Source of the DNA: Minisyncoccia bacterium
GTDB taxonomy: Bacteria > Patescibacteriota > Minisyncoccia > Phycocordibacterales > CALRBL01
NCBI GenBank assembly: GCA_038230075.1
Contig: JBBRNV010000005.1
Location: 14,071-78,070 of the forward strand
DNA length: 64,000 nucleotides
Direction: 5' to 3'
Shown: one piece after another, positions 1-64,000 of the stretch
Numbering within the stretch: the first letter of the stretch is position 1
Layout of the letters: each line of letters begins with the position of its first letter
Translations under genes and position numbers: made by a program
Notes under the pieces: generated by a model
The model's database searches: none
What the model was told of the DNA's origin: nothing
What the model saw: the letters and a program-made list of their open reading frames with translations, nothing else

Positions 1-199
1 GCACCGCGAGCTCAAGCGGATTTTTCTTTTCTTTTTTCGCAAGCGAAAGTGCAACACTTGAGGCATAGTCTCCTTGTGCTCGGTTCGAAGGATGTTCAAG
101 ATGTATCTCTGATTTCTTCCCTTCAGCATTTTCAAAAGAAATACCAAGCGCACCAACTGCAGATGTAATAGAGTTTCGTATAATTTCAGCAATATTCAT
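1..199 (-). CDS. argS: Arginine--tRNA ligase, N-terminal fragment (gene continues beyond window start)
   Basis: Minus-strand translation from ATG at ~199 gives MNIAEIIRNSITSAVGALGISFENAEGKKSEIHLEHPSNRAQGDYASSVALSLAKKEKKNPLELA. The QGDYAS...LAKK pattern matches the ArgRS N-terminal domain. Not in the ORF track because it is truncated at the window edge. Confidence 0.55.
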   Translation of the reverse strand, partial: MNIAEIIRNSITSAVGALGISFENAEGKKSEIHLEHPSNRAQGDYASSVALSLAKKEKKNPLELAV

Positions 200-287
200 G
201 CCGTTACTGTATCAAAATAGGCAGGAACACGAAAGCCCGTCGCGAATTGCACGACGGGCTCATTTCATTAAAAGACTTTATGGCGAT

Positions 288-539
288 TTAATCGACCATT
301 GGGGTCACAAGCATTTGCTTGGGAAGACTTGGATCGGGTGTAAGACAAGGAACTTCGGACATATCCTCACCTTCGATCTCCATCGAGGCGCGAATACCGT
401 TTTGAAGTGCCGCACTCACCTGAAGCGACAAGTTACGATGACCAATAATAAAAGAGAAGCCTTCTTCTCCACACGGGCCAGTGCCTAAGGTGACGAGATA
501 CTGTCCTTCTTTCTTTTTAACAGGGATTGGCATGAACAA
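288..539 (-). CDS. Hypothetical protein (83 aa) upstream of argS
   Basis: ORF only; no recognisable motif. Competes with the overlapping + ORF 198..488, which overlaps the argS start. Confidence 0.3.
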   Translation of the reverse strand: MFMPIPVKKKEGQYLVTLGTGPCGEEGFSFIIGHRNLSLQVSAALQNGIRASMEIEGEDMSEVPCLTPDPSLPKQMLVTPMVD

Positions 540-637
540 TGGGAGTTTGGGTGTGCGGAAACCGTGCTCGGAAACCTAACACAACACTATCACAAGAGTG
601 TCAAACAGACAATTGAGTTTAAAAATAGTGAAAAGTG

Positions 638-682
638 ATAAAAACAAAACTCGGCCCCGCACCTTGTGGTGCGAAGGCCGGT
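638..682 (-). terminator. Rho-independent terminator downstream of tmk
   Basis: GC-rich hairpin cggccccgcacc-ttgt-ggtgcgaaggccg, followed on the minus strand by a gagttttgttttt U-run. Confidence 0.45.
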
Positions 683-702
683 TCGTGGGAGTCTGGCGGA
701 AC

Positions 703-1395
703 TTAGTTGAGCTTTGAAGCAACGAGGCTGTACACTTCCTGATGAATCTCTTCAATGAGTCGAGGCTGATTGTCACGATCACATGTAATAATTGGCCAAT
801 TATATTTACGCGCAACGTAATGATAAGCATCGAATGCTCGAAGAAGATGCGGAAGGTTTTCTTCGAGAAGGTCTCTACCTTTTCCTCCTGCGATTGCAAC
901 TTTGGTTTCAGCTTTCTTGCTGTCGACAAGCTGCTGACCAATGTCGGGTCGCATAGAGAGAAGAATAGTGACGTCAGGTCGAGGGATTCCCATGATTCCA
1001 AACTCGAGCTCATCAAGCCACGCAAGAAATTCATCTCGTTTGTCTTCAGAAACTTGAGCAGTCTGGTGACCCATGTTTGCAGATGCATATCTGTTGGCCA
1101 CAACATGGATTCCTTGACTGAGCCAGTTCCGAATTTCAAACGACGCCTCATACCGATCAAGAGCATAAAAGATGGAAGCACGTCTCGAATTAACTGATTC
1201 AAGATTGCCGTACTCACCTTTCAAATACCTTCGAACAAAGTATGAAGAATCTTCTCCATATCGAGGAAAATCTGCTGTCTTAACCTGGTGCCCTTCACTA
1301 ACGAGCCGTTTGATCAAAAGATCAACTTGAGTTCCTTTTCCAGACCCATCTGTCCCATCAATGACGATTAATTTACCTGGGAGTGGTGTGTTCAT
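703..1395 (-). CDS. tmk: Thymidylate kinase
   Basis: LIVIDGTDGSGKGTQ P-loop and DRY motif (YALDRYEAS); 230 aa, typical Tmk length and motifs. Confidence 0.95.
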   Translation of the reverse strand: MNTPLPGKLIVIDGTDGSGKGTQVDLLIKRLVSEGHQVKTADFPRYGEDSSYFVRRYLKGEYGNLESVNSRRASIFYALDRYEASFEIRNWLSQGIHVVANRYASANMGHQTAQVSEDKRDEFLAWLDELEFGIMGIPRPDVTILLSMRPDIGQQLVDSKKAETKVAIAGGKGRDLLEENLPHLLRAFDAYHYVARKYNWPIITCDRDNQPRLIEEIHQEVYSLVASKLN

Positions 1396-1407
1396 AAGCC
1401 TCGAGTA

Positions 1408-2676
1408 CTATATCAGTTTTCGTAATGTTTCGTCTATTCGGTTGGCAATTTTTCGGAAATCAGCTTCTTTTTTGCCACGAGTGGTTTCTGCGGCAGTTCC
1501 TAATCGAATTCCTGATGGATCAACTGGTGAGCGAGTTTCTCCAGGAATAGTATTTTTGTTCACAATGATTCCAACAGCTTCTAATGCATCACTCGCATTC
1601 TTTCCAGGAACTCCTCCAACTTTTATCTGATCGTTTTTCTTTGTCTTACTATTTTTTCGAGATACGATCTTTCCTCCATTCATCCATGTATCAACCAAAA
1701 CCATATGACTATCAGTTCCTCCAGAAATAATATGCCAGCCGAGCTTTTTTAATTCATCAGCAAGTGCGAGTGCATTTTTTAAAATTTGTTTTGCATATGT
1801 TTTAAATGCAGGCTGTGCTGCTTCTTGAAGCGCAACAGCAACGGCTGCAATTTGATTCATATGTGGCCCTCCTTGAAGACCCGGAAACACTGTTCGATCA
1901 ATTTTCTTTGGAAATTCTCGCTCATCAACTTTTGAAAAAATGAGAGCAGAGCGTGGACCACGAAGTGTTTTATGAGTGGTAGTTGTTACAATGTCTGCAT
2001 ATTGAAACGGTGCAGGATATGCTTTTCCAGCAACAAGCCCAGCAATGTGTGACATATCTACCATGAGAATTGCTCCACACGCGTCGGCGATTTCTCGAAA
2101 CTTTTTCCAATCTACTTTTCGAGGATATGCGGTGAATCCTGCGACAATAATATTCGGTCGTTCAGTGAAAGCCTGCTTCTTTAATTTGTCATAGTTAATA
2201 GTGTGCGTAACTGGATCAACTCCGAACGCAACTTGTTTCCAGAACTTTCCTGTGGCCGATGCTTTATGACCATGTGTTAAATGTCCTCCATGATCGAGTG
2301 ACATTCCCATAATTTTTCCCGCTTCGATTTTATTTCCTTCTTTATCAGTATGAGCATATGGAATAAGCGCTGCGTACACCGAAAAATTTGCGGGTGAACC
2401 CGAAAGAGTCTGAACATTAACTGCCCACTTACTTGGAGAAAGACCAAATAATTTTAGCGCTCGCTTTTGAGCAAGTAATTCAACTTCATCAACAACGATG
2501 TTTCCGCCATAGTATCGCTTCCCCGCATATCCTTCTGCATACTTATTGGTTAATTCTGTTCCAAGTGTATCGAGCACATCTTGTGATACATAGTTTTCAG
2601 AGGCGATGAGGTTAATAACTTTTTTCTGTCGAATTTGCTCATTCTTAATCAGTTTTTCTATTTCTTTGTCTTTCAT
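1408..2676 (-). CDS. glyA: Serine hydroxymethyltransferase
   Basis: 422 aa; TNKYAEGYAGKRYYGG and HKTLRGPR (PLP-lysine region) motifs are diagnostic of SHMT. Confidence 0.97.
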   Translation of the reverse strand: MKDKEIEKLIKNEQIRQKKVINLIASENYVSQDVLDTLGTELTNKYAEGYAGKRYYGGNIVVDEVELLAQKRALKLFGLSPSKWAVNVQTLSGSPANFSVYAALIPYAHTDKEGNKIEAGKIMGMSLDHGGHLTHGHKASATGKFWKQVAFGVDPVTHTINYDKLKKQAFTERPNIIVAGFTAYPRKVDWKKFREIADACGAILMVDMSHIAGLVAGKAYPAPFQYADIVTTTTHKTLRGPRSALIFSKVDEREFPKKIDRTVFPGLQGGPHMNQIAAVAVALQEAAQPAFKTYAKQILKNALALADELKKLGWHIISGGTDSHMVLVDTWMNGGKIVSRKNSKTKKNDQIKVGGVPGKNASDALEAVGIIVNKNTIPGETRSPVDPSGIRLGTAAETTRGKKEADFRKIANRIDETLRKLI

Positions 2677-2756
2677 GGGGTGTGGTTAAATGTAATAAAA
2701 ATAATAAAGAGTCAGTGGTAATCTTTTTATTTTTATATCGTTAGATCATAGTATTT

Positions 2757-3281
2757 TTAAATGCTGTCAGCTAAAAACTGCTTTCCTAAAATGTGCGATT
2801 TCGATGAAGGATTGAAAAGTAGTTCACTTCCTTCTAATAGATAGACGTCTTTGATTCCTCCTTTAATCATAGCATTCCAACAAGATTCGCAACACCACCA
2901 ATGACCCCAATGATAAAGGTCGGCACCTTGGGTATCGAATCCATTCTTTTGTGCATCTACTACTCCTCGAGGCTCAGAGTGGTTGGCATAACTGGCACAC
3001 CCTGGGCAAAGCCAATATTTTGTTCCAGATGCGACCTTAAAGAACTTACGAACACACCATCCTTCTTGATGAAGCTTTCGAAGAGTGGGGTTCTTTAGGG
3101 GGGCTTGGCTGGCTCCTCGACCAATCACCTTACCGTCTTTAACCAACACAACACTTGTTGGTTGCATAGTCTCACTTGAGAGCTTTCCTACCTCTCTCGC
3201 TTCATGCATAAACGGGTTATCAAGCGTCACGTAGATGAACTTTCTTCCTTCTGGTAGATAGGGGTACTTAATTTGTGTCAT
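2757..3281 (-). CDS. dCMP/cytidine deaminase-family zinc enzyme (ComEB/Tad-like)
   Basis: HSE...CESC arrangement (H-x-E then C-x-x-C) characteristic of the CDA fold zinc site; 174 aa; location inside the dTMP-synthesis cluster. Confidence 0.7.
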   Translation of the reverse strand: MTQIKYPYLPEGRKFIYVTLDNPFMHEAREVGKLSSETMQPTSVVLVKDGKVIGRGASQAPLKNPTLRKLHQEGWCVRKFFKVASGTKYWLCPGCASYANHSEPRGVVDAQKNGFDTQGADLYHWGHWWCCESCWNAMIKGGIKDVYLLEGSELLFNPSSKSHILGKQFLADSI

Positions 3282-3317
3282 AGTAAGTAACTTGTTTGCA
3301 TGCTATCACGCGCATAC

Positions 3318-3323
3318 TATAAT
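3318..3323 (+). promoter_or_regulatory. Candidate -10 box (tataat) for thyA-family gene in divergent intergenic region
   Basis: tataat lies 9 nt upstream of the ATG at 3333; the divergent partner gene starts at 3281. Confidence 0.3.
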
Positions 3324-3332
3324 GTTAATAAT

Positions 3333-4169
3333 ATGAATACATTCGACCACATCTATCAGGAGATGCTCAAGAAGATTATGGCAGAAGGTATTCGCGAAAT
3401 GAGCGAAAGAACCGGCCTTGAAACTGCTGCAATTCCTGGGATGACATTTTCATATGATCCAATTAAAGATGGCTTCCCTCTTCTCACGCTTCGAAAAATT
3501 CCTGTGAAAGTTTTTATCGCAGAGCAAGCATGGTTTATTTTAGGATGCAGAAAGCCTGAAGATTTTTTACGAGACTACACAAAAATTTGGGATGTATTCA
3601 CTAATCCAAACGATGTAGTTACTGTTGCGTACGGATACCGATGGCGAAAACATTTCGGACGAGATCAGCTCGCTCTTTTAATTGAACTTCTAGAAAAAGA
3701 ACCGAGCTCTCGACATGGAGTTGTTGTTGCATGGGATCCAGCACAAGACGGTCTTTCACTTCAGAAAAAGAAAAATGTTCCTTGTCCCTATACCTTTACT
3801 GTAAATATTATTGGTGGAAAGTTACATATGCATAATGTGGTTCGATCAAATGATATGGTTTTAGGATTCCCTCACGATGTCGCAGGCTTTTGTCTTCTTC
3901 AATATATTTTGGCTCAACGACTACACGTTGGAGTTGGGATTTACACTCACACCATTTCAAATGCTCATATTTATAGTAATCACTACGAAGGGGCACAAGA
4001 AATGATTAAACGAGAAAATAGTCATAAACCAATCACTCTTACCCTTCCTGAAAAAACATTTGAACGAATTGAGGCTCGAGAGATTCCAGTCATTGAAGAA
4101 ATCATGGCACAAGTTGCAGGTCAATATCAGCCACAAGCAGCCATTCCTAATTTAAAAATAGCCATTTAA
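3333..4169 (+). CDS. thyA: Thymidylate synthase (ThyA) family pyrimidine C5-methylase, with Asn to Asp at the base-specificity position
   Basis: Collinear with ThyA: FPLLTLRK, YGYRWR, RHGVVVAWDP, catalytic PC(P) and HIYSNH. Likely start is the internal M (MNTFDHIYQEML), not the ORF-track start at 3300. Segment RSNDMVLGFPHDVAGF aligns to E. coli RSCDVFLGLPFNIASY (sequence recalled from memory). Confidence 0.85.
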   Translation: MNTFDHIYQEMLKKIMAEGIREMSERTGLETAAIPGMTFSYDPIKDGFPLLTLRKIPVKVFIAEQAWFILGCRKPEDFLRDYTKIWDVFTNPNDVVTVAYGYRWRKHFGRDQLALLIELLEKEPSSRHGVVVAWDPAQDGLSLQKKKNVPCPYTFTVNIIGGKLHMHNVVRSNDMVLGFPHDVAGFCLLQYILAQRLHVGVGIYTHTISNAHIYSNHYEGAQEMIKRENSHKPITLTLPEKTFERIEAREIPVIEEIMAQVAGQYQPQAAIPNLKIAI

Positions 4170-4173
4170 TATC

Positions 4174-4821
4174 ATGTCAATTCTTACCAAGAAAAATTTA
4201 CTTGAACGATTAGCAAGTGGAAATGTCACCTTTAAACCACAACTCGATACATTTCAAATTCAGTCGCACGCAATCGACCTTCGTCTTGGTTTTACATTTC
4301 TTATTCCAAAAATGTGGCAGATAACAAAACATGGTCGTGAGGCTTTGAATATTGATCATTTTGATAAAAATCGACCACCATATTTTGAAACTGTTGAGCT
4401 TGAACAAGGACAACATTTTGATCTTCTTCCGGGAGAATATGTACTTGTATCAACACTCGAATCAATGAAAGTTCCTAATGACTTAATGGCAATTCTTTTC
4501 CCCCGATCTTCAACCAATCGAAAAGGGTTATCTGTTGATCTTACAGGAATTGTTGATTCAGGATATGAAGGGCAACTGGCTATCCCCGTTCGAAACAACA
4601 CAGCGCATCAAACAGTGCGACTTTATCCAGGTGAAAGATTCTGCCAAGTTGTATTTGAAAAACTAGATGAAGAAATTGATGTTGAACACAGTCGCTACCA
4701 TCGAAAAGATATTATCGACGGTTTTGTACGAAATAAAAAAGCGACCCCAGATGATGAAAAAGAAATTGAGCTTTTGTTACAAGGTGATATCAAGGCGCTG
4801 AAAGAACAATTTAAAATCTAG
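4174..4821 (+). CDS. dcd: dCTP deaminase / dUTPase-fold enzyme (Dcd-like)
   Basis: PRSSTNRKGL...GIVDSGYEGQLAIPV matches the Dcd/dUTPase beta-jelly-roll signature; the start lies 4 nt after thyA. Confidence 0.75.
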   Translation: MSILTKKNLLERLASGNVTFKPQLDTFQIQSHAIDLRLGFTFLIPKMWQITKHGREALNIDHFDKNRPPYFETVELEQGQHFDLLPGEYVLVSTLESMKVPNDLMAILFPRSSTNRKGLSVDLTGIVDSGYEGQLAIPVRNNTAHQTVRLYPGERFCQVVFEKLDEEIDVEHSRYHRKDIIDGFVRNKKATPDDEKEIELLLQGDIKALKEQFKI

Positions 4822-4827
4822 TTTCAC

Positions 4828-5316
4828 ATGATCAATCTCATAGCAGCTATTCAAAAAAGTGATCGAGGTCTCGGATATAAAAACGAACTTTTATACAGAG
4901 TATCTGACGACTTAAAACGATTCAAAGAAATGACAACGGGTCACCCAATCATCATGGGACGAAAAACATTTGAATCAATCGGACGGGCACTTCCTAATCG
5001 TACGAACATCGTGATCACTTCACAAAAAATTGATGTTCCCGGAATTATCACTGTTCTATCTGATCAAGAAGCTTTTAATATTGCAAAGAAATCTGAAGGA
5101 TCTAATCAAATATTTATTATAGGAGGTGCACGAGTATATGAGGCATTCATGACAGTTGCCGATCAACTTTTTATAACAATTATTGAAGGAAATAAAACTG
5201 CTGATGTATTTTTTCCTACATTTGAACAAGACTTCAAAGAAATATCACGAGAAAAGCACGTAGACGCAAACACTTCGACTCCTTATTCATACGTTACCTT
5301 AGTTAAGAACTCTTAA
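4828..5316 (+). CDS. folA: Dihydrofolate reductase
   Basis: MINLIAAIQKSDRGLGYKNELLY...RFKEMTTGHPIIMGRKTFESIG; classic DHFR N-terminus and GRKT motif; 162 aa. Confidence 0.9.
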   Translation: MINLIAAIQKSDRGLGYKNELLYRVSDDLKRFKEMTTGHPIIMGRKTFESIGRALPNRTNIVITSQKIDVPGIITVLSDQEAFNIAKKSEGSNQIFIIGGARVYEAFMTVADQLFITIIEGNKTADVFFPTFEQDFKEISREKHVDANTSTPYSYVTLVKNS

Positions 5317-5409
5317 ATCAACAGGAAAGATGTGGTTGAAAAGGACACAAAATTGAGTTAGTCTTGCCGTAGGTTTCGAGCAATTCCGCTCGTATGTACC
5401 CCCATTTCA

Positions 5410-6231
5410 ATGAACGACTACTCTGCAGCAAGAATTCTCGCAGCAACCCAAGAACTTGATGCGGCAGCCCTCGCAGGACCAGCACCAATGACCCGTCAAA
5501 TTCCTCAAGAGCCAAAGATGACTATCTTCGCACAACAAAATGCGTGGACGCTCCTCGACCAAACGGGATCCCTCGTTCTGCATTGGAAAGGTCATCGCGA
5601 AAAAAATCCAAACGTCAGACAAGTCTCGGTCACTGACCACATGATCAGTTCTTCGTTTATTGTCACGCAAGTCATCTTGCAACTACGTACGCTTTTCCAA
5701 GCGAACAAAGTAACACATTACGTCGACTGGTTTCGTTTGATGATGGCTTGGCAAATTCACGACCTGGCCGAAATTATCTTGAAAGGCGACGTGGATTATG
5801 CCCGAAAGAATGTCGAGCGCGACGCGGTAGAGTTTACCGCCTTCGTACCTTGGCTTCGAAAGGCCTGTATTCATGAGACAGTGATCGAACAATTCGAAGA
5901 AGCTTTTCTGCTACAGTTCGCGCTCAAACAGGAACACTTCTCTTCGTTTAACGCTCGGGGACGACAAATCCTCAGTCGACTTAACGAAGAAAGTATCTTG
6001 GAGGCAACGATCTTTTCGGCAGCCGAGGCACTTGAATGCTTCTTCTACGCTCTCGAATGTTTGCGAATCCACCACGTGAAGGGTCCTCTTTACCAAGTAG
6101 CCAAGGATCAACAGCCGAGGCTCGAGGTTTTTTCGAAGACCATCCCCCACTTCGACACCGTGTGGACACCAAAACTTAATGATTGGGCCAAAGAAGTTGC
6201 TGCAATCGGTGTGGCACAACCCCAAACATGA
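5410..6231 (+). CDS. HD-domain phosphohydrolase, YfbR-like 5'-deoxynucleotidase candidate
   Basis: H...HD pair (VTDHMISS; WQIHDLAEIILKGDV, which resembles the YfbR LHDxxEVxTGD motif). The gene is visibly more GC-rich (~50%) than its neighbours. Confidence 0.5.
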   Translation: MNDYSAARILAATQELDAAALAGPAPMTRQIPQEPKMTIFAQQNAWTLLDQTGSLVLHWKGHREKNPNVRQVSVTDHMISSSFIVTQVILQLRTLFQANKVTHYVDWFRLMMAWQIHDLAEIILKGDVDYARKNVERDAVEFTAFVPWLRKACIHETVIEQFEEAFLLQFALKQEHFSSFNARGRQILSRLNEESILEATIFSAAEALECFFYALECLRIHHVKGPLYQVAKDQQPRLEVFSKTIPHFDTVWTPKLNDWAKEVAAIGVAQPQT

Positions 6232-6313
6232 CTGTTAGGATCCAAAAGAAACAAAGGCGTCGTCGCTCTCACCGAGCCTCGGCGTCCTTTCTTTTTTCAA
6301 CCACAAGCGTGAT

Positions 6314-6404
6314 TTAAATAATAAATACAAAAAGAGTTTCTTCAACGTCCTCACCCTTACGGGCTGCGAATGTTTCAGAAACTCTTTTTGTATTTATTAT
6401 TTAA
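6314..6404. repeat. Perfect 28-bp inverted repeat (hairpin) with 35-nt loop overlapping the rplK stop codon
   Basis: ttaaataataaatacaaaaagagtttct at 6314-6341 is the exact reverse complement of 6377-6404. The loop contains a small cccttacggg hairpin. No U-tract on either side. Confidence 0.8.
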
Positions 6405-6822
6405 CCACATCAACACCCATTGATCGACACGTACCTCGAATCATTTGCATTGCAGCTTCAAGAGAGGTTGCATTCATTTCAGCAATCTTCTTTTCTGCAA
6501 TTTCTTTGACCTGAGCTTCAGTGATTTTTCCAATTTTCTTTGCACCAGTTGTACCTGATCCTTTTTCAAGACCAGCTGCTTTCAAAATCATTTGAGAAGC
6601 GGGGGCAGTCTTAAGAATGAAATCAAATGTTCGGTCATCAAATACTGACATAAGTACCGGAACAATTTCTCCCATTCGATCTCGTGTTGCATCGTTAAAC
6701 CGCTTTACGAAATCACCAATGTTAACACCAGCGGGACCAAGCGCAGTACCAACAGGAGGAGCTGGAGTAGCCTTTCCACCTGGAATTTGGAGCTTAATTA
6801 CTTTTGTGACTTTCTTTGCCAT
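6397..6822 (-). CDS. rplK: 50S ribosomal protein L11
   Basis: MAKKVTKVIKLQIPGGKATPAPPVGTALGPAGVNI matches the L11 N-terminus; 141 aa. Confidence 0.97.
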   Translation of the reverse strand: MAKKVTKVIKLQIPGGKATPAPPVGTALGPAGVNIGDFVKRFNDATRDRMGEIVPVLMSVFDDRTFDFILKTAPASQMILKAAGLEKGSGTTGAKKIGKITEAQVKEIAEKKIAEMNATSLEAAMQMIRGTCRSMGVDVVK

Positions 6823-6924
6823 ATAAATTTCTTAATTATTACGAATTGAAGCGCGTAACAGTTTTGTTAAAATACCTTAAAATGCAGATTTTTGCAATAA
6901 AAAGCTTGAAAAATGGCTTACTTA

Positions 6925-7470
6925 CTAGATTTTCTTGATCTGCAAAAAATCAAGTTCAACAGGAGTCTCTCGTCCGAACATTGAAACTAACACTTTCACC
7001 TTTCCTCGATCTGTATCAACTTCACTCACCTTTCCTTCAAGATCTTTGAATGGTCCGTCAGCAATAATGATTGCATCACCTGGAACAAGGTCGATAGTAT
7101 GCTTCACTGTTTCTGAACCCATTCGTCGGAAGAGTTCTTCGACTTCTTTTTTGTCTAATGGAACTGGTGTTACTCCTGATCCAACGAATCCTGTAACACG
7201 AGGAGTATTTCGAACGACATACCATGAGTCGTCAGTTACCACCATGTCTACAAGAATGTATCCGGGATAAATTTTTTCTTCTTCTTCTACTCTCTTCCCT
7301 GCTTTGATTTTAATTTTCTTTTCAGTTGGAACGATAACATTGAAAATTCGATCTTCCATTCCAAGAGATTCGATTCGCTGTTTTAAATTTCGAAGTACAG
7401 CGTTTTCATAGCCGGCATACGTGTGAATGGCGTACCAATTTCGATCTGCAATTTGTTGCTTTTGTGACAT
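6925..7470 (-). CDS. nusG: Transcription termination/antitermination factor NusG
   Basis: NWYAIHTYAGYENAV N-terminal NGN domain and C-terminal KOW (VKVLVSMFGRETPVELDF); conserved position between secE and rplK. Confidence 0.95.
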   Translation of the reverse strand: MSQKQQIADRNWYAIHTYAGYENAVLRNLKQRIESLGMEDRIFNVIVPTEKKIKIKAGKRVEEEEKIYPGYILVDMVVTDDSWYVVRNTPRVTGFVGSGVTPVPLDKKEVEELFRRMGSETVKHTIDLVPGDAIIIADGPFKDLEGKVSEVDTDRGKVKVLVSMFGRETPVELDFLQIKKI

Positions 7471-7502
7471 ATAGAACGATTAAGTAAGTGAATAAAGAAC
7501 TG

Positions 7503-7682
7503 TTATGAAATAATCTTTTTGATACCAATTGAGAATAGATAGTCGAAAAGTCCGAGGAATAATGAGACTCCAACACATACGATAATAATAATAAGTGTAT
7601 AGAAAATAGCCTGCTGACGTGTTGGCCAGTTAACATGCTTCATCTCAGCTTGTGTGTCTTTAAAATATTGAATAAGTCCCAT
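7503..7682 (-). CDS. secE: Preprotein translocase subunit SecE (59 aa; missed by the >=60 aa ORF track)
   Basis: Manual minus-strand translation: MGLIQYFKDTQAEMKHVNWPTRQQAIFYTLIIIIVCVGVSLFLGLFDYLFSIGIKKIIS. Canonical SecE start, single TM helix, and conserved secE-nusG synteny. The track's 7406..7636 ORF is in a different frame. Confidence 0.7.
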   Translation of the reverse strand: MGLIQYFKDTQAEMKHVNWPTRQQAIFYTLIIIIVCVGVSLFLGLFDYLFSIGIKKIIS

Positions 7683-7699
7683 GGTATGTAATTAAGTCT

Positions 7700-7728
7700 A
7701 TAGTAAAAAACCCCTCGGAGGGGCATTT
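7700..7728 (-). terminator. Rho-independent terminator after the giant surface-protein gene
   Basis: cccctcggagggg hairpin (7711-7723) flanked by an A-run on the plus strand, giving a U-run on the minus-strand transcript. Confidence 0.55.
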
Positions 7729-7776
7729 GTATAGTACGCTTTGATTATCGCACTGTCAAATAAGCCCTTGTTTGTA

Positions 7777-10700
7777 CTAATTGGTAGGAACTGGAGTCTC
7801 AACAGGAGTAGTTTCCGGAGCTGGTTCTGTTGGCGCAGGTGGAGTTATTACAGGATCAGTTGGAAGTATCGAAGGAGTTGATGTTCCAGAATCTGTTGGA
7901 GTTACAGGATCTGAAGATGTTGCAGTAGATGTTCCTGTGCCTGTATCTCCACTTCCACCGCCACCATTACCTCCAGTTGGAGGAGTTGATGTTCCTGTTG
8001 TTAACCCATGACTTTCACAAGATCCTATTGTTGCAACAATAGCACCATCACTTACGGTCATACAGGTAAGATTTCCTGTTACTTTATCTCGCACGGTAAT
8101 TCCCTCTTCAACTGTTGCGTGTTTTGCAGTGAAGTTCTCAACTATCACATCTCGAAGTGCCCCCATTCCATTAACAACTGATGCCCCGAATGATTGAATA
8201 ATTCCAAAGACAGAGGTTGAGCCAGAACCAAGAGCTAGTGAACTTGTTCCTGACATATTATTTGAGAGCACAAATGAAAGATCGCTCGATGATGCCATGA
8301 ACTGATTCAACTTTTCATTGAGTGCTTGAATACCAACAAGAGCAACTCCGACAGGGTCAACTTGTGAAAGGTGTTTTGGATCATTATTTAAACCAAAGAA
8401 GTCATAAAACTGTTCAGCAATTGGGCCAATGTGTGTAGTACTTGCGTCTTGTGATTTATAATTCCATTTACTAATATCGAGTTCTGAAATTTTCAAGAGA
8501 ATATTTTGCTTATCTACAGGTGTGAAGTTTTCCTTAAGTGATCGTGAAGAACTAAAGTTTCCAAGACCTGTCGAGTCAACATATGCGAGCAATGTTCCAT
8601 CATCTGCTCTCCACTCAGAGAGATTGGCGCTTTGTCCTGTTGAACCGGTGATTGTTTGAGCAACAATATCATCTGAGATTTGAATATTGAGACGACTATC
8701 TGGTGTTGTAGTTCCGATTCCCAAATTTCCCGTCGCGCCGATTAAGCGCATTGATTCAGTATATGTACTTCCATCTCCTGTTGAGACATTTCCGAAACTG
8801 ATATATCCATTATCTGGTGAGAATTGTCTAAGTTCAAAAGGTTGGATTCCAAAACCATATCTACTATTTCCACCATCATCATACAAAAGAAGTTTTTGTG
8901 CATCGGTTCCAGATCCAAGTGAAAGGAGGGCTTGTGGTGTGCCAAAAATACCAAGACCTAAGTAACCATTCTCTGAAAGTATTGCCCCATTCCCAGTACC
9001 AGTTCCAGAATCTCGGCTAAAATAAAGATCTCCCGTTGTGCCGTTATTTCGAATACTCCATTGTCCAGCCTCTGCTCCACCTTGGTTGTTAACAGCAAGA
9101 CCAATATTTGAACCACTATCATTTCCAATAATTGACATGAAGTTCGTACCATTCAAATATGTTGTAATTTGACCTTCGACAAAAAGTCTATCTGAAGGTG
9201 TTGTTGTTCCAATTCCTACATTAACAGCATGTCCTCCTGTTCCTCCAAGAATCAGGGAGTTTGATTGCTGTACTTGAGCAAAATAACCGATTGCTGTTGC
9301 ATTAGACAACGAAGAAGAAGAAAAGATCGCACCATCTTGCTGACCAGCATATGAACCAATAAAGGTGTTTCCAACACTGTCTGTGACTGATCCTCCAGCA
9401 AGAACTCCAATTGAAACGTTTTCATTTCCTAAAATATTTGCTTCACCAGCTCTAAAACCTATCGCGCTGTTGTATGAACCTGAAGTGTTCTCGTGTCCAG
9501 ATCGCGAACCAACAAAGCTGTTTCCAAACCCATCAATATTTTGATTTCCCGCTTCAATACCAAAGAAGTTGTTTTCACTTCCTGTTGTGTTATTTATACC
9601 CGCTGCGAAACTAAAGAAGTTGTTATTTGACCCAGTTATGTTATGTGTTCCAGCTGCCGTTCCAAAAAAGTTGTTTCCCCCTCCTCCTGTGTTGTCATGA
9701 CCCGCCGCATTTCCAAAAAAGTTGTTATCGGTTCCTGTTGCATTATTTGCTCCTGCGGTGAACCCAAAGAAGTTGTTAAAATATCCAGAAGTATTACTTG
9801 TTCCTGCATTAAATCCAAAGAAGTTGTTTGAGTACCCGTCTATATTGCTTGATCCGGCACCTGGCCCGAAAAAGTTGTTTGATGAACCATCAACGTTACT
9901 TATACCAGCAGAGTCACCAAAGAAGTTGTTATTAGATCCGATTGTATTCGATCTTCCGGAATTCAAACCAAGAAAGTTATTGGATGAACCATTCAAGTTA
10001 TTTAATCCAGAGTTGAATCCGAAGAAGTTGTTATGCGATCCGTCGATATTATTCTGACCTGTTCCTGACCCCAAGAAGTTGTTTGACACACCATTGATAT
10101 TAGTAACACCAGCATTAAATCCGAAGAAGTTGTTATCTGTTCCATCCTGTGTATCTCGCCCCGCATTTTCACCTATGAAATTATTTGATCCTCCTGTTGT
10201 AATATTTAGTCCAGCTTGATAACCAACAAGAAAATTACTTGTTCCACTCATTGTTGTATTACCAGAATCTGCAAGTAATATACTACTTCCGACACGATCT
10301 AACGCTCGAAAATTTCGAATATAATAAGGCTGACTAGTGTTAACAATTCCATCGACTTCAAGTTTTTGACCGATGGTTGTTGTGCCGATTGAAACATTTC
10401 CTGCATTAAAATAAATATCACTTCCGCTGTTTACCCACTGTGATGATGAAGTTCCACCAGCAAATAACACGCCGTTTTGGTAGAGGTTTCCAGTGAAGTT
10501 GATGTCGCCTTGAACTGCGAGTGTGTGACTTGGTGTTGTTGTGCCGATTCCAAATTTTCCTCCACCAATAGGCGCTCCACTCTGTGTATCACTATTGTAG
10601 ATACCGGTAGCATATAAAACATTTCCAATGTTCAACTCTTGTTCTGCGTTATTTATAACTCCTCGTCCCAACGAAATTGAATTTGAAAAACCTCCTGTTC

Positions 10701-13700
10701 CTGCCCACTGACCAATCGCAATTGATGTTCCGTCTGATGAGTTATTAACCGTGTCGGCTGATCCTGCGTTTAATCCAATAAATATAGAGTTGTTTGCTTG
10801 CGCTGAAGAATCTCCAGCAGTATCTCCTAGAAAAAGCGAGTAAGAAGCACTTGTGGCATTATGTCCTGCGCCAATTCCAAGAAACGTAGATCGAAATACG
10901 TTCGTTGCACCCTCTCCTGTACCAAAACCAATAAAGTTAGAGAGTCCTGCGTCAGTTGCGCCCATTCCTGCTCCTGCGCCAATAAATATTGAACTACTAG
11001 CACGTGTTGCCAATTCTCCCGCAGCGCCTCCGATGAAAATCGAATTCACAGCGTCAGAAGCATGAAATCCGGAACTAGCTCCAATAAAAATAGCTTGGCT
11101 TGCATTTGTTGCTTCGTTTCCAGAACCATCCCCAAGAAAAAGCGAATAGTTTGCGTTGGCGACGTTTGTTCCAGCAGAGGCTCCGATTGCAAGACTATTT
11201 CCATTGATAGAATGGATTGGAAGCCCACTCAGATTAAGAGTGCTTGTCGCGTCTATCGTTCCAAGTGTCACATCTCCTTTGAAAAAGGCATTACCATTGT
11301 CTACTGTTAATTTGTAACCTGGAGTCGTCGTTCCAACTCCCACATTCCCTAAATTATAATAAATATCAGAACCTGTAGTTGTCCACTGTGATGTTCCTGT
11401 TCCTGAAGTGAAGAGGTTTCCATTTTGATAGAGGTTTCCAGTGAAGTTGATGTCGCCACCAACTGCTAGTGTGTATCCAGGGGTTGAAGTAGCAATACCA
11501 ATTCTTCCACCTGTTTCAGGTGCACCACTTGGGGTAATGTCTGCTCGAATGTTATTGGCAAACAGTACTCCTCCCAAGTTTAGTTCTCGAGATTGATTAT
11601 TGGCAGTTCCTTCTCCAATTGCAATACTGTCACTGAATCCTCCAGTTGATGTCCATGCTCCAATTAATATAGAAGATGACGCGAGATTTGTTGTGTTATC
11701 TACCGTGTCGGAGTATCCAGCATTACTACCAAGAAAGATTGAATTCGCAGCGTTGGTTGCTGCGGTTCCGACATTTGCTCCTACGAAAAACGAATCGTGT
11801 GCGTTTGTCGCATCGAGTCCGGCAGAGTATCCAAAGAAATGAGAATTTCTTGCCTGATTTGCATTTCTTCCTGCCTCCTGTCCAAAAAAGTTTGAGCCGT
11901 ATGCAGTGGTTGCATCACGCCCCGCATTGATTCCGAAGAAATTGGAATCATTTGCGTTGAAAGCTCCTCTTCCTGCGTTTGATCCAAAGAAATTGGAATT
12001 ATTTGCGTCATTTGCGTCACGCCCAGCAGACAAACCAAGAAAGTTTGATTCATTAAGATTTGCATCATTTAATCCTGCAAATGAGCCAATAAGTATATTA
12101 TTACTTCCATCTGTTAATGACGTTCCCCCACCCGCAGCAAGAAAGTTATTAGTACCTGTAATTGAAGTGTTTCCCGATACTCCAAGAAACAAATTTCTAG
12201 TCGTGGATGAAAATGCTAACGCTTGAAGATTTTCTATTTTTAATATTCCACCATTTGAAATATTGATGTCACCAACAACACTAAGTTTTGATGCGGGGGT
12301 TGTTGTTCCAACTCCCACATTCCCTAAATTATAATAAATATCAGAACCTGTAGTTGTCCACTGTGATGTTCCTGTTCCTGAAGTGAAGAGGTTTCCATTT
12401 TGATAGAGGTTTCCAGTGAAGTTGATGTTACCTTGAACTGCGAGTGTGTGACTTGGTGTTGTTGTGCCGATTCCGAGGTTTCCATTTGAAAGCATTTGGA
12501 TATATGCAGTATTTGAAAGACCGAGTTTAAAAATATTATCCTGAACAGTTGTTAAGCCATCACCTATCAGATATGAGTTTGTTGCTGTTGCAGCGTTAGC
12601 TTTTCCTAAAGCAAAGCTTCCGTTCGGAACATTGTTGTTGTATCCAAAGGCATATGTAGTAGAACCTGTTACCATATTCAGGAAACCAAAAGCTCCAGAA
12701 TAAGATCCGTTATTTATGGTGTTACTTCCACCAAAAATCGCAGACTCTGTACTAGTACTTATTCCATTTTCACTACCATATACACTTGCGTGATCAAATG
12801 AGTTTATAACCTTGTTTCCTATTCCAAAAGCAACACCTCGAATACCAGAAACTGTATTTGAAGTTCCGTAGGCAAGATTCTCACCTGGAGTAATAGCATC
12901 AACAGGAAAGATTCCATTTGAAATTGTATTTGAAGCTCCGTAGGCTTGGTTATTTCTTCCTTCAATTGTGTTGAATTTACCAAAAGCAACAACACCCCCT
13001 CCGGCTCCTGACGTTACATTCGATCGACCAATTATTATCGCGACACCTGAGTCTACAATGTTTGATGATCCAAAAATATTTGCACCTGATCCGGATCCTG
13101 AATTATCATTTCCCACAACTGATCCACCACTTGAATTCACAACAGAGATATCTCCTGCAACTGTAAGTGCCAAATTTGGAGTTGTTGTTCCTATTCCAAC
13201 ATTTCCTAAATTGTAATAAATATTTGAACCATTATTTAACCACTGAGATGATGTCGTTACTCCTCCAAATAAAATTCCGTTTTGGTAGAGGTTTCCAGTG
13301 AAGTTAATGTCGCCATCTACTCCTAATTTATAACTAGAAGTTGTTGTTCCAACCCCAAGGTTTCCTGTACTACTCGCAAGAGAAAGATAAGAACCGCTCG
13401 ATAAACCAATTAAGAAGGAGTCATTAACATTGTTAATGAGATTGTTTCCGAGAGTGTAAGAACCTGTACTGTTCACCGAGTTTGCAAGCCCAGCAACAAA
13501 ACTATTTGTTCCTGTTGCTCTGTTATTGCTTCCAAAAACTGAGACTTCGGAACCCGTAATAACGTTTGAGAAACCAAACGCATTTGATTCAAATGTTGTT
13601 CCTGACAAAATATTAAACACGCCGAAAGCTGAAGATGTATTTGATGTTCCAGAAATTCCGTTTTGAATTCCAACTGCAACCGAACGATCATCAGCAACAA

Positions 13701-14607
13701 CACTGTTTCCATACCCAAGCGCAGTTGCTCCTCCTGAACTGTTACTTTGAACAGCATTACTTCGTCCAATTGCCGTAGACCTTCCACCGAGTGATGAGTT
13801 ATTGAAACCAACAGCAACAGGTTTAAATCCTGATCCTTGATCGTCAGCGGTGTTGGTAAATCCAAGAGCAACACCATTAATTGCACTGACTCCTGACCCA
13901 ACCGCCACTCCTGATGAACTGTTAATAACATTAATATTTCCAACAATGTTTAGTCGTTCAACTACTGATGTTGTTCCAAACCCCACATTTCCATTAAGAA
14001 AATTAAGATTACTTCCAATATTTAATATCCCACCCGACCCATCGAGGTCTCCAATATGAACCGACCAATCTCCTGTGTTTAAATCAGTTCCTGTTTGATC
14101 AAAAAAACGAGCACCTGAAAAATCTCGAAGAATCAATGTTGAGGTTGATACACTATAAGGAGTTACGTCCAATGCGGCATGTGGAGAAGCAGTTCCTATA
14201 CCAAGTCGTGTAGTTACCGAATCAAATACAAAGTTAGCATTCGCACCGAACACTCCCCCATTGTTAAATTGAATCTGAGTATTTGATCCAGCAGGAGAAG
14301 TAGAACCACTTGAGCTTGCGGTACCGAGGGTTACCCAATTCGAGTTTGTAATTCCTCCTTGTAACTGATAATTAGTTGTATTTGCAACAACATACACACT
14401 CAGGCCTTGAAATCGTTGACCTGATGGAATGGCATCTCGTGCAGTGAGGTCTTGAACTACTGTTCGTGCATCGAGCGGCAATTGAGAATTTAACTGAAAG
14501 TTCGATCCAAGTTGAATACTTGCGAGCGCGTAACTTGCAACGAATACAATGGCAACAATAATACCAGTGAGAGATGATTTAAATATTTTTTTAAAAAATC
14601 TTTTCAT
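7777..14607 (-). CDS. Giant (2276 aa) secreted/cell-surface protein with tail-fibre-like repeat modules and an endosialidase-type C-terminal intramolecular chaperone (peptidase S74-like) domain
   Basis: N-terminal signal/TM (MKRFFKKIFKSSLTGIIVAIVFVASYALAS). Many LGIGTTTP...GDINFTGNLYQNG modules and (S/G)NNFFG repeats. A block ~175 aa from the C-terminus (SRSLKENFTPVDKQNILLKISELDISKWNYKSQDASTTHIGPIAEQFYDFFG...GVALVGIQALNEKLNQ) matches the phage tail-spike autoproteolytic chaperone domain. Thr/Pro/Gly-rich tail follows. Confidence 0.85.
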   Translation of the reverse strand: MKRFFKKIFKSSLTGIIVAIVFVASYALASIQLGSNFQLNSQLPLDARTVVQDLTARDAIPSGQRFQGLSVYVVANTTNYQLQGGITNSNWVTLGTASSSGSTSPAGSNTQIQFNNGGVFGANANFVFDSVTTRLGIGTASPHAALDVTPYSVSTSTLILRDFSGARFFDQTGTDLNTGDWSVHIGDLDGSGGILNIGSNLNFLNGNVGFGTTSVVERLNIVGNINVINSSSGVAVGSGVSAINGVALGFTNTADDQGSGFKPVAVGFNNSSLGGRSTAIGRSNAVQSNSSGGATALGYGNSVVADDRSVAVGIQNGISGTSNTSSAFGVFNILSGTTFESNAFGFSNVITGSEVSVFGSNNRATGTNSFVAGLANSVNSTGSYTLGNNLINNVNDSFLIGLSSGSYLSLASSTGNLGVGTTTSSYKLGVDGDINFTGNLYQNGILFGGVTTSSQWLNNGSNIYYNLGNVGIGTTTPNLALTVAGDISVVNSSGGSVVGNDNSGSGSGANIFGSSNIVDSGVAIIIGRSNVTSGAGGGVVAFGKFNTIEGRNNQAYGASNTISNGIFPVDAITPGENLAYGTSNTVSGIRGVAFGIGNKVINSFDHASVYGSENGISTSTESAIFGGSNTINNGSYSGAFGFLNMVTGSTTYAFGYNNNVPNGSFALGKANAATATNSYLIGDGLTTVQDNIFKLGLSNTAYIQMLSNGNLGIGTTTPSHTLAVQGNINFTGNLYQNGNLFTSGTGTSQWTTTGSDIYYNLGNVGVGTTTPASKLSVVGDINISNGGILKIENLQALAFSSTTRNLFLGVSGNTSITGTNNFLAAGGGTSLTDGSNNILIGSFAGLNDANLNESNFLGLSAGRDANDANNSNFFGSNAGRGAFNANDSNFFGINAGRDATTAYGSNFFGQEAGRNANQARNSHFFGYSAGLDATNAHDSFFVGANVGTAATNAANSIFLGSNAGYSDTVDNTTNLASSSILIGAWTSTGGFSDSIAIGEGTANNQSRELNLGGVLFANNIRADITPSGAPETGGRIGIATSTPGYTLAVGGDINFTGNLYQNGNLFTSGTGTSQWTTTGSDIYYNLGNVGVGTTTPGYKLTVDNGNAFFKGDVTLGTIDATSTLNLSGLPIHSINGNSLAIGASAGTNVANANYSLFLGDGSGNEATNASQAIFIGASSGFHASDAVNSIFIGGAAGELATRASSSIFIGAGAGMGATDAGLSNFIGFGTGEGATNVFRSTFLGIGAGHNATSASYSLFLGDTAGDSSAQANNSIFIGLNAGSADTVNNSSDGTSIAIGQWAGTGGFSNSISLGRGVINNAEQELNIGNVLYATGIYNSDTQSGAPIGGGKFGIGTTTPSHTLAVQGDINFTGNLYQNGVLFAGGTSSSQWVNSGSDIYFNAGNVSIGTTTIGQKLEVDGIVNTSQPYYIRNFRALDRVGSSILLADSGNTTMSGTSNFLVGYQAGLNITTGGSNNFIGENAGRDTQDGTDNNFFGFNAGVTNINGVSNNFLGSGTGQNNIDGSHNNFFGFNSGLNNLNGSSNNFLGLNSGRSNTIGSNNNFFGDSAGISNVDGSSNNFFGPGAGSSNIDGYSNNFFGFNAGTSNTSGYFNNFFGFTAGANNATGTDNNFFGNAAGHDNTGGGGNNFFGTAAGTHNITGSNNNFFSFAAGINNTTGSENNFFGIEAGNQNIDGFGNSFVGSRSGHENTSGSYNSAIGFRAGEANILGNENVSIGVLAGGSVTDSVGNTFIGSYAGQQDGAIFSSSSLSNATAIGYFAQVQQSNSLILGGTGGHAVNVGIGTTTPSDRLFVEGQITTYLNGTNFMSIIGNDSGSNIGLAVNNQGGAEAGQWSIRNNGTTGDLYFSRDSGTGTGNGAILSENGYLGLGIFGTPQALLSLGSGTDAQKLLLYDDGGNSRYGFGIQPFELRQFSPDNGYISFGNVSTGDGSTYTESMRLIGATGNLGIGTTTPDSRLNIQISDDIVAQTITGSTGQSANLSEWRADDGTLLAYVDSTGLGNFSSSRSLKENFTPVDKQNILLKISELDISKWNYKSQDASTTHIGPIAEQFYDFFGLNNDPKHLSQVDPVGVALVGIQALNEKLNQFMASSSDLSFVLSNNMSGTSSLALGSGSTSVFGIIQSFGASVVNGMGALRDVIVENFTAKHATVEEGITVRDKVTGNLTCMTVSDGAIVATIGSCESHGLTTGTSTPPTGGNGGGGSGDTGTGTSTATSSDPVTPTDSGTSTPSILPTDPVITPPAPTEPAPETTPVETPVPTN

Positions 14608-14608
14608 A

Positions 14609-15040
14609 TTACTTATACACCACCTTATAATCTACTAATGTCGTTACATTATTATACTCGTATATTCGATATGGAACCTTAACTCCTTCTGAATTTGGAA
14701 GTAACTCATTGTCTCTCACGGTAAAATCGGACGTTAGATCGAAACCATTTGAATCTTTAATGGTGGTGAGTGCTGCAATAGTTTCTGGATATGCGAAATA
14801 CCACACCTGATTAACAGGAGAAATTGTTAACGTGTAAGGAATAATGTTTTCTCCAGGAAATTTTGGAGATGTAGTTGCAAGCTCTGCTATGTGCTCTGCA
14901 GACAAAGCTTTTTCACCTACTCCAAAATAATAAACATCAGCCATTTTACTAGATTTGTTTGCTTGTATAGCAATAACAACAACTGCAACAAAAACAATTG
15001 CAAGTATGATGAAAAGAATTTTTGTTGAAGTCTTTTTCAT
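14609..15040 (-). CDS. Small membrane-anchored protein sharing a C-terminal domain with the upstream tail-fibre-like protein
   Basis: N-terminal TM helix; C-terminus (VWYFAYPETIAALTTIKDSNGFDLTSDFTVRDNELL...YRIYEYNNVTT) is paralogous to the C-terminus of 15043..16521. The stop lies 1 nt before the giant gene start. Confidence 0.55.
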   Translation of the reverse strand: MKKTSTKILFIILAIVFVAVVVIAIQANKSSKMADVYYFGVGEKALSAEHIAELATTSPKFPGENIIPYTLTISPVNQVWYFAYPETIAALTTIKDSNGFDLTSDFTVRDNELLPNSEGVKVPYRIYEYNNVTTLVDYKVVYK

Positions 15041-15042
15041 AA

Positions 15043-16521
15043 TCAGAATTTAAAGGTATTAGTGAAATTCACTTGAGTAGTTACATTTTTATACTCATAC
15101 ACTTTGTACGTTTGCGGTGTTCCATCGAGCCCAGTAATGGTAACTGTTCGAAGGGTGTAGTCCGAAAATGTTTCAAATCCGTTTGTATCGAGAATTGAAG
15201 TAAGTGCCGGAGATGTGTCTGGATACGCAAGATAAAATACTTGTGAAGTTGGTGAGGTTACCGTGACTGTGTTTGATGGAGTTTTAATTAATGAAGTCAA
15301 CGTACTTCGAATTTGAGCACCAGTAAGACCTTGTGCCCCTACGCCGTAGTAAAATGGATACACAAATGTGTAACCAATGGTGTTTGAAGTAATAGTTTGT
15401 GTTCCGTCGCCTGCTCGAGCGGTGAAAGTAACTCCGTTTGTAGTTACTGGTGTTGTATCAACATATGTTTCGGTTCCACCATTCGCAAATGGAGATGCTT
15501 GCGTATGAATCAATACCCCATTTCTGTAGAAATCGACAAGTGTAATATTGTTAGTATGTTTTGTGGTATTTCCATTCAACGTTGTTGTTGTAACAGTATT
15601 TCCAAATTCTCGAATAGTACCCGTTGTTGGATTTGCAGAAAGTGAAATTGAAGGTGCTATGTATGGGTATAGCAAACTATCAAACATATTTTGCAATGTC
15701 TGAGCGGTAAATGTTGATCCTGATTGAATTCCTCCAAGTGTTATTGGGGTTGGGTTTGCATTTGTGTATGAACTTCCACCAAGCGCAGTCCACCCGACAC
15801 CGTCGTACAAGTTTAAAGCTTTGTCTGTGGTGTTAAAAACCATAAGTCCAGCTGCCGGAGAAACAATTGCATCTCGTTCAGCTGTTGTCATTCGTGGAGG
15901 AAGAAAACCTTTCGTTGTTGAAGTAAGATCGAGAATTGAAGTTGTGTCTGGGGTGTTTGTTCCTAAACCAAGAGCATGATTTACAGAATCATAAAAGAAG
16001 TTTGCATTATCTTCTGTTAAACCGGCACTTCCCATGAAAGCAACTGAACCTAAAGCAAATGCAGGGTTAAAAATTCCACTAGTCGATGTTCCTTGTGTTC
16101 GATTTTCAAGTGCAATAACTCGAAGGTCAAGCGCGTGTAAGCCTTGCCCTACTGAATCAGCAAGACCTGTTGGAATTCCAATCGGATTATTATCAACAAT
16201 ATAACTACCCCCAGTTGAGTAGTTATTTGTTACATGAGAGGGTGGAAGTGTTGCGATGTATTTCGCTATCTGAGCATTAATGATGGCAATAATGTCATTT
16301 CGTGAAAGACCACTGTTTACTTGTCTAACAATTGTTTGTGTTGGAACGATAACAGTCTTTGTTTGCACTGTCTGAGCATGAGGAGTTTGTGGTTCAATCT
16401 TAATAGTTGGAAGTGTTTTTTTCTTTACGATATAGATTGTATTTTGCGCAAACACAACTCCGCCCCAGACCACTGAGAATACAAAAAGAGAACAAATCGT
16501 AAGAATAAAAGCACGCTTCAT
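15043..16521 (-). CDS. Secreted tail-fibre-like protein
   Basis: Signal peptide; motif GFLPPRMTTAERDAIVSPAAGLMVFNTTDKALNLYDGVGWTAL recurs in phage tail-fibre-like and surface proteins; forms an operon with 14609..15040 and 7777..14607. Confidence 0.65.
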   Translation of the reverse strand: MKRAFILTICSLFVFSVVWGGVVFAQNTIYIVKKKTLPTIKIEPQTPHAQTVQTKTVIVPTQTIVRQVNSGLSRNDIIAIINAQIAKYIATLPPSHVTNNYSTGGSYIVDNNPIGIPTGLADSVGQGLHALDLRVIALENRTQGTSTSGIFNPAFALGSVAFMGSAGLTEDNANFFYDSVNHALGLGTNTPDTTSILDLTSTTKGFLPPRMTTAERDAIVSPAAGLMVFNTTDKALNLYDGVGWTALGGSSYTNANPTPITLGGIQSGSTFTAQTLQNMFDSLLYPYIAPSISLSANPTTGTIREFGNTVTTTTLNGNTTKHTNNITLVDFYRNGVLIHTQASPFANGGTETYVDTTPVTTNGVTFTARAGDGTQTITSNTIGYTFVYPFYYGVGAQGLTGAQIRSTLTSLIKTPSNTVTVTSPTSQVFYLAYPDTSPALTSILDTNGFETFSDYTLRTVTITGLDGTPQTYKVYEYKNVTTQVNFTNTFKF

Positions 16522-16539
16522 TACCTAACTATTTTAACA

Positions 16540-17322
16540 TTATTTGATTTCAAAAAGAATAGTAACGTTCGAAGTAATTTTCTGACTGCCATTTTCAATT
16601 GGAACTGGGGCACCCGCTTCAGATTTCATCGCCATTGGAGCATAAGAATCCATTGCATATGGCATCACAGGATTTGATCCGTCTTCGTTAAAACTAATAA
16701 TTCTTCCTAAATGAAGTCCTGCAGCTTTTGCAATTGACTCCGCTTGTGCTTTTGCATCAGCAATTGCCAATTCTCGAGCCTGAGCTCTGAATGCCTCGGG
16801 CTTATCAACAACAATTGAAAGGCTACTGATGTTTGAAACTCCTTTATCACCAACAAGAGCCACAATTGAGCCGGCATCATCGAGTTTTCGAACTTTCACC
16901 GTAACTGTTTCTGACGCTTCATATCCTGAAATTACAGAATTTGTTCCACATGATCCACCGTATGAACAAGGTGCATTCTGATATTCGTATGTAGGATTCA
17001 AGCTATAATTTTCTGTCTTGATATCTTCTTTTGCTACACCAGCCGCTTTAACTGCATCGATGGTGGGATTTGCTTTAGCAACCATTGCGGCCTGAGCGTC
17101 TTCGCCTTTCTTAGCTTTTTCAGTAATAGTAAAACTGAACGTTGCAACGTCTGGAATAGTAACCACCTCTCCTTTTCCTGTTACAGGAAGTGAATAAGGA
17201 CTCACCGTAAATCGCGCCTGACTAAGTGATAATGATGTTTGGGCTAGTAAATACAGAACGAGGGCACCTAAGGTGACATAAATAACCCATCGATTTGTTT
17301 TTGATTGTAAAAATTGTTCCAT
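16540..17322 (-). CDS. SIMPL/DUF541-family (YggE-like) periplasmic protein
   Basis: N-terminal TM; ISLEVTVKV-like beta-rich body (ETVTVKVRKLDDAGSIVAL) and overall YggE-like layout. Tentative. Confidence 0.5.
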   Translation of the reverse strand: MEQFLQSKTNRWVIYVTLGALVLYLLAQTSLSLSQARFTVSPYSLPVTGKGEVVTIPDVATFSFTITEKAKKGEDAQAAMVAKANPTIDAVKAAGVAKEDIKTENYSLNPTYEYQNAPCSYGGSCGTNSVISGYEASETVTVKVRKLDDAGSIVALVGDKGVSNISSLSIVVDKPEAFRAQARELAIADAKAQAESIAKAAGLHLGRIISFNEDGSNPVMPYAMDSYAPMAMKSEAGAPVPIENGSQKITSNVTILFEIK

Positions 17323-17369
17323 GAGTAAATTATACCACGGAAGGATGCCGTTAAAGGTTGTAGAAAACT

Positions 17370-18209
17370 CTAAAAAGTTGCCTTATATGCATCGAGTACA
17401 TTTTGGAAAAGAGACACAATTGTTAACTGTCCAACACCTCCAGGAACTGGAGAAATAGCCTTAACTAAGGGTTCTATTGCCACAAAATCGACATCTCCGT
17501 ACAAACCTTCTTCTTCTCTGTTGATTCCAATATCAAATATTACCTGTTGTTCATTTACAAAGTCTTTTGTAATAAAATGTTTTTTTCCAATAGCAACCAT
17601 GAGCATATCTGCAGACTGACAGAGACGAGGTAAATTTTCAGTGTGCGAGTGAGCGATGGTTACTGTTGCATTTTGATTGAGTAGTGCAAGCGCGAGTGGT
17701 TTTCCAACAATTAATGATCTTCCAATAACGACAATATGTTTTCCTTTAAAAGGAAGTTGATATTCCTGTGCCATTGTAATAATTCCCCTCACTGTCGCAG
17801 GAAGAAAACCTTTCTGACCAGAGTACAACTTTTTTACATTCGAAGCAGTTAATCCGTCTACATCTTTTTCTGCAACAATTGCATCAATGACAGAATGTTC
17901 ATCAACATGTTCAGGAAGCGGAAGTTGTACTAAAATTCCATGAACAGACTCATCAACATTATACTGTCTTACAAGTGCAACAACCTCTTCTGTTGTTACA
18001 TCTTCTCTCATCAAATTGTGTACAACACTCATTCCAATAGTTTCTGCAAATTGCTTTTTGTGCTGAATATACGTTGTTGAAGCTTGGTTGTTTCCAACTT
18101 GAATAATAGCCACCGCTGGAGTCTTTTTTCCAACAACAACAGCTTCGGTTACCTGTTGTATAAGGATAGATCGATATTTTTCTTTAACAGTTCGTCCATT
18201 TAAAATCAT
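17370..18209 (-). CDS. folD: Bifunctional methylenetetrahydrofolate dehydrogenase/cyclohydrolase
   Basis: AIIQVGNNQASTTYIQHKKQ, HGILVQLPLP, DVDGLTASNVKKL, VVIGRSLIVGKPLALALL - canonical FolD motifs. Confidence 0.95.
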   Translation of the reverse strand: MILNGRTVKEKYRSILIQQVTEAVVVGKKTPAVAIIQVGNNQASTTYIQHKKQFAETIGMSVVHNLMREDVTTEEVVALVRQYNVDESVHGILVQLPLPEHVDEHSVIDAIVAEKDVDGLTASNVKKLYSGQKGFLPATVRGIITMAQEYQLPFKGKHIVVIGRSLIVGKPLALALLNQNATVTIAHSHTENLPRLCQSADMLMVAIGKKHFITKDFVNEQQVIFDIGINREEEGLYGDVDFVAIEPLVKAISPVPGGVGQLTIVSLFQNVLDAYKATF

Positions 18210-19489
18210 TACAGCGGATTATGGTCTTTTCGGAAGAATTTAACAAGGGGTTGATATGAATACTCTACCGCTCTAATAATGAGAATAAAAAAAGTCACAG
18301 TAAAAAGGCCAAGTGAAAATCCGGCAATAACATCGGTCGGCCAATGAACTCTAAGATAAATTCGACTAATTCCAACAAGTAACGGATAGAACAAGCAAAC
18401 AAGAAGAAATAAAAATTTATTTGTTCGTGAATCAATGTACTTTTTAAATACGAAGAAAATGAGAAGCGCATACATGGTTGAAAAGTTGGTATGTCCACTT
18501 GGAAAACTTAAAGACAGAACATTAATCAGAGCATTTTGAGGACGATCAATGTTTGTTACTAGTTTGAAAAAGTTATCGACAAGCACCCCTCCTCCAAGCA
18601 CCAAAGGAATGAGAATAGCATCAGTCCAATATCTTTTGTACAAAACATATGCAAACAGTAGTACCGATAATACCGCCGCAACGGCTGGATCTGCCAAGTG
18701 TGTGACGAATGTAAAAAATGATGTGAGAGTGGGTGTCGTAATCGAAGGAAGCCAACCATTAATGGTTTGATCAAATGTGCTCAACCACTCGTGATCAATG
18801 ACACCCTCGAGGGTATAACAAAAAATTAAAATGGCGGAGATGTTAAAAAATAATGCGTAAACATGATATTTTTTAAATACTTGATGACGATGATTAAGGA
18901 ATCGATATCCTAAAATAAGCCCAATTATAAGAACAATTGCTGCAAGAATAAAGGCGCTGAAGTATTGAATCGCAAGTTCGATTCCCTGTCCAAAGATATA
19001 TCCACCAACAAGATGTACCACCGCCCAGAACACTGAAGAAACAAGTGATGATGCAACAAATGCTCCAAATGAGTAGTTGGTTGAGCCAAAAATAACTGGC
19101 GAAATTGCACGAGTTACTGAATTAAATCGTCCGATAATAATTGTTTTTATTGGATGAGCTTCAACAACCGATTTCACTCTATCAATATTCTTTTTTCCAA
19201 TAAAAGCATATCCGGAAAGTTTTTCAAGAAAATGATTTCCGTATTTTTTCCCAACTACATATCCTAAAATATCTCCGAGAAATCCTCCGGCAGTTGCAAT
19301 GAAAATAAGAGGAACAAGATGGATCTTTTGAACATGCGCAGTGATTCCAAGAATAACAGTGATTGATGAACCCGGAACAATTGAGCCAACAATTGGTAAT
19401 CCTTCAACAAATGCCGCGAGAAAAGCAATGGGAAAACTGAAGGTTTGAATAAGAGGCTCTATCACCTTTAAAAGATGATGCAGTAACAT
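18209..19489 (-). CDS. Membrane protein, DedA/SNARE-associated domain fused to PAP2 (BcrC-like) phosphatase domain
   Basis: N-terminal VEGLPIVGSIVPGSSI (DedA), C-terminal PSGH (SFPSGHTNFS) and RIYLRVHWPTDVIAG (PAP2 motifs 2/3). Confidence 0.7.
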   Translation of the reverse strand: MLLHHLLKVIEPLIQTFSFPIAFLAAFVEGLPIVGSIVPGSSITVILGITAHVQKIHLVPLIFIATAGGFLGDILGYVVGKKYGNHFLEKLSGYAFIGKKNIDRVKSVVEAHPIKTIIIGRFNSVTRAISPVIFGSTNYSFGAFVASSLVSSVFWAVVHLVGGYIFGQGIELAIQYFSAFILAAIVLIIGLILGYRFLNHRHQVFKKYHVYALFFNISAILIFCYTLEGVIDHEWLSTFDQTINGWLPSITTPTLTSFFTFVTHLADPAVAAVLSVLLFAYVLYKRYWTDAILIPLVLGGGVLVDNFFKLVTNIDRPQNALINVLSLSFPSGHTNFSTMYALLIFFVFKKYIDSRTNKFLFLLVCLFYPLLVGISRIYLRVHWPTDVIAGFSLGLFTVTFFILIIRAVEYSYQPLVKFFRKDHNPL

Positions 19490-19491
19490 AA

Positions 19492-20241
19492 TTAATAAGC
19501 AGCACTTGAGGCAGATGTATCAACTGTTACTGGAACTGAAGTTGAAGATGAAGATGAAGATGTCGTGGCGTTTGTTGTCCCTCCTTCTTTTTTTGCCAAT
19601 TCTTTTTCAATTGCATCCTTAATTGTTTTAAAATCTGCCACACGAACAGTTGATTCTCCAACAAAGAATGTTGGTGTTGAAATAACACCAAGTATATCTC
19701 CATCACTCATGTCAGCTTTAATTTTATCGACAATACTTGCATTGTCACTATCTTTTTTAAACTTTTCAACATCGAGATTGAGAAGTTGTGCATACTTTTC
19801 AAAAGTGGGCTTTGCATCAACAAGCTCTGACCATTCATTTTGGTGTTCATACAACATGTCATGCATTTCAAAATACTTTCCTTGCATTCCAGCAGCCTCA
19901 GCAGCTTTTGCGGCAGGAAGAGCATTTGGATGAATGTTAAGAGGGTAATTTCGAAAAACAAATGTGACACGGTCTCCATATGTTTCAAGAAGTGTTTTAA
20001 TCATAGGATACGCTCCCCCACACGCAGGACATTGATAGTCTCCAAATTCAACTAATTTTATTTTTTCTTCTTTTGATGCAGGAATAGCTCGAGAATCATT
20101 GTGAGCAAGTAATTCCGGATGAGAAATAGCTCCTTCTTCTATATTCGAAGGAATACTTCCTGAATATAACCATCCTCCGATTGCTAAAATAGCAACACAC
20201 ACTGCGGCAATACTAACGATGATTTTAGTTTCTGAATTCAT
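19492..20241 (-). CDS. DsbA/BdbD-family thiol:disulfide oxidoreductase (membrane-anchored, Ser/Thr-rich tail)
   Basis: Thioredoxin-fold CPAC active site (FGDYQCPACGG), N-terminal TM, low-complexity SSSSSTS C-terminus. Confidence 0.75.
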   Translation of the reverse strand: MNSETKIIVSIAAVCVAILAIGGWLYSGSIPSNIEEGAISHPELLAHNDSRAIPASKEEKIKLVEFGDYQCPACGGAYPMIKTLLETYGDRVTFVFRNYPLNIHPNALPAAKAAEAAGMQGKYFEMHDMLYEHQNEWSELVDAKPTFEKYAQLLNLDVEKFKKDSDNASIVDKIKADMSDGDILGVISTPTFFVGESTVRVADFKTIKDAIEKELAKKEGGTTNATTSSSSSSTSVPVTVDTSASSAAY

Positions 20242-20250
20242 ATATTTATA

Positions 20251-20703
20251 TTATATACCCTTTTCTGACGAGGTATTCTGATTATATCGGCTATTAAGAT
20301 AGACAAGGACAATAATAACGCTAAACGCCACAAAGGCCATAAATGGAATGGTGATGAATCCCAAATATCCAACAAACCTTGTAGTACATGACACACCTTG
20401 TTGGCATGGGGCTGCCGCTTCTGGAATAATTTTATAATAAAGAAGATTGTGAAAAAGTGAGATGAGCCATCCAAACGAAGCCAGTGGCAAGACATATTTT
20501 GATACAAAATGATCTTTTCGTGCATATGCAACAGCAAGAATAAGCACAAGTGGATACATAAAAATACGCTGATACCAACAAAGAACACAAGGTGTGTAAT
20601 GCTTTATTTCACTATAATAAAGACTGCCAAGCATGGCTGCAATTGACTGAAGCCAGGCTAGTAATAACAGATTCCGCTTAACCCATGAAGATAATGTAGA
20701 CAT
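20251..20703 (-). CDS. DsbB/BdbC-family disulfide bond formation protein
   Basis: Four TM helices with the two Cys pairs (CVLCWYQR and CQQGVSC); adjacent to the DsbA-like gene. Confidence 0.75.
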   Translation of the reverse strand: MSTLSSWVKRNLLLLAWLQSIAAMLGSLYYSEIKHYTPCVLCWYQRIFMYPLVLILAVAYARKDHFVSKYVLPLASFGWLISLFHNLLYYKIIPEAAAPCQQGVSCTTRFVGYLGFITIPFMAFVAFSVIIVLVYLNSRYNQNTSSEKGI

Positions 20704-20772
20704 TAAGACATCATAACAAAATCACCCCCATTTAAAAGGGGTGATTTTGTTATGATGTCTTCTGTTTCGATC

Positions 20773-21543
20773 TTACTTAACTGTTCCGAGTGCTGTTTTC
20801 AAATCTTGAGTTGCCTGAGAAACAAGAGTTTTAAATGTTGCTTCTGTTGCAGAAATTGAAGTTTTTCGTGCCACCTGAAGTGCGGCGACCTCATCTTTTA
20901 CTTTTGGAAGCTGTTCCACTGAAGTCTTAAATGTTGCTTTTGCAGAAGTAATACCTGTTTGCAAATGTGCCTTTGCATCTTTGCTTGTCACACCATTTGC
21001 ACATTCTGACTTTGCTGTAGCGACTAAAGTGTCAACTGATTGTGTGAGTGTTGCCAACGCTCCATCGATACCTGTTTTTCGTCCATCTATTAATTGTGAT
21101 ACTCCTGTTGAAAACGTAGCAATTGCAGAATCTATAGCAGCTCGCTTAGTTGCAACTCCTGTATTAATAGTCGCCTCATAGGTAGCAACGATTTGTTTCT
21201 GGGCGTCAGTTTTTGCTTTCGCTTCTAATTTTGAAAAGTGTCCATCTCGATTGTTATTCCATTGATCTCTTTTTGCATAAAGTTTTGACCCAGCACTCAC
21301 TTCTTTTGCCTTAAGTGCATCTGCTTGCGATTGTTTTTTTGCAAGCAAGACATTTGTCTTTGATGCAATAGAATCTACATTCGTACAAAAATCTCCTTTT
21401 AGAGTTGTTGTTGCAGTAGCTGCAAATGAAGAAACTGGCACTACAACTGTTGCGATTAGTGCGAAAACTGATAATACTTTAGCTGTTCTTGTGATTAACA
21501 TATTAAATTTCATTAGTGTTATTTGTATTTGTAATTGAATCAA
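20773..21543 (-). CDS. Secreted alpha-helical hypothetical protein (true start probably an internal Met near 21501-21513)
   Basis: Signal peptide after MKFNMLITRT...; Ala/Thr/Lys-rich helical repeats; no known domain. Confidence 0.45.
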   Translation of the reverse strand: MIQLQIQITLMKFNMLITRTAKVLSVFALIATVVVPVSSFAATATTTLKGDFCTNVDSIASKTNVLLAKKQSQADALKAKEVSAGSKLYAKRDQWNNNRDGHFSKLEAKAKTDAQKQIVATYEATINTGVATKRAAIDSAIATFSTGVSQLIDGRKTGIDGALATLTQSVDTLVATAKSECANGVTSKDAKAHLQTGITSAKATFKTSVEQLPKVKDEVAALQVARKTSISATEATFKTLVSQATQDLKTALGTVK

Positions 21544-21967
21544 TTTCTATATCGGTGAGGTTAGCGATGGTTTCATATTGACCATCTTCAATGCTTTCGA
21601 TATAACCTTCCTCGTCTTGATTTGAAATATCGTACGCCATTTTATCTATACTGAAAGAAGGTTCATATGTATTTGTTTTGTACACATAACCACTTATTCC
21701 AATAAAAATACTGATTGCTGTAAATATTCCAACCACCTTTACTGAACTCGATCTCTTTATATAACGAGCATAAGGTGAAGATGTGACAATAGGTTGTTGT
21801 GAAAAGTTTTTAATAAGTCCTTCGAACTTTGTGAAGGATGGAATGGTTAATTCTTTTAAATCAACAAAAGCACGTTGAATCAGCTGTTCCTCACTTTCTT
21901 GTATTAAATTATCTTGTTTATTATTCATGTTACTTAAGCAGTCATGTTGATCGTGTCTTTTTATCAA
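21503..21967 (-). CDS. Putative membrane-anchored anti-sigma factor
   Basis: Lies immediately downstream of and overlaps the sigma factor gene; single TM (VVGIFTAISIFIGISGYV). Assignment is by context only. Confidence 0.4.
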   Translation of the reverse strand: MIKRHDQHDCLSNMNNKQDNLIQESEEQLIQRAFVDLKELTIPSFTKFEGLIKNFSQQPIVTSSPYARYIKRSSSVKVVGIFTAISIFIGISGYVYKTNTYEPSFSIDKMAYDISNQDEEGYIESIEDGQYETIANLTDIEIDSITNTNNTNEI

Positions 21968-22514
21968 AATTTACTTCATCTCTTTTTAAAATATCTCTCA
22001 ATCTTTTTATCCCTCTCGATTGCAATTGTCTAATCGCATCAAGATTTTTGTGAAGAATCCGAGAAATCTCTTCATTCGATAATTCAGAAAGAAATCTAAA
22101 CTCAAGTACTTCGCGCTCTCCACAACTAAGTTCTGCGAGCGCTTTATATAACCACACTGACCATTCTTTTTTCTCAAATAAAGAATCTTGTGGATCAAGA
22201 TCTGTTGCATATGTATTTAACACCTCATCATCAACAATAACCTCTCTACTCTTCTTCTTGAAATCTATGATGGCGTTTCGAGACATCGTATATAAATATG
22301 GAAGTAATGTCACCTCACCTTTTGATTCTCGAATTTCATAACGCTTCAATGCATCAATAAACTTTATAAATATATTCTGTACAATATCTTCAGCATCTTC
22401 TTTTTTTCCAACACGCAGTAAGATATATCGATACACCGGTGTGTAATATGTTTTATATAGTAGCTCAATCGCAGACCTATCTCCTTGTATTGCCTTTTCA
22501 ACAATGTCTTTCAT
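21942..22514 (-). CDS. RNA polymerase sigma-70 family factor (ECF-like, regions 2 and 4)
   Basis: Region 2 (YYTPVYRYILLRVGKKEDAEDIVQNIFIKF) and region 4 HTH (LSNEEISRILHKNLDAIRQLQSRGIKRLR). Confidence 0.85.
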   Translation of the reverse strand: MKDIVEKAIQGDRSAIELLYKTYYTPVYRYILLRVGKKEDAEDIVQNIFIKFIDALKRYEIRESKGEVTLLPYLYTMSRNAIIDFKKKSREVIVDDEVLNTYATDLDPQDSLFEKKEWSVWLYKALAELSCGEREVLEFRFLSELSNEEISRILHKNLDAIRQLQSRGIKRLRDILKRDEVNFDKKTRST

Positions 22515-22547
22515 TTATATAACGAATGATTAGATTATTTGTGACTT

Positions 22548-23309
22548 TTAAAGCATTGCGAACGAAATAACAAAGTAGATAAAACCCGCACCAAGAATAG
22601 TTGCAATGGTAGTAATTGTTCGTGGGTGAGCATGGTGACTTTCGGGAATCAAGTCGCTCGCACCTATATATAAAAAGAAGCCACAGAACACAGCGAGTAA
22701 TAATCCAAAATATCGATCAGGAATAGTAAAAAAGAGTGTAGAAATAATTCCAAGCACAGGAGCCAGAGCATCAGCAATTAACCATTTAAAAGCGTTCGTT
22801 GGTTTTCCTTTATTTTTTAATACAACTGAAACAGTATTTAAACCATCTGAAAAATCGTGAGCAAGAACTGCGAGTGCAACAACCGCACCAACAACAGGCG
22901 ATGCTTGAAATGCCAAACCAATCGCAACACCGTCTAGGAAGCTGTGAATCGATAAACTTGCCGCACCAAGAAATCCCTTTCTCTGATGTAGTTCGTTAGC
23001 ACACTCAACCTCATTTTCATCTTCCTCGTGATTATGTCCGTGCGTGTGGTGACCATGCGCATGAAGCATAAAGAGTCGATCAAGAAACATATAGAATAGA
23101 AAGCCAAGAGCGATGCATAGAGTAACCTTCTCTACACCAAACGAACTTCCGAGCGATAAAGCTTCGGGCATCAAATCAAAAAAAGCTACACCAATAACTG
23201 CACCCGCACTAAAACCCAACACTCCGTGAAGTGCATCTTTTTGAAGAATTCCAAAAACACCTCCAGCAATGGTTGCTAAAAATGTTCCGATGGCAAAAAG
23301 TAGTAACAT
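22548..23309 (-). CDS. zupT: ZIP-family zinc transporter
   Basis: HSFLDGVAIGLAF / LAHDFSDGL ZIP signature; His-rich loop HGHHTHGHNHEEDE. Confidence 0.8.
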   Translation of the reverse strand: MLLLFAIGTFLATIAGGVFGILQKDALHGVLGFSAGAVIGVAFFDLMPEALSLGSSFGVEKVTLCIALGFLFYMFLDRLFMLHAHGHHTHGHNHEEDENEVECANELHQRKGFLGAASLSIHSFLDGVAIGLAFQASPVVGAVVALAVLAHDFSDGLNTVSVVLKNKGKPTNAFKWLIADALAPVLGIISTLFFTIPDRYFGLLLAVFCGFFLYIGASDLIPESHHAHPRTITTIATILGAGFIYFVISFAML

Positions 23310-23348
23310 GTTGAAAAGTATAACACATCGATATTTGAAGCTCTCAAA

Positions 23349-24524
23349 TTAGATGAACCGTTCCTTCAACCTTAAGAAAGGTTGCTCGATATATGTATAT
23401 GAAAGATGAGCAATGCCAATAGTTCCTCCTAAGATCAGAATGGATAGTGGAATAAACTTCCAAACCGATAGCCCTTCATCCCCTATCGACTGAATATTCA
23501 ATAGTCGAAGTAAAACAGTGAGAACAATTAAATGATAGACGTACAGGCCGTATGATATTTTTCCAAGATGCACAAAAAAACTCTTCATCTTTTCTTTCAT
23601 TCTTATCATATTTTTATTTTCTTTTTTAGATTCAGCAAATGCAGCGATCATAATAATTAATCCAAATGAAAGTGCAAAAACTAACAAACTAACGACTGAA
23701 AAATATGCATTTGAAGCATCACCTAAAATAGATCCACGTATAAAAAGAATAATGAGTGAAGCAAGAGTCGCAATCTTCCAAAAGTAAGAACCGTATTTCG
23801 AAACAAACTGTACGACCACTTCTCTATACAGAAACGAAAAAGATCCAATGAGCGCACCGACAAATAAATATCCCATAATACTAAATGTATAAAACTCACG
23901 TATTTCAAATGTTCCGGCATATACAAATCGATGATAGAGAGAAATGAAGAGGCCACACATGGTGACAAAAACAACACCTCGCACTCCTATATATTTCCGA
24001 AACAAGAAAAAGAGAAGCGGCCATACAAGATAAAACTGCTCTTCGACCGCAATTGACCACAAGACTGCAATCATATCGTTTGTCACGTCCCAAAATGCTC
24101 GATATATATTTCCAAGCAAAAATACATAACAAAGTAACTCTTCTTTAACAATCGCAGTTTTAAGAACGTCAAAGTTTTTGGTGAACAATGAAATGAGACA
24201 AACAAGAATGATAACTAAAAAATATAATGGCCAAATACGAAGAACTCGACGTATGTAAAACTTTCGAAAAGAAATACTTTTTGTTCTATCAAATTCTTTC
24301 TCAAGTAGATACGTAATTAAAAATCCACTTAAAACAAAAAAGAAACCTACGCCGATATCCCCTATTTGAAAAAGTGTCCACGACCACGATTTAGGCTCCC
24401 ACACACTCGAAGGAGTTTTTAAAAATGCGGTTATATGGTTAATAAAAACCACAAAAAAAGCGAAGAAACGTAGTATATCGAGTCGAAAAAAGTAGTCTTT
24501 TGAAGAAGTGTGTTCGGAGGTCAT
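23349..24524 (-). CDS. Acyltransferase family 3 (OafA/YrhL-like) membrane O-acyltransferase
   Basis: FRLDILRFFAFFVVFINHI N-terminal motif; ~10 TM helices. Start moved to the internal Met (MTSEHTS...) to avoid overlap with the upstream gene. Confidence 0.65.
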   Translation of the reverse strand: MTSEHTSSKDYFFRLDILRFFAFFVVFINHITAFLKTPSSVWEPKSWSWTLFQIGDIGVGFFFVLSGFLITYLLEKEFDRTKSISFRKFYIRRVLRIWPLYFLVIILVCLISLFTKNFDVLKTAIVKEELLCYVFLLGNIYRAFWDVTNDMIAVLWSIAVEEQFYLVWPLLFFLFRKYIGVRGVVFVTMCGLFISLYHRFVYAGTFEIREFYTFSIMGYLFVGALIGSFSFLYREVVVQFVSKYGSYFWKIATLASLIILFIRGSILGDASNAYFSVVSLLVFALSFGLIIMIAAFAESKKENKNMIRMKEKMKSFFVHLGKISYGLYVYHLIVLTVLLRLLNIQSIGDEGLSVWKFIPLSILILGGTIGIAHLSYTYIEQPFLRLKERFI

Positions 24525-24525
24525 A

Positions 24526-24807
24526 CTACTCTTGTAACATCTTTTTTCTTTTTTCGGTATAGTCCCACCAAGGTTTTGCAGGTGCACCATTCATAAAATC
24601 AACAGCGGCAAGGAATGTATCAAGAACGCAAGGGTCATGCGTTACTCCTGTTTTTCTGCAAAGGGTCTTATACATTGTAAGCCCATCAGACTTTTGTAGG
24701 TCAGAAGGCGCGTGAATTCCAAGTAATGCAAAGTCTTCAATCATTGCTGGGCCGATATTTGGAATATCTTTTAACAACAATGCTTCTTTGTGTGTTTTGG
24801 CTTTCAT
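24526..24807 (-). CDS. Small helix-hairpin-helix domain protein (TfoX-C/Cdd1-like)
   Basis: LKDIPNIGPAMIEDFALLGIHAPSDL resembles an HhH DNA-binding motif. Tentative. Confidence 0.4.
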   Translation of the reverse strand: MKAKTHKEALLLKDIPNIGPAMIEDFALLGIHAPSDLQKSDGLTMYKTLCRKTGVTHDPCVLDTFLAAVDFMNGAPAKPWWDYTEKRKKMLQE

Positions 24808-24812
24808 TAAAA

Positions 24813-25496
24813 CTAGTTAAACATTTCGTACTGCTTCTTAAACACCCGCTTGGCGATCTCTAAAATTCCATAGGTGATAAAAAATGCTGAGAATACATCG
24901 ATTGAATAGTGAAGATGGCCAATAATTACTGCAACAGATCCTATGATAGTGCAAAGTAAAAAATAATATCGAAGATAGGCAAACCTCCAAAAAATAAGTG
25001 TGAGAAGAAATGGAAACCCTGTGTGTCCTGAGAAAAATAAGTCATTTCCAGAATCTAAACTGAAAAGAACTTGCTTAACATGATGTTCATATTCGTAGTA
25101 ACTATAGTGAGCGACAGCTGGAGCTGAGAGATGTGTCATCACCATAAATATTGAACGAATGATAAAAAAGAGTGCACTAGCAACCAACGTGAAGGGAATC
25201 GATTCGGGAATAAGAACGAGAACACATACAGCAGTAATAATAAAAAAGAATAATCCTTGAAAGAAAATATAGGAAACATCGATGGTTGGAAGATGATCGA
25301 GAAGAATATCTGGAACAACATATCCTAAATATCCCCCAATATATGTTCGGGCTATTCCTGCAGCAATAAGACTAACAATTAATAAGACCAGATTTACCCC
25401 AACCTTAATAAGAAACTTCTTATCTTTCCATAAAGACATGTGTTTACCGCATAGTATTTTAAGCTGATCAATCAAAGTATTTTGATTATAGTCCAA
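24813..25496 (-). CDS. PAP2-superfamily membrane protein
   Basis: FFSGHTGFPFL (PSGH-like) and GHLHYSIDV (SRx5Hx3D-like) motifs; multi-TM. Confidence 0.5.
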   Translation of the reverse strand: MDYNQNTLIDQLKILCGKHMSLWKDKKFLIKVGVNLVLLIVSLIAAGIARTYIGGYLGYVVPDILLDHLPTIDVSYIFFQGLFFFIITAVCVLVLIPESIPFTLVASALFFIIRSIFMVMTHLSAPAVAHYSYYEYEHHVKQVLFSLDSGNDLFFSGHTGFPFLLTLIFWRFAYLRYYFLLCTIIGSVAVIIGHLHYSIDVFSAFFITYGILEIAKRVFKKQYEMFN

Positions 25497-25531
25497 ATGA
25501 CATTATCGGTACAATAAATTATACTTCGAAG

Positions 25532-26116
25532 ATGACCATTTTTAGTCATCTACTTACCCTCATTGAATCGTCAAAATATTTCCTTCTTTTTATTGGTTCA
25601 TATGTAGAAGGATCCGTAGTCATGATGACCGGAGGAATATTGATTCATCTTGGCAGTGCGACAATTCTCAAAACATTTGTTGCATTGTACGCTGGTGATA
25701 TTCTGTCTGACATCACCCTCTATATTGTTGGTTACTTTGGCGCACGAAAACTAGTAGCACGTTTTGGAGGAGTTATTGGAGTAACTCCTGAAATTATCGA
25801 TAAAGTTGAGATACGTTTTAAACGTCATCACTTATGGATACTCATTATTTCTAAACTAACCATGGGTTTTGGTTTGGCTTACGCCACCCTTATCACAGCG
25901 GGTATTACTCGTGTTCCTTTTTGGAAATATCTTTCGGTAAATGCAATTGGCGGAATAGTTTGGATTCCCTTTCTTATGACGCTCGGATATTACTTCGGCA
26001 ATATATTTGATTATATTCCACACCAATTCAAAGTACTTTCATGGATCCTCATTCCAGTTATTTTTATTTTAGTTTTCCGATACGTCACCAAACGACTTGC
26101 AACAGTAGATTGGTAA
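25532..26116 (+). CDS. DedA-family membrane protein
   Basis: VEGSVVMMTGGILIHLG DedA signature; divergent from the PAP2 gene. Confidence 0.7.
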   Translation: MTIFSHLLTLIESSKYFLLFIGSYVEGSVVMMTGGILIHLGSATILKTFVALYAGDILSDITLYIVGYFGARKLVARFGGVIGVTPEIIDKVEIRFKRHHLWILIISKLTMGFGLAYATLITAGITRVPFWKYLSVNAIGGIVWIPFLMTLGYYFGNIFDYIPHQFKVLSWILIPVIFILVFRYVTKRLATVDW

Positions 26117-27226
26117 CTATACCCGACCTTTTTGCATATCACTTTTAAAAGCAGCAAGAACGTCTTCTGGTTGTATTTGTTCTATAAAAGAAAAATTGTT
26201 TGTTTTTATAAAGCGTTGAGTTAATCCCCGACCATGAGACCTATCGATAATAATATCTTCACTGTTTCGAGGTGTATATAAATGCGGTCCAGGACCAAGC
26301 AAAGTAATACTTGGAGTTCCAACAATATTTGCCATATTTCGAGGTCCGCTATCTATACCAATAAAATAATCTGAATCTTTTATCACAAGTAACAACTCAT
26401 AAAGATTCACTTTTCCAATAAGTGATTGAATATCGAGAGATGGTAACTGCGAGACAATAACATCTAAATCTTTTTGTTCTTTATGTGACCCCACAAAGAT
26501 GAATCGAAAATCTCCTAAGGCGGCTAAGAACAAAAGTAATGTCATCCACTTCTCGAGGCTCCAATGATTCATTATCCAACTAGCACCGGTATGAATAATA
26601 ACTTTCTTTCTTGTTGTTTGTAACTCACTTAAAGAATCGAGTTTAGCTGAATCTTCTTGAACTACAGCAAACATCTCATCAAAAGGAATTACTCGCGGAG
26701 CACTTCCTATCATTTCAAATACAACATCAGCCCATCGCTTCGGAGTTTTTCTCAACAAAAGAGAAACGATAAGATGTGGCACATACATGCTGTATGCAAA
26801 TAATCCTGTGTGTAATTTCTCTACACTAATATCTTTTATTTGTTTGTATGCATCTCCACTCATTCTTAATACCAACATCTCTTTGTAATTCCCGAGTTTC
26901 TTTTTGTGTTCACTCACCTGTTCGATATCTCGAGAAAAAACTGACTCGGCAATATACACGTTTCTAATTCCTTTAATTTTTTCTGCAATAGATTTAAGTG
27001 GAGGCGAAACAAGAATATCAATCACGCCTCCTTTATGTTTCTCTATGACATCATGTAGTGCAGGAACCGACACAATAAACTCTCCGATGAGGCAGGTGTT
27101 TACAATAAGAAGATTGTTTGTCGTCACTTCATTTGAATGATCAAAAGTGAAGGCTCTCTTAATAATAAGCAAGCAAAATAAGGGTATTTCTTTGTACAAA
27201 CTAAGGTAGTCAGTATTTAATTTCAT
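26117..27226 (-). CDS. Glycosyltransferase family 9 (heptosyltransferase-like)
   Basis: C-terminal GIDSGPRNMANIVGTPSITLLGPGPHLYTP matches the GT9 donor-binding signature. Confidence 0.7.
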   Translation of the reverse strand: MKLNTDYLSLYKEIPLFCLLIIKRAFTFDHSNEVTTNNLLIVNTCLIGEFIVSVPALHDVIEKHKGGVIDILVSPPLKSIAEKIKGIRNVYIAESVFSRDIEQVSEHKKKLGNYKEMLVLRMSGDAYKQIKDISVEKLHTGLFAYSMYVPHLIVSLLLRKTPKRWADVVFEMIGSAPRVIPFDEMFAVVQEDSAKLDSLSELQTTRKKVIIHTGASWIMNHWSLEKWMTLLLFLAALGDFRFIFVGSHKEQKDLDVIVSQLPSLDIQSLIGKVNLYELLLVIKDSDYFIGIDSGPRNMANIVGTPSITLLGPGPHLYTPRNSEDIIIDRSHGRGLTQRFIKTNNFSFIEQIQPEDVLAAFKSDMQKGRV

Positions 27227-27248
27227 GCAAGTCTGTTAGTATTGAAAT

Positions 27249-27971
27249 ATGAATCAAAGGTTTTTCTCGATTATTATACCAGCACACAATGAGGAAGTTC
27301 TTATTGAACAAATGCTTTTATCTTTGAAACAACTAGAATATCCTACTACACATTATGAAGTTATCGTAGTTGAGAATAGCTCTACCGATAAAACATACGA
27401 ACTAAGCAAAATGTATGAATCAAGTAACGTTAAAGTCTTTCAGACGAAAGAGAAGGGGGTATCGAAAGCGCGCAACTTTGGAATACATATGTGCGCACCC
27501 AACACAGAGTGGTCTATCGTACTTGATGCTGACACAAGTTTGAAAAGCTTATTTCTAAATGAACTCAATATGTTTCTCGATATGCACCCATTAGCAACAT
27601 ACGGAATGACTGCACTTACACCAAACAAAAATACTCTTACAGCGAGATTTTGGTTTTGGTATCGAAATCAAACAGATAAATTAATGAAAACATTAGATAC
27701 GATTCATATAGTAAAAAAAGAGTTACTGAGTAAAGTTCACTATAGTGAAGAATTTAACTTTACCGAAGATTTACAATATGCAGATGAATTAAAAAAATGC
27801 GGTGTCTACTTTTTTATGCCAACAAAAAGCCTTATTACCTCAACAAGACGATATGAGGAAAAAGGTTATATGAATATGTTTTTCATGAATCTTATAATAG
27901 GTTTTAAATATATATTCAAAAGAGAATCTTTGAAAAATAAATCTTGGGAAATTATTCGAGAGGATAAGTAA
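27249..27971 (+). CDS. Glycosyltransferase family 2
   Basis: FSIIIPAHNEE...VIVVENSSTDKT...DADT (DxD) GT-A signature. Confidence 0.8.
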   Translation: MNQRFFSIIIPAHNEEVLIEQMLLSLKQLEYPTTHYEVIVVENSSTDKTYELSKMYESSNVKVFQTKEKGVSKARNFGIHMCAPNTEWSIVLDADTSLKSLFLNELNMFLDMHPLATYGMTALTPNKNTLTARFWFWYRNQTDKLMKTLDTIHIVKKELLSKVHYSEEFNFTEDLQYADELKKCGVYFFMPTKSLITSTRRYEEKGYMNMFFMNLIIGFKYIFKRESLKNKSWEIIREDK

Positions 27972-27993
27972 TTGTGTTGTATTTAGGTTTATT

Positions 27994-28428
27994 TTAAAGT
28001 GAATTCTCTTCAATAAAACCTCTAACCAACACACCGATCTGATTCATTGTGACTACGTGTTCTTCAAGAGATGTTCCCTTAGGATCTTTTACATCCCAAT
28101 ATGTTACTTTGCTTGAATTCTTTAAGTAGTCTGGAATAAATTCTGATTCAACTGTTACCACTATTTTATCAGCCCATTCAACCATACCTGGAGTAAGCTG
28201 AGTTCTAGTATTTTCAGCTATTTCAATTCCTTTTTCACGAAGAGGCATGAGAACCTTTTCAATTTCTGGTATTTCTTTAAGCATTTGCCCATCTCTGCTC
28301 TCACCCTCTTTTGAAACAACTGTTGTTCCAGCAGAACTAACTTTATGTTTATTATTGATCTGCTTAAAAAGAGCTTCGGCCATCTGACTCCGTCCAACAT
28401 TTCCCTTGCAAACAAAAAGGATATTCAT
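27994..28428 (-). CDS. Low-molecular-weight protein tyrosine phosphatase / ArsC-fold
   Basis: N-terminal CX5R P-loop ILFVCKGNVGRSQMAEA. Confidence 0.8.
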   Translation of the reverse strand: MNILFVCKGNVGRSQMAEALFKQINNKHKVSSAGTTVVSKEGESRDGQMLKEIPEIEKVLMPLREKGIEIAENTRTQLTPGMVEWADKIVVTVESEFIPDYLKNSSKVTYWDVKDPKGTSLEEHVVTMNQIGVLVRGFIEENSL

Positions 28429-28432
28429 AAAT

Positions 28433-28891
28433 TTATATTACCAAATGAGAGATACAAGCCAACATAATACCAATTGGTATCCAAATAAAATATTCCTTCG
28501 GAGCTATTAACCACCAATTATCGCGATGCCACCAAATCTTTTCTTTTCTGAAGTTCTTCAAACCATATGCAGGATTAAGCAGAAACCATAAAAAGTCTTC
28601 GAATACCCAAAATAGAATAAACAATGCGAGCAACTGAAGTTCTATCGCAAGTGATAGAGATTGAAATAAATAGACGACATGAAGAATAAATAATATGAAT
28701 GCGTTGATCCAAACATGGTATCCAGTTGCTGGTCTTCGTCCAAAAAATAATCTACTTATCCAGTGTTCTTTTGACACTTTCCATGTTGGTAAATTCTCTG
28801 CCCACCCAGCTGACCCTTCAATAGTAATTTCTACTTTTGCGAAGAAGAAGCTAGCAATTAGAATAAAGAGGAGTGAAGACAGGATGTTCAT
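28433..28891 (-). CDS. Hypothetical integral membrane protein
   Basis: Four predicted TM helices; no domain assignment. Confidence 0.45.
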   Translation of the reverse strand: MNILSSLLFILIASFFFAKVEITIEGSAGWAENLPTWKVSKEHWISRLFFGRRPATGYHVWINAFILFILHVVYLFQSLSLAIELQLLALFILFWVFEDFLWFLLNPAYGLKNFRKEKIWWHRDNWWLIAPKEYFIWIPIGIMLACISHLVI

Positions 28892-28910
28892 AGTAGTGAA
28901 TAACTAAATC

Positions 28911-30058
28911 TTATTTTCCTTCCAAAATAATCTTTTTATAAAGCTCTATTAAACTTTTAGCAATAGTTGCACTTCCAAATTGTTTGGAAGTTTTAATAGC
29001 TTCTGCTGATAACTTTTCTCGGAATGATACATCTTTGAGAATCTGATCTATTCGCTCAACACCTTCTGTTTGCGAAGAAACAATAAAACCATTCTCGCCA
29101 TTACGGATTATTTCAGGCGCTACACCCACCGCATATGTAATAGGGATAAGCCCTTGAGACATGCCTTCAATAAGACTCAGAGAAAACCCCTCATAACGTG
29201 ATGAGATAAAAAGAATACTTCCTCGAAGGGGTCGCAATAACTCTGGCAGCTTATCCTTTTGAACATTAAGGTGTAGTGAGTGGTGAGAAATTTTTGAACG
29301 AAGCCATGCACCAAGCGGCTTATTAATGGTCATACAAAATGTAGATTTTGGCACATCTGGAAATTTTTGATACATGTGAATCAAGCGATCCAAACCTTTC
29401 AGTTTTAAGGTGAAAGCATCATTACCAAGTCTCCCAAAAAAACAATATGCGGAGCAGTTGTTAGAATCGACTGTTCTAAAGCATCGAACCAGTAGTCTTC
29501 GATGGCATTGTGAATCAAATAAATTTTATTCTGATCAATACCACATGAAATCAGCTCCTTACGAACATTCTCTGATGTAGCAATCACCGCTGTCGCACGA
29601 GAAGCAACATAACTCTCAACGTCGGCAATATCTCGAAGTGGTTTTCGTGTCTGAATATTTAGTTCTGATATAGCCCCGTCTTTTTTGAGCTTGTACCACA
29701 CCTTGCGACAGCCGTTTTCCAGCTTACTTGCGAATGGTGTTGAACTTAGGAAACCTTTGGTCGTTGAGCCGAAATGACAAACTACAGGTACTGGATATGC
29801 CAAAAATGGAAGAGCTGTGTATGTTGTCCCTTGGATAAGGCTATACTTGAGAATTTCTTTTCTGCGCTCAAGCAAGGAATAGAAGAATAATATATTCTTG
29901 ATGCCACCAAAGTGAACAGGTGTATCAATGAGTGATGTTTTAGGGTAGAAATTTTTAATCTCCACACTTGACTCCTTCAACTTTGAAGCCATGAGATCAT
30001 TGATGTAATGAGCTCCTGTTCCGATTTTCTTTTCATTGTGAATAAAGGCAACTTTCAT
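28911..30058 (-). pseudogene. GT4 glycosyltransferase split into two ORFs by a frameshift at an A7/T7 homopolymer (pseudogene or phase-variable)
   Basis: 29405..30058 encodes the GT4 N-terminal domain and 28911..29393 the C-terminal Glycos_transf_1 domain (EGFSLSLIEGMSQGLIPI). The reading frames join across the tract cccaaaaaaac at about 29435-29441 (HIVF-[F]GRLGNDAF...). Confidence 0.6.
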
Positions 30059-30097
30059 GATGGTTCATATCTTATAATCCAAAACAATCCCACAATG

Positions 30098-30170
30098 GGT
30101 GCCTATCGGGATTTGAACCCGAACTGAGAGTTCCACAAACTCTAGTGCTAACCATTACACTATAAGCACC
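30098..30170 (-). tRNA. tRNA-His (anticodon GUG) with encoded G-1
   Basis: Hand-folded cloverleaf: 7-bp acceptor with extra 5' G; anticodon loop TTGTGGA; T-loop TTCAAAT; no encoded CCA. Confidence 0.75.
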
Positions 30171-30214
30171 ATATACGAAAACGCGACCATCTTTAACCCT
30201 AACTGCGTATCGTG

Positions 30215-30298
30215 TGCACAGGAGAGGACTCGAACCTCCATACCCTTGCGGGCGCTACCACCTCAAGGTAGTACGTCTACCAGTTTCGCCACCTGTGC
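30215..30298 (-). tRNA. tRNA-Leu (anticodon GAG), long variable arm
   Basis: Hand-folded: acceptor GCACAGG/CCTGTGC; anticodon loop TTGAGGT; variable stem-loop; T-loop TTCGAGT. Confidence 0.75.
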
Positions 30299-30384
30299 AT
30301 TACTTGAATCTATCCTAGATCAAGCAACATAACAATACATCATAAAGTGGCTTATTTCCAAGGATTTTTGACTATTCCGTCTAT

Positions 30385-30413
30385 TGACATTCTCATTAAT
30401 ATGTGATAATATA
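30385..30413 (+). promoter_or_regulatory. Sigma-70-like promoter (ttgaca - 17 nt - taatat, with upstream tgtgataat extended -10-like element)
   Basis: ttgacattctcattaatatgtgataatat lies directly upstream of the secreted-protein gene; A/T-rich UP region. Confidence 0.45.
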
Positions 30414-30438
30414 TAGGAGTAATCAACTAATCAATTAT

Positions 30439-32316
30439 ATGAATATTCTATCCATCAAAAACAAGGTAATTTCAAAGATTTTCACAGGTCTCATGACTGC
30501 GCTTGTTACTTTTGGAGCAGCTGGAATCGCAGAAGCTACGAGCTATATTCCACTCAGTGATACATATAACATTAGTCTTTCTCCTTCTGTGGCAACCCTT
30601 AGTTCATCTGAATACGTTACGATTAACTTCAACCAGGTTCTCACAGATGCAATTTCAAATCTCTCCGTTGCAGTCTACGACCAACAGCATAATCTTATCA
30701 GCGACAACCGACTTGATTCATACAAGTTTGTTCAAACACATTATCCTTTAGCACAGACCGATGTCATGTGTTACTACCCTACCGACGATGGAATTGGACA
30801 ATACCACATTCCAAACTGTGGTGGATATCTTTATGCTACTCAATTTCAAGCAAAGGTAACAGACCTTGTTTCTAATGCGGGCACATACTCAATCAATATT
30901 CATCAAACATATACAAACGGATATGCAAATTCACTTCGAAATATTCTAAGCAACACTGTTACTCTTACTGTTACCTCAACATCAACAGATCTCGATACTA
31001 TTACAATCACATCAACAGACTCTCTAAGTCATCCTGCAAATACAGCAACAACTATTGCCTTTAGTGCAGGTCTCAGTTATGGATACGCACAAACAACATT
31101 TAACACATCACGAAGTCAAACAGTTCCAGGAATGACATTTACTCAAGGATACGCTCCTTGCGAATTAGGAATGGCATGTACTCAGAATTATGTTGCAAAC
31201 GCATTATTTCTTTCAGGAACACCAACAACACCAGGAACATACCAAATTGTAATTGATGCAACACAGTCTCTCTATCCTCAGTGCGCAGCTCCAATTGATG
31301 GAATTGCAATAGGATGTGATCAAGTTATTGAACATGGAACAAAAACTTTCACTCTTACTATTACTCAAAATCAGGTGATACAAACTGAAAACATTTCTTT
31401 CTCATATCCAGTTAACGCTCAGGTATTAAATTACAACAACGGTCACTGGTACATGTTTAAGGTTCAGTCATCAACTCAGAATTCACATGTTGCATCATAC
31501 CGATACACCCTTACTCAAAATGGAAATACTATTATTAATAGTCGGCTCGTTGGTTCAACAGGAGAATTCGCAGTAGGCCCAACAGATGCTGAATACAATT
31601 CTATTCAACGAGGAAACCTGACAGTAACCGCAACAGGATACTCAAATGCTGCAGGAACTGTTCAGATCACTAACCCAGTATCTATCACTATTTCGATTGC
31701 AGATCTTGGCAATCCAAATCCTTCAAACCCTGGAAACTCAAATGGAACAATCACAGGAACATTTGGATTCACTTTCCCAACATATCCATTCAATCAAAGT
31801 CTGGAACGAGGAAATACGTATCCAGTTTCTTGGAACCAGACAATTAACGGCGCAACGGTTGGAGACCTCTATCTTACAAGTCGACGTGGTGATGTCATTG
31901 CTTCGCAGTTAATTGCACACAATGTTTCTATTGCAAACAACTCATATTCAGTAACAATTCCTTCTAACACCCAGCTGTATGATGGTTCTGTGTGGAACTT
32001 CCAATTCATTGTTGCTGTAGGAACTGCAAACGCTCAAACATTTCGAAGTAACAACTTTGCAATCGTTGATCGTCAGCCAACTTCAGAAGAAATTACAAAT
32101 CGAAACTTGAAACTTCAGGCAGAATATAATGCACAGTTCCCTACTACTTCATATTTATCACAGTATCAATATTCACAAGCTAATCAGACACAAACAACTA
32201 ACTACGCAGCAAAAGTTGCAGCTCCACAGCAAACATTCCAAATCGCGTGGCCAACTACAAGCTATAGTTACCAGAACCAATATCAGTACCAGCCTTCATA
32301 TAACTATTCGTACTAA
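30439..32316 (+). CDS. Large secreted Ser/Thr/Asn-rich protein, paralog of 51917..54901, with Tyr/Gln-rich C-terminal tail
   Basis: Signal peptide after MNILSIKNKV (the track's start at 30403 lies inside the promoter). C-terminal module PSNPGNSNGTITGTFGFTFPTYPFNQSLERGNTYPVSWNQTINGATVGDLYL is shared with the 994-aa protein. Confidence 0.7.
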   Translation: MNILSIKNKVISKIFTGLMTALVTFGAAGIAEATSYIPLSDTYNISLSPSVATLSSSEYVTINFNQVLTDAISNLSVAVYDQQHNLISDNRLDSYKFVQTHYPLAQTDVMCYYPTDDGIGQYHIPNCGGYLYATQFQAKVTDLVSNAGTYSINIHQTYTNGYANSLRNILSNTVTLTVTSTSTDLDTITITSTDSLSHPANTATTIAFSAGLSYGYAQTTFNTSRSQTVPGMTFTQGYAPCELGMACTQNYVANALFLSGTPTTPGTYQIVIDATQSLYPQCAAPIDGIAIGCDQVIEHGTKTFTLTITQNQVIQTENISFSYPVNAQVLNYNNGHWYMFKVQSSTQNSHVASYRYTLTQNGNTIINSRLVGSTGEFAVGPTDAEYNSIQRGNLTVTATGYSNAAGTVQITNPVSITISIADLGNPNPSNPGNSNGTITGTFGFTFPTYPFNQSLERGNTYPVSWNQTINGATVGDLYLTSRRGDVIASQLIAHNVSIANNSYSVTIPSNTQLYDGSVWNFQFIVAVGTANAQTFRSNNFAIVDRQPTSEEITNRNLKLQAEYNAQFPTTSYLSQYQYSQANQTQTTNYAAKVAAPQQTFQIAWPTTSYSYQNQYQYQPSYNYSY

Positions 32317-32335
32317 ACACATTGAATAGATAAAC

Positions 32336-32368
32336 AAAAACCTCGCACATGATGCGAGGTTTTTGTTT
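32336..32368. terminator. Bidirectional intrinsic terminator between convergent genes
   Basis: cctcgca-catga-tgcgagg hairpin flanked by A-run and T-run. Confidence 0.6.
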
Positions 32369-32377
32369 TAATTTTTG

Positions 32378-32839
32378 TTAGACAGTTGCTGCTTCTACTG
32401 GATCATCTTGTTTCTTGCTGACTGCTTTTGCTTGAGAAGTTTTTCGGGTGTCGAGAATTTCCATTTTCATTCGCTTACTAATTTCTTTTGCTGCTTTGTC
32501 TCGGATGAAATATAGTTTTGATCGTCTTACTTTTGATCGTCGTGTCATTTCAATCTTTTCGATCGCTGGAGAATAGAGGGGAAAGATTCGTTCTACTCCC
32601 ACACCTTCTGAGACTTTTCGCACAGTAAACGTTCCTCCAGATTCTGTTCCATGCTTTCGAGCAAGAACCAATCCTTCGAATACCTGTAATCGAATCTTTC
32701 CTTTTTCTTGAATTCGCTGATGAACACGAACAGTATCACCAGTTTGCATATCTAGGTTTTTTCGTTCATCTCGGTCAATTGGAGGAAGTTTCATCGCTCC
32801 AGCTGCTTTTCCATCGTCTTTTTTTGCTACTTTTGCCAT
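32378..32839 (-). CDS. rplS: 50S ribosomal protein L19 (with terminal extensions)
   Basis: [32 protein letters not shown]...[16 protein letters not shown] core is L19. Confidence 0.9.
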
Positions 32840-32881
32840 ATAATATTAGATTTTATATACGTTATTTGTCATGGCAATCTA

Positions 32882-33709
32882 TCATGAGAACTTGATTTCA
32901 GCAAGAGCATGGCTAAAATCATCAGGATATGGGGCTACAGCCTTCACTTTCTTGCCCTTAGGGTCAGAAAACTCAAGTTTATAGGCGTGAAGTGCCACTC
33001 GCTTAAAGCCAAACAAAGGCTTTCTTTTTGGAGCATAGAGGTGGTCGGCAACCAGAGGATGATTGATAGCTTTCATATGAACTCGAATCTGATGAGTTCG
33101 CCCTGTTTGAGGCATCACTTCAACAAAACTATATGGTTCATAGACTTTGTTTTCTTTACTATCAGCTTCTTTTTTTAAACTCTTTTTGGCAGAAGCAACT
33201 TCTTTTCCTCCGATATCAGTTGGAAAATCTGTTTCAATGGCTGCCCCTCGTGCCAATACTTTAAAATCGGTCACCGCTTCTCGAGCTTCTCCTCTTCCTC
33301 CACGTTGTGCAGACCACAATCTAAAATCATTTTTAGCACGAGAAATTGGTCGATCAATGGTTCCTTCATCTTCTTTTATTTGTCCATATGTAAATGCGTG
33401 ATATGTCTTATGCATATCTCTTGTTTGAAACTTTTCTTTCAAGAATTCAAACATTGTTTGTGTCTTTGCCACAATCATCACGCCTGAGGTGTCTCGATCA
33501 AGTCGATGAACAATTCCTGGGCGATTAATAGTGACACCAGTTGAAAGTTTAAGTGGTTCACCGACTTCTTTAACACCAGGGAAATGTTCACACACCCAAT
33601 CAACAACAGTTGGCTCTTTGGTTTTTCCATCGGCATGCACAATAAGCCCTGCTGGCTTATTAATGATGATGTATTCTTTTGTTTCGAGAAGGATGGTTGG
33701 GGTTTTCAT
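32882..33709 (-). CDS. RluA-family pseudouridine synthase (contains a ~45-aa insertion)
   Basis: INKPAGLIVHADG and VHRLDRDTSGVMIVAKT catalytic Asp motifs; HQIRVHM C-terminal motif. Start moved to the internal MKTPTILLE. Confidence 0.8.
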   Translation of the reverse strand: MKTPTILLETKEYIIINKPAGLIVHADGKTKEPTVVDWVCEHFPGVKEVGEPLKLSTGVTINRPGIVHRLDRDTSGVMIVAKTQTMFEFLKEKFQTRDMHKTYHAFTYGQIKEDEGTIDRPISRAKNDFRLWSAQRGGRGEAREAVTDFKVLARGAAIETDFPTDIGGKEVASAKKSLKKEADSKENKVYEPYSFVEVMPQTGRTHQIRVHMKAINHPLVADHLYAPKRKPLFGFKRVALHAYKLEFSDPKGKKVKAVAPYPDDFSHALAEIKFS

Positions 33710-33780
33710 TTGTATGCTTAGAGTAAAGGAAAACGGCGCAGATGTCACTTCTGCGCCGGATCCGATGAATCGATTGATAA

Positions 33781-34371
33781 TCAATCCATGATGGTTGCGA
33801 TACCAAATTCTTCGCACTGAGGGGCCGTAAGCTTAAGCACCCCTGAGATAGAGAACTGATGAAGCAGTTGTTTGCCGATTGAAAGATCTTTAACTGCGGC
33901 TCTCGTTTTGGTAATCATTTCGACAACTGCTCGATTGACTGAGTTCGGAAGATTCACAGCTCCCGCTGCAGAAACGTCGATATCAGCCAAAGAGATATTG
34001 AGATTACCAAGATGGAAGGCCAACTCTCCTGTCCGAACTATTTCACGAGACGAACAAGATAGGGCAATCATTGCGGCGATGGAAGAAGCGTTGTAGATGA
34101 CCGCATGAGTCTTAAAGGAGGCTCGTTTGATGAACTCACAGAGCTTGAGGCCCTTTTGTGAGTCTCCTCCTTCACTCATAATGACGATGGTGATACCTTC
34201 TTCGTCGGAAAAACCCTCCTTACTCGCGATGATTTTCAACTGCTCACCAAATGCATCCAATCTCTTTCGAGATAGATGCCCTGACAAAAGGACAACTTTC
34301 ATTAACATTCCTCCTAAAAGGTTTGAGGTTTGACCGACACTTGCTATAATACCTTTATTACTATTAAACAA
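33781..34371 (-). CDS. ClpP/crotonase-fold serine peptidase-like protein
   Basis: IVIMSEGGDSQKGLKLCEFIKRASFKTHAVIYNASSIAAMIAL parallels ClpP [44 protein letters not shown]. Confidence 0.5.
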   Translation of the reverse strand: MFNSNKGIIASVGQTSNLLGGMLMKVVLLSGHLSRKRLDAFGEQLKIIASKEGFSDEEGITIVIMSEGGDSQKGLKLCEFIKRASFKTHAVIYNASSIAAMIALSCSSREIVRTGELAFHLGNLNISLADIDVSAAGAVNLPNSVNRAVVEMITKTRAAVKDLSIGKQLLHQFSISGVLKLTAPQCEEFGIATIMD

Positions 34372-34734
34372 TTTTATATATATGTCAATATAAGAACAGA
34401 ATAATGTTGCCCTATCTGCCGATCAGCAAGCAGCGATTGATTTAGTAATGAAAGACTTCACGATTAACCAACCAGGAAGAGAATAGGTTGTTCAAAATAT
34501 TATAAACAGCATTAAATCAGGCAAAGACAAGTTGGGAGAGCCTATTGAAGATTACGGAGAATACGTAAATGCCGCTCTTGCAGCAGCTGCAGAAGTTCCA
34601 GACGCATCAACTGTCGAAGGACATATCACAAAAATTCTTAACCCGGAACTTAACGACTAAGAATCTGTTCGAAGTCGGAAAAGTGGCCGCTTGATAAAAA
34701 AAAGGTTATGAGATACGCTATCTCTGCGTATCGA

Positions 34735-34810
34735 GGGAGATTAGCTCAGTTGGTAGAGCAACTCATTTACACTGAGAAGGTCACAGGTTCGAGTCCTGTA
34801 TCTCCCACCA
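34735..34810 (+). tRNA. tRNA-Val (anticodon UAC), CCA encoded
   Basis: GGGAGATTAGCTCAGTTGGTAGAGC...loop TTTACAC...TTCGAGT...ACCA; hand-folded. Confidence 0.75.
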
Positions 34811-34826
34811 TTGTTAGAATAACTTG

Positions 34827-34898
34827 TGCTCCCGGTTGGAATCGAACCAACATTGACGGCTTAGAAGTCCGCAGTTCTATCCATTGAACTACGGGAGC
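34827..34898 (-). tRNA. tRNA-Arg (anticodon UCU) candidate
   Basis: GCTCCCGTAGTTCAATGGATAGAAC...loop CTTCTAA...GTTGGTTCGATTCCAAC...CGGGAGCA. One mismatch in the anticodon stem in my fold. Confidence 0.6.
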
Positions 34899-34947
34899 GT
34901 TGTTTGTGTAGATGGAATATATCAAAGACTAGAGAATACTCCAATCT

Positions 34948-35259
34948 TTAAAGTGCCGGATCGGGAATGTCTGACGCATCTGGCTTTTGATCATTCAAGT
35001 GTGCCAGATGGTCTTCGTAATAAGAAATCACCGCATCGGTTTGTAATTTTGATTGTGTAGCAGCATCAGAAGTGAGAAGAGTTGGTCTTTCGACAGAGTC
35101 TTCAATCGGTGTGTAATAAAGGTACAAAGCAAAAACTGTATGGAGAAGCACAGCCAATGTTGAAAAAATAATGAGAATCGTCCAGTCACGATCTGCATGT
35201 CTCGAAGGAGGTGTGTACGTTTTTTGTTTTTTAAAGATACTTGATAGTGAGAATTTCAT
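34948..35259 (-). CDS. Hypothetical small membrane protein
   Basis: Single TM (WTILIIFSTLAVLLHTVFALYLYY); no domain. Confidence 0.35.
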   Translation of the reverse strand: MKFSLSSIFKKQKTYTPPSRHADRDWTILIIFSTLAVLLHTVFALYLYYTPIEDSVERPTLLTSDAATQSKLQTDAVISYYEDHLAHLNDQKPDASDIPDPAL

Positions 35260-35260
35260 A

Positions 35261-35857
35261 TTATTGTGTTGGATTTACGTCTTTTTGCTTTAAGACAGAG
35301 AAAGATATTGCTGCTCCCCACTGACTTTCTTTCGACACCTTATCATCTGAATTACTTCCATTTGCCTGAAGATTAACGTGACTGATATTTATTTTATACG
35401 GCAACGATTCAAGGGTGGTTAACACATTAACAACGTCGTGCCACAAACCATTACTTTGAACATCAAGACTGAGCGATTCAAGATCTGCAATTGAAGTAGA
35501 GTCGGTGACATTGATCCCAATGATGGTGGTGGTTGCTCCACTACTTTGTGTTTCAGACTCTACCAACTCAACAAACTTTACTGTTTGATCAGGTTGCACA
35601 GTGTACGCTAATAATTTTTGTTTTCTGTCAGAAGCGTCATTGGTGAGCTCTTTCAAATGCTTCATGCTTTGTGTTTCTTGTGTTCTGTCGGCCAACTCTT
35701 TTGAGAGATCGTGAACTCGTTTCGATGTTGTATTAATGGTGTACATACCATATGCATACACACCTCCAAAAATAAATGTTAGAAGAATCATGAGAACAAG
35801 TGATGTGTGTCTGAATTTATTCATGATGTTTAAGAATAATATGAATATTAAATCCAA
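35261..35857 (-). CDS. pilO: Type IV pilus assembly protein PilO-like
   Basis: N-terminal TM followed by a coiled coil; position after pilM-pilN. Confidence 0.5.
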   Translation of the reverse strand: MDLIFILFLNIMNKFRHTSLVLMILLTFIFGGVYAYGMYTINTTSKRVHDLSKELADRTQETQSMKHLKELTNDASDRKQKLLAYTVQPDQTVKFVELVESETQSSGATTTIIGINVTDSTSIADLESLSLDVQSNGLWHDVVNVLTTLESLPYKINISHVNLQANGSNSDDKVSKESQWGAAISFSVLKQKDVNPTQ

Positions 35858-36356
35858 TGTTTGAACTTTTTGTTAAATCAGAAATGGGAGAATCAACACT
35901 TTGCACATCACTTACCCGAGCGAGTTGCTGTTTAAACGAAACAAGCGCTTCTCTTGTTTTAGCCGAACCACTTATTTCAACAGTTCCCTGTTCTCCGAGC
36001 GACACTCCAATATGGTCGAGAGTTATTCCAGCAACACGGGCCCGAACTACATTCTCAATCACTCGTGAATATGTCGAAGAAGAAGCTGTTGGTGTAAGTG
36101 CTGTGGTTAAATCTTTCACATCTCGAAGTGTTCCTGAAAGTGGAGTTGAGGCACTGTCTCCCAACTGAATCTTAAGAGCATCACTCCGTGTCTGAAGTTC
36201 ATTAATTTTTGTTGTAGAAATAATATATGAAGGAATGATTGAAACCACCGCGATGAATAATCCCGAAGCCAAAAAACCAAACAAAATAGTTGCCACGCGT
36301 AAACGATATTCTCGTTCTAACTTCTTTCTGTGTTGGCGTGGAATAAGATTAAACAT
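35817..36356 (-). CDS. pilN: Type IV pilus assembly protein PilN
   Basis: MFNLIPRQHRKKLEREYRLR matches the PilN N-terminal INLLP...R...R motif; single TM. Confidence 0.6.
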   Translation of the reverse strand: MFNLIPRQHRKKLEREYRLRVATILFGFLASGLFIAVVSIIPSYIISTTKINELQTRSDALKIQLGDSASTPLSGTLRDVKDLTTALTPTASSSTYSRVIENVVRARVAGITLDHIGVSLGEQGTVEISGSAKTREALVSFKQQLARVSDVQSVDSPISDLTKSSNIGFNIHIILKHHE

Positions 36357-37431
36357 GAGGATTGTGTAATCGAGGAAGTGCTAATCCGATTGCTGGACCA
36401 TATCGAAGAGAATCTTCAAACGAAATTGGTGGAATGTAGTCGTCGAACGAACACACGTTTGTCCAAATATTTCCAATCTCTGCAGGCACTTTGATTGATT
36501 GAGAAATGTGATCGACGAATCCTGGAACACTTGCGTCGTCTCCGCAGAGAATAATTTTTTGAATACGTGGCTTTTCTACAGTCACCCCCTTGTGAGTGTG
36601 CCAGTACACATACACTCGCTCAATTTCTTCTTTAAGAACTGATGCGGGGCCCGCCATCGCAGAAAGCATTTCAGAATTCTCTTTTGTTTTAACGAATCCT
36701 TTTTCTTTTTTCATTTTCTCAGCCTCAACAGGAGTAATATTAAATTGCTTTGCGATTCCTTCGGTGAAATTTCGTGATCCTATTTGAATCGTTGAAGTGA
36801 ATTGCACACTATCTTGCGACACCACAAAGAGACCAGTTTTGCTTTCTCTAATATTAACCAAGAAATATGCATTCATGTCGTTTCCTTTAATCACCGCCTT
36901 CGAAAGTGCTTGAGGCTCAATCAAGAATGAAAGAGGAGTAAGGCCTGCCTTAGCGAATAAGTCGATATAGTTTTGCACAACCTCTTCAGGAAGCACCGTT
37001 ACAGCAACAACCACTTCCCCGTTTCCAACGTCTCCGATAAGTCGAAAATCAAAAATAGATTCCGCTGGTGAAATTGGCACATTTTCTTCAAGACTGAATT
37101 CGATCGAACTTCGCATCTCAGCTTCTGAACCAATCGGTACTTTAGTTTCAAATAAATATGCTCGCTCTTCAGGAAGAGATGCTTCAATAAACTGAAGGTT
37201 GTACTTCTTTTTCCACTCAGTCAAAATATCAACAAGATTAGTGTGCTTTGAAATATCTTCAGAGAAGTTAACGGGATATTTCAAGTCGGCTGATGCATAT
37301 TGAGAGACCTCAAGTGAATGCTCTTTTGCTTCGAGAGAAATGAGGTTAACTGAGAATTGAGTAATATCAATTCCCGCTGTTGGCATCTTTAGATACTTAG
37401 GAGTTGGAAAAAACTTAAAAAACAAACTCAT
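36349..37431 (-). CDS. pilM: Type IV pilus assembly protein PilM (actin-like ATPase fold)
   Basis: AGIDITQFSVNLISLE N-terminal motif, 360 aa, followed by pilN/pilO. Confidence 0.75.
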   Translation of the reverse strand: MSLFFKFFPTPKYLKMPTAGIDITQFSVNLISLEAKEHSLEVSQYASADLKYPVNFSEDISKHTNLVDILTEWKKKYNLQFIEASLPEERAYLFETKVPIGSEAEMRSSIEFSLEENVPISPAESIFDFRLIGDVGNGEVVVAVTVLPEEVVQNYIDLFAKAGLTPLSFLIEPQALSKAVIKGNDMNAYFLVNIRESKTGLFVVSQDSVQFTSTIQIGSRNFTEGIAKQFNITPVEAEKMKKEKGFVKTKENSEMLSAMAGPASVLKEEIERVYVYWHTHKGVTVEKPRIQKIILCGDDASVPGFVDHISQSIKVPAEIGNIWTNVCSFDDYIPPISFEDSLRYGPAIGLALPRLHNPHV

Positions 37432-37485
37432 GATGAAATTATATCATGCTCGGCAAAAAAATTAATGACTAACGTAAAGAATTTA

Positions 37486-37821
37486 TTATGAAATTCGAGA
37501 ACCCGGTGTTACTTCAGATGAAGCAGTGAGAAGTGCAAATCTTCCCTCAGTATCAGAAACAGCAAGAATCATACCGTTACTTTCAAGTCCAAAAATTGTT
37601 CGAGGTGCTAAGTTGGTTGCGAAAGGAAATTCTTTTCCAATCAACCATTCAAGGTTTTCAACTTTCTGAGCAATTCCTGAGATAATCTGACGCGGTGAAG
37701 CCTCGCTAAAATCAACCATTAATTTCAAAAGCTTTTCACTTCCTTCTACCTTTTCAACTGAAATAACCTTTCCTATTTTAATTTCTACTTTTTTAAAGTC
37801 GTCGATGGTGATGTGTTCCAT
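37486..37821 (-). CDS. tRNA-binding protein (CsaA/Trbp111-like OB-fold)
   Basis: IKIGKVISVEKVEGSEKLLKLMVDF...RQIISGIAQ...GMILAVSD matches the MetRS-C/CsaA tRNA-binding domain. Internal Met start. Confidence 0.7.
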   Translation of the reverse strand: MEHITIDDFKKVEIKIGKVISVEKVEGSEKLLKLMVDFSEASPRQIISGIAQKVENLEWLIGKEFPFATNLAPRTIFGLESNGMILAVSDTEGRFALLTASSEVTPGSRIS

Positions 37822-37825
37822 ATAT

Positions 37826-38257
37826 TTATATTCCTTTTTTATGCATTTCTTTATCAAGAAAACTCTGAAGAATAATAGCTGCGGCTGATGCATCTAGCAT
37901 ATCATGAGCTCCTTGAATATGTGTTGCTTGGTGAGACGTGAGAAACTCTGGCTCAAAAAAAATAGGAAGCTTTGAAGCTTTTTTAATATCATCAGCAAAA
38001 ATAATAACGTCTTTCATGATTGGATTCATATTTCCACTAAACGTTCGAGACTCTCCAATTACAATTCCTATTGGCTTTGACTCTTTTATCAATCTCATCA
38101 CTTCTTTAATGAGCCCTGGAGAATTTTTAATAACAGCCTGAGGAAAGGCTAATCGGGCATGATCGTCTGAGATGGCAACACCTACTCGTTTTGAGCCGTA
38201 ATCGACTCCTATATATTTCTCGATTTGGGGATTTTTGGGCGATGCCTTCTTTTTCAT
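37826..38257 (-). CDS. ruvX: Holliday-junction-resolvase-like pre-16S rRNA nuclease YqgF/RuvX
   Basis: YIGVDYGSKRVGVAISD N-terminal RNase H-fold motif. Confidence 0.85.
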   Translation of the reverse strand: MKKKASPKNPQIEKYIGVDYGSKRVGVAISDDHARLAFPQAVIKNSPGLIKEVMRLIKESKPIGIVIGESRTFSGNMNPIMKDVIIFADDIKKASKLPIFFEPEFLTSHQATHIQGAHDMLDASAAAIILQSFLDKEMHKKGI

Positions 38258-38318
38258 AATTTCATACTACTCTATACCCCCTATTTTCCCAACTCTCACA
38301 GGATGCTAGTATAAATGC

Positions 38319-38603
38319 ATGAACCTTCTCACTTCACTTGGCCTAACTCAAACACAAGGAACACTTTTTCTTTTATTTAGCATTTTGTGGATTCTCCCTT
38401 GGAAAGCTATCGGCCTCTGGAAAGCTTCTCAAAATGGTCACAAATGGTGGTTTGTTTTCATCTTCATCATTAACACGTTCGCTCTTTTAGAGATCTATTA
38501 CATCTTCTTTGGTGCTGAGCGACAAATTGAAAAAGACCTTCTGAAGGAAGAAGTCGAGGAATCAGATCAAAATCGACACTCTCAAGAGGATGACTCTCAA
38601 TAG
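38319..38603 (+). CDS. Small hypothetical membrane protein
   Basis: Two TM helices, acidic C-terminus; no domain. Confidence 0.35.
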   Translation: MNLLTSLGLTQTQGTLFLLFSILWILPWKAIGLWKASQNGHKWWFVFIFIINTFALLEIYYIFFGAERQIEKDLLKEEVEESDQNRHSQEDDSQ

Positions 38604-38643
38604 AAAGTTGTAAAAGTCTATAAATAAGGTTATAAATGACCAC

Positions 38644-38733
38644 GGAGGAGTGGCAGAGTGGTCTATCGCACTTGTCTTGAAAACAAGAGTCCCTTCACGG
38701 GGACCGTGAGTTCGAATCTCACCTCCTCCGCCA
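38644..38733 (+). tRNA. tRNA-Ser (anticodon UGA), CCA encoded; insertion target of the adjacent element
   Basis: GGAGGAG...anticodon loop CTTGAAA...long variable arm GTCCC-TTCA-CGGGGAC...GTGAGTTCGAATCTCAC-CTCCTCC-GCCA. Confidence 0.85.
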
Positions 38734-40230
38734 AGAATCACATTTAGAAAAATCAAGGTTGGAAGCCTCGGCGCAAAGCGCCTCGGCATGGTATTTTTCC
38801 GCAATTTTGAAGGCATTTTTGAAATCGCACGCCAGCGTGCGGTCGGCAATGCGGAAGTTCGAACCAATCTTTTTGAGAAAATCCCGTCCCGCGACGGGAT
38901 TTTCTTGTTGAGCGTATTTTTCGGCTTGGTTGGCCTCTTTTAGAAAGGCAATGGCAAGTTCGAACCGATTATTGCTCTTTCGCTCAAAAGACTGGATTTT
39001 CTCCTGAAAATCTTTTTTAGCGAGAATGAGCTTGTGCTTTTTAGTGGCATATTCCGTTTGCAATAAATTGCCTTCAAGTTGTAAATCGAGCAAACGATCA
39101 AGTTTTGTCTCAACCTGCACAAGCTCATCTCTCGTCTTTTGAGCAAAAGAGCTTTCCGCTTGGGCAATATCTATTTTTTCTTTTTCAAAATATGCGATTG
39201 AAACATTGACCCAAGCGGAAGACAAAGAAACTTTTTTGATTTCCTCTTTTATTTGAGAAGTGATGGCGTCCTCTCTCGCGTATCTTTGCGAGCAAGGATT
39301 TTTCCGTTTGGTACAGCGGAGATAGTTGTGTCCCTTTTGTGTTTCAGTGGTAATGAAGCAACCACATTCTCCGCAACGGAAAAATCCTCTATACACATAA
39401 GGTTTCAACTTTGGCGATTTCGGTTTGCTCTTATTCGCCATCACTTCTTGAACGGAATCAAAAAGTTTCTTTGTGATAATCGGTTCATGCTTTCCGTCAT
39501 ACAATTCGCCGTTATATTCAATCATTCCAAAATAGATTTTATTTTTCAGCATGTACTGATAATTTGAGACGGAAAGCATTTTACCTTTCTTGCCAACCAA
39601 GCCCAAGGAATTGATAATCTTTCGGATTTGAGCGAGGGGGTATTCGCCAGTAGCGTACATTTCAAAAGCCCGCTTGATATACTTTGCCTTTTCTTTATCA
39701 ACAGCGATACAGCGGGCATTCTTGTCGTTCACATAGCCAAGCGGCGCCCAAGCGGGCCATATTCCATTTCTCAATTTCTGGCGAATACCCCTCTTTATAT
39801 TTTCCGAAAGATTATCCACATAGTATTTTGATTGCCCAAAAGCAATGGACAACATAAATTTCCCTTGCGGTGTGCAGTCAAACCAAAAAGTGGGAAATTT
39901 TAGCGTGGTAATTTTGCCAGTATCTACGAGATAGATAATCCGTCCGCCGTCTATAGAATTGCGAGCAAGGCGGTCGGGGTGCCACGCTAAAATTCCTTCC
40001 GCTTCGTTTTTCTCTATGCCCGCCACCATATCATTAAAAATTTCTCGCCCCGGCTCTTTGGCGGTTTTGCTTTCCACAAATTCACGGACGATCTGCAAAT
40101 TTTCTTTTCGCGCGTATTCTTTTAGCTCGAAAATTTGCGCTTCAATACTCAAAACCTGCCTTTCGGGTTCGTCCGTGGATTTGCGGGCATAGAGGAAAAA
40201 CTTTTTGGTTTGTAAATTTATGTTGTCCAT
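38719..40230 (-). CDS. Large serine recombinase (resolvase catalytic domain + recombinase domain + zinc ribbon + coiled coil)
   Basis: YARKSTDEPERQVLSIEAQ (catalytic Ser motif), recombinase-domain motifs, CGECGC...C zinc ribbon; 503 aa; ~44% GC versus ~37% for the host. Confidence 0.9.
   Translation of the reverse strand: MDNINLQTKKFFLYARKSTDEPERQVLSIEAQIFELKEYARKENLQIVREFVESKTAKEPGREIFNDMVAGIEKNEAEGILAWHPDRLARNSIDGGRIIYLVDTGKITTLKFPTFWFDCTPQGKFMLSIAFGQSKYYVDNLSENIKRGIRQKLRNGIWPAWAPLGYVNDKNARCIAVDKEKAKYIKRAFEMYATGEYPLAQIRKIINSLGLVGKKGKMLSVSNYQYMLKNKIYFGMIEYNGELYDGKHEPIITKKLFDSVQEVMANKSKPKSPKLKPYVYRGFFRCGECGCFITTETQKGHNYLRCTKRKNPCSQRYAREDAITSQIKEEIKKVSLSSAWVNVSIAYFEKEKIDIAQAESSFAQKTRDELVQVETKLDRLLDLQLEGNLLQTEYATKKHKLILAKKDFQEKIQSFERKSNNRFELAIAFLKEANQAEKYAQQENPVAGRDFLKKIGSNFRIADRTLACDFKNAFKIAEKYHAEALCAEASNLDFSKCDSWRRR
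38728..38861. repeat. Inverted repeat X, copy 1 (~134 bp; includes the last 6 nt of tRNA-Ser and the last ~45 codons of the recombinase)
   Basis: ccgccaagaatcacatttagaaaaatcaaggttggaagcctcggcgcaaagcgcctcggc...gcggaagttcg is the reverse complement of 40345-40478, with 1 mismatch. Weaker similarity continues ~60 bp further. Confidence 0.85.
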
Positions 40231-40344
40231 ATTGTTTTGAAATTAGTTTTTGGGCAATCAGGGAAAAATACGCTCAACCTTTCGCCGAAAGCGAAAGAAA
40301 AAAGATTGGTTTGCAAAATTCCATTTTGCCAGAACTTCGCTCTG

Positions 40345-40478
40345 CGAACTTCCGCATTGCCGACCGTACGCTGGCGTGCGATTTCAAAAATGCCTTCAAA
40401 ATTGCGGAAAAATACCATGCCGAGGCGCTTTGCGCCGAGGCTTCCAACCTTGATTTTTCTAAATGTGATTCTTGGCGG
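40345..40478. repeat. Inverted repeat X, copy 2 (immediately upstream of the recombinase start, abutting Y copy 1)
   Basis: Reverse complement of 38728-38861. Carries a duplicate of the recombinase C-terminal coding segment (the + ORF 40311..40535 reads FRIADRTLACDFKNAFKIAEKYHAEALCAEASNLDFSKCDSW). Confidence 0.85.
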
Positions 40479-40643
40479 TGTTTCTTGATTGATGTTCGAA
40501 CATTTTTTGAAGAAAATCCGAATTCCGAATTTTAAAATCCAGTTGCTCGGGCGGGCAAAAAGGAAGGGGGTTGGGGGGAAGGAATTTTTGCCCGCCCTCG
40601 CTTTCCAATCCCAATTTTTTTCCGCCGCCGTCGCCGAATTTCG
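40475..40643. repeat. Inverted repeat Y, copy 1 (~167 bp)
   Basis: gcggtgtttcttgattgatgttcgaacattttttgaag...gggcgggcaaaaaggaagggggttgggggg...ccgaatttcg is the reverse complement of 43967-44132, with 2-3 mismatches. Contains the palindrome gttcgaac. Confidence 0.85.
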
Positions 40644-40727
40644 TATTTCGCTTTGCGAAATGCGCCGCCTAGAATTTTGGTTGCCAAATTTCAATGTTTT
40701 TGTTATCATTATATTAAGCTAGTTGAT

Positions 40728-40757
40728 ATACACTCAATATAAGTAGTGTATTATAAT
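40728..40757 (+). promoter_or_regulatory. Candidate operator palindrome (atacact-N10-agtgtat) and -10 box (tataat) upstream of the cargo operon
   Basis: 7-bp inverted repeat at 40728-40751 is immediately followed by tataat at 40752-40757, 22 nt before the ATG at 40780. A plausible binding site for the XRE HTH protein in the operon. Confidence 0.35.
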
Positions 40758-40779
40758 AGTTTATCAAAGTCAAAACAAT

Positions 40780-41094
40780 ATGGCAAATCAATCGGTAAAA
40801 GAAACATTTGAATCACTTTGGGAATGTTGCACTTCTAATAAGAGGGTATGCCCAATGCCAATGAAGTGGAATGATTTATATCAAATGTTAAATGATACCA
40901 AGCAAGTCGGTGCCGGTTATGAGCCGTCAATCCCCTTGATTTTAGGAGCATGGGGAAATACTTCAGACGAAGATAAACTAAATAGATTGAGAATTCATAT
41001 TAAATGGGCTTCAGATCATAATCAGCTTGATGAAATTGGAAAATATTTGAGATCACTTTCAGAAGAAGATTGGGCTCATTACGGAGAAATATAA
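40780..41094 (+). CDS. Hypothetical 104-aa protein, first gene of the cargo operon
   Basis: MANQSVKETFESLWECCTSNKRVCPMPMKWNDLYQ...; no recognisable domain; the next gene starts 4 nt after its stop. Confidence 0.5.
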   Translation: MANQSVKETFESLWECCTSNKRVCPMPMKWNDLYQMLNDTKQVGAGYEPSIPLILGAWGNTSDEDKLNRLRIHIKWASDHNQLDEIGKYLRSLSEEDWAHYGEI

Positions 41095-41098
41095 TTTT

Positions 41099-41299
41099 AT
41101 GGCAAATACAGTAAGCGAAAACATCCGCAAATTACGAATCAAAAAAGGAATATCCCAAGATCGCCTCTCAAAAGAGGCTGATTTGGCGTTAAATACAGTT
41201 GTGAAGATAGAAACAGGCGGAAGCCCGAATCCAACCGTGGATACTTTAGAAAAAATAGCCAAAGCCCTCGGCGTTCCGGTGGCTGAATTATTTAAATAA
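41099..41299 (+). CDS. XRE/Cro-C1-type helix-turn-helix transcriptional regulator (66 aa)
   Basis: NIRKLRIKKGISQDRLSKEADLALNTVVKIETGGSPNPTVDTLEKIAKALGVPVAELF is a canonical HTH_3 domain. Confidence 0.85.
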   Translation: MANTVSENIRKLRIKKGISQDRLSKEADLALNTVVKIETGGSPNPTVDTLEKIAKALGVPVAELFK

Positions 41300-41303
41300 A
41301 AAT

Positions 41304-43934
41304 ATGTTAACACAAAAATACGACGAACTTTTTAATCCGCTATTAGAAGCACTCAATAATCTTGGGGGCTCTTCTTCGATTAAGAAAATAGAAGAGGAGG
41401 TTGCAAATATTCTTAATTTAACAGCAGAGGATAGATATGATAAGCATCGTGGAAATAGAACAAAGCTAGAATATAGATTAGCATGGGCTAGTAATTACTT
41501 AAAAAGATATGGCTTAATTGATAAATCAAAAAGAGGAATATGGTCTCTAACTGAAGACGGAAAGAGAACCAACATTGTTGACAAAGACGAAGTTAATCAA
41601 TTTGTTAAAACATTAGATTTAAAAAAATCTAATGTTCGTTTAACAAAAAAAATAGTTGAGAAAATCAATATAGTTGAATTTCTTCAAAAAATTGATTTGG
41701 AGGCTTTTAAATATGAACCTCATTTTTTAACTAACCCCGGAGTAAGAGTTAAGGATATTCTATCCAGCGTTGAAAAGAGATGGGTATTGCCGAATTTCCA
41801 AAGATATTATGATTGGGACAAGGAGGACGTAAGGGCTTTTTTGGAATCCATTTTTAAGGACTATTTTGTAGGATCGCTGCTTTTGTGGGAAGTAGAGAAA
41901 GAACCAGAGATTGCTTATTTTCCGATACAAGGTGTTAAAAACAAAATTGATAAGCCAGAAATAATTATTCTTGATGGCCAACAAAGGATTACTTCGTTGT
42001 ATTATGCGATTAAAAATCCAACTCTAGAAGAGGATGGTGTTAAATCGTTGTTTTATATAAATTTCAAAAATTATTTTGAAAATTTATCTTCCGACATTGT
42101 TATTACAAGTAGTAGAAAATTAAGCATTAGAGAGTCGGTAGAGTCCTTACTTTTCCCATTTTACGAACTGGAAAATCATGTCGAATGGATGCGAGAATTT
42201 GTTGATTTTTATGAAGAGCAGGATGGAATTGACAAAAGAAAGTTAAAAGAGCTTAGCAGAATAATGGAGGACAGGGTTCGTCATATGTGGGGAAGTTTTC
42301 AAATTCCCGAAATTAAACTTCCGGCCTCAATGAAACTTCATCATGTTGTTGATATATTTGAAAACATAAACACAAGAGGGAAACTTCTTGACGCTTTTGA
42401 TCTTTTAATTGCAGCCTCCATAAAACAGAATATTGATTTAAGAAAATTATGGGATGGTTCACGTCAGAAGTACCCAAACCTTGCTAGATATGCCGAAAAA
42501 ACAAAAAACAAGATTAGGATGTATATTTTGCAATCAATTTCGCTACTCCATAATCCAACTAGTTCATGCAAAAAAAGTGACATATTAGAATTATACGAGC
42601 AAATATACTCAAATAAGGGAAAGGACCCAAAAACTTTTGAAAAGCATTGGGAAGAAATGTCTGATTATGTAAATTTGGCCATAAAGGAGATGGAGGATCT
42701 CAAAGGTGGTTTTGGAATAATTGATGAATCACATGTTCCATTCATGTCGATAATTCCGATACTGGCTGCATTAAAAAGAGAGGTTGATTCGAGAGATAAT
42801 AAGCATAGTTGTAATGAAAAAATCAAACAATGGTATTGGTCAGTGGTATTTAGTGAAGCATATTCATCTGCGGTTGATAGCCAGCTAACATTAGACTTTA
42901 AGGAATTAAAGGAGTGGTTCTCCGATGATACAAAAATTCCAAAAAGCGTGGAAGAGGCAAGAATTCTCATTAAAACTTTGAATTTAAAAAAGGTTAATAC
43001 TTTTTCAAGTGCTGTTTTTCGTGGAGTACTCTCTTTACTAGCCATAAAAGGATCTAAAGATTTGCAAACAGGTGAAATGGTTAATAATAGAAATGACTAT
43101 CATAAAGACCATATATTTCCGAAAAGCAAATCAGAAAAATATGTTACTACAAAAAAGGAGCTAGATTCAATATTAAATATGGCTTGGTTGACAAGTCCCA
43201 CTAACGAAAGCAAGGGCGCAAAAGAACCAAAGAAATACTTTGAAGAGTTTGAGAGTAAATACAACGGAAATAAAGGAGCGTACACAGAAGTTCTTGAATC
43301 ACACTTCATCAACAAAGAGGACTACGACTATCTTCTAGATAATAATTTCGAAGAATTTATAGTCGAAAGAGAAAGTGTTTTAGTGGACGAGATTAAAAGA
43401 TTAATTGGTTGGAATAAACATGATCAAGACAGTGATATCCAAAATAACGATATCGACCAATTAATAAATTCTTACGAAAATGAAAAACTTGAGTTTAAGT
43501 CAACATTTAAAAAAAACATACTAACACAAAAATCTGATGAAATTATTAGATTTTCAGTGCTTAAAACAATAGCTGGTTTTTTGAATGCACGAGGAGGAAC
43601 TTTAATAATTGGTTATGACGAAAAAGGCAAGAAGGTAATTGGATTGGAACAAGATTACGAATTAATGAAGAGGGGTGATCGAGATAGTTTTGAGTTAGAG
43701 TTTTGGAATTACATTGAAGCGAATATTGATAAGGATGTAGTGAAAAATAATATAAATTTGAGATTTGAATTAATTGATGAGAAAGAGCTGGCAGTAATTG
43801 AAATCAAAAGAAGTTCAAAGCCAATTTATATTAAAAAAGCTGACAAAAAAATTCTTTATACTCGTAACAGAAATGAGACTGAGAATTTAGAAGATCCTGA
43901 AGAAATTCATAATTATATAGAAAAACATTTCTAA
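41304..43934 (+). CDS. Four-domain nuclease: Mrr_N winged helix + DUF262 (ParB/GmrS-like NTPase) + DUF1524 (GmrD-like His-Me/HNH nuclease) + C-terminal AlbA_2/Schlafen-like domain; GmrSD/BrxU-like type IV restriction candidate
   Basis: N-terminus YRLAWASNYLKRYGLIDKSKRGIWSLTEDG (Mrr_N). NFQRYYDW...IILDGQQRITSLYYAI (DUF262 DGQQR motif). YHKDHIFPKSK...NMAWLTSPTNESKG (DUF1524 DHIxP motif). C-terminus EKLEFKSTFKKN...SVLKTIAGFLNARGGTLIIGYDEKGKKVIGLEQD (AlbA_2). 876 aa; ~32% GC, AGA/ATA-rich codon usage. Confidence 0.8.
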   Translation: MLTQKYDELFNPLLEALNNLGGSSSIKKIEEEVANILNLTAEDRYDKHRGNRTKLEYRLAWASNYLKRYGLIDKSKRGIWSLTEDGKRTNIVDKDEVNQFVKTLDLKKSNVRLTKKIVEKINIVEFLQKIDLEAFKYEPHFLTNPGVRVKDILSSVEKRWVLPNFQRYYDWDKEDVRAFLESIFKDYFVGSLLLWEVEKEPEIAYFPIQGVKNKIDKPEIIILDGQQRITSLYYAIKNPTLEEDGVKSLFYINFKNYFENLSSDIVITSSRKLSIRESVESLLFPFYELENHVEWMREFVDFYEEQDGIDKRKLKELSRIMEDRVRHMWGSFQIPEIKLPASMKLHHVVDIFENINTRGKLLDAFDLLIAASIKQNIDLRKLWDGSRQKYPNLARYAEKTKNKIRMYILQSISLLHNPTSSCKKSDILELYEQIYSNKGKDPKTFEKHWEEMSDYVNLAIKEMEDLKGGFGIIDESHVPFMSIIPILAALKREVDSRDNKHSCNEKIKQWYWSVVFSEAYSSAVDSQLTLDFKELKEWFSDDTKIPKSVEEARILIKTLNLKKVNTFSSAVFRGVLSLLAIKGSKDLQTGEMVNNRNDYHKDHIFPKSKSEKYVTTKKELDSILNMAWLTSPTNESKGAKEPKKYFEEFESKYNGNKGAYTEVLESHFINKEDYDYLLDNNFEEFIVERESVLVDEIKRLIGWNKHDQDSDIQNNDIDQLINSYENEKLEFKSTFKKNILTQKSDEIIRFSVLKTIAGFLNARGGTLIIGYDEKGKKVIGLEQDYELMKRGDRDSFELEFWNYIEANIDKDVVKNNINLRFELIDEKELAVIEIKRSSKPIYIKKADKKILYTRNRNETENLEDPEEIHNYIEKHF

Positions 43935-43966
43935 ATTATTTTGGCGGCGTGCCAGTTTCACTGGCA

Positions 43967-44132
43967 CGAAATTCGGCGGCGGCGGAAAAAAATTGGAATC
44001 GGAAAGCGAGGGCGGGCAAAAATTCCTTCCCCCCAACCCCCTTCCTTTTTGCCCGCCCGAGCAACTGGATTTTAAAATTCGGAATTCGGATTTTCTTCAA
44101 AAAATGTTCGAACATCAATCAAGAAACACCGC
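43967..44132. repeat. Inverted repeat Y, copy 2 (right boundary of island)
   Basis: Reverse complement of 40475-40643. Ends in ...gaaacaccgc, directly followed by unique flank acataacaat. Confidence 0.85.
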
Positions 44133-44136
44133 ACAT

Positions 44137-44173
44137 AACAATAAAGACCACCTCATTGGTGGTCTTTATTGTT
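44137..44173. repeat. Perfect 16-bp stem hairpin (aacaataaagaccacc-tcatt-ggtggtctttattgtt) flanking the island; no U-tract
   Basis: Exact palindrome immediately outside IR Y'. Could be the pre-insertion tRNA-Ser downstream structure, a terminator of the convergent regulator gene, or part of the attachment site. Confidence 0.6.
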
Positions 44174-44239
44174 ATGCTACATAAGATAGAGAGATTCGGG
44201 TCGAACCTCCTTTCGAAAGGAATCTCACATTTACCACCT

Positions 44240-45085
44240 TCAAGCATTAATCCCCTTCAATACCTCACGAATCATTTTATTATGATCAACTTTCTTTCCT
44301 CCAGCTTTTACATATTCAAACATTTCTCTCATGAAGCCTGTCATATTTTTATTGATAATTTCAATAGCAACATCTTCATGCCAATTAATAATTAATGTGG
44401 TGTCTTTGAAAATCCATATTTCTGAATCGTAGTTAAAACGATCATTGGGAAACACGGTATAGTCTGCCATTCTTCCCTCAAGGGTCTTTGTTGACTCCTT
44501 ATACCTCTGAGGATCAGACGTTATTTCTTTTTCATACGAATCATACGCACCCTCATTCAAAATACCATCAACAACCAAGTGATTATCGATAATTGATTTA
44601 TTGAAACTTCTGAATTGTTCGGGGGTTAGTTTGTGAATTTGATCGAGATACGATCGGTGATGCTGAATCGCCTTAATGCGCTCGTTTTTATTCAACGAAG
44701 CGATGCGTGCAAATGTTGGAATAATCTCTTTGGGTCCAACGTGAATAATAAACTCATTTTCTTTGGCAGTTTTAATACGCGCACCCTTTTTTGTTTCTGT
44801 GGCAATAGTTACTTCATCAATAATATTCTGCAATTCTAGAACAAATTGTTGCTGTGTAAGTGCAATGTATCTATATCGTTTACCAAATTTCACCTGATTC
44901 ACCAACTTCCTTTCTAAAAGCTCTTTCAAGGTGAAAGCGACACTTGTTCGAGGAATCCCCGTCTCTTTTGCGACATGACTAAGACTTTTGGCAGTACTCA
45001 TTGATCGCAACAACTCAATTGAAACATCAGACAAGCCAAGCATTTTTAGTATTTTTTTATCCCACATCATATGGATAGTATACAT
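44240..45085 (-). CDS. TrmB/MarR-like winged-helix transcriptional regulator with C-terminal ligand-binding-like domain
   Basis: N-terminal HTH (LSHVAKETGIPRTSVAFTLKELLERKLV); 281 aa. Uncertain family. Confidence 0.45.
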   Translation of the reverse strand: MYTIHMMWDKKILKMLGLSDVSIELLRSMSTAKSLSHVAKETGIPRTSVAFTLKELLERKLVNQVKFGKRYRYIALTQQQFVLELQNIIDEVTIATETKKGARIKTAKENEFIIHVGPKEIIPTFARIASLNKNERIKAIQHHRSYLDQIHKLTPEQFRSFNKSIIDNHLVVDGILNEGAYDSYEKEITSDPQRYKESTKTLEGRMADYTVFPNDRFNYDSEIWIFKDTTLIINWHEDVAIEIINKNMTGFMREMFEYVKAGGKKVDHNKMIREVLKGINA

Positions 45086-45250
45086 TCGGGCAATATTATT
45101 GTCACTTTTTATATTGTTTTTAAGGCTATATATATTGTTTTCTTATACAAATAGGCTTATTTTATCTATTTACATGATTAAATATATGTTTCTTAATATA
45201 ATTATCCTAGTTAGAGATTAACAGCAAATTATTAAGTAAGAAAATTATAT

Positions 45251-46354
45251 ATGAATAAAAAAATACAAATAACAGTATTAGTGGTAGCGGTGGTTGCAGT
45301 CATTATTGGCGTTACAATCTTCAGTAAAGATTCACAACAACCTAGTGACAAACCTCTCACCCTCGGCATCATGCTTCCACTTACAGGAGACTATGCAGCC
45401 GCAGGTCAGAACATGCAAAAAGGAATGGAATTAGCGTTGGATGAATATAAAAAGAGCCATCCTGAAGCGTCTATCAAAGTGGTTACTGAAGATGACGGAT
45501 ATGACGCAAAAAAAGGAGTTGCTGCATACAAGAAACTAACAGATCTTGATCATGTTGATGCAATCTTAATGCTTTCAACTCCAGTTATCGATGCAATTCA
45601 CGAAGATGTGGTAAAAAAGGGAATCCCTGTTATTCAACTTGGTGTTCAAACTGTTGGAATCGCAAACGACAACATCTTCCAATTTAGTCCCGCAGCTGAA
45701 TCCCCTATCGGATATCTTGCAACATACTTAAAAGATACTACTGACTTTAAATCTAAGAAAGTGGCCGTGATATATGACAACTCGGCTGCACAGATTAGTT
45801 TCTTTAAGGTCTTTCAAGAACGATACGGAAATGGATTCACTCCGTTTGTTGTGAATAGCAAAAGTGACTTACGTGGATACGCTTCGAAGATTGCGGTCGA
45901 AAAGTACGAATCAGTGGTAGTTATTGAATCCCCTGAAAACGGAGCAATCTTCACTAAAGAATTGCTCACTATTGATCCAACACTTCCAGTTCTTGCATAC
46001 GACGCACAGCTTCAAACAGGATTCGCCGACTACGGACGAATCTTGGGTGACACTAATAAAATTAACGGAGCTAAGTCTATGTGGTTTAAAGCAGGAAAGA
46101 CTGATGAATTCAAAACTCTCTTCAAAGCAAAGTACTCTGAAGAACCTGGATTTCTTGCAGACTTTGCCTTCGATATGGTTAATGTTGCACTCAACACTCA
46201 CAACAATAGTGATGCGGTATGGATAAGTAACCTACAGAAAGTTAATGATCCAAATGGTGTTTCTGGCTCTATCTCATTTGATGAACAAGGGGTCCGAATT
46301 CAACCCATGGTCATCACTCAGGTAACAAACGGTACGTTGGAACCGATTCAGTAA
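45251..46354 (+). CDS. Periplasmic/extracytoplasmic substrate-binding protein (LivJ/Peripla_BP_6-like), membrane-anchored, orphan
   Basis: LTLGIMLPLTGDYAAAGQNMQKGMELALDEY is typical of type-1 branched-chain amino-acid-binding proteins; no adjacent permease or ATPase. Confidence 0.75.
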   Translation: MNKKIQITVLVVAVVAVIIGVTIFSKDSQQPSDKPLTLGIMLPLTGDYAAAGQNMQKGMELALDEYKKSHPEASIKVVTEDDGYDAKKGVAAYKKLTDLDHVDAILMLSTPVIDAIHEDVVKKGIPVIQLGVQTVGIANDNIFQFSPAAESPIGYLATYLKDTTDFKSKKVAVIYDNSAAQISFFKVFQERYGNGFTPFVVNSKSDLRGYASKIAVEKYESVVVIESPENGAIFTKELLTIDPTLPVLAYDAQLQTGFADYGRILGDTNKINGAKSMWFKAGKTDEFKTLFKAKYSEEPGFLADFAFDMVNVALNTHNNSDAVWISNLQKVNDPNGVSGSISFDEQGVRIQPMVITQVTNGTLEPIQ

Positions 46355-46425
46355 GTCAAAAAGCAAGACAAACAAAAAGACCGGGCAAGAAGCTCGGTCT
46401 TTTTGTTATCTATTGAGAACTTCTA

Positions 46426-46899
46426 TTACTTAACTTCTGACATTGGAGCACTCATTCCATCCTTTTTTCCACACCAGCACATTCCTTGAGACATTCCACA
46501 TTTAAAGATTGAAAATCTTCCTGCGCCCAAGAATATTAATGCAATCGAGTTTAAAATAAGAAGAGCATTTGGAACGTATGCTGGAAATCCTGCTTTTCCT
46601 GTAACTGTAGCGATGGCAACAACCATAACCACTGAAAGGAAAATTGCAGAAACAGGAATAAGAATACCGAGCAAGATTGCAAGACCCCCAAGAAGTTCTC
46701 CCCAAGCAACAATGTAAGTTAGAAATGTTGGAATTCCGAGTTGTGCAAAAAACGCAACTGTCATTCCCATATCACTAACTTTCATCCAACCAAAAATAAT
46801 AAAAGTAATACCTACTCCGATTCGAAGCAGCAGAAGACCAAGGTCTTTTGCTGAACAATTCATAGAATCACATGATCCAGAACACATATTTTTAAACAT
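46426..46899 (-). CDS. DoxX-family membrane protein with Cys-rich termini
   Basis: LLLLRIGVGITFIIFGWMKV (DoxX motif). Cys clusters at both ends (CSGSCDSMNCS; CGMSQGMCWCGKK). Confidence 0.55.
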   Translation of the reverse strand: MFKNMCSGSCDSMNCSAKDLGLLLLRIGVGITFIIFGWMKVSDMGMTVAFFAQLGIPTFLTYIVAWGELLGGLAILLGILIPVSAIFLSVVMVVAIATVTGKAGFPAYVPNALLILNSIALIFLGAGRFSIFKCGMSQGMCWCGKKDGMSAPMSEVK

Positions 46900-46951
46900 A
46901 TAAAACGCTATTATCTTAATAATACGAACAACGCACATAACTATAGCATGT

Positions 46952-47662
46952 TTAAAACTTATCGGTTTTATTAATGATTTCTCTAAAAATAGGGTTGCCT
47001 GTGTGATTTTCAACTTGCTCAACAGCCCACATGGTTCCTTCGTGCTTTTCTTTTGTATTCGATATTTCTTCTTTTGTCAGCCACTTATTTTCACCCGAGT
47101 CGAATTTTTCAAGAAGAATTCCTCGTATATTTGTGGCACGAAATGCGTAGAAGAACTTATCTTCAAGAACCTCGCACTCTGTTGAGATATCAGTTCGATG
47201 TTCAATACAAAACAGTTCAATATCACCTTCAAGTCCAGACTCTTCCATTAATTCGCGCTTGGCGGCGTCAACAATTGATTCTCCGTATTTTATTTTCCCA
47301 CCCAGAAATGCATATACGCCAAAGAAGGGTTGCTTAAGACGTTTTTGAAAAAGATATTCTTTTGTTCCATCACCTCTTATTCGTACAGCAGCAATCAACA
47401 CACTTGTTTTTGCTTGTTTCTCAAATACCATTTCTTTGCTGTCGGTATCGAAACGATTAGCATATTCTTTTCCTTTAAGAGAAAGCTCGTATGTTCCTTT
47501 TTCGTTTTTCACAATTAAATTTTCTTCAACTAGTCTTTTAACATGAAAGTTGAAATGATCAGTCGTCATTCCCTTAGGAACCATGTCAGTAAATCGACTG
47601 TCTTTGGTAAACAACAAATGCTTCAAAATATACTTTTGGATGTCATGTGGGTTTTGATTCAT
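46952..47662 (-). CDS. NUDIX hydrolase with N-terminal winged-helix domain
   Basis: Nudix box GGKIKYGESIVDAAKRELMEESGL. Start moved to MNQNPHDIQ. Confidence 0.7.
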   Translation of the reverse strand: MNQNPHDIQKYILKHLLFTKDSRFTDMVPKGMTTDHFNFHVKRLVEENLIVKNEKGTYELSLKGKEYANRFDTDSKEMVFEKQAKTSVLIAAVRIRGDGTKEYLFQKRLKQPFFGVYAFLGGKIKYGESIVDAAKRELMEESGLEGDIELFCIEHRTDISTECEVLEDKFFYAFRATNIRGILLEKFDSGENKWLTKEEISNTKEKHEGTMWAVEQVENHTGNPIFREIINKTDKF

Positions 47663-47759
47663 ACAGGAACCATAGCAAGCGCTGTAAATTAATCTAGTAA
47701 AGTGAACTTCAGTAGTACATTTCAAATAACCCTTGTTTGTAAGGGTTATTTGGCAGAAG

Positions 47760-48008
47760 TTAACACCTGATAGCCCTTTCAGGACACCAAAGGTTAATAG
47801 CTGCACCGTTTCCAATCAAACGACGAATAAAAGGCCGATCAAAAAGCACGAACTGATGACCGCCACATCTCCACACAACCTGATCTCCTTTAAAACACAA
47901 AACTAAAGTTCTTGATTCAGTTGTGAATTGCGACGTTGTGAGAGAAACAATTCTCGTTTCTTCGTTTGTTTCAGAAAAAAATACTTCGTTAATAGGATCA
48001 AACTTCAT
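47760..48008 (-). CDS. Hypothetical 82-aa protein
   Basis: ORF only. Confidence 0.3.
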   Translation of the reverse strand: MKFDPINEVFFSETNEETRIVSLTTSQFTTESRTLVLCFKGDQVVWRCGGHQFVLFDRPFIRRLIGNGAAINLWCPERAIRC

Positions 48009-48090
48009 AGGAACTCCTTTCCAAAGAAAGTATCCAACATCTACTTAAATTTTCTTTGAAGTAAAGACTAAGAAGTGATAAAATATACAC

Positions 48091-48588
48091 ATGGCCGACG
48101 CTCACTCACCTGTTACGTGGAAAGCCCACGAATATCATCATTTTGAAAGAAGTACTGATTGGTATTGGGCGGTTGCACTCGTTGCTGTTTGTATTTGCGC
48201 ACTTTCAATATTCTTTGGAAATTATATCTTTGCGCTACTCATCATTGTTGCAGCGGCATCACTAACACTTCACGCAGCAAAAAGTCCGGAACTAACAAGT
48301 TTTGAATTAAATGAAGAAGGAATAAAGATTATTTCAATGAATGAATCGATTCTCTATCCTTATAAAAATCTCGAAGCATTTTGTGTTGAAGAACATAAAG
48401 ACGAAAACAACGAACTCATTCATGCAAAACTTTTAGTAAAGTCAAAACACTTCTTTATGCCATTCATCGTTATTATTGTTGACGAAATTACACCAGGAGA
48501 CGTACGAAGACACCTGATTCGTCACCTACAAGAACATGATTTATACGAACCACTTGGACAGCGAGTAATGGAATATTTAGGATTTTAG
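48091..48588 (+). CDS. Hypothetical membrane protein
   Basis: Two TM helices (WYWAVALVAVCICALSIFFGNYIFALLIIVAAASL). Confidence 0.45.
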   Translation: MADAHSPVTWKAHEYHHFERSTDWYWAVALVAVCICALSIFFGNYIFALLIIVAAASLTLHAAKSPELTSFELNEEGIKIISMNESILYPYKNLEAFCVEEHKDENNELIHAKLLVKSKHFFMPFIVIIVDEITPGDVRRHLIRHLQEHDLYEPLGQRVMEYLGF

Positions 48589-48599
48589 CTCAATCTCGC

Positions 48600-49763
48600 A
48601 TGATTCGATACGCCCGACAATTTTTATACATAACACTTGCTTGTGTTGTTATTACTATCATTATTAGTATTCATCTTTTTTCTGTAAAAGCTTCAACAGC
48701 ACCCATAAGCACACCAACTTCTGCCACCTTTCCAAACAAAGCATCAGTTACTGAAGTTGTTCAAGAGATAAAACAAGAAATAAAAACTTCAGACGTAAGA
48801 GCGTTGGTTAACAAAGAGGAGTACGACAAAAAAGTTATTCAGAATGCGAACATTAAACGTGTACCTGTCGGAAAAGTATCGACTTCAACCAAAACTTCAA
48901 CTTCAAGCACAACGACAGTAGCAACTTCAACATTGGTAAAAAGTTTGTGGCCGGCAAAAACTGTTTATCACTTAGAGGGAGCACTTCTTCCTTTTAATCG
49001 TATTGTTGCCTACTACGGAAACTTTTATTCAAAAAACATGGGGGTTCTTGGACAATATCCAAAAACTGAGATGCTCGCAAAACTAAATGGTGAAGTTGAA
49101 AAATGGAAATTAGCTGACCCCACAACCCCTGTTATTCCTGCAATTGACTACATAGCACTCACCGCCCAAGGAACTGCAGGAGATAGCGGCTACTACAGCT
49201 TACGAATGCCAAGCACTGAGATTGATAAAGCAGTTGCACTCGCAAATGAAATTGGTGGCATTGTTATTCTTGATACACAAGTAGGGCAAAGTAACGTAAA
49301 AATTGAAATTCCTCTTCTAGAAAAGTATTTAAAAATGCCCAATGTTCACTTGGCACTTGATCCAGAATTTTCAATGAAGAAAGGACAGAAGCCAGGAACT
49401 GTTATTGGCACCATGGATGCCACTGATATTAATTACGTCGCGAACTACTTAGCAAAGCTGGTGAAAGATAATAATATTCCTCCAAAAATTCTCATCGTTC
49501 ACCGATTCACTACACCAATGATCACTCATTCAAAAAGTATTACTCCCCTCCCAGAAGTTCAGATTGTAATCGATATGGATGGATGGAGTATGCCTTCAAA
49601 AAAGATTGCTGTGTACAATCAAATAGTTGCAAGTGAACCTGTTGAATTCACCGGATTCAAACTCTTTTATAAAAACGATCTTCGAGCACCAAGCACTCGA
49701 ATGACTACAACTTCAGAGATATTAAATCTCACCCCTCAACCAGTTTTCATTCAATATCAATAA
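48600..49763 (+). CDS. Hypothetical secreted/anchored protein (387 aa)
   Basis: N-terminal TM/signal, Thr/Ser-rich linker, globular C-terminal domain; no confident family. Confidence 0.5.
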   Translation: MIRYARQFLYITLACVVITIIISIHLFSVKASTAPISTPTSATFPNKASVTEVVQEIKQEIKTSDVRALVNKEEYDKKVIQNANIKRVPVGKVSTSTKTSTSSTTTVATSTLVKSLWPAKTVYHLEGALLPFNRIVAYYGNFYSKNMGVLGQYPKTEMLAKLNGEVEKWKLADPTTPVIPAIDYIALTAQGTAGDSGYYSLRMPSTEIDKAVALANEIGGIVILDTQVGQSNVKIEIPLLEKYLKMPNVHLALDPEFSMKKGQKPGTVIGTMDATDINYVANYLAKLVKDNNIPPKILIVHRFTTPMITHSKSITPLPEVQIVIDMDGWSMPSKKIAVYNQIVASEPVEFTGFKLFYKNDLRAPSTRMTTTSEILNLTPQPVFIQYQ

Positions 49764-49813
49764 AATTCAGCAAAGTTTGGTTGGAAGAATATGAAATTGC
49801 AAAAAATAAGTTT

Positions 49814-49885
49814 GAATGAGAGGATGTGATCACTCCTCGTCGTTCAATGGATAGGACATGAGTTTGCGGAACTCAAAATTTAGGT
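49814..49885 (+). tRNA. tRNA-like gene, by my fold tRNA-Arg with anticodon GCG (unusual; needs verification)
   Basis: CTCCTCG-TC-GTTCAATGGATAGGAC-A-TGAGT-TTGCGGA-ACTCA-AAAT-TTAGGTTCGATTCCTAA-CGAGGGG-A. Followed by a strong terminator. Confidence 0.45.
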
Positions 49886-49915
49886 TCGATTCCTAACGAG
49901 GGGAAAGCAAAAATA

Positions 49916-49955
49916 AAAAGCATCTAGTGGGAATGAATTCACTAGATGCTTTTTA
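49916..49955. terminator. Bidirectional intrinsic terminator (aagcatctagtg-loop-cactagatgctt + T-run)
   Basis: 12-bp perfect stem flanked by A-run and T-run, between the tRNA (+) and rpsT (-). Confidence 0.65.
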
Positions 49956-49963
49956 TTTTGTTT

Positions 49964-50227
49964 TTACTTAGCCTTCGCTACTAACTTTGCAAGTCGAGAC
50001 TTCTTTCGGTCAGCAGCACCTTTCTTGATAAGACCAGTTTTTGCCGCCTTATCGATAGCTTGAAATGCTTTTGAAAGCTCAGCTGCTGCTTTTTTAGCAT
50101 CACCTGATGTAGCCATCTTTCGGATGTCTTTTGAAGCATCTTTCATTACTTCTTTTCGTCGTAGATTGAATACTCGCTTTTTATCTGATCCTCGAAGAGC
50201 CTTTTTGGCTGATTTGGTAATTGGCAT
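49964..50227 (-). CDS. rpsT: 30S ribosomal protein S20
   Basis: MPITKSAKKALRGSDKKRVFNLRRK...GLIKKGAADRKKSRLAK matches S20. Start set at the internal Met. Confidence 0.85.
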   Translation of the reverse strand: MPITKSAKKALRGSDKKRVFNLRRKEVMKDASKDIRKMATSGDAKKAAAELSKAFQAIDKAAKTGLIKKGAADRKKSRLAKLVAKAK

Positions 50228-50303
50228 ATGTTCGACCAAATTAACACAAAAGGCGGTGTGGCGCAAGAGAGTAGTAGCGCCAAAGACCATATATACTTAG
50301 GCA

Positions 50304-50873
50304 ATGATCAGCCATCTTACAGGCACCCTCCTTCTTCTCGATATTCGATATGCAATTATTGATGTTAATGGCGTTGGATACAAAGTTTCAATCACCGGCG
50401 AAGTTGTTGAAAAACTCTCTCACAGCTTGAATACTACTGTCTCACTTCATACCTATTTAGCAGTTCGGGAAACCGCTCTCGACTTATACGGATTCATGAC
50501 TGCTTCAGACCTAGAGATGTTCGAATATCTCTTAACAGTTTCAGGAATTGGGCCAAAGTCTGCTCTTGGGGTGTTAAACATTGCGAATGCCAACACGGTT
50601 CGAGAAGCGGTGACTTCGGGCGACATTTCATATTTAACCAAAGTCTCAGGGATTGGAAAGAAAACTGCAGAAAAGATCATACTTGAACTTAAAGGAAAGC
50701 TCGGAGATGAAACAGAAATGCTCTCTGGAGGAAAGGATGCTGGTATTGCCATCGAAGGCCTTAAGGCGCTTGGATACAGTGAACGCGAGGCTCGTGATGC
50801 TATTAAAGACATGCCAAAAGATATGTCTCCTGAAGCTCTGCTCAAAGAGGCTCTTAAGAAGCTTGGATCTTAA
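50304..50873 (+). CDS. ruvA: Holliday junction DNA helicase RuvA
   Basis: MISHLTGTL...VNGVGYKV (OB domain), two HhH motifs (SGIGPKSA; VSGIGKKTAEKII). Confidence 0.9.
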   Translation: MISHLTGTLLLLDIRYAIIDVNGVGYKVSITGEVVEKLSHSLNTTVSLHTYLAVRETALDLYGFMTASDLEMFEYLLTVSGIGPKSALGVLNIANANTVREAVTSGDISYLTKVSGIGKKTAEKIILELKGKLGDETEMLSGGKDAGIAIEGLKALGYSEREARDAIKDMPKDMSPEALLKEALKKLGS

Positions 50874-50936
50874 GACACTCAAAACGGACGCAAATTTCAA
50901 CTTCCCTCTTTTACCCTTTTAGAATAGAGTATTTCC

Positions 50937-51860
50937 ATGCCAGAACTACCAGAAGTTCAAACCACCGTTGATGGAATTAAGAAAGTTGTTGTTGGAAGTG
51001 TAATTACTGATGTTTGGACCGACTATAACAGCCCTTATTACAAAGGATCAGAACAAATCAAAGATCCAACGTATTTTACATTTTTTAGAAAAGAACTTCT
51101 TGGAAAACAAATCATCGGTTCATCTCGTCGCGCAAAAAATGTATTAATTCATGTCGAAGGAGGTCTCACTATTCTTATTCATATGAAAATGACTGGCCAC
51201 ATAATGCACGGAACATTTGCCTTTGATGCCAAAAAGAAAAAAGATAAATGGTCACCTCTTGATGAAGGCCCCTTACAAGATCCTTTTAACAAATTTCTTC
51301 ATCTTGTTTTCTCTTTATCTTCAGGCAAAAGCTTAGTTCTCTCTGATATGCGAAAGTTTGCCAAAGTAACTTTGGTTAAAACCGCAGACATGAATTCAAC
51401 GATTCATTTTAAAGATCTGGGGCCAGAGCCACTCTCAAAAGAATTTACTCTAAAGGTTTTTATGGAAACAATTAATAAGAAACCAAAAGGAAAAATAAAG
51501 ACAGTTCTGATGGACCAATCTCTTATCGCAGGAATTGGAAATATTTATTCAGATGAAGTGTTGTGGAGAGCGGGAGTTCATCCTGAAGAATTGGTTTCAA
51601 ATATCCCCCACCCTCTCTTTAAAAAAATGTTTGATGCGATAAAAACAACACTCAATAAAGGAATCGATTTCGGCGGAGACTCAATGTCAGATTATCGAAA
51701 CATTTATGGTGAACCTGGAAAGTTTCAAGAACAACACCAAGCATACCGACAAACTAAAAAATCATGTAAGAAACCTAAGTGCAAGGGAATCATTCTTCGA
51801 AAGATGGTTGGAGGAAGAAGCGCTCACTTCTGCAGCGCTCATCAGTTGTTACAAAAATAA
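50937..51860 (+). CDS. mutM: Formamidopyrimidine-DNA glycosylase / Nei family
   Basis: N-terminal MPELPEVQ (catalytic Pro2/Glu3), H2TH domain, C-terminal zinc finger CKKPKCKG...HFCSAHQ. Confidence 0.85.
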   Translation: MPELPEVQTTVDGIKKVVVGSVITDVWTDYNSPYYKGSEQIKDPTYFTFFRKELLGKQIIGSSRRAKNVLIHVEGGLTILIHMKMTGHIMHGTFAFDAKKKKDKWSPLDEGPLQDPFNKFLHLVFSLSSGKSLVLSDMRKFAKVTLVKTADMNSTIHFKDLGPEPLSKEFTLKVFMETINKKPKGKIKTVLMDQSLIAGIGNIYSDEVLWRAGVHPEELVSNIPHPLFKKMFDAIKTTLNKGIDFGGDSMSDYRNIYGEPGKFQEQHQAYRQTKKSCKKPKCKGIILRKMVGGRSAHFCSAHQLLQK

Positions 51861-51916
51861 AAAACACCGAGTTGGAGTAACCCCACTCGATGCTTTTTAT
51901 TTTTATAGTCTATTTA

Positions 51917-54901
51917 TTACCGTCCGTATTTCTTCATGTAGTCTTGGGCCGCTTTAAATATTTTTTCTACTTCACTTGCACTTAACACTGAAGAAGCTGC
52001 TTGCTTAATTGCTTTTTCAGTTGTTGTATCAGCCTTTGCTGGAGCCACAGTTGTGGTAGTTGGTGTTGCAACTGTTTTGATAGGAGTGACGGTAGTTGTG
52101 GGTCGCGCACCAGTAGTTGCCGCCTGAGAAGCAGGTGCTGTCAAAGCAAATTTATTACTTGAGAAGTATTTGGTATTTGCGCCAGTTCCAACAATCATTC
52201 CCACATTCCATACATAACCAGATCCAAAGCTGACAAAGGTTGGAATTTTAACTGATTGTGATCCTGCTGCTAACGACACATTTGTTGCCAATATTGTTCG
52301 TTCGCCATCTTCTCTAACAATATAGAGATTTCCAACTGTCGCACCTCCAATATTTTGACTCCACGAAAGTGTTGTTGTTGATCCAGACTGGAGTGAAGTC
52401 ACAAATGGATAGGCTGGGTAAGTAAATCCAAGTGTTCCAGTTATAGGATTTGAGGGTGTGAGGTCAGCGAGTTTAACAGTTATAAGGGTTGGTGACGATG
52501 AAGAGTTTCCCCCGTGACCATTATCAGCAATAGCACTTACAGCGATTTTAAGATCTCCTTCAATAAAATGTGCGTATTCTGGACTACCTGAGTCAATAGA
52601 AACAATTCCATCTGCAGAGGCAGACAAATATGTTGGAGGAGTTCCAATTTGTCCAAATTGATAGTAGTAACTAAATGCACCAGGAGAACTTACTTTAAAT
52701 TGGTAACTATTACCGTGTCCATATCCTAACACTTGGCCATTCACTGGATATGCAAAAACCGGAGAAAGTACCGAGACTCCTTGACCAACAAGATTAACTG
52801 TTACTGTTGCTCCCGACACAAGACAAAATCCTCCAGAGTAGCAAACATCAACACTAACTTTTAATAAACCCGAGTGTATCTTTTTGTATAAATCATCTCC
52901 TTGTTGAACTGCAATCTGACCATTTTGAGAGTTAAGTGTGCCGAGTTCGACACCATTTTGAGAGAAATTAAATCTGTAATTAGTTACTGTTCCAGAACCT
53001 GAAGCAGTTGCTTTGAATAGATAGCTATTGCCCCAACTCCAGTTTAACGTTTGATCGTTGTGTGGGTAATCAAATGAAACGGCTGAAGGGGTTTGAGATG
53101 TTGAAGTTGCATAACGAACACCTAATTGAAGAGTATTTTGAATTGTAGGACCAAAATTTCCACCCGGAGTAATTGTTAATGCATTACAATTTGTTTTTAA
53201 AGCATAAAGATTATTTGCTTCGCCATAGTGCTGCAAGCCTTCAAAGTAGCTGTTTAATGATCCATTTGTATTATCAAACGTGACATTGAAAGCTGGGACT
53301 GAAGATGTTGCTGGGTAAGAAGTAGTTTGGGCAATAGTTTGATTTGTTCCGTTTTGTGCTGAGCGCGAAATAGTACAGATTAAATTACTGATACCAGTAA
53401 TAGGGGCATTGGGATCTTGAGCTGCTACGACCGTGAGTCTAAGTTTTTGTATATTTTGAAAGTCTACTCCAAGAACGCCTGTAGATGTGTATGTAGAACT
53501 AGTCCCTGAATTTGAAATACCGAAGATTACAGTTGATGCAGCACCTGTTGTGTTTTGAACAAGAAGTGAAGGATTAAATATCACAAGCTTAACTGTCGAA
53601 GTAGGTGTCACAACAACTGGACCAGATTGAGAAATGGCCAAACCATTAACCTGACTTCTTCCGTTTGTTGGGCTATAGATATTCATGGCAACACTTTGTG
53701 TTATTGGAGGAAGTACTTGTCCAACAATAAACGAGTAGGTGTTTACATCAGTTCCAATAATAGAAATAGTTCGTGTGATAAGCGGTGAATTAAGTGGAAT
53801 TGTTTTAGTCGATGTTGTTGAGTTTCCTCTTATTTCAAGAAAGTCAGTGTCTCGGTTTTCATATTTAGTGTCGAAAGAAACACTCTGAGTTCCAAATGAA
53901 TTGTTTTGATCAAAAGAAATAGCATTTGGACTAACGTTTGTCATTACAGGAGCTTTTGCATCACTAGGTGATCCTGTTACATACAATAATCGGTCAACAC
54001 TTTTTCCATTTAGAGGATTCTCGACTGCAACTTCATAGTATCCCTCTTCAGGAACAAGATTCGATGGTGTGAAGCTGTAGATACTTCTTCCAGTCTCATC
54101 ACTTACGGTAAAAACATTCGAACTAAGTGCAATTCTTTTAAATACAGGAGCGTTGTTGCCCTCATTTCGAACCGTTAACACATCTGTCTTTCGATTGATT
54201 CTTTCTCCAACAAAACTTGCTGTACCATTAAGAGCTACTGGATATGGAGTGATACTACTTAAGTTTGGACCTTTTTCACCAACAACTGCAACATATGCGG
54301 TCTTAGGACCTGTCATTTGGTATGGTTCCAAGTGAAAACTTTGATCATTCCACCCAATGTCTTTGATGTCTGTTTTGTGAGGCGCCTTGTAAAACTGTAC
54401 GTAACTTAGACCCCAAGCATATACACCAGAAGGGATATCTTTTGTTTCAATAGCTCTTGAGGTTCTAAAGTATGCTGAGGCACCTGATTGAATTTTATAA
54501 ACAACTTGTCCTGAACTATAAAATCCTGGTGGAATTGTGATAGGTGTTGCTCCTCCCAAATGTTCAATGCTCGTAGAACTAAAATTAACATTGACAGAAG
54601 TGTCCGGATCTTGTTTTCCATAGAGACTTAAACTTGCTAATTCAACATACACATCATCAGGGCTGTCATTTCTAAAAAGAAAACGTGCTTTCCCATTGAG
54701 AAATACTTTTCCAGCAGTGTCTCGAATAATGTTATTTGACGTTCGAACAACTTGTGCACTTTGTGGAGGCGCTGAAAAAGACTGAGCGCTTGCAGTTAGC
54801 GCTCCTGCTCCAGTAACGAGAAGTAGTGCAGCAATTAAACTTCCTGCAAAACTTTTTTTAGTAAACAACGAAACCTTCCCTATTGGGTTAGTAATTCTCA
54901 T
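51917..54901 (-). CDS. Large (994 aa) secreted Ser/Thr/Asn-rich surface protein, paralog of 30439..32316
   Basis: Signal peptide. Shared C-terminal module PSNPITGTLGFTYPAYPFVTSLQSGSTTTLSWSQNIGGATVGNLYI. Thr-rich linker near the C-terminus. Confidence 0.75.
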   Translation of the reverse strand: MRITNPIGKVSLFTKKSFAGSLIAALLLVTGAGALTASAQSFSAPPQSAQVVRTSNNIIRDTAGKVFLNGKARFLFRNDSPDDVYVELASLSLYGKQDPDTSVNVNFSSTSIEHLGGATPITIPPGFYSSGQVVYKIQSGASAYFRTSRAIETKDIPSGVYAWGLSYVQFYKAPHKTDIKDIGWNDQSFHLEPYQMTGPKTAYVAVVGEKGPNLSSITPYPVALNGTASFVGERINRKTDVLTVRNEGNNAPVFKRIALSSNVFTVSDETGRSIYSFTPSNLVPEEGYYEVAVENPLNGKSVDRLLYVTGSPSDAKAPVMTNVSPNAISFDQNNSFGTQSVSFDTKYENRDTDFLEIRGNSTTSTKTIPLNSPLITRTISIIGTDVNTYSFIVGQVLPPITQSVAMNIYSPTNGRSQVNGLAISQSGPVVVTPTSTVKLVIFNPSLLVQNTTGAASTVIFGISNSGTSSTYTSTGVLGVDFQNIQKLRLTVVAAQDPNAPITGISNLICTISRSAQNGTNQTIAQTTSYPATSSVPAFNVTFDNTNGSLNSYFEGLQHYGEANNLYALKTNCNALTITPGGNFGPTIQNTLQLGVRYATSTSQTPSAVSFDYPHNDQTLNWSWGNSYLFKATASGSGTVTNYRFNFSQNGVELGTLNSQNGQIAVQQGDDLYKKIHSGLLKVSVDVCYSGGFCLVSGATVTVNLVGQGVSVLSPVFAYPVNGQVLGYGHGNSYQFKVSSPGAFSYYYQFGQIGTPPTYLSASADGIVSIDSGSPEYAHFIEGDLKIAVSAIADNGHGGNSSSSPTLITVKLADLTPSNPITGTLGFTYPAYPFVTSLQSGSTTTLSWSQNIGGATVGNLYIVREDGERTILATNVSLAAGSQSVKIPTFVSFGSGYVWNVGMIVGTGANTKYFSSNKFALTAPASQAATTGARPTTTVTPIKTVATPTTTTVAPAKADTTTEKAIKQAASSVLSASEVEKIFKAAQDYMKKYGR

Positions 54902-54922
54902 GTAATTTGTTAATTTATTAAT

Positions 54923-55786
54923 TTGATGTTAATTGTATCATACGCAATGAAAAAGATATTCTTCATTTTTGTCTACATTTTTGCCTTCATCGGCTTCTTT
55001 TTTGTTGCTGTTTTTTTTGCTTTGAAACTAGGCTTAACCAAAACGGCCGGTATTATCGATTTTCAACGTGAAGCATTTTTAAAAGAACAAAACACTTCTT
55101 CAACAAGCACTCAAGGAGAAGCTTCTGCTGACTTTTCATACATTCAAGGGACTACAGAATGGAACACTTTCAAACTGTCTGTGTTAAAAGACACAGGAGT
55201 ACTTTCTCGAGTAAGCGCCACCACAAATGTACCCTCTCGATTAATAGTTTCTGTTCTCGCTTCTGAACAACTGCGTCTTTTCTTCACCGACAGAGAGGTT
55301 TTTAAGCAATTTTTCTCTCCTCTTAAGATTTTAGGTAATGAAACCCAGTTTTCATGGGGTGTCATGGGGGTCAAAGAAGAAACAGCCGTGGCAATTGAGC
55401 AAAATCTCAAAAATCCAAACTCTGAGTACTATTTGGGGCCTGAATATGAGCACTTGCTTGATTTTAAGGCCACAGATAAGTCTGGAATTGATCAGGAACG
55501 CTTTGCGCGAATCACCGAAGAGCATGATCGTTACTATGCATACCTTTATGGAGCACTCTTTATTAAAGAAATTGAGAAACAGTGGCGTACCGCAGGTTTT
55601 GATATCTCAAAACGACCTGAAATTATTGGAACTTTATATGATTTGGGTTTCCAGAAATCACAACCCAAAGCCAATCCTCAAATTGGAGGTGCTGAAATCA
55701 ATATCGACGGAAAGATTTGGAGTTTCGGAGGCCTTACCTACGATGTTTTCTATTCAAATGAGATGATAGATGCCTTTCCTCAATAA
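54923..55786 (+). CDS. Hypothetical membrane-anchored protein
   Basis: N-terminal TM (IFFIFVYIFAFIGFFFVAVFFAL); no domain. Confidence 0.45.
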   Translation: MMLIVSYAMKKIFFIFVYIFAFIGFFFVAVFFALKLGLTKTAGIIDFQREAFLKEQNTSSTSTQGEASADFSYIQGTTEWNTFKLSVLKDTGVLSRVSATTNVPSRLIVSVLASEQLRLFFTDREVFKQFFSPLKILGNETQFSWGVMGVKEETAVAIEQNLKNPNSEYYLGPEYEHLLDFKATDKSGIDQERFARITEEHDRYYAYLYGALFIKEIEKQWRTAGFDISKRPEIIGTLYDLGFQKSQPKANPQIGGAEINIDGKIWSFGGLTYDVFYSNEMIDAFPQ

Positions 55787-55809
55787 AAACAGAGATTTCT
55801 AAATGAGGA

Positions 55810-56313
55810 TTAAATGCCAAGTATTCGAAAAACTGCAATTCCTGTAGCGATTGCCACATTCAGAGACTCTTTTTCACCTCTCTGGGGAATTTCTATGACT
55901 TCATCACAAATATCGAGTGTTTCTTGAGGAATCCCAAAGGGCTCGTTACCTATCAACAATACAGTTGGATGTGAAAGTGAGAGTTTGAAGTCTTTATAAT
56001 CGATAGAATCTTTTGATTGTTCAAGAGCCACAAGACAGTATCCTTGGTTTTTAAGACTTATCATAAGATCAGTAGTTTTCCCTTGAGAAAAAGGCACTGT
56101 TTTTTCTGAACCAAGTGAAATTTTTGAAAAATCTTTTCGACTTCTTCCAAATCGATCAATGGGGGCCGGAGTGTATCCTCCTAAATAAATATGTGAAATA
56201 CCTGCACAATCAGCAATACGAAAAATCGAAGCGACATTTTGAACACTTCGAATATCATCAAGTAGGAGCACGAGCGAAGATGAGGTTTGGGGGCTGGAAT
56301 CCTTTTTCATCAT
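55810..56313 (-). CDS. SpoU/TrmH-family (SPOUT) RNA 2'-O-methyltransferase
   Basis: LLLDDIRSVQNVASIFRIADCAGI...LLIGNEPFGIPQETLDICDEVIEIPQRGEKESLNVAIATGIAVF matches TrmH motifs. Confidence 0.8.
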   Translation of the reverse strand: MMKKDSSPQTSSSLVLLLDDIRSVQNVASIFRIADCAGISHIYLGGYTPAPIDRFGRSRKDFSKISLGSEKTVPFSQGKTTDLMISLKNQGYCLVALEQSKDSIDYKDFKLSLSHPTVLLIGNEPFGIPQETLDICDEVIEIPQRGEKESLNVAIATGIAVFRILGI

Positions 56314-56330
56314 TGTGTTATACTCTTTTT

Positions 56331-56738
56331 ATGCATTTTGTGAATCCCCTCCCATTTCTTCTCGACTATGGAATTTTCGTTCCCCTCTTTCTTCGAGTGA
56401 TTGTTTCTTACTTTCTTTTAACAACATTTCTTCTTCTTGGAAAAGTGAAGTCTGAGCAAACTGATCCAACAAATGTTACCTCATTTAGTTTTATCGAAAA
56501 CAATATTGTTGTTTCTATCATTCGATTTTGCATTCCTTTCATTATTGTTCTCGTGCTCGTTGGCGCATTCACTCAAATAGCCGCAATACTTTCAATTATT
56601 ATTTTCATCGGCATGTCACTTCTTCAAGAAACAAAACTTTTTCCTGTTGGGAAAACTTCTTTTCTCATTCTTATTGTCATTGCGGTTTGCCTTCTTGTAT
56701 CAGGAGGTGGACATTACGCCCTTGATTATCCCTTGTAG
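56331..56738 (+). CDS. DoxX-like small membrane protein
   Basis: Four TM helices; C-terminal GGGHYALD. Start moved to the internal Met to remove overlap with trmH. Confidence 0.5.
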   Translation: MHFVNPLPFLLDYGIFVPLFLRVIVSYFLLTTFLLLGKVKSEQTDPTNVTSFSFIENNIVVSIIRFCIPFIIVLVLVGAFTQIAAILSIIIFIGMSLLQETKLFPVGKTSFLILIVIAVCLLVSGGGHYALDYPL

Positions 56739-56841
56739 TTAAAACACCCGATTTCCAAAAGGATTTTGATTTTCAAGGATTTTTTGTTAGTATCGCTCGT
56801 ACAGATATGTTGTGTGATTAAGACCCCAGAATGTTAGCAAT

Positions 56842-56914
56842 GCACCCGTAGCTCAGTCGGTAGAGCTGCTCCCTTTTAAGGAGAAGGTCGCAGGTTCGAT
56901 TCCTGCCGGGTGCA
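56842..56914 (+). tRNA. tRNA-Lys (anticodon UUU)
   Basis: GCACCCGTAGCTCAGTCGGTAGAGC...loop CTTTTAA...GCAGGTTCGATTCCTGC-CGGGTGC-A; no encoded CCA. Confidence 0.75.
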
Positions 56915-57061
56915 CAACTTAAGTAGATGAGGTTTGGAAAAATGTAGCCTCTCAAGAAAACCTCTTTGTTGTTAAGATCTTGAACAAAGAATTCTTTTTT
57001 TCAATAAACTTTTCAGAACAAAAAAACAGACCTTATGCCATAAGTCTGTTATACTTTATTA

Positions 57062-57799
57062 ATGATCAAATTTAATGAAGTGACTTGGTATTCAAAATTA
57101 TTAGCGGTTATTTTATTTATTGCATTGCTTCCCATTCTTACGTTCTATATCGGAACTGAGTATCAGCAAGCAGTTGATATTAATAACAACATTCCTTCTG
57201 TAAGTGAATCTTCTTCTGTAAAAACAAACGTTGCTGTAAGTGGTTCAACTGGAAGTAGTATGTCGACGGGAGTTTATACAAACGCAACATATGGATGGAG
57301 CTTTCATTACCCAACTAATTGGAAAGTGGCAGAAACTGCAAATGGAGGCGTAACAGTTTCAGCAAATATCGCAGTGGCCACATCAGCGGTTAATGTTAAG
57401 CAGCCAGCAATCTTAGCAATTACAATTACATCTGTTAAAAAGACTGCTTTTGCTCCTCTAAAAACAAAAGTTGGAAATATTGGATACGACGCTGCTCTTG
57501 GAGCACTTGTGGACTCTTCAGGACAATCACAACGATGTTTGCCTTACACACCTTTCTTAGGACGAAATAATGTTATTAAAGGATTCCTCTATGGTGGAAG
57601 TAATATGTCAGATCCTGCCTACTTAAACTACGCAATCCTCACCAATAAAGATTACATGGTTCTTATGCAAACTGAAGACTACGGAGAAACAAACAATGAG
57701 AAGCTTCGATTAGAAGCTGAAGCTGGTCAGCAAAAGATATTTGACTCATTCAAACTTACAGCTGGCACAGATGCCATTGTTCCTGCTTGCTCACAATAG
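57062..57799 (+). CDS. Hypothetical secreted/anchored protein
   Basis: N-terminal TM, Ser-rich linker; no domain. Confidence 0.45.
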   Translation: MIKFNEVTWYSKLLAVILFIALLPILTFYIGTEYQQAVDINNNIPSVSESSSVKTNVAVSGSTGSSMSTGVYTNATYGWSFHYPTNWKVAETANGGVTVSANIAVATSAVNVKQPAILAITITSVKKTAFAPLKTKVGNIGYDAALGALVDSSGQSQRCLPYTPFLGRNNVIKGFLYGGSNMSDPAYLNYAILTNKDYMVLMQTEDYGETNNEKLRLEAEAGQQKIFDSFKLTAGTDAIVPACSQ

Positions 57800-58513
57800 T
57801 TAGATTCTGTTTAAGATAAATCGCTCGAGCGCCACTTCAAACTCATTTCTTCCTCGGTGCGCGTCGTGATATATCATCACTAAGTCATCCGCAATATTCA
57901 CAAGTTCACTTTCCTTAAAGTTCTTTGAATACTGGGATGCTTTTTGGTATACAAACGGACTTAGTCCTGCATCTTGTGCATTCTTAAGCTGACTAGCTAA
58001 TACAATAGCTTTCACCTGCCACCACAAAATACCGTGGATTTCTTCTGAAGCTGCCAGTGTTTTCGCAGTTTGGTAAAGGGCCCACAAGTCTCCCTTCTTT
58101 CGCTGACCCAATGCTTCTGCCAATGAAAATAAATTAAATACTTCTTTTTTCTTTTCAATCTTACTTACCACTTGTATCTTTTCTGCAACCTTTTCTATTT
58201 TTGTGAGAGATGTTTTATCTAGCTCAGCCTCAATAAACACAAAAGCATTTTGTGATGATTGTAAATCTTTTAATCGTTCAATCACCTGCCCTTTGGCTTC
58301 TTTATTTTCCCACACACCCCGTAAAGAAATGATGAACTTTTGTTCAAATAAACCCTGAGACTCAATAAACTCTTCAAACCGCCCTGCATCCCAATCACCA
58401 CCATGCATGGTAAATACTTCAGCATCGGGTCTCTTTTTTCGAAGCACGTTCACAAGATTTCTTCCTTTACTAATCAGATTGTCGGTGTCGTTTCCGTGAA
58501 TGAAGAAAAGCAT
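57800..58513 (-). CDS. holA: DNA polymerase III delta subunit-like protein (short HolA candidate)
   Basis: N-terminal MLFFIHGNDTDNL resembles the HolA start (YLFYGEE-like). Alpha-helical C-terminus. Location next to polA. Weak. Confidence 0.4.
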   Translation of the reverse strand: MLFFIHGNDTDNLISKGRNLVNVLRKKRPDAEVFTMHGGDWDAGRFEEFIESQGLFEQKFIISLRGVWENKEAKGQVIERLKDLQSSQNAFVFIEAELDKTSLTKIEKVAEKIQVVSKIEKKKEVFNLFSLAEALGQRKKGDLWALYQTAKTLAASEEIHGILWWQVKAIVLASQLKNAQDAGLSPFVYQKASQYSKNFKESELVNIADDLVMIYHDAHRGRNEFEVALERFILNRI

Positions 58514-58520
58514 GCCAATA

Positions 58521-61013
58521 TTAAAGCATTTTTTTAAGTGATCCCCAATTCTTTCCCTCGCCTGAGTTTGCCAAGATTGGAACTCCTTTCGATTGTTCTT
58601 TGGTAAGCACTCCTTCCATTATCTTTTTGATTTCTGGAACCACCTCTTTAACCACCTTCTCATTAATTTCATAGACCAACTCATCGTGCACTTGAAGAAT
58701 AAGTGAAACCTTATCTTTCAAAGACTCTTTTTTTAAGTATTCATCAACTCGAAACATGGCAATTTTGATAATGTCACCCGTAGCAGTTCCTTGAATAGGT
58801 GCGTTTATTGCCATACGTTCAGCACTTGCGCGAATAAATGGAAGTGGTGATTTGATTCCTGGAAAGAATCTTCGCCGTCCAAACAATGTTTCAGTAAAGC
58901 CTGTTTTAACAACACCTGCTTTTACATTTTCTAAGTAATCAGCAAGTTCAGTAAATTCTTTAAAGTACACATCATAAAATTGTTTTGCCTCATCGCGCGT
59001 TCCACCAAGATTAAGTCGAAGTGCATTCACTCCCATTCCATAAAGAATTCCGAAATTAATTACTTTTGCCTTTCGTCGCATTTCACTTGTAACATCTTTA
59101 ATGGCAACATTAAACACCTGACTCGCAACAGCAGCGTGAACGTCTTCTCCATCTTTAAAAATCTTAATCATTTTTTTATCACCTGAAAGTACCGCTGCAA
59201 TTCGAAGTTCAATTTGTGAGTAGTCGAGAGCAACCAACACATTGCCTTTTTCTGCGATAAAAGCATTTCGAATAACTCGTCCGAGATCTGTTTTAATAGG
59301 AATATTCTGCAAATTAGGGCTCTGAGAGGCCATTCTACCCGTAGCAGAACCTGCCTGAAGAAATCGTGCGTGTAAACGATTGTTATCATCTACTTGAGTC
59401 GGCATTGTGTCTATATACGTACCGAGTAGTTTTGAAAGTTCTCGATGTTCAAGTACCAAAGGAATGATTGGATGTGAGTCTTTCAACTTTTCTAACTCGG
59501 ATTCTTTTGTTGAACGTGCACCGCCTGCTGTTTTTTTCAAACCCTTTGCTGTCAATGCCAACGTATCAAACAAAATTTCACCGAGTTGCTTTGGAGATGC
59601 AACATTAAATTCTACACCAGCCAATTTCCAAATTTGTTTTTCGATTTCTGAAAGTTTTTTATGATACTCAACTGAAAGTTCTTTGAGATAATCGCAATCA
59701 ATTTTTACACCCTTGTCTTCCATTTCTTTTACAATGGGAATAAGCGGAAGCTCAATATCTCGGTACACTCGATCGAGATTATTAACTCTAACTCGATCTT
59801 CAAGAGAAGAAAGAGCTTGTGATGCTGTTTCTGCTTTTGCATATTCCAAAATGTCATCAACTGTTGGATTTGAATAATTGGAATCAAGCACCCACAAAGC
59901 AAGTGCTGCTTTTTCATACTCAGGAGAAATACGAAGACCAGCCTCACCAAACATATTTTTACTAGTTCCCTCAGGCCCATCTCCCTCTTCTTTCTTCTTT
60001 TTCGCAACCTTTTTCTTTGGCGCTTCTTTTTTTGAAGAATCTTTATCACTCTGAGAATCGGACTCAGCCTCAACAACTTGACCACCAATCTTTAAAAGAG
60101 ATTGCTTAACTTTTTCACCAAGTGTTCGGAATTCAACAGTTTTAAAGTACGCTTGTACCTTATCAATAGAAATAGATTCTCCAATAGTTTTTTCAGGTAA
60201 TTTAAAGGTGATAGGAGCGTCTCTTGTAATTGTTGCGAGCATTTTACTAAACAAAGCTTCGTCTTTATGTTCTTTAAGTAAACCAATCATTCGTTCAGAA
60301 ACACCAACCTTAATAAACTTTTCATCTCCTCCTTTTGACTCGAGTGTTTTATACATCTCCTCAAGAGTTCCGAAATTTGTAATAAGTGTTGTTGCAGTTT
60401 TTTCACCAACCCCTTTTACACCAATTATATTATCTGACGGGTCCCCTCTTAATCCTTTGTAGTCTGGAATGAGTTCCGGACCAAAATTAAATCGTGCGCG
60501 AACGGCATCTTCGTCATATAAAACAGTATCTTTGAGGCCTTTTTTGAGTGTGTAAACTTGCACACGCTTTCCATCAACAAGTTGAAGGGTGTCCATGTCG
60601 CCCGAAGCAATAATGACCCGAATAGGTTTTCCTTTTAATTCTTCAGCAATAGTTCCAAGCATATCGTCTGCTTCAAAACCTGCTTTGTCATAAAGTGGAA
60701 TATCGAATGCCTTGAAAAGCTCCGGGGCTTGTACAATTTGATTGATGAGGGCTTGATCTGTTTTTTGTCTTCCCGCCTTATAGTCTTTATATACTTTATG
60801 GCGATGAGTTTTATCAGGAAGATCGAAGGTGGCAACAATATAATCAGGCTTGAACTTATCGATCAATGATACAAGCATAAGAGAAAGGCCATAAAGAGCA
60901 CCAGTTGGTTCACCAGAAGACGTAGTGAATTCAGGAAGTGCGTGGTACCCCCGATGCAAAATAGCGTGAGAATCGAGTAAAACTAAGACTTTTTCTTTGT
61001 TTTCTGGCTTCAT
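58521..61013 (-). CDS. polA: DNA polymerase I (5'-3' exonuclease + polymerase domains)
   Basis: N-terminal 5' nuclease (LLDSHAILHRGYHA...), polymerase motifs (RRKAKVINFGILYGMG; QVHDELVYE). Confidence 0.95.
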   Translation of the reverse strand: MKPENKEKVLVLLDSHAILHRGYHALPEFTTSSGEPTGALYGLSLMLVSLIDKFKPDYIVATFDLPDKTHRHKVYKDYKAGRQKTDQALINQIVQAPELFKAFDIPLYDKAGFEADDMLGTIAEELKGKPIRVIIASGDMDTLQLVDGKRVQVYTLKKGLKDTVLYDEDAVRARFNFGPELIPDYKGLRGDPSDNIIGVKGVGEKTATTLITNFGTLEEMYKTLESKGGDEKFIKVGVSERMIGLLKEHKDEALFSKMLATITRDAPITFKLPEKTIGESISIDKVQAYFKTVEFRTLGEKVKQSLLKIGGQVVEAESDSQSDKDSSKKEAPKKKVAKKKKEEGDGPEGTSKNMFGEAGLRISPEYEKAALALWVLDSNYSNPTVDDILEYAKAETASQALSSLEDRVRVNNLDRVYRDIELPLIPIVKEMEDKGVKIDCDYLKELSVEYHKKLSEIEKQIWKLAGVEFNVASPKQLGEILFDTLALTAKGLKKTAGGARSTKESELEKLKDSHPIIPLVLEHRELSKLLGTYIDTMPTQVDDNNRLHARFLQAGSATGRMASQSPNLQNIPIKTDLGRVIRNAFIAEKGNVLVALDYSQIELRIAAVLSGDKKMIKIFKDGEDVHAAVASQVFNVAIKDVTSEMRRKAKVINFGILYGMGVNALRLNLGGTRDEAKQFYDVYFKEFTELADYLENVKAGVVKTGFTETLFGRRRFFPGIKSPLPFIRASAERMAINAPIQGTATGDIIKIAMFRVDEYLKKESLKDKVSLILQVHDELVYEINEKVVKEVVPEIKKIMEGVLTKEQSKGVPILANSGEGKNWGSLKKML

Positions 61014-61525
61014 TTGGCCATTATACCATCCTCAACTTTTTCGAATACAAAATGTCGAGTTGTCTCATTTACATGTTCAATAGTCAATTTAAAGAAGTAT
61101 TTGGGTAAAATATCAACAATTTTTTCTGGCCATTCAATCAAAATAAGATTGTGAGCATCATTCAACATAAATGAGAAACCAAGTGTTTCCATTTCTTTTC
61201 CAGAATCAAGTCGGTATGCATCAATATGCACCAAATCAGAGAATCTTGAAGTGAAGTCGGCGTTAGTAATCTGATACCGTTTAAGAATAACAAACGTTGG
61301 ACTTGTTACAGTATCTTTCACACCAACAATTTCAGCAACTGACTGAGTAAAGATAGTTTTCCCGGCACCGAGATTTCCTGAAAGAGCTACCACCACAGCC
61401 TTTTGATCATTAAGAGAAGAAAAACCACCAATAGCTTTTAAAACTTGTGCAGCAAATTCTTTTGTTTCGGCTACACTAGTCGTTGTTGCTTCTATTTTTT
61501 GAAAGATTTGTTCGTTATCAGACAT
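61010..61525 (-). CDS. tsaE: tRNA threonylcarbamoyladenosine biosynthesis protein TsaE
   Basis: ALSGNLGAGKTIFTQ Walker A and SPTFVILKRY motif; 4-nt overlap with polA. Confidence 0.85.
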   Translation of the reverse strand: MSDNEQIFQKIEATTTSVAETKEFAAQVLKAIGGFSSLNDQKAVVVALSGNLGAGKTIFTQSVAEIVGVKDTVTSPTFVILKRYQITNADFTSRFSDLVHIDAYRLDSGKEMETLGFSFMLNDAHNLILIEWPEKIVDILPKYFFKLTIEHVNETTRHFVFEKVEDGIMAK

Positions 61526-61593
61526 ACGTTGATTGTATATGGTTTTGGCAAGATTAAAAGGTTTATAAAAAAGTAATTGTCCCCTCCCATGAT

Positions 61594-63309
61594 ATGCGTA
61601 TCTGCGGTACTATATATGAAATGATTCATTTTGATGAAGAAAAGCAAATAAAAAAGTTTGACGAACTTCGCCACGAAGAACAAGAAGAGTTAGCAAAAGC
61701 ACTTGCTGACAAATATGGCGTCGAATACGTAAACTTAAGTGGAATTTCTATTAATACAGACGCTCTTCGCCTTATTCCAGAAGCAACAGCTAAAGAAAGT
61801 AAAACAGCGGCCTACAATATAGTTGGAAAGAGAGTGTCGGTAGCCACTGTTTCTCCACAAAGTCCTAAAGTAACAGAGGTTGTGCAACAACTTCGAGAGA
61901 AAAACTATGAGATAACAGTTTTTATCTGCTCTGAGGAAAGTCTGATTAAAGCCTGGAGTAGGTATAAAGATATTTCTTTTGCCAGTGAAACAAAAGGAGG
62001 GTCTCTCGATATTTCAAGTGATGAAATCGAAGAGTATGTAAAAAAAGTTCACAGTATCAACGACATCAAAACATCTATTGGTGAAGCACTCGCAATGAAA
62101 CGAAGTTACCGAGTATCTAAAGTGATGGTAATTATTTTTGCGGGCGCACTCTCTGTTAGTTCTTCCGACATTCACATCGAACCTGAAGAAACATTTGCTC
62201 GAATTCGATACAGACTCGACGGGGTGCTCACTGATGTCATTGAATTTGATACTGAAACATATAATTTGATTCTTTCTCGAATCAAACTTCTTTCGAATCT
62301 TAAATTGAACGTGAAAGACAACGCCCAAGACGGACGATTCAGTATTAAAATTTATCAAGACGATATCGAAATTAGAACATCAGTTATTCCTGGAGCATAT
62401 GGAGAATCAATTGTGCTTCGAATCCTTAATCCAAAATCTCTTTCTGTTTCACTTGAAGAAATGGGTATTCCGGAAAATCTTTATAATATTTTGATTCGAG
62501 AAGTTGAAAAGCCTCAAGGAATGATTCTAACCACCGGCCCAACAGGTTCTGGAAAAACAACAACATTATATTCGTTCTTGAAACGAGTAAAATCTCCGAT
62601 GATTAAAATTATTACCATTGAAGATCCTATTGAATATCACCTTCCTGGAATTACTCAAACTCAAGTTGAAGCACACAAAGGATATACATTTGAAAATGGG
62701 CTTCGTTCGGCACTTCGACAAGACCCCGATGTCATCATGGTTGGAGAAATTCGAGACAATGAAACAGCGAGAACCGCTATCGACGCCTCGCTCACAGGTC
62801 ACCTTGTATTTTCAACACTTCACACCAACTCTGCGGCTGGAGCATTTACACGCTTAATGGATCTTGGGGTTAATCCTCGAATCTTACCTTCAGCGGTAAT
62901 GGTTGCCATTGGTCAACGACTCGTTCGTCGACTATGTCAGACATGTAAAAAGAAAGTTGAAATTCCTGCAGAGAAAAAAGATGTGATCAAAGCAGTTGTT
63001 GAAAGTATTAAAAATAAAGAAGCAGATAAGAATTTACTACTCGGCACACTCGACACAGAACATATGTATGAAGCTGTAGGATGCCCACTGTGCAACGGAA
63101 CAGGATATAAAGGACGAGTAGGAGTATATGAAGCAATTCTCGCCGATAAGCAAGTCGAGTCAATCATTCGAGAAATGCCGAGTGAAAGAGAAATTGAAGA
63201 AGCTGCATCAAATCAAGGAATCATGACCATGCGACAAGATGGAGTTATTAAAGTATTAAAAGGCCTCACCTCTTTGGTTGAACTTGAGCGAGTTGTTGAA
63301 GTCTACTAA
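61594..63309 (+). CDS. pilB: Type IV pilus assembly ATPase PilB / GspE family
   Basis: GSPII_E N-terminal domain, Walker A (GPTGSGKTTTLYS), Asp box and His box; C-terminal tetracysteine motif (CQTC...CPLCNGTGY). Confidence 0.85.
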   Translation: MRICGTIYEMIHFDEEKQIKKFDELRHEEQEELAKALADKYGVEYVNLSGISINTDALRLIPEATAKESKTAAYNIVGKRVSVATVSPQSPKVTEVVQQLREKNYEITVFICSEESLIKAWSRYKDISFASETKGGSLDISSDEIEEYVKKVHSINDIKTSIGEALAMKRSYRVSKVMVIIFAGALSVSSSDIHIEPEETFARIRYRLDGVLTDVIEFDTETYNLILSRIKLLSNLKLNVKDNAQDGRFSIKIYQDDIEIRTSVIPGAYGESIVLRILNPKSLSVSLEEMGIPENLYNILIREVEKPQGMILTTGPTGSGKTTTLYSFLKRVKSPMIKIITIEDPIEYHLPGITQTQVEAHKGYTFENGLRSALRQDPDVIMVGEIRDNETARTAIDASLTGHLVFSTLHTNSAAGAFTRLMDLGVNPRILPSAVMVAIGQRLVRRLCQTCKKKVEIPAEKKDVIKAVVESIKNKEADKNLLLGTLDTEHMYEAVGCPLCNGTGYKGRVGVYEAILADKQVESIIREMPSEREIEEAASNQGIMTMRQDGVIKVLKGLTSLVELERVVEVY

Positions 63310-63312
63310 CAA

Positions 63313-64000
63313 TTATAGAAGGTTTGGTTTTTCTAAACCGAGATGAAGATATCCGCGAGTGGTCACTTCTCGTCCTCGAGGTGTTCTTTCGAGGAATCCG
63401 AGTTGCATCAAATAAGGCTCATTAAACTCTTCAATAGTTGCTTGTTCTTCACCAAGTGCTGCAGCAAGTGTACTTAAACCAACTGGCCCTCCATTAAATT
63501 TATGAATAATAATGTCGAGAATACTTCTATCTGATGCAGTGAGGCCTTCTTGATCAATTTGCAAAAGACTCAATGCCTCATCAACAATTTCTTTACTCAG
63601 AGTAGATTTTTTAACTTGTGCAAAATCGCGACACCGCTTCAACAAAAAGTTTGCAGTTCGTGGGGTGCTTCTACTTCTTCGAGCAATTGCTTCTACTGCA
63701 TCATTTGATAATGCAAATCCTAGTATGGCAGCTGATCGAGTTAATATGTGTTCAATTTCTTTATTTGTATAAAATTCTAATTTAAACACTCCTCCAGAAA
63801 ATCGAGAACGAAGTGGTGATGAAATAAGAGCAATACGTGTTGTTGCAGCAACGAGTGTGAATGAAGGAAGTTCAAGTTGAATCGTTCGAGCAGAAGGACC
63901 TTTTCCAATGATAATATCGAGCACCCCTGATTCCATTGCTGGATAAAGCACTTCTTCAATCGCCTTATTCAGACGATGAATTTCATCGATAAACAAAATG
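63313..64000 (-). CDS. ruvB: Holliday junction helicase RuvB (C-terminal two-thirds; N-terminus beyond window end)
   Basis: FIDEIHRLNKAIEEVLYPAMES (sensor-1 region), TTRIALISSPLRSRF, winged-helix C-terminus. Confidence 0.9.
   Translation of the reverse strand, partial: ILFIDEIHRLNKAIEEVLYPAMESGVLDIIIGKGPSARTIQLELPSFTLVAATTRIALISSPLRSRFSGGVFKLEFYTNKEIEHILTRSAAILGFALSNDAVEAIARRSRSTPRTANFLLKRCRDFAQVKKSTLSKEIVDEALSLLQIDQEGLTASDRSILDIIIHKFNGGPVGLSTLAAALGEEQATIEEFNEPYLMQLGFLERTPRGREVTTRGYLHLGLEKPNLL

Follow-up and report, generated by a model that had tools for sequence, protein, structure and literature searches.

A chromosomal thymidylate synthase homolog of Patescibacteria with Asp at the specificity position, a probable dCMP C5-methyltransferase in a predicted permuted thymidylate pathway

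Analysis of a 64,000-nucleotide stretch of the genome of a Minisyncoccia bacterium (the window) indicated that the ORF at 3333–4169 on the forward strand, a thymidylate synthase (TS) family gene, most likely encodes a deoxycytidylate C5-methyltransferase that, together with its neighbours, would form a permuted thymidylate pathway in which no dUMP is needed. Thymidylate synthesis is treated as universal, with dUMP being methylated by ThyA or ThyX. The enzyme described here appears to be a chromosomal, vertically inherited member of a clade with Asp at position 177 and Pro at position 147 (E. coli ThyA numbering) rather than a dUMP-dependent ThyA. Hundreds of relatives of this ultra-small bacterium (CPR/Paceibacteria) have its active-site signature too, which is that of phage enzymes acting on dCMP instead of dUMP. 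In this lineage, methylation thus probably precedes deamination on the way to thymidylate, an order hitherto described only in phages. Residue identities, conservation, family placement, synteny, and fusion proteins are given below as observed. No report of an Asp-type TS in CPR/Patescibacteria was found in the literature covered, which left out most subscription journals.

The ORF encodes 278 amino acids from the ATG at position 3333, a length that matches essentially all of its homologs. The Pfam profile PF00303 (Thymidylat_synt) covers residues 7–253 (E value, 6.8e-53), placing the protein in the TS superfamily. The top 50 Foldseek matches to its predicted model (pLDDT, 79.7) were all TS with a TM of about 0.7, and these 50 listed matches comprised canonical TS structures only, with no natural dCMP methylase among them; the search gave no mapping of single residues and nothing that the sequence alignments had not already shown. 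Residues were mapped by three methods that agreed with one another, namely, phmmer against solved ThyAs, MAFFT with 150 representatives, and profile–profile alignment by hhalign, which aligned the protein to the canonical ThyA profile with a probability of 100 and an E value of 7.6e-65. The segment RSNDMVLGFPHDVAGF was found in the protein, and its aligned counterpart in E. coli ThyA is RSCDVFLGLPFNIASY. All three methods placed Asp182 opposite the specificity residue Asn177 and Pro152 opposite His147, by which PCH becomes PCP, and thus bore out the reading of these two positions in the earlier note on this DNA. The change of Phe176 to His181, which was also claimed there, is true of this ORF but is specific to the sequence, as the position is variable in the family (H/T/A/S/F/Y). 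Further changes were Trp83 to Phe and Arg127 to His. Asn177, His147, Trp83, and Arg127 are all invariant in the canonical ThyA profile (A3), and the ORF has Asp, Pro, Phe, and His in their place. Meanwhile, Cys146, Glu58, Arg166, Ser167, Asp169, His207, and Tyr209 are kept, as are Tyr94 and Trp80 according to MAFFT, and the ThyA-type C-terminal tail is present and aligns with that of E. coli to the end in hhalign.

The substituted residues are strongly conserved. Asp182 was found in all 120 close database homologs and in all 81 Patescibacteria species, where it is encoded by GAT in 49 and GAC in 32. Since the residue is invariant while both codons are in use and Asn is only one transition away, its presence is not a matter of chance and points to purifying selection. 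Pro152 is encoded by all four Pro codons. The Cys, Glu, Asp, and His of the catalytic set were present in 81/81 species and Tyr209 in 80/81. A previous metagenome-wide association study demonstrated that positions 177 and 147 discriminate better than any others between TS homologs that modify cytosine and canonical ones, and that the N177D/N229D mutants of ThyA become dCMP methylases (PMC8670742).

The family was ranked using the 150 best representatives out of 1.84 billion proteins. Among these, all full-length representatives at or above about 145 bits have Asp177, most have Phe83, and His147 is absent from all but one (P0148), while sequences with the canonical His147, Asn177, Trp83, and Arg127 occur only below about 144 bits. 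His147Pro, Trp83Phe, and Arg127His/Gln co-occur with Asp177 as clade-specific changes. The best phage matches were those of Xp12, PaMx74, PaMx28, and RcSimone-Hastad at 160–190 bits, with Xp12 and RcSimone at 170–190 bits; T4-like td matches reached about 120–130 bits and E. coli ThyA 120 bits. By these scores, the nearest relatives outside the CPR clade are Xp12-type phage enzymes, and canonical ThyAs are more distant. The Xp12-type deoxycytidylate C5-methyltransferases (EC 2.1.1.54) are the best non-CPR matches (36–39% identity) and share with the ORF Asp177, Pro147 (PCP), Phe83, and the motifs AYGYRWR(K/R)HFGRDQL and AWDPAxDGL...KNVPCP. The pair of Asp177 and a residue other than His, mostly Pro, at 147, which marks the Xp12 clade, was thus found in the ORF. 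In contrast to the Xp12-type genes, the Patescibacteria gene is cellular and chromosomal and not phage-borne, its product has His/Gln at the position of E. coli Arg127, and its C-terminus is of the hydrophobic ThyA-like type (LKIAI) instead of NPKPEVIE. The Xp12 enzyme and five of seven other Asp177 enzymes yielded 5mdC in vivo, whereas two of the seven, which are phage enzymes, gave no detectable 5mdC (bioRxiv 10.1101/2024.12.05.627091).

The earlier note had left the choice between a divergent true ThyA and a dCMP C5-methylase undecided; the second is much better supported by the Asp177/non-His147 pair and by the closeness of the Xp12-type enzymes. It is unlikely that the ORF encodes a divergent ThyA that converts dUMP and CH2-THF to dTMP and DHF, with an ordinary dCMP deaminase supplying dUMP and the Dcd-like neighbour acting as a dCTP/dUTP diphosphatase, i.e., the Gram-positive/eukaryote-type route in a single operon. 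This possibility agrees with the score of the ORF against the ThyA equivalog TIGR03284 (131 bits against an NCBIfam cutoff of 108), with catalytic residues that are canonical except at 147 and 177, and with the public annotation, which is uniformly "thymidylate synthase." The fold, the C-terminal tail, and the association with folA and glyA are also those of canonical ThyA (E. coli, L. casei, human; EC 2.1.1.45). However, the ORF is only about 30% identical to the canonical enzymes and differs from them by Asn177Asp, His147Pro, Trp83Phe, and Arg127His. Asn177, a known uracil/cytosine switch (PMC8670742), is invariant in the canonical profile, and its place is taken throughout the clade by an Asp that is under purifying selection and accompanied by the changes at 147, 83, and 127 (His/Gln). 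The sequence neighbourhood down to about 145 bits, which includes the characterised dCMP methylase of Xp12, is also entirely of the Asp type.

Asp177 is shared with T4 gp42 (EC 2.1.2.8) and MilA as well, together with the same catalytic Cys and Glu, so a dCMP (or CMP) hydroxymethylase producing 5-hydroxymethyl-(d)CMP was also considered, and is very improbable. T4 gp42 matched the ORF at only 45 bits, compared to 170 for the Xp12 enzyme, and has Thr147, Val83, and Asn176; T4 gp42 and MilA differ from the ORF at all three of these positions and lack the ThyA C-terminal tail. dCMP hydroxymethylase has an open folate site without the roughly 27-residue C-terminal segment of ThyA (PMC5175136), and in the alignment T4 gp42 indeed stops short where the ORF continues. 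Hydroxymethylation regenerates THF and does not need DHFR (PMC5175136), whereas a DHFR gene adjoins the TS gene in 64/80 loci or more. The adjacent DHFR and the retained tail therefore argue for a methyl and not a hydroxymethyl product, and support the reductive, DHF-producing methyl transfer that had been proposed for this enzyme. In CMP hydroxymethylases of the MilA/BcmA type, the preference for ribose goes with an Ala in place of Ser167 and a Lys in place of Arg126 (PMC5175136). Ser172 and Arg127 of the ORF (own numbering; E. coli Ser167 and Arg126) were found in 81/81 species, so the substrate is predicted to be a deoxy- and not a ribonucleotide.

To describe the surroundings of the gene, synteny was surveyed in 80 loci from one set of 80 Patescibacteria species. 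The cluster lies beside rplK-nusG, with conserved synteny across 287 Patescibacteria species, and profile matches located tmk, glyA, deaminase-like, dcd-like, and folA genes around the TS gene, as expected from the first reading of the letters. Directly upstream and divergently transcribed, the deaminase-like gene (2757–3281, reverse strand) occupies this place in 78/80 loci. Its product, which matched PF00383 (32.9 bits), is a zinc deaminase with the fold of dCMP deaminases and is predicted to convert a 5-methyl-dC nucleotide to a thymine nucleotide. The H(A/S)E and (P/C)CxxC signatures were found as H101-S-E103 and C131-x-x-C134, of which H101, E103, C131, and C134 are invariant, as is a second cluster of H71, C76, C92, and C95. 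The best PDB matches to its AF2 model (pLDDT, 85.6) were the dCMP deaminases of T4, S-TIM5, S. mutans, PBCV-1, and human, while a phmmer search against PDB sequences returned nothing below an E value of 0.2. BLASTP similarity to the phage deaminases was marginal (Xp12, E value of 0.019; RcSimone, 0.056), and the CPR deaminase was not accepted as their ortholog; only the fold search places it among dCMP deaminases. That it would prefer 5-methyl-dC over dC we purely infer.

Downstream, the TS gene is adjoined in 78/80 loci by a dcd-like gene (4174–4821, forward strand), whose product matched PF22769 (DCD; E value, 4.5e-33) and exceeded the TIGR02274 cutoff (112.5 against 92.8). The Dcd-type fold, the N-terminal region, and the Ser and Asp motifs are shared with dCTP deaminase and bifunctional DCD-DUT, and Ser112 and Asp128, which bind the nucleotide, are kept. 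In contrast to both, the protein has Pro in place of the catalytic Glu and a conserved C-terminal extension, SRYHxKDIIxGF. TLELSN of the solved dCTP deaminases aligns with its AIPVRN, so that the catalytic Glu (Glu138 in E. coli and Glu129 in M. tuberculosis) corresponds to Pro138. Because this Pro is present in 120/120 homologs, the protein is judged to be unable to deaminate and is not a dCTP deaminase, although its gene was called dcd-like in the earlier note. It is predicted instead to be a dCTP (or 5-methyl-dCTP) diphosphatase that yields dCMP. T4 gp56, a dCTPase, was considered as a homolog and rejected, since alignment revealed no relationship; the analogy between them is functional only.

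The remaining genes would serve the folate cycle and the phosphorylation of dTMP. The folA gene (4828–5316, forward strand; PF00186; E value, 3.6e-47) encodes a DHFR that is predicted to recycle the DHF from the reductive methyl transfer and adjoins the TS gene in 64–67/80 loci. A serine hydroxymethyltransferase gene (SHMT, glyA; 1408–2676, reverse strand; PF00464; E value, 4e-151), the product of which would regenerate 5,10-methylene-THF, was present in 66/80 loci. The tmk gene (703–1395, reverse strand; PF02223, E value of 4e-14; NF005923, E value of 5e-34), found in 40–42/80 loci, encodes a dTMP kinase like that of M. tuberculosis (MtTMPK), its closest solved structure, and would lead to dTDP. 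Arg74 of MtTMPK hydrogen-bonds thymine O4, and the Arg aligned to it was invariant (43/43). No second thyA or thyX was found within the window, and a 2015 table of Parcubacteria genes has one COG0207 thyA per genome in 13/17 and no thyX entry.

Together, these proteins may form the following pathway. The Glu-less Dcd-like protein would convert dCTP to dCMP, the TS homolog would convert dCMP and 5,10-CH2-THF to 5-methyl-dCMP and DHF, the divergent deaminase would turn a 5-methyl-dC nucleotide into a thymine nucleotide, and Tmk would phosphorylate dTMP to dTDP, with the folate cycle being closed by DHFR and SHMT. The net chemistry, from a dC nucleotide to a dT nucleotide, would be that of the classical route, with methylation placed ahead of deamination. 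Gene content alone equally fits the classical order (dCTP to dCMP to dUMP to dTMP), and the fact that all six cluster genes suit that route counts in favour of a true ThyA. The order of methylation followed by deamination is assigned solely because of the residues at the specificity positions and the relationship to the Xp12 enzyme. A genuine dUTPase lies within the cluster of some relatives (9/80 loci; e.g., L003), which also agrees with a true ThyA; on the permuted pathway, the dUMP that it makes would have no further use if the TS homolog did not accept dUMP as well. We infer from sequence the substrates, the products, the phosphorylation level at which deamination would occur, and the status of this pathway as the sole route to thymidylate.

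A comparable module is known from phages. The gene order is HAD hydrolase–TS–dCMP deaminase–DHFR in Xp12 and MazG–TS–deaminase–DHFR in RcSimone (RcSimone-Hastad), and the association of a CDA-fold deaminase with DHFR, another mark of the Xp12 clade, was found in the window, Xp12, and RcSimone. The Patescibacteria cluster thus shares with the Xp12-type module a nucleotide hydrolase, TS, CDA-fold deaminase, and DHFR, as well as the proposed logic of obtaining a T nucleotide by deamination of a 5mC nucleotide, which has been suggested for the phage deaminase (bioRxiv 10.1101/2024.12.05.627091). It differs in that the deaminase belongs to a different, very divergent family, that the Glu-less Dcd-fold protein apparently replaces MazG or HAD for dCTP hydrolysis, and that Tmk and SHMT are also included. 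Fusion proteins were observed as well: P0142 joins a dCMP-deaminase domain to an Asp177 TS and has a Pro-variant dcd-like gene beside it (L092), and in P0182 an Asp177 TS is joined to a MazG/PRA-PH pyrophosphohydrolase.

Pre-replicatively incorporated 5mC is, to our knowledge, known so far only from phages such as Xp12. The earlier note had taken a dCMP methylase to imply modified cytosine in DNA, but this does not follow. With a conserved deaminase and a dTMP-type kinase that keeps the thymine-O4-binding Arg, 5mdCMP is expected to be an intermediate toward dTMP, as in Xp12; such a permuted pathway need not place 5mC in DNA. It is doubtful that 5-methyl-dCMP is substantially phosphorylated and incorporated while the deaminase diverts only a share, giving Paceibacteria chromosomes with pre-replicative 5mC in part or full replacement of C. 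It is similarly improbable that the Paceibacteria/Parcubacteria class, lacking a dUMP-dependent TS, supplies its dNTP pool with 5-methyl-dC nucleotides and thereby carries pre-replicatively incorporated 5mC instead of some or all of the cytosine in its chromosomal DNA. In Xp12-like phages, the TS(Asp)–deaminase–DHFR module does give fully 5mC-substituted DNA, and the phage deaminase mSCD-B5 acts on triphosphates only and would need a 5mdCTP pool (bioRxiv 10.1101/2024.12.05.627091). A motif scan found no C5 DNA methyltransferase motifs within the window, which may be counted on the same side but is uninformative about genomic 5mC. On the other hand, the cluster contains no kinase predicted to accept 5mdCMP, the thymine-O4-binding Arg is kept in every Tmk compared, and the Dcd-like diphosphatase could hold 5mdCTP or dCTP pools low. 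E. coli incorporated 5mdC only when the promiscuous T4 gp1 kinase was added (bioRxiv 10.1101/2024.12.05.627091). The GC contents of the loci (29–59%) gave no signal that could be related to 5mC. Locus GC content was discarded as a test for genomic 5mC, since Xp12 is GC-rich despite full 5mC substitution. The GmrSD-like nuclease gene, for which a connection with modified DNA had been raised, is not linked to the cluster: it lies 37 kb away in an unrelated, recombinase-associated mobile island of low GC and is not conserved with the cluster, and a DUF1524 nuclease domain was not detectable in it.

If the proposed function is true, a large bacterial lineage methylates dCMP and then deaminates it, by a module seen before only in phages with 5mC-DNA, and pathway reconstructions for CPR would need correction. 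In the annotations covered, those of these genes to which a function has been assigned are called "thymidylate synthase" and "dCTP deaminase," which would mask this difference. The cluster would also place the phage modules of dCMP methylase and 5mC deaminase in a cellular context, and might be their source or sink in evolution. Furthermore, about 1,000 or more candidate 5mC-selective deaminases would become available, a kind of enzyme that is sought after for methylation sequencing (bioRxiv 10.1101/2024.12.05.627091). The finding, if true, would also raise the question of whether pre-replicative 5mC occurs in the DNA of any cellular organism.

The TS gene (3333–4169, +) encodes a 278-aa protein. 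An in-frame ATG upstream of its start, at 3300, is unused in homologs, nearly all of which are 277–281 aa long with M-x-x-F-D at the N-terminus. The Pfam Thymidylat_synt match spans the protein length (E 6.8e-53), and the public name “thymidylate synthase” is explained by a score of 131 bits against the NCBIfam ThyA equivalog TIGR03284, above the cutoff of 108. The window comes from the chromosome of a member of the Patescibacteria (CPR), in the Paceibacteria/Parcubacteria group. A 90-kb NCBI contig carries a protein identical to the window TS, and the close homologs are all named Parcubacteria, Paceibacterota or Patescibacteria.

Active-site residues were mapped onto E. coli ThyA by three independent alignments: phmmer with solved ThyAs; MAFFT with E. 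coli ThyA, T4 gp42, two phage enzymes and 150 representatives; and hhalign of the family profile against the canonical ThyA profile (probability 100; E value, 7.6e-65; 250 columns). In all three, RSNDMVLGFPHDVAGF of the window TS aligned to E. coli RSCDVFLGLPFNIASY, and VPCPY to APCHA. Asn177, His147 and Phe176 of E. coli thus correspond to Asp182, Pro152 and His181, whereas Cys146, Glu58, Trp80, Tyr94, Arg126, Arg166, Ser167, Asp169, His207 and Tyr209 are retained; MAFFT also placed Phe at Trp83 and His at Arg127. Asp182 was found in 120 of 120 database homologs and in all 81 species, encoded by GAT in 49 and GAC in 32. Both codons are used, and Asp182 is therefore maintained by selection, even with Asn only one transition away. 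All four proline codons occur at Pro152 among the species. The Asp at the Asn177 equivalent and the Pro in place of the PCH histidine, both proposed in the earlier note, are therefore confirmed. The Phe-to-His change noted with them is present, but position 181 varies among homologs (H/T/A/S/F/Y), and His181 carries no weight as evidence.

Searching 1.84 billion representatives with HMMER, all filters off, yielded 13,483 TS-family clusters. Among the best 150 of these, every full-length representative scoring at least about 145 bits carries Asp177; these representatives lack His147, except P0148, which has His, with Pro the commonest residue, and mostly have Phe83 and Gln or His127. The canonical set His147/Asn177/Trp83/Arg127 first appeared at 144 bits within the same 150. 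In a comparison with 50,697 phage genomes, the top matches were Rhodobacter phage RcSimone-Hastad and Xp12-like phages (Xp12, PaMx74, PaMx28, Mallos and others) at 160–190 bits and 35–39% identity, against approximately 120–130 bits for T4-like td. These enzymes share with the window TS the motifs AYGYRWR(K/R)HFGRDQL and AWDPAxDGL....KNVPCP, including a small insertion that E. coli ThyA lacks. Of these enzymes, that of Xp12 is the classical dCMP methylase; its production of 5-methyl-dC (5mdC) was confirmed in a 2024 preprint, in which five of seven other Asp177 homologs also yielded 5mdC (10.1101/2024.12.05.627091). An association study identified positions 177 and 147 as the best residues separating TS homologs on cytosine-modified from those on ordinary DNA (PMC8670742), and the window TS has both discriminating changes.

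The TS gene is preceded by tmk (703–1395, −), glyA (1408–2676, −) and a divergently oriented CDA-fold deaminase gene (2757–3281, −), and followed by a Dcd/dUTPase-fold gene (4174–4821, +) and folA (4828–5316, +), with rplK and nusG a short way downstream. One genome from each GTDB species was scanned for synteny, which gave 287 relatives, Patescibacteria without exception. Of the 80 loci retrieved, 78 had the deaminase directly upstream and divergent, and 78 the Dcd-like gene downstream, the exceptions being mostly loci cut by contig ends; SHMT was present in 66, DHFR in 64, rplK in 50 and Tmk in 40. Gene order is the same on two large contigs, and GC is flat at approximately 0.40 across the cluster, a core operon pair passed on by vertical inheritance and no island. 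Between folA and rplK lies a 273-aa ORF (5410–6231, +) with an H..HDLAE motif; it had no significant family match, only sub-threshold hits to a YfbR-like HD 5′-deoxynucleotidase (E 0.05) and dNK (E 0.04), and may add a further function in nucleotide metabolism. In the relatives L003 and L005, rplK follows the cluster directly without this ORF. FolD (methylene-THF dehydrogenase/cyclohydrolase) is encoded at 17370–18209 (−), 12 kb off the cluster, and L005 likewise has a FolD gene nearby; FolD, SHMT and DHFR together make up a small set for folate one-carbon metabolism, the genome being reduced in other respects.

In the pathway proposed from these sequences, the Dcd-like protein would cleave dCTP to dCMP and PPi. 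The TS, with Asp182 reading the cytosine N3/N4 edge, would convert dCMP and CH2-THF to 5-methyl-dCMP and DHF. The deaminase would turn the 5-methyl-dC nucleotide into a thymine nucleotide and NH3, and Tmk would phosphorylate dTMP to dTDP. DHFR would reduce DHF to THF, from which SHMT with serine would regenerate CH2-THF. A methyl rather than a hydroxymethyl product is favoured because the operon includes DHFR, which hydroxymethylases, giving back THF, do not require (PMC5175136). It is favoured also because the window TS keeps the folate-closing ThyA C-terminal tail, which is absent from T4 gp42 and here aligns with that of E. coli ThyA right to its end, and because the window TS is far nearer to the Xp12 enzyme (170 bits) than to T4 gp42 (45 bits). 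Deoxy specificity is likewise favoured, since Ser167 and Arg126 are retained, in contrast to the Ala and Lys of MilA-type CMP enzymes.

The Dcd-like protein is annotated as dCTP deaminase and scores 112 bits against TIGR02274 “dCTP deaminase” (cutoff, 93). The catalytic Glu of TLELSN in solved dCTP deaminases aligns to Pro (AIPVRN), as in 120 of 120 homologs, which rules out a dCTP deaminase of known mechanism; the nucleotide-binding Ser and motif-III Asp are retained. Its simplest predicted role is that of a dCTP diphosphatase, given its descent from Dcd and the presence of a separate, genuine dUTPase in several relatives; it is therefore not simply the dUTPase of the cell. Such a 145-aa dUTPase lies in or near the cluster in 9 of the 80 loci (for example, L003 9014–9451 and L005 3286–3723); none was found within the 64-kb window. 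The deaminase is highly divergent (PF00383, 33 bits) and had no sequence match in the PDB. It has invariant H101-x-E103 and C131-x-x-C134 plus a second H/C/C/C cluster, and its AlphaFold model (pLDDT 85.6) is nearest to the T4, S-TIM5, S. mutans, PBCV-1 and human dCMP deaminases. The public call (P0271, 150 aa) omits the first 24 codons of the ORF; homologs are 167–176 aa long and the N-terminal YPYxPxG is conserved, so a length of 174 aa is probably correct. Tmk resembles M. tuberculosis TMPK, and the Arg aligned to its Arg74 is invariant (43/43); in the MtTMPK structure, Arg74 bonds thymine O4 and disfavours cytosine.

The same gene set, taken alone, also fits the classical order, in which dCMP is deaminated first and dUMP then methylated, and the dUTPase within the cluster of some relatives is a mild argument for dUMP use. 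The choice between this order and methylation first is decided only by the specificity residues and the Xp12 homology. For the phage enzymes, the preprint proposed that the deaminase encoded beside them turns the 5-methyl-dC nucleotide into a thymidine nucleotide (10.1101/2024.12.05.627091). The one characterized phage deaminase needs triphosphates (10.1101/2024.12.05.627091); if the window deaminase acted at that level, a pool of 5mdCTP would follow, and perhaps 5mC in the DNA. We consider genomic 5mC in Patescibacteria carrying the cluster improbable. Neither thyX nor a second thyA was found within the 64-kb window; in a comparative table from 2015 covering 17 Parcubacteria genomes, 13 have a single COG0207 thyA gene each, and thyX has no entry.

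The phage modules, HAD hydrolase-TS-dCMP deaminase-DHFR in Xp12 and MazG-TS-deaminase-DHFR in RcSimone, are functionally the same as the window cluster, but the proteins are in part different. Two database proteins are fusions to an Asp177 TS, P0142 (433 aa) with a dCMP-deaminase domain and P0182 (424 aa) with a MazG/PRA-PH pyrophosphohydrolase; the fusions link all three activities to one pathway. The P0142 locus (L092, 6001–7973) has an adjoining Dcd-like gene with Pro at the Glu position and a ribonucleotide reductase nearby. In P0149, an HNH domain precedes the TS domain. CPR-type Asp177/PCP TS genes (49–56% identity) also occur on three viral contigs, L089–L091, which look like phages of CPR bacteria, the module being common to phage and host. 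L089 (IMG/VR UViG_3300025858_000007, positions 4616–6250) has a CPR-type deaminase (37% identity) before the TS and a HAD-domain protein and YqaJ recombinase after it.

A link between the cluster and a GmrSD-like nuclease through modified DNA, raised in the earlier note, was not borne out. The gene (41304–43934, +) encodes an 876-aa Mrr_N + GmrSD_N (DUF262) + Schlafen/AlbA_2 protein that matches PADLOC candidate HEC-05 and in which no DUF1524 nuclease domain was detected. It lies 37 kb from the TS cluster, adjoining a large serine recombinase (38719–40230, −), where GC falls to the window minimum of 0.32 and GC skew flips (42–44 kb), and is a mobile defence gene. The region 38719–45085, which also holds two small ORFs and a TrmB/CARF-like regulator (44240–45085), is probably a mobile defence island. 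Elsewhere, a highly repetitive 2,276-aa protein rich in Gly, Ser, Asn and Thr (7777–14607, −) is encoded directly after nusG; it has a membrane or signal segment at its N-terminus and is presumably surface or adhesin-like. The product of 46952–47815 (−), 287 aa long, ends in a NUDIX domain, and its N-terminal half is unassigned.

The chemistry and the module are already known from Xp12-like phages. A search of largely open-access literature found no description of a cytosine-type TS operon in CPR/Patescibacteria, and CPR papers handle the TS gene as an ordinary thyA; the annotations give the operon the look of a textbook thymidylate pathway. What appears to be new is that a large cellular lineage has this module fixed as what looks like its housekeeping thymidylate operon, with a deaminase family of its own and a Dcd-fold protein that lacks the Glu.

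Follow-up and report, generated by a model that had tools for sequence, protein, structure and literature searches.

What is a GC-rich gene for an HD-domain protein doing at the end of a thymidylate operon, and does the long perfect hairpin directly behind it belong to the same event? Patescibacteria (CPR) have a minimal nucleotide metabolism and depend on their hosts. Here, we analysed a window of 64,000 nucleotides from a Minisyncoccia bacterium, in which the plus-strand operon thyA (3300-4169), dcd (4174-4821) and folA (4828-5316), spanning 3300..5316, converges with rplK on the minus strand (6397-6822). An initial annotation had described a foreign HD gene between them and had taken the hairpin for an insertion scar, an att site, a MITE-like element or a regulatory RNA structure. 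Our analysis suggests two independent features instead, an acquired gene for a YfbR-like HD phosphohydrolase (ORF273) and a native bidirectional terminator of rplK, a reading to which we assign a probability of about 72%.

The three operon genes were identified by Pfam, and the products of thyA and dcd pass the NCBIfam cut-offs of TIGR03284 and TIGR02274, respectively. The convergent rplK codes for ribosomal protein L11 (Pfam Ribosomal_L11_N and Ribosomal_L11) and is the final gene of a secE-nusG-rplK unit. ORF273 (5410..6231, plus strand, 273 aa) was found where it had been annotated, appended to the 3' end of the thyA-dcd-folA operon, with a reading frame intact across all 273 codons; M37, encoded at 5518, is a possible alternative start, at which the majority of the family begins. 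Folding of the region from 5310 to 5420, which includes the interval between folA and ORF273, yielded no terminator-like structure (z = 0.6), and since no terminator follows folA, ORF273 is probably co-transcribed with thyA-dcd-folA. Transcription of the operon would then end at an intrinsic terminator of ORF273 itself (6244..6296, plus strand), composed of an A-tract, a GC-rich stem (6256-6286) and CTTTCTTTTTT, which folds with −22.3 kcal/mol (z = −3.9) and stands 18 nt from the rplK hairpin. This GC-rich hairpin with its T-run does not appear in the initial annotation.

To which family does ORF273 belong? On its own, the protein gave no significant match in Pfam, NCBIfam or PADLOC. Its score against the YfbR-like model PF12917 (E = 0.065, 13.4 bits) lies below the cut-off of 25.9, so that the curated threshold of PF12917/NF003009 is not reached, and ORF273 itself does not match the HD_3 model (PF13023). 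A word-indexed homology search recovered only the query, and an exhaustive phmmer search was required to find homologues, of which there are 176 at E ≤ 1e-3; clustering at 50% identity divides the family into at least 176 clusters. Among 42 members compared with the models at E ≤ 1, 21 matched HD_3, 13 HD and 11 YfbR-like, with best values of 5.4e-9 for HD_3 and 4.4e-5 for YfbR-like. A precomputed PF13023 annotation is carried by six of 33 members, and most are listed without any precomputed Pfam domain. The family profile matched the HD proteins 2cqz, 1xx7 and 3mzo in the PDB. An AF2 model of ORF273 reached a pLDDT of 89.9 (single-sequence AlphaFold was uninformative, pLDDT 39), and its top Foldseek matches were the YfbR structures 2pau, 2paq and 2par (TM 0.72). 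An hhalign comparison with Escherichia coli YfbR (E = 8e-5) aligned the RW, H, HD..E and D elements with R18/W19, H33, H68/D69/E72 and D77. With its H...HD...D motif and all-helical core, ORF273 belongs to the superfamily of HD metal-dependent phosphohydrolases, and the earlier description as a YfbR-like HD domain is borne out by profile, Foldseek and hhalign evidence at the level of the YfbR/HD_3 structural clade. Its family, with a typical length of about 235 aa, is an undescribed and apparently Patescibacteria-wide group of metal-dependent phosphohydrolases within the HD_3/YfbR/HDDC2/OxsA clade, and judging from the genomic contexts, it appears to be restricted to Patescibacteria-type genomes. 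The exact ORF273 sequence was not found in contig records, and a metagenome scan with a five-sequence alignment gave only three loci.

The motif WQIHDLAEIILKGDV, which the initial annotation had likened to that of dNMP nucleotidases, is present at residues 114-128. The active-site region (5638..5790, plus strand) contains H77 (5638-5640) and H117-D118-x-x-E121...D127 (5758-5790), preceded by H58-W59 (5581-5586, plus strand) as the equivalent of the RW dipeptide, and E206 is encoded at 6025-6027 (plus strand). In the hhalign alignment, H77, H117, D118, E121, D127 and W59 correspond to H33, H68, D69, E72, D77 and W19 of YfbR. All metal-binding and catalytic columns (H77, H117, D118, E121, D127 and E206, invariant in A1 and A2) are thus retained; the fourth metal ligand is a Glu rather than an Asp, and the correspondence of E206 to YfbR D137 is only approximate, being one column off. 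The equivalent of YfbR R18, an Arg in at least 90% of the family, is H58 in ORF273. Since substitution of R18 renders YfbR inactive (residue roles according to a review, PMC8177086), the R58H exchange suggests that ORF273 may be impaired or altered in its specificity. Its sequence departs from the family at more conserved columns than that of any other member (7 of 31 and 9 of 33 columns, compared to means of 1.7 and 1.2), with R58H, Q72V, Y142F, P181N and Y210C among the deviations, and it sits on the longest branch of the tree. Elsewhere, family members occur in unrelated gene contexts and also in tandem paralogue arrays. All of this would suit a decaying or neofunctionalised passenger, either inactive or re-purposed, for example for nucleotide binding or for a different substrate, and uninvolved in thymidylate metabolism. 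We regard this as unlikely, given the intact frame, the complete set of metal-binding and catalytic residues, the gene's own terminator and its operon continuity with folA; moreover, His58 could still form a hydrogen bond to phosphate or sugar.

If ORF273 is a functional phosphohydrolase, what does it act on? The closest described comparison is YfbR, the 5'-deoxynucleotidase of E. coli (PF12917; 2PAQ, 2PAR, 2PAU), which serves as dCMP phosphohydrolase in the deoxycytidine route to thymidylate (PMC8475336), a role also given by the RefSeq product name; enzymes of the YfbR-like type are characterised by hydrolysing 2'-deoxynucleoside 5'-monophosphates with Co2+ or Mn2+. ORF273 resembles YfbR in the aligned H...HD..E...D residues and the Trp of the RW dipeptide, and YfbR has a physiological tie to thymidylate synthesis. 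It differs in that identity is only about 15-20%, with a score under the family threshold, in being about 40-70 residues longer with an additional C-terminal helical region, in the His at the position of R18, in the probable Glu as last metal ligand, and in that its substrate is a prediction. A second group for comparison are the small HD_3 phosphohydrolases (PF13023), such as PH0347 (2CQZ), human HDDC2 (4DMB), OxsA (5TK6), Lin2634 (3MZO) and phage DatZ (6ZPA). Half of the ORF273 family matches PF13023, and ORF273 shows a weak PHROG match to dATP triphosphohydrolase (DatZ-type dATPase), whereas the family as such is separate from these enzymes in sequence. HD_3 enzymes act on mono-, di- or triphosphorylated states, hence the substrate of ORF273 does not follow from the fold. 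Most likely, the enzyme dephosphorylates a 2'-deoxynucleotide; our best guess is a dNMP 5'-nucleotidase, with dNTP hydrolysis of the DatZ/OxsA type as another possibility, and the activity would trim or rebalance deoxypyrimidine pools. For the suggestion that it clears a non-canonical dNMP we found no evidence, and ThyA passes the equivalog model for thymidylate synthase, TIGR03284. As family members occur in unrelated contexts elsewhere, the link to thymidylate is not a general one. A family of this size that is sometimes part of a thymidylate operon is nevertheless a reasonable target for studies of deoxynucleotide balance and salvage in Patescibacteria. We also considered a nucleotide-depletion defence gene, a candidate that received no support from PADLOC.

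Is the gene foreign? The earlier estimate of a GC-rich gene (approximately 50% versus 37%) proved close, with 48.9% GC for ORF273 compared to 38.5% for the window. Its GC3 of 0.507 ranks first among the 60 ORFs of the window (mean 0.298, sd 0.064; z = 3.3), which makes it the strongest compositional outlier, while GC1 and GC2 are ordinary. The remaining window genes with high GC3 include a serine recombinase. The GC-rich segment extends over 5343..6305, with 45-58% GC per 60-nt window and a sharp fall to 33% at around 6300, and is presumed to be the acquired unit, made up of ORF273 with its terminator and a 5' leader. Two copies of a perfect 12-nt inverted repeat bracket this segment: the left copy (5331..5342, plus strand, TGTGGTTGAAAA) starts 15 nt past the folA stop and is also complementary in 11 of 12 positions to the 3' end of rplK (6400-6411), and the right copy (6294..6305, plus strand, TTTTCAACCACA) overlaps with the terminator of ORF273 at its T-run. 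Of 3000 shuffled sequences, 0.1% produced a pair that brackets the segment in this way, and 23% produced a pair at any position. The composition suggests that this copy of ORF273 was laterally transferred or allelically replaced, with a relative of higher GC content as the probable donor. In viral contigs we found neither a relative of the ORF273 protein nor a copy of the hairpin arm and therefore see no sign of a phage vector.

The gene order in relatives bears on the same question. Between rplK and the thymidylate cluster that converges on it, relatives have either an empty slot or various nucleotide-metabolism genes, and among 61 relatives the content of the slot includes a canonical HD_3 gene (L045), a dUTPase, an NTPase_I-T and 2OG oxygenases. 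A 272-aa ORF in this slot of L098 was considered as a homologue of ORF273 and rejected, as it codes for a 2OG-Fe(II) oxygenase. The HD gene is missing from two relatives that share this gene order, L100 (folA/rplK spacer of 57 nt; rplK 78% identical) and L051 (spacer of 258 nt), which supports its description as an add-on to the thymidylate cluster. Across the clade, the junction is a variable slot for accessory genes. Members of the ORF273 family occupy the slot in L050 and L020, in native composition. Compositionally, the copy in the window is foreign, as had been annotated; its homologues in the same slot speak against an origin that is purely foreign.

These homologues raise the possibility that the HD gene is ancestral at the rplK/thymidylate junction, was inherited vertically and lost in most lineages, and owes its high GC not to a recent transfer but to, for example, codon or amino-acid constraints or fast evolution. 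Homologues occur in the same position and orientation in L050 and L020 and inside the same interval in L006, and ORF273 shares an MN-x-S N-terminal extension with them. In addition, the relatives are very distant (FolD 40-47% identical), and an identity of 28-35% between the HD proteins would be compatible with orthology; a database search for closer relatives via DHFR gave a best identity of 60% and no close relative. We nonetheless consider vertical inheritance somewhat improbable. The protein composition does not explain a GC3 of 0.51 versus 0.30 at ordinary GC1 and GC2, the compositional edges are sharp, a separate GC-rich terminator stands beside the native one, and the homologues of the relatives show native composition. 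Non-syntenic members also give ORF273 better scores (94-103 bits) than do those of L050, L020 and L006 (45-61 bits), and ORF273 falls outside the clade of the latter in a poorly resolved neighbour-joining tree; this tree is too saturated to separate orthology from transfer, with the best sister grouping in 14 of 60 bootstraps.

We thus favour acquisition of this copy. One could go further and propose that the family represents a new, Patescibacteria-specific type of deoxynucleotide phosphohydrolase that moves as a cassette of about 960 bp bounded by the 12-bp repeat (5331-5342/6294-6305), that it is repeatedly taken up at the folA/rplK junction, where it would tune deoxypyrimidine pools or the exchange of nucleosides with the host, and that the R58H copy has a shifted specificity, e.g. 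for another sugar or phosphorylation state. In this full form, the proposal is a long shot.

Does the hairpin belong to the acquired unit? The inverted repeat is exactly as annotated, with two perfect 28-bp arms (6314-6341 and 6377-6404, overall 6314..6404) that no shuffled sequence matched. The right arm had been said to contain the end of rplK; the stop codon (6397-6399) does lie within it, and the overlap comprises the stop, the codon before it and another 2 nt. The 35 nt between the arms, described as a structured loop, are indeed structured, but mostly as a further imperfect stem that reaches 6356/6362, resulting in 43-nt arms with 86% complementarity and a loop of 5 nt. The fold is very stable on both strands (−50.5 kcal/mol on the minus and −44.5 kcal/mol on the plus strand, z of about −11 to −12). 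It had been argued that a U-tract is missing, which does not hold. On either strand, UUUUUGUAUUUAUUAUUU comes after the inner stem GAGUUUCU...AGAAACUC and pairs with the upstream A-tract, giving the layout AAAUAAUAAAUACAAAAA-stem-UUUUUGUAUUUAUUAUUU with the A-tract and T-tract inside the arms. The palindrome would be so long and perfect because the flanking A-tract pairs with the T-tract. A simple terminator scanner flagged neither this hairpin nor that of ORF273, owing to its loop-size limit. A stem-loop with a U-rich tract on both strands next to convergent stops is what defines an intrinsic bidirectional terminator in sequence, and all of these elements are present here.

The same type of palindrome is found at all spaced convergent junctions of the window (6 of 6). 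The others are perfect or near-perfect over 16-24 bp and flanked by A/T-tracts, except for one of 26 bp with 85% complementarity, so that the arms, previously called rare for terminators, represent a common terminator class of this genome. Downstream of rplK, 39 of 72 relatives carry perfect arms of at least 12 bp and six of at least 20 bp, and in eight relatives the hairpin overlaps the rplK stop. The folA/rplK spacer of L100, 57 nt in length, contains one such hairpin, and L051 has a 28-bp hairpin with similar arm sequence over the rplK stop and no HD gene. From the T-tract, the palindromes at convergent junctions and the rplK hairpins of relatives together, we infer that the hairpin at the rplK stop is a native Rho-independent terminator acting in both directions, which would end transcription of rplK and, ancestrally, of folA, and which would be older than the HD gene and independent of it. 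Like other bidirectional terminators of this type, it has an A-tract upstream and a T-tract downstream on both strands, sits right after convergent stop codons and recurs, as seen at the window junctions, throughout the genome; it is unlike typical examples in that its A/T tracts extend the stem to 28 perfect bp (43 bp imperfect), that the stem overlaps the rplK stop and that the second terminator, of the HD gene, lies so near.

A scar, att site or MITE-like element tied to the arrival of the HD gene had seemed attractive, as arms of such length and perfection are unusual in general, the hairpin borders on the GC-rich segment, and a direct repeat of 9-10 nt, T(C/T)AACCACA, flanks it at 6297-6305 and 6401-6409. 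This repeat, however, is separated from the left arm by a gap of 8 nt, and the copy on the right belongs to the coding sequence of rplK. The hairpin is AT-rich like the host genome and unlike the insert, its arm is single-copy in the window, 97 loci and the viral contigs, which speaks against a repeated element, and the similar 28-bp version abutting the rplK stop of L051 shows that it is not tied to the HD gene. Dispersed copies, presence only with the cargo and an abutting target-site duplication, by which a MITE, IS remnant or att site would be recognised, were not found for the hairpin. The initial annotation had itself named in advance the observation that would speak against its reading, namely that the hairpin is a common terminator type of this organism, and this is the case. 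We therefore consider an origin by insertion extremely improbable. In our reading, palindromes of great length and perfect pairing at the ends of genes in these AT-rich genomes are ordinary bidirectional terminators, and recognising them as such should prevent their misinterpretation as scars of mobile elements. Neither this point nor the HD family overturns present understanding.

Finally, the native terminator could in addition be a structured RNA that serves in RNase III processing or in stabilising the 3' end of the rplK mRNA, or that forms a barrier to convergent transcription from the thymidylate operon, a role that would be compatible with termination and not exclusive of it. The stability of the duplex (up to 43 bp, −50 kcal/mol) and the overlap with the rplK stop in the eight relatives fit this idea, as do the arms of the window and of L051, which differ in sequence and are both perfectly complementary and hence show compensatory differences. 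We judge a specific role of this kind very unlikely, since the hairpin matched no Rfam family (only sub-threshold miRNA-precursor models, which reflect generic long hairpins), its loop sequences are not conserved, and the same architecture at unrelated junctions points towards a generic rather than an rplK-specific function.

ORF273, the HD gene at 5410-6231 (+; 273 aa), is a divergent new representative of a known enzyme kind, from an undescribed sequence family that is separate from YfbR. Taken alone, the protein gave no match in Pfam, NCBIfam or PADLOC, and a word-indexed homology search returned only ORF273 itself. Employing an exhaustive phmmer search with ORF273 as query, we recovered 176 cluster representatives at E ≤ 1e-3, mostly 220-260 aa long and 25-36% identical to the query. 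Invariant or nearly so in the alignment are H77, H117, D118, E121, D127, K133, D138, E141, an AFLLQF block, E198, F202, E206 and an R58-W59 dipeptide (ORF273 numbering). HD_3 was matched by 21, HD by 13 and YfbR-like by 11 of 42 family members, and the family profile matched the PDB HD proteins 2cqz, 1xx7 and 3mzo. The AlphaFold model of ORF273, with 33 family sequences as input, is all-helical and confident (pLDDT 89.9), and YfbR structures rank at the top in Foldseek (target-normalised TM 0.72). An hhalign comparison with E. coli YfbR (E 8e-5) equates the RW dipeptide with R18/W19, H77 with H33, H117-D118 with H68-D69, E121 with E72 and D127 with D77. In YfbR, H33, H68, D69 and D137 are the metal ligands, W19 is a steric bar to ribonucleotides, R18 and D77 touch the deoxyribose, and substitution at any of these residues inactivates the enzyme (superfamily review, PMC8177086). 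The ORF and HD motif described in the initial annotation are both present in the sequence, and, judged by Foldseek rank and hhalign residue mapping, its YfbR-like assignment was right for fold and active site. Compared to YfbR, however, the family has an additional C-terminal helical region, and the HD clade around ORF273 includes mono-, di- and triphosphatases, which leaves several kinds of substrate possible. In some genomes, two or three divergent paralogues of the family lie in tandem (L093:6959-9355, L091:6154-8482).

Within its family, ORF273 departs most often from the conserved columns (at 7 of 31 and 9 of 33; means of the other members 1.7 and 1.2) and forms the longest branch of a saturated, unresolved neighbour-joining tree. 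The deviations include R58 to H, at the position equivalent to YfbR R18; metal-binding and catalytic columns are all intact. Either relaxed constraint or a changed specificity would describe this copy. Since most members begin near ORF273 residue 37, position 5518 is a possible alternative start, and the syntenic homologues of two relatives (L050 and L020) have an N-terminal extension starting MN-x-S, as in ORF273.

The source genome is a member of the Paceibacteria group of the Patescibacteria (CPR), with a NusG 76-85% identical to that of MAGs carrying the labels Paceibacterota, Taylorbacteria, Zambryskibacteria and Nomurabacteria. On the local map, tmk (703-1395, -), SHMT (1408-2676, -) and dCMP deaminase (2757-3281, -) are followed by thyA (3300-4169, +), dcd (4174-4821, +), folA (4828-5316, +), ORF273, the convergent rplK (6397-6822, -), nusG (6925-7470, -) and a probable secE. 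We found no terminator-like fold between folA and ORF273 (fold z = 0.6), so that the HD gene is probably co-transcribed with thyA-dcd-folA. In E. coli, YfbR serves as the dCMP phosphohydrolase on the path from deoxycytidine to thymidylate (PMC8475336), a role with which the RefSeq product name agrees. On this analogy, ORF273 would most likely be a metal-dependent deoxynucleotide phosphohydrolase whose substrates lie in the pyrimidine deoxynucleotide pool that dcd, dCMP deaminase, thyA and tmk supply. For the clearing of a non-canonical dNMP, proposed initially, we found no evidence; ThyA passes the thymidylate synthase equivalog TIGR03284. Adjoining secE, a 2276-aa ORF (7777-14607) with a C-terminal Peptidase_S74 (endosialidase chaperone) domain probably encodes a giant surface or fibre protein.

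In 61 of the 76 relatives with rplK, a gene of the thymidylate cluster lies within 5.8 kb 3' of rplK, mostly in convergent orientation, indicating that the clade inherited this juxtaposition from its ancestor. What separates the two, here called the slot, is highly variable: ten loci hold no gene there (≤316 nt), and in L100, with rplK 78% identical and the same thyA-dcd-folA order, the folA/rplK spacer measures 57 nt. Elsewhere the slot holds one to nine ORFs, including DHFR-like and F420-ligase-like proteins, a canonical HD_3/YfbR-like gene (L045:11081-11734; PF13023, 3.7e-23), a dUTPase (L002:11094-11519), an ITPase-type NTPase (NTPase_I-T; L073:11340-11879), a 2OG-Fe(II) oxygenase (L098:6559-7377) and an oxygenase with a deoxyribosyltransferase-like gene (L099:2361-3751). 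That another HD_3 gene, a dUTPase and an ITPase-type NTPase have independently come to lie in this slot in relatives is a second argument for a deoxynucleotide role. Among relatives, both ThyA and DCD fall into two types that diverge deeply, 60-71% versus 22-32% identical to the window proteins (3300-4821 compared with L004-L100), which makes the thymidylate cluster mosaic across the clade. FolD-SIMPL-secE-nusG-rplK synteny is kept across the order; rplA does not lie 3' of rplK in the window or in most relatives (loci L001-L080).

The HD gene had been described as GC-rich and foreign. Its composition was confirmed: at 48.9% GC and GC3 0.507 (z = 3.3), ORF273 is the top outlier among the 60 longest non-overlapping ORFs of the window (mean GC3 0.298, sd 0.064), and the GC-rich tract runs from ~5345 to an abrupt end at ~6300. 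A second high-GC3 cluster (0.44-0.48 versus a mean of 0.30; 33781-34371, 38719-40230 and 40218-40709), probably a mobile element that has integrated, contains a large serine recombinase with Resolvase, Recombinase and Zn_ribbon_recom matches. As the only other strongly GC3-enriched window genes include this recombinase, high GC3 is indeed a mark of imported DNA in this genome. The ORF273 family occupies the slot in only three of 80 loci, between rplK and folA (L050), between rplK and dcd (L020) or deeper within the interval (L006), each with a composition native to its host; outside the slot, members occur in unrelated contexts, at times as tandem paralogues. The closest relatives by DHFR, L098, L099 and L100, are only 57-60% identical to the window's DHFR; of these, L100 has the gene-free spacer, and the other two hold oxygenase genes in the slot. 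That ORF273 is an old resident gene, inherited vertically, is the weaker explanation and in our view unlikely; in our preferred reading, this copy probably came laterally, as a new gene or as a replacement, from a relative of higher GC and entered an accessory slot prone to recombination. The GC-rich segment is flanked almost exactly by a perfect inverted repeat of 12 nt, TGTGGTTGAAAA (5331-5342) and TTTTCAACCACA (6294-6305). Perfect 12-mer pairs arose anywhere in the 1.7-kb region in 23% of dinucleotide shuffles, and with one arm per flanking spacer in 0.1% of 3000 (a post-hoc test); the left copy, in addition, is 11/12 complementary to the 3' end of rplK (6400-6411). The repeat may mark where a transferred cassette begins and ends, or it may be coincidental.

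The exact 28-bp inverted repeat 6314-6341/6377-6404, whose right arm spans the last codon and stop codon of rplK, is present as initially annotated, and it appeared in no shuffle. Its supposed loop is mostly further imperfect stem, giving 43-nt arms (86% complementary) and a 5-nt loop, and the reported lack of a U-tract did not hold, as the inner stem is followed on either strand by UUUUUGUAUUUAUUAUUU, pairing with the upstream A-tract. Pairing of these long A and T tracts accounts for the unusual length. The secE-nusG-rplK unit ends in this predicted terminator, facing the thymidylate cluster. A second hairpin, overlooked initially (6244-6296; GC-rich stem, then CTTTCTTTTTT), is the HD gene's own predicted terminator.

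Rather than an insertion scar, att site, MITE-like element or unusual RNA structure, the rplK hairpin proved ordinary for this organism. Every convergent window junction with a spacer of at least 60 nt carries a palindrome of A-tract, GC-containing core and T-tract (32332-32368, 16 bp; 44134-44176, 19 bp; 46371-46407, 16 bp; 49910-49959, 20 bp; 51850-51907, 26 bp at 85%), which suggests a genome-wide style of bidirectional terminator; another lies 3' of a co-directional gene (20705-20761, 24 bp), and fold z-scores range from -4 to -11. Across 72 relatives, the longest perfect arm 3' of rplK measures 12 bp at the median, at least 16 bp in 20 and at least 20 bp in six; in eight, the stem overlaps the rplK stop codon. 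L051 has a 28-bp perfect arm in the order rplK, hairpin, folA-dcd-thyA, without an HD gene; its hairpin starts TAAATAATAAAATAAAAAAAGTG as against TAAATAATAAATACAAAAAGAG in the window, each being perfectly self-complementary despite the differences. L100 likewise has one such hairpin within its short folA/rplK spacer. The element is AT-rich, as is the host genome, matches no Rfam family and, contrary to a repeated element, is single-copy across the window, 97 loci and viral contigs. From this shared design, its occurrence 3' of rplK in relatives, composition and copy number, we infer that the hairpin is the native bidirectional terminator of rplK, formerly also of folA. The HD cassette would have inserted on its folA side, bringing along or evolving its own terminator, which would explain the two terminators 18 nt apart in the window; L050 and L020 have one shared terminator instead.

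Follow-up and report, generated by a model that had tools for sequence, protein, structure and literature searches.

A single-base frameshift in a conserved GT4 glycosyltransferase gene of a Minisyncoccia bacterium: probably a recent loss-of-function allele

Introduction

In the 64,000-nucleotide stretch of DNA from a Minisyncoccia bacterium that was analysed here (the window), two neighbouring open reading frames (ORFs) on the minus strand look like the two parts of one glycosyltransferase, which raises the question of what has separated them and whether the separation is real. The first-pass annotation had placed the interruption at an A7 homopolymer and had offered phase-variable surface glycosylation, gene decay or a sequencing error as explanations. 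The comparison of the locus with its orthologues leads to a somewhat different reading. The gene seems to carry a single-base deletion that lies most likely just beside the homopolymer, and a young null allele of a strongly conserved GT4 gene of the Paceibacteria type is in our view the probable explanation. The following features are needed for the argument:

28911..30058, minus strand: whole frameshifted GT4 (GT-B) glycosyltransferase gene, 382 codons once one base is repaired
29405..30058, minus strand: N-frame ORF of 217 aa, acceptor-side Rossmann domain plus the first beta-strand of the C-domain (…HIVFLG)
28911..29435, minus strand: remaining coding part in the C frame (G209-K382 and the stop codon), which holds the donor-side Rossmann domain, the GRLGNDAFTLKLKG loop and EX7E

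Results

Two reading frames encode the halves of one GT4 enzyme

A search against Pfam assigned the 217-aa ORF to Glyco_transf_4 (35.3 bits, cut-off 28.5) and the downstream ORF, listed as 28911..29393 with 160 aa, to Glycos_transf_1 (62.1 bits, cut-off 26.4). The repaired protein scored 33.1 and 61.2 bits with the same two families and also matched Glyco_trans_1_4. The two ORFs represent two halves of one GT4 enzyme and lie in different frames, which confirms the first idea about this locus. Same-frame homology of the C-terminal half reaches upstream of the listed ORF to 29435, and the N frame ends with eight out-of-frame residues (DLVMMLSP) followed by a TAA stop at 29405..29407. Due to the frameshift at 29432..29435 no single uninterrupted ORF carries both domains together with the G-R-x-G...K-G loop. 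The EX7E motif is intact (E290-GFSLSLI-E298), and both glutamates are invariant in the orthologue alignment.

The 217-aa product is on record in identical form at NCBI (on a 90,332-bp contig) and in Logan run SRR19962015. The C fragment was called with a start at 29375 in Logan (154 aa) and at 29333 at NCBI (140 aa). The earliest possible starts in this frame are TTG at 29393, TTG at 29384 and ATG at 29375; no ATG, GTG or TTG was found between the upstream stop of the C frame and the GRLG motif, and none of the candidate internal starts is preceded by a clear ribosome-binding sequence. Exact-product look-ups of the 160-aa C ORF, of a 637-aa neighbour and of the protein P0124 returned no matching record, the look-up of the GT9 neighbour arrived at the Logan contig again, and a 123-aa protein query spanning the junction matched solely the C fragment from NCBI.

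The enzyme belongs to a conserved subfamily of Patescibacteria

About 1000 homologues were retrieved with the repaired protein. The best 120 of them share 64-79% identity with it across 93-100% of its length, all are full-length single chains of 368-429 aa and, wherever source names are given, they originate from Paceibacteria, Parcubacteria or Patescibacteria. The GTDB representatives, a set in which the window's own genome is absent, left this picture unchanged. The closest intact relative (P0122, 392 aa, JGI 3300056388) belongs to the cluster that holds the truncated N-fragment at 90% identity and is 82% identical to the repaired protein, and across many Patescibacteria lineages the family is conserved at 50-82% identity.

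An AlphaFold2 model of the repaired protein, built with 49 sequences, reached a pLDDT of 87.6 and a pTM of 0.88 and shows the two Rossmann domains of a GT-B fold. The top Foldseek matches were MshA, GlgM, HepE, PglA, BshA and PimA, with a probability of 1.00, TM scores of 0.65-0.74 and about 15% identity. These retaining GT4 enzymes resemble the protein described here in Pfam domains, the EX7E motif, the G-R-x-G...K-G loop and the predicted fold. In contrast to the solved members, the protein shares only this low identity with them, has no equivalog match and is encoded by a frameshifted gene. In the NCBIfam equivalog search no model came near its cut-off, the best being Agl16 with 60 bits versus 575, and NCBIfam and PDB sequence searches for a specific function gave generic GT4 matches only, far below the cut-offs. 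By its domains, motifs and predicted fold the encoded protein is a GT4 enzyme, of an uncharacterised subfamily that is highly conserved within Paceibacteria/Patescibacteria. Retaining transfer from a nucleotide sugar is the activity predicted by family membership.

The missing base most likely lies in the glycine codon next to the T7 run

Two features of the junction are decisive for locating the lesion:

29436..29442, minus strand: seven T on the coding strand (T7, read as A7 on the plus strand), within the codons Val206 GTT, Phe207 TTT and Leu208 TTG
29432..29435, minus strand: most probable site of the one-base deletion, TTG GG_ AGA here versus TTG GGN AGA in orthologues

The run begins with the last two bases of the Val206 codon, continues through TTT of Phe207 and ends with the two T of TTG (Leu208). 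The homopolymer noted in the first-pass annotation is thus present, though it starts one base further along than the approximate position given there (~29435-29441). The assembled junction reads GTT TTT TTG GG- AGA; the assembled allele contains ...ATTGTTTTTTTGGGAGACTT... and, within 29425..29450, TTTTTTTGGGAGA, and intact, in-frame versions would be TTTTTTTGGGGAGA, TTTTTTTGGGNAGA or T8.

It had also been suggested that a one-base change in the run would fuse the halves, and this holds: with a run of eight (A8 on the plus strand) a single 382-aa ORF is obtained, with a run of five an ORF of 381 aa, both reading ...APHIVFFGRLGND.... Nevertheless, the interruption itself most likely does not coincide with the homopolymer, since the N frame continues correctly through the run, through Leu208 (TTG, 29435..29437) and into the glycine, and the C frame agrees with the other family members as soon as GGG AGA (29435..29430) is reached.

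The codons of the junction were compared first in 37 and then in 117 orthologous loci. All 117 cross the junction in one frame, with the peptide V/I-F/Y-L/I-G-R-L/I/M. Together with the full-length chains of the best 120 homologues, this shows that the orthologues are single genes and not naturally two, the possibility which the first-pass annotation had named as a refutation; the gene is truly broken. Among the best 120 homologues position 208 is occupied by L in 115 cases, by I in 5 and by F in none (113, 4 and 0 in the 117 loci), and G209, R210 and G212 are invariant. An in-frame T7 (GTT or ATT, then TTT TTR GGN) occurs in 15 of the 117 loci, T8 in none of them; two examples are L069 with GTT TTT TTG GGA AGA and L015 with GTT TTT TTG GGG CGG. 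No T6, T8 or out-of-phase state was seen among the 15 loci that carry T7. Since 15 orthologues have T7 and none T8, T7 is the wild-type, in-frame length.

Repairing the glycine codon restores G209 and R210 and keeps a leucine at the nearly invariant position 208, whereas repair to T8 creates L208F, which is absent from the 120 proteins and the 117 loci. Recovery of the V-F-L-G-R consensus requires a base that is missing inside the Gly codon at 29432..29435, directly 3' to the run on the coding strand, and on the basis of this codon alignment the lost base would most likely be the third one of codon 209. If the lost base was G, the change is G4 to G3; if it was A, it is AA to A; otherwise a unique base was lost. 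A T8 ancestor carrying L208F that later lost one T is an alternative history which the same alignment makes less favoured. Eight-base runs slip far more readily than four-base runs, and for this reason a T8 intermediate is still conceivable. With the single change among 151 near-invariant columns on this branch, the GGG glycine codon that a T8 ancestor would need (present in 16 of the 117 loci) and assumed slippage ratios as inputs, a rough weighting would favour the deletion in the glycine codon over the T8 ancestor very roughly 2- to 40-fold. As a methodological point, an indel that is found beside a homopolymer need not lie within it; here it was the codon comparison with orthologues that shifted the lesion to the glycine codon.

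Apart from one base the gene is intact

With the glycine codon repaired, the protein retains every one of the 64 invariant columns and 86 of the 87 near-invariant ones (intact orthologues lack 2 at the median), and its mean identity to 120 outgroups is 68.4% versus 69.4% for the intact sister P0122, with both halves behaving alike. Neither an accelerated rate nor lost conserved residues nor multiple lesions were found in the gene. Because the gene is pristine apart from one base, the lesion is either very recent, or not real, or compensated. A long-standing decayed pseudogene was rejected in view of the single lesion, the conserved columns and the unaccelerated rate. The idea of a decaying gene survives in its weakest sense only, namely that there is one lesion; further signs of relaxed constraint are lacking throughout the gene.

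The homopolymer is likewise ordinary for this DNA. The window contains 42 A/T runs of at least 7, compared with 60.8 +/- 8.1 expected under a first-order Markov model; five have a length of 8 and none a length of 9 or more, and 31 of the runs of at least 7 are located inside uninterrupted ORFs, which cover 92% of the window. In addition, there are 131 G/C runs of 4-6. Hence, the tract is neither unusually long nor over-represented, in contrast to what would be expected of the repeat in a phase-variable gene.

A scan of at least ten pairs of ORFs that overlap or adjoin each other on one strand detected no further split gene in the window. The pairs with Pfam matches were rejected as candidates, as their members represent distinct complete families (sigma-70; Acyl_transf_3 and Cdd1; pseudouridine synthase and Clp-like; PilO-like; tRNA_bind and RuvX; DoxX and NUDIX; DsbB; SpoU).

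Discussion

A young null allele as the probable explanation

The reading which we regard as probable is a young loss-of-function allele that arose by deletion of a single base. In cells with this allele, ribosomes would read Met1-Gly209, add eight wrong residues and halt at 29405..29407, 10 codons past Leu208. The product would consist of a 217-aa acceptor domain with one orphan beta-strand, and the donor-binding domain could be translated solely from internal starts at or after codon 222. According to the AlphaFold2 model, the break falls within residues 205-210, which form the first strand of the donor-binding Rossmann domain in the C-terminal half. A separate C fragment would accordingly be devoid of strand C-beta1 and of the invariant residues G209, R210, G212, K221 and G222. 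In GT4 enzymes such as PimA and MshA, the G-R-x-G...K-G loop contacts the phosphates of the nucleotide-sugar donor. Because the C fragment would lack both this loop and C-beta1, the enzyme is expected to be inactive, and the same is expected of the separate fragments. The product presumably serves an envelope glycoconjugate step, which would be lost in this genotype.

With one indel, an early stop 10 codons further on, no other lesion and intact orthologues, the locus resembles ordinary young bacterial null alleles and differs from them in nothing substantive; notable is only its target, a GT4 that is specific to the lineage and very highly conserved. We consider it probable that the allele is real in the cells and represents an ordinary, very recent one-base frameshift; a consensus error is less likely, and recoding and phase variation are unlikely. 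For annotation, the appropriate label is that of a frameshifted GT4 gene (pseudogene or null allele), and neither that of two genes nor that of a phase-variable locus. A real allele would mean that one population of Patescibacteria lives without a GT4 enzyme that is conserved at the level described above throughout the group, which would make it dispensable under at least some conditions. This is a modest lead for envelope studies of uncultured Patescibacteria and has little import beyond annotation.

Besides the conceivable case of a minority or mixed allele, two counterpoints to a null allele should be mentioned in this context. The complete loss of so conserved a family might be costly, and an otherwise perfect gene with one indel also has the appearance of an error.

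A consensus error is the strongest rival

The second of these counterpoints leads to the rival that survives best, a sequencing or assembly consensus error, by which the gene is intact in the cells and a base was dropped in or beside the homopolymer. We consider this unlikely. The gene is otherwise flawless, the family appears strongly constrained, the T7-G3 junction is a context in which indel errors concentrate, and the organism is on record from one run/assembly pair only. However, a contig from Logan run SRR19962015 is 100% identical to the window from 24568 to 30272 (5,705 bp) including the site of the lesion, so that two assemblers give the same sequence over 5.7 kb; as the Logan and NCBI assemblies may share reads, they count as independent only with regard to the assembler. 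That so long a contig is identical throughout suggests accurate reads. Furthermore, several genes should be disrupted if the data set were prone to homopolymer errors, but despite the numerous long A/T runs and short G/C runs counted above, there is no second broken frame, and the lack of any other split gene argues against a systematic homopolymer error. Taken together, the agreement of two assemblies and the clean frames elsewhere in the window disfavour the sequencing error that had been considered at the outset.

Phase variation by slippage of the run is improbable

Under the phase-variation explanation of the first-pass annotation, the A7/T7 run would slip reversibly between 7 (off) and 8 (on) and thereby switch surface glycosylation. 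Several observations are in line with this scenario: T8 (or T5) restores one ORF, the gene is a glycosyltransferase amid envelope genes, and the intact remainder would fit the off-phase of a live gene. Homopolymer phase-variable glycosyltransferases with poly-G/C tracts are found in Neisseria (lgt), Campylobacter jejuni (wlaN/cgtA) and Helicobacter pylori (fut), and the locus resembles these in that a one-base change of the run could restore the frame. In contrast to their tracts, it has a short A/T run at wild-type length, the restoring length alters a near-invariant residue and the orthologues that carry the run are constant. Typical contingency tracts are longer than a 7-base run. The "on" state would carry the phenylalanine that is never observed at position 208, so that the protein made at the in-phase length would differ from the conserved one. 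T7 is in frame in the 15 orthologues that have it, and the run is ordinary for this genome. A search of JGI metagenomes with the exact junction pattern and a variable tract yielded 0 matches, and in the papers searched no link of Patescibacteria to such phase variation was found; the two terms co-occur there in a single paper, on archaeal DNA methylation. Therefore, phase variation by slippage of the A7 tract, as originally proposed, is improbable.

Recoding may contribute traces of full-length enzyme at most

A further rival, to which we assign a slightly smaller probability than to phase variation, is a compensated ("savior") indel, where -1 slippage of the ribosome on U_UUU_UUG or transcriptional slippage on U7 yields some full-length enzyme. 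The slippery heptamer T_TTT_TTG is indeed present at 29435..29441 (minus strand, N frame), the 0-frame codons GTT TTT TTG fit X_XXY_YYZ, and when the G of TTG is read a second time, the next codons become GGG AGA (Gly-Arg). A -1 slip would thus recreate the exact consensus ...VFLGRLGND..., with HIVFLGRLGNDAF as the junction peptide of the full-length product; the exactness of this product follows from the fact that the lost base lies in or next to the G run. Compensated homopolymer indels have been documented elsewhere, for instance at the G7 run of the HSV thymidine kinase and at poly(A) tracts of the endosymbionts Buchnera and Blochmannia (PMC5009743). As in these cases, an indel is located beside a slippery run and a -1 slip restores the wild-type peptide; unlike them, the locus has no stimulator, a weak motif and a run of 7 only.

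No stimulatory structure lies downstream of the heptamer: the sequence there folds with -22.4 kcal/mol (z = -0.66), a value at least equalled by 52 of 200 shuffled sequences, no Shine-Dalgarno-like stimulator was found upstream, and the two-frame arrangement occurs in 0 of the 117 orthologous loci. In E. coli, where background frameshifting amounts to about 0.055%, heptamers that lack a stimulator exceed it only 2-10 fold; U_UUG is one of the weakest motifs in the A site and, with a pseudoknot present, was still just 1.8-3.6 fold higher than background (PMC4066793). The bacterial cases of transcriptional slippage in the review cited above concern runs of about 9 (PMC5009743). By analogy to these systems, full-length product would be formed in trace amounts at most.

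It is barely more than conceivable that both ideas combine and the T7-G3 junction acts as a low-level switch in an episymbiont of the CPR/Patescibacteria, with the deletion silencing the gene and -1 slippage or T7 to T8 reversion leaving a trickle of enzyme or a route of return. If true, this would be a novelty for CPR/Patescibacteria, as no locus of the contingency-like or compensated-indel kind would have been described there before.

Weakest of all is a functional split enzyme in which N- and C-domain polypeptides associate: split GT-B enzymes of the Alg13/Alg14 type exist and the break is near the inter-domain boundary of the GT-B fold, but the C fragment lacks the first strand and the invariant loop residues, which no canonical start could include, the internal starts are without a clear ribosome-binding sequence and both the 117 orthologous loci and the best 120 homologues encode single chains, so that this option is hardly credible.

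The gene lies in an envelope-type neighbourhood

The surroundings of the GT4 gene comprise an envelope-type block of neighbours, which spans 24813..28891, and two tRNA genes:

30097..30298, minus strand: tRNA-Leu(gag) and tRNA-His(gtg), directly upstream of the GT4 gene on the same strand
28433..28891, minus strand: membrane protein of 152 aa, no family
27994..28428, minus strand: LMWPc/ArsC-like protein
27249..27971, plus strand: GT2
26117..27226, minus strand: GT9
25532..26116, plus strand: VTT/DedA
24813..25496, minus strand: PAP2_C

The family matches thus bear out the GT9, GT2 and LMW-PTP cell-envelope neighbours mentioned in the first-pass annotation. The ATG of the GT4 gene is located 38 nt past the end of tRNA-His. 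No GT4 paralogue that could compensate for the loss was found in the 64-kb window. Synteny of the neighbourhood is absent among the more distant orthologues and was observed for P0122 alone, on whose 77,356-bp contig the GT4 gene is followed at a distance of 1-4 kb by PAP2, VTT, GT2, GT9 and PAP2_C. This gene content indicates that the envelope neighbourhood is common to the nearest relative.

Genes adjacent to the interrupted glycosyltransferase gene

The frameshifted glycosyltransferase gene GT4 lies directly downstream of two tRNA genes on its own strand, and a gene for a 637-aa protein is transcribed divergently from this tRNA-GT4 unit:

30097..30298, - strand, tRNA-Leu(gag) and tRNA-His(gtg)
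30403..32316, + strand, 637-aa Ser/Thr/Asn/Gln-rich protein, no Pfam family

As the tRNA genes and GT4 share one strand, only 38 nt separate the end of tRNA-His from the GT4 ATG and a search for a promoter-like site between the tRNAs and GT4 found none, GT4 may be co-transcribed with tRNA-Leu and tRNA-His. The end of the Logan contig, an assembly of run SRR19962015, falls within tRNA-Leu. The 637-aa protein carries a hydrophobic segment at its N-terminus, and its tail (…YQYSQ…YQNQYQYQPSYNYSY) is Q/Y-rich. It plausibly belongs to the surface proteins and might serve as a substrate for glycosylation.

Closest intact relative and a possibly conserved gene set

The representative of the 90%-identity protein cluster is the truncated 217-aa fragment of GT4 (29405..30058, - strand), which masks the intact 392-aa member P0122. 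Therefore, this closest intact relative was absent from the ordinary homologue search and was recovered only by listing the cluster members. The gene order on the P0122 contig is PAP2-VTT-GT2-GT9-PAP2_C, as in the window, where VTT/DedA and PAP2-type domains occur twice:

18209..19489, - strand, both domains fused in one 426-aa protein
25532..26116, + strand, and 24813..25496, - strand, VTT/DedA and PAP2-type domains in separate neighbouring genes beside the glycosyltransferase genes GT9 and GT2

In this lineage, the VTT/DedA-PAP2-GT2-GT9 set may form a lipid-carrier/glycolipid module that has been conserved.

Other features of the window

A large serine recombinase gene abuts and overlaps tRNA-Ser and is followed by a gene for a three-domain protein, and the region 38644..43934 resembles an element integrated at a tRNA gene, or a defence islet located there:

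38644..38733, + strand, tRNA-Ser(tga)
38719..40230, - strand, large serine recombinase (Resolvase, Recombinase and Zn_ribbon_recom domains)
41304..43934, + strand, Mrr_N, GmrSD_N and Schlafen/AlbA_2 domains

The remaining features are type IV pilus genes, which fit a Patescibacteria genome, and a 2,276-aa ORF whose sole Pfam match is Peptidase_S74 and whose product could be a giant protein, fibre-like or located at the surface, that carries an intramolecular chaperone:

35261..37431, - strand, and 61594..63309, + strand, PilM, PilO-like protein and T2SSE/PilB-type ATPase
7777..14607, - strand, 2,276-aa ORF, C-terminal Peptidase_S74 (endosialidase chaperone) at residues 2020-2069
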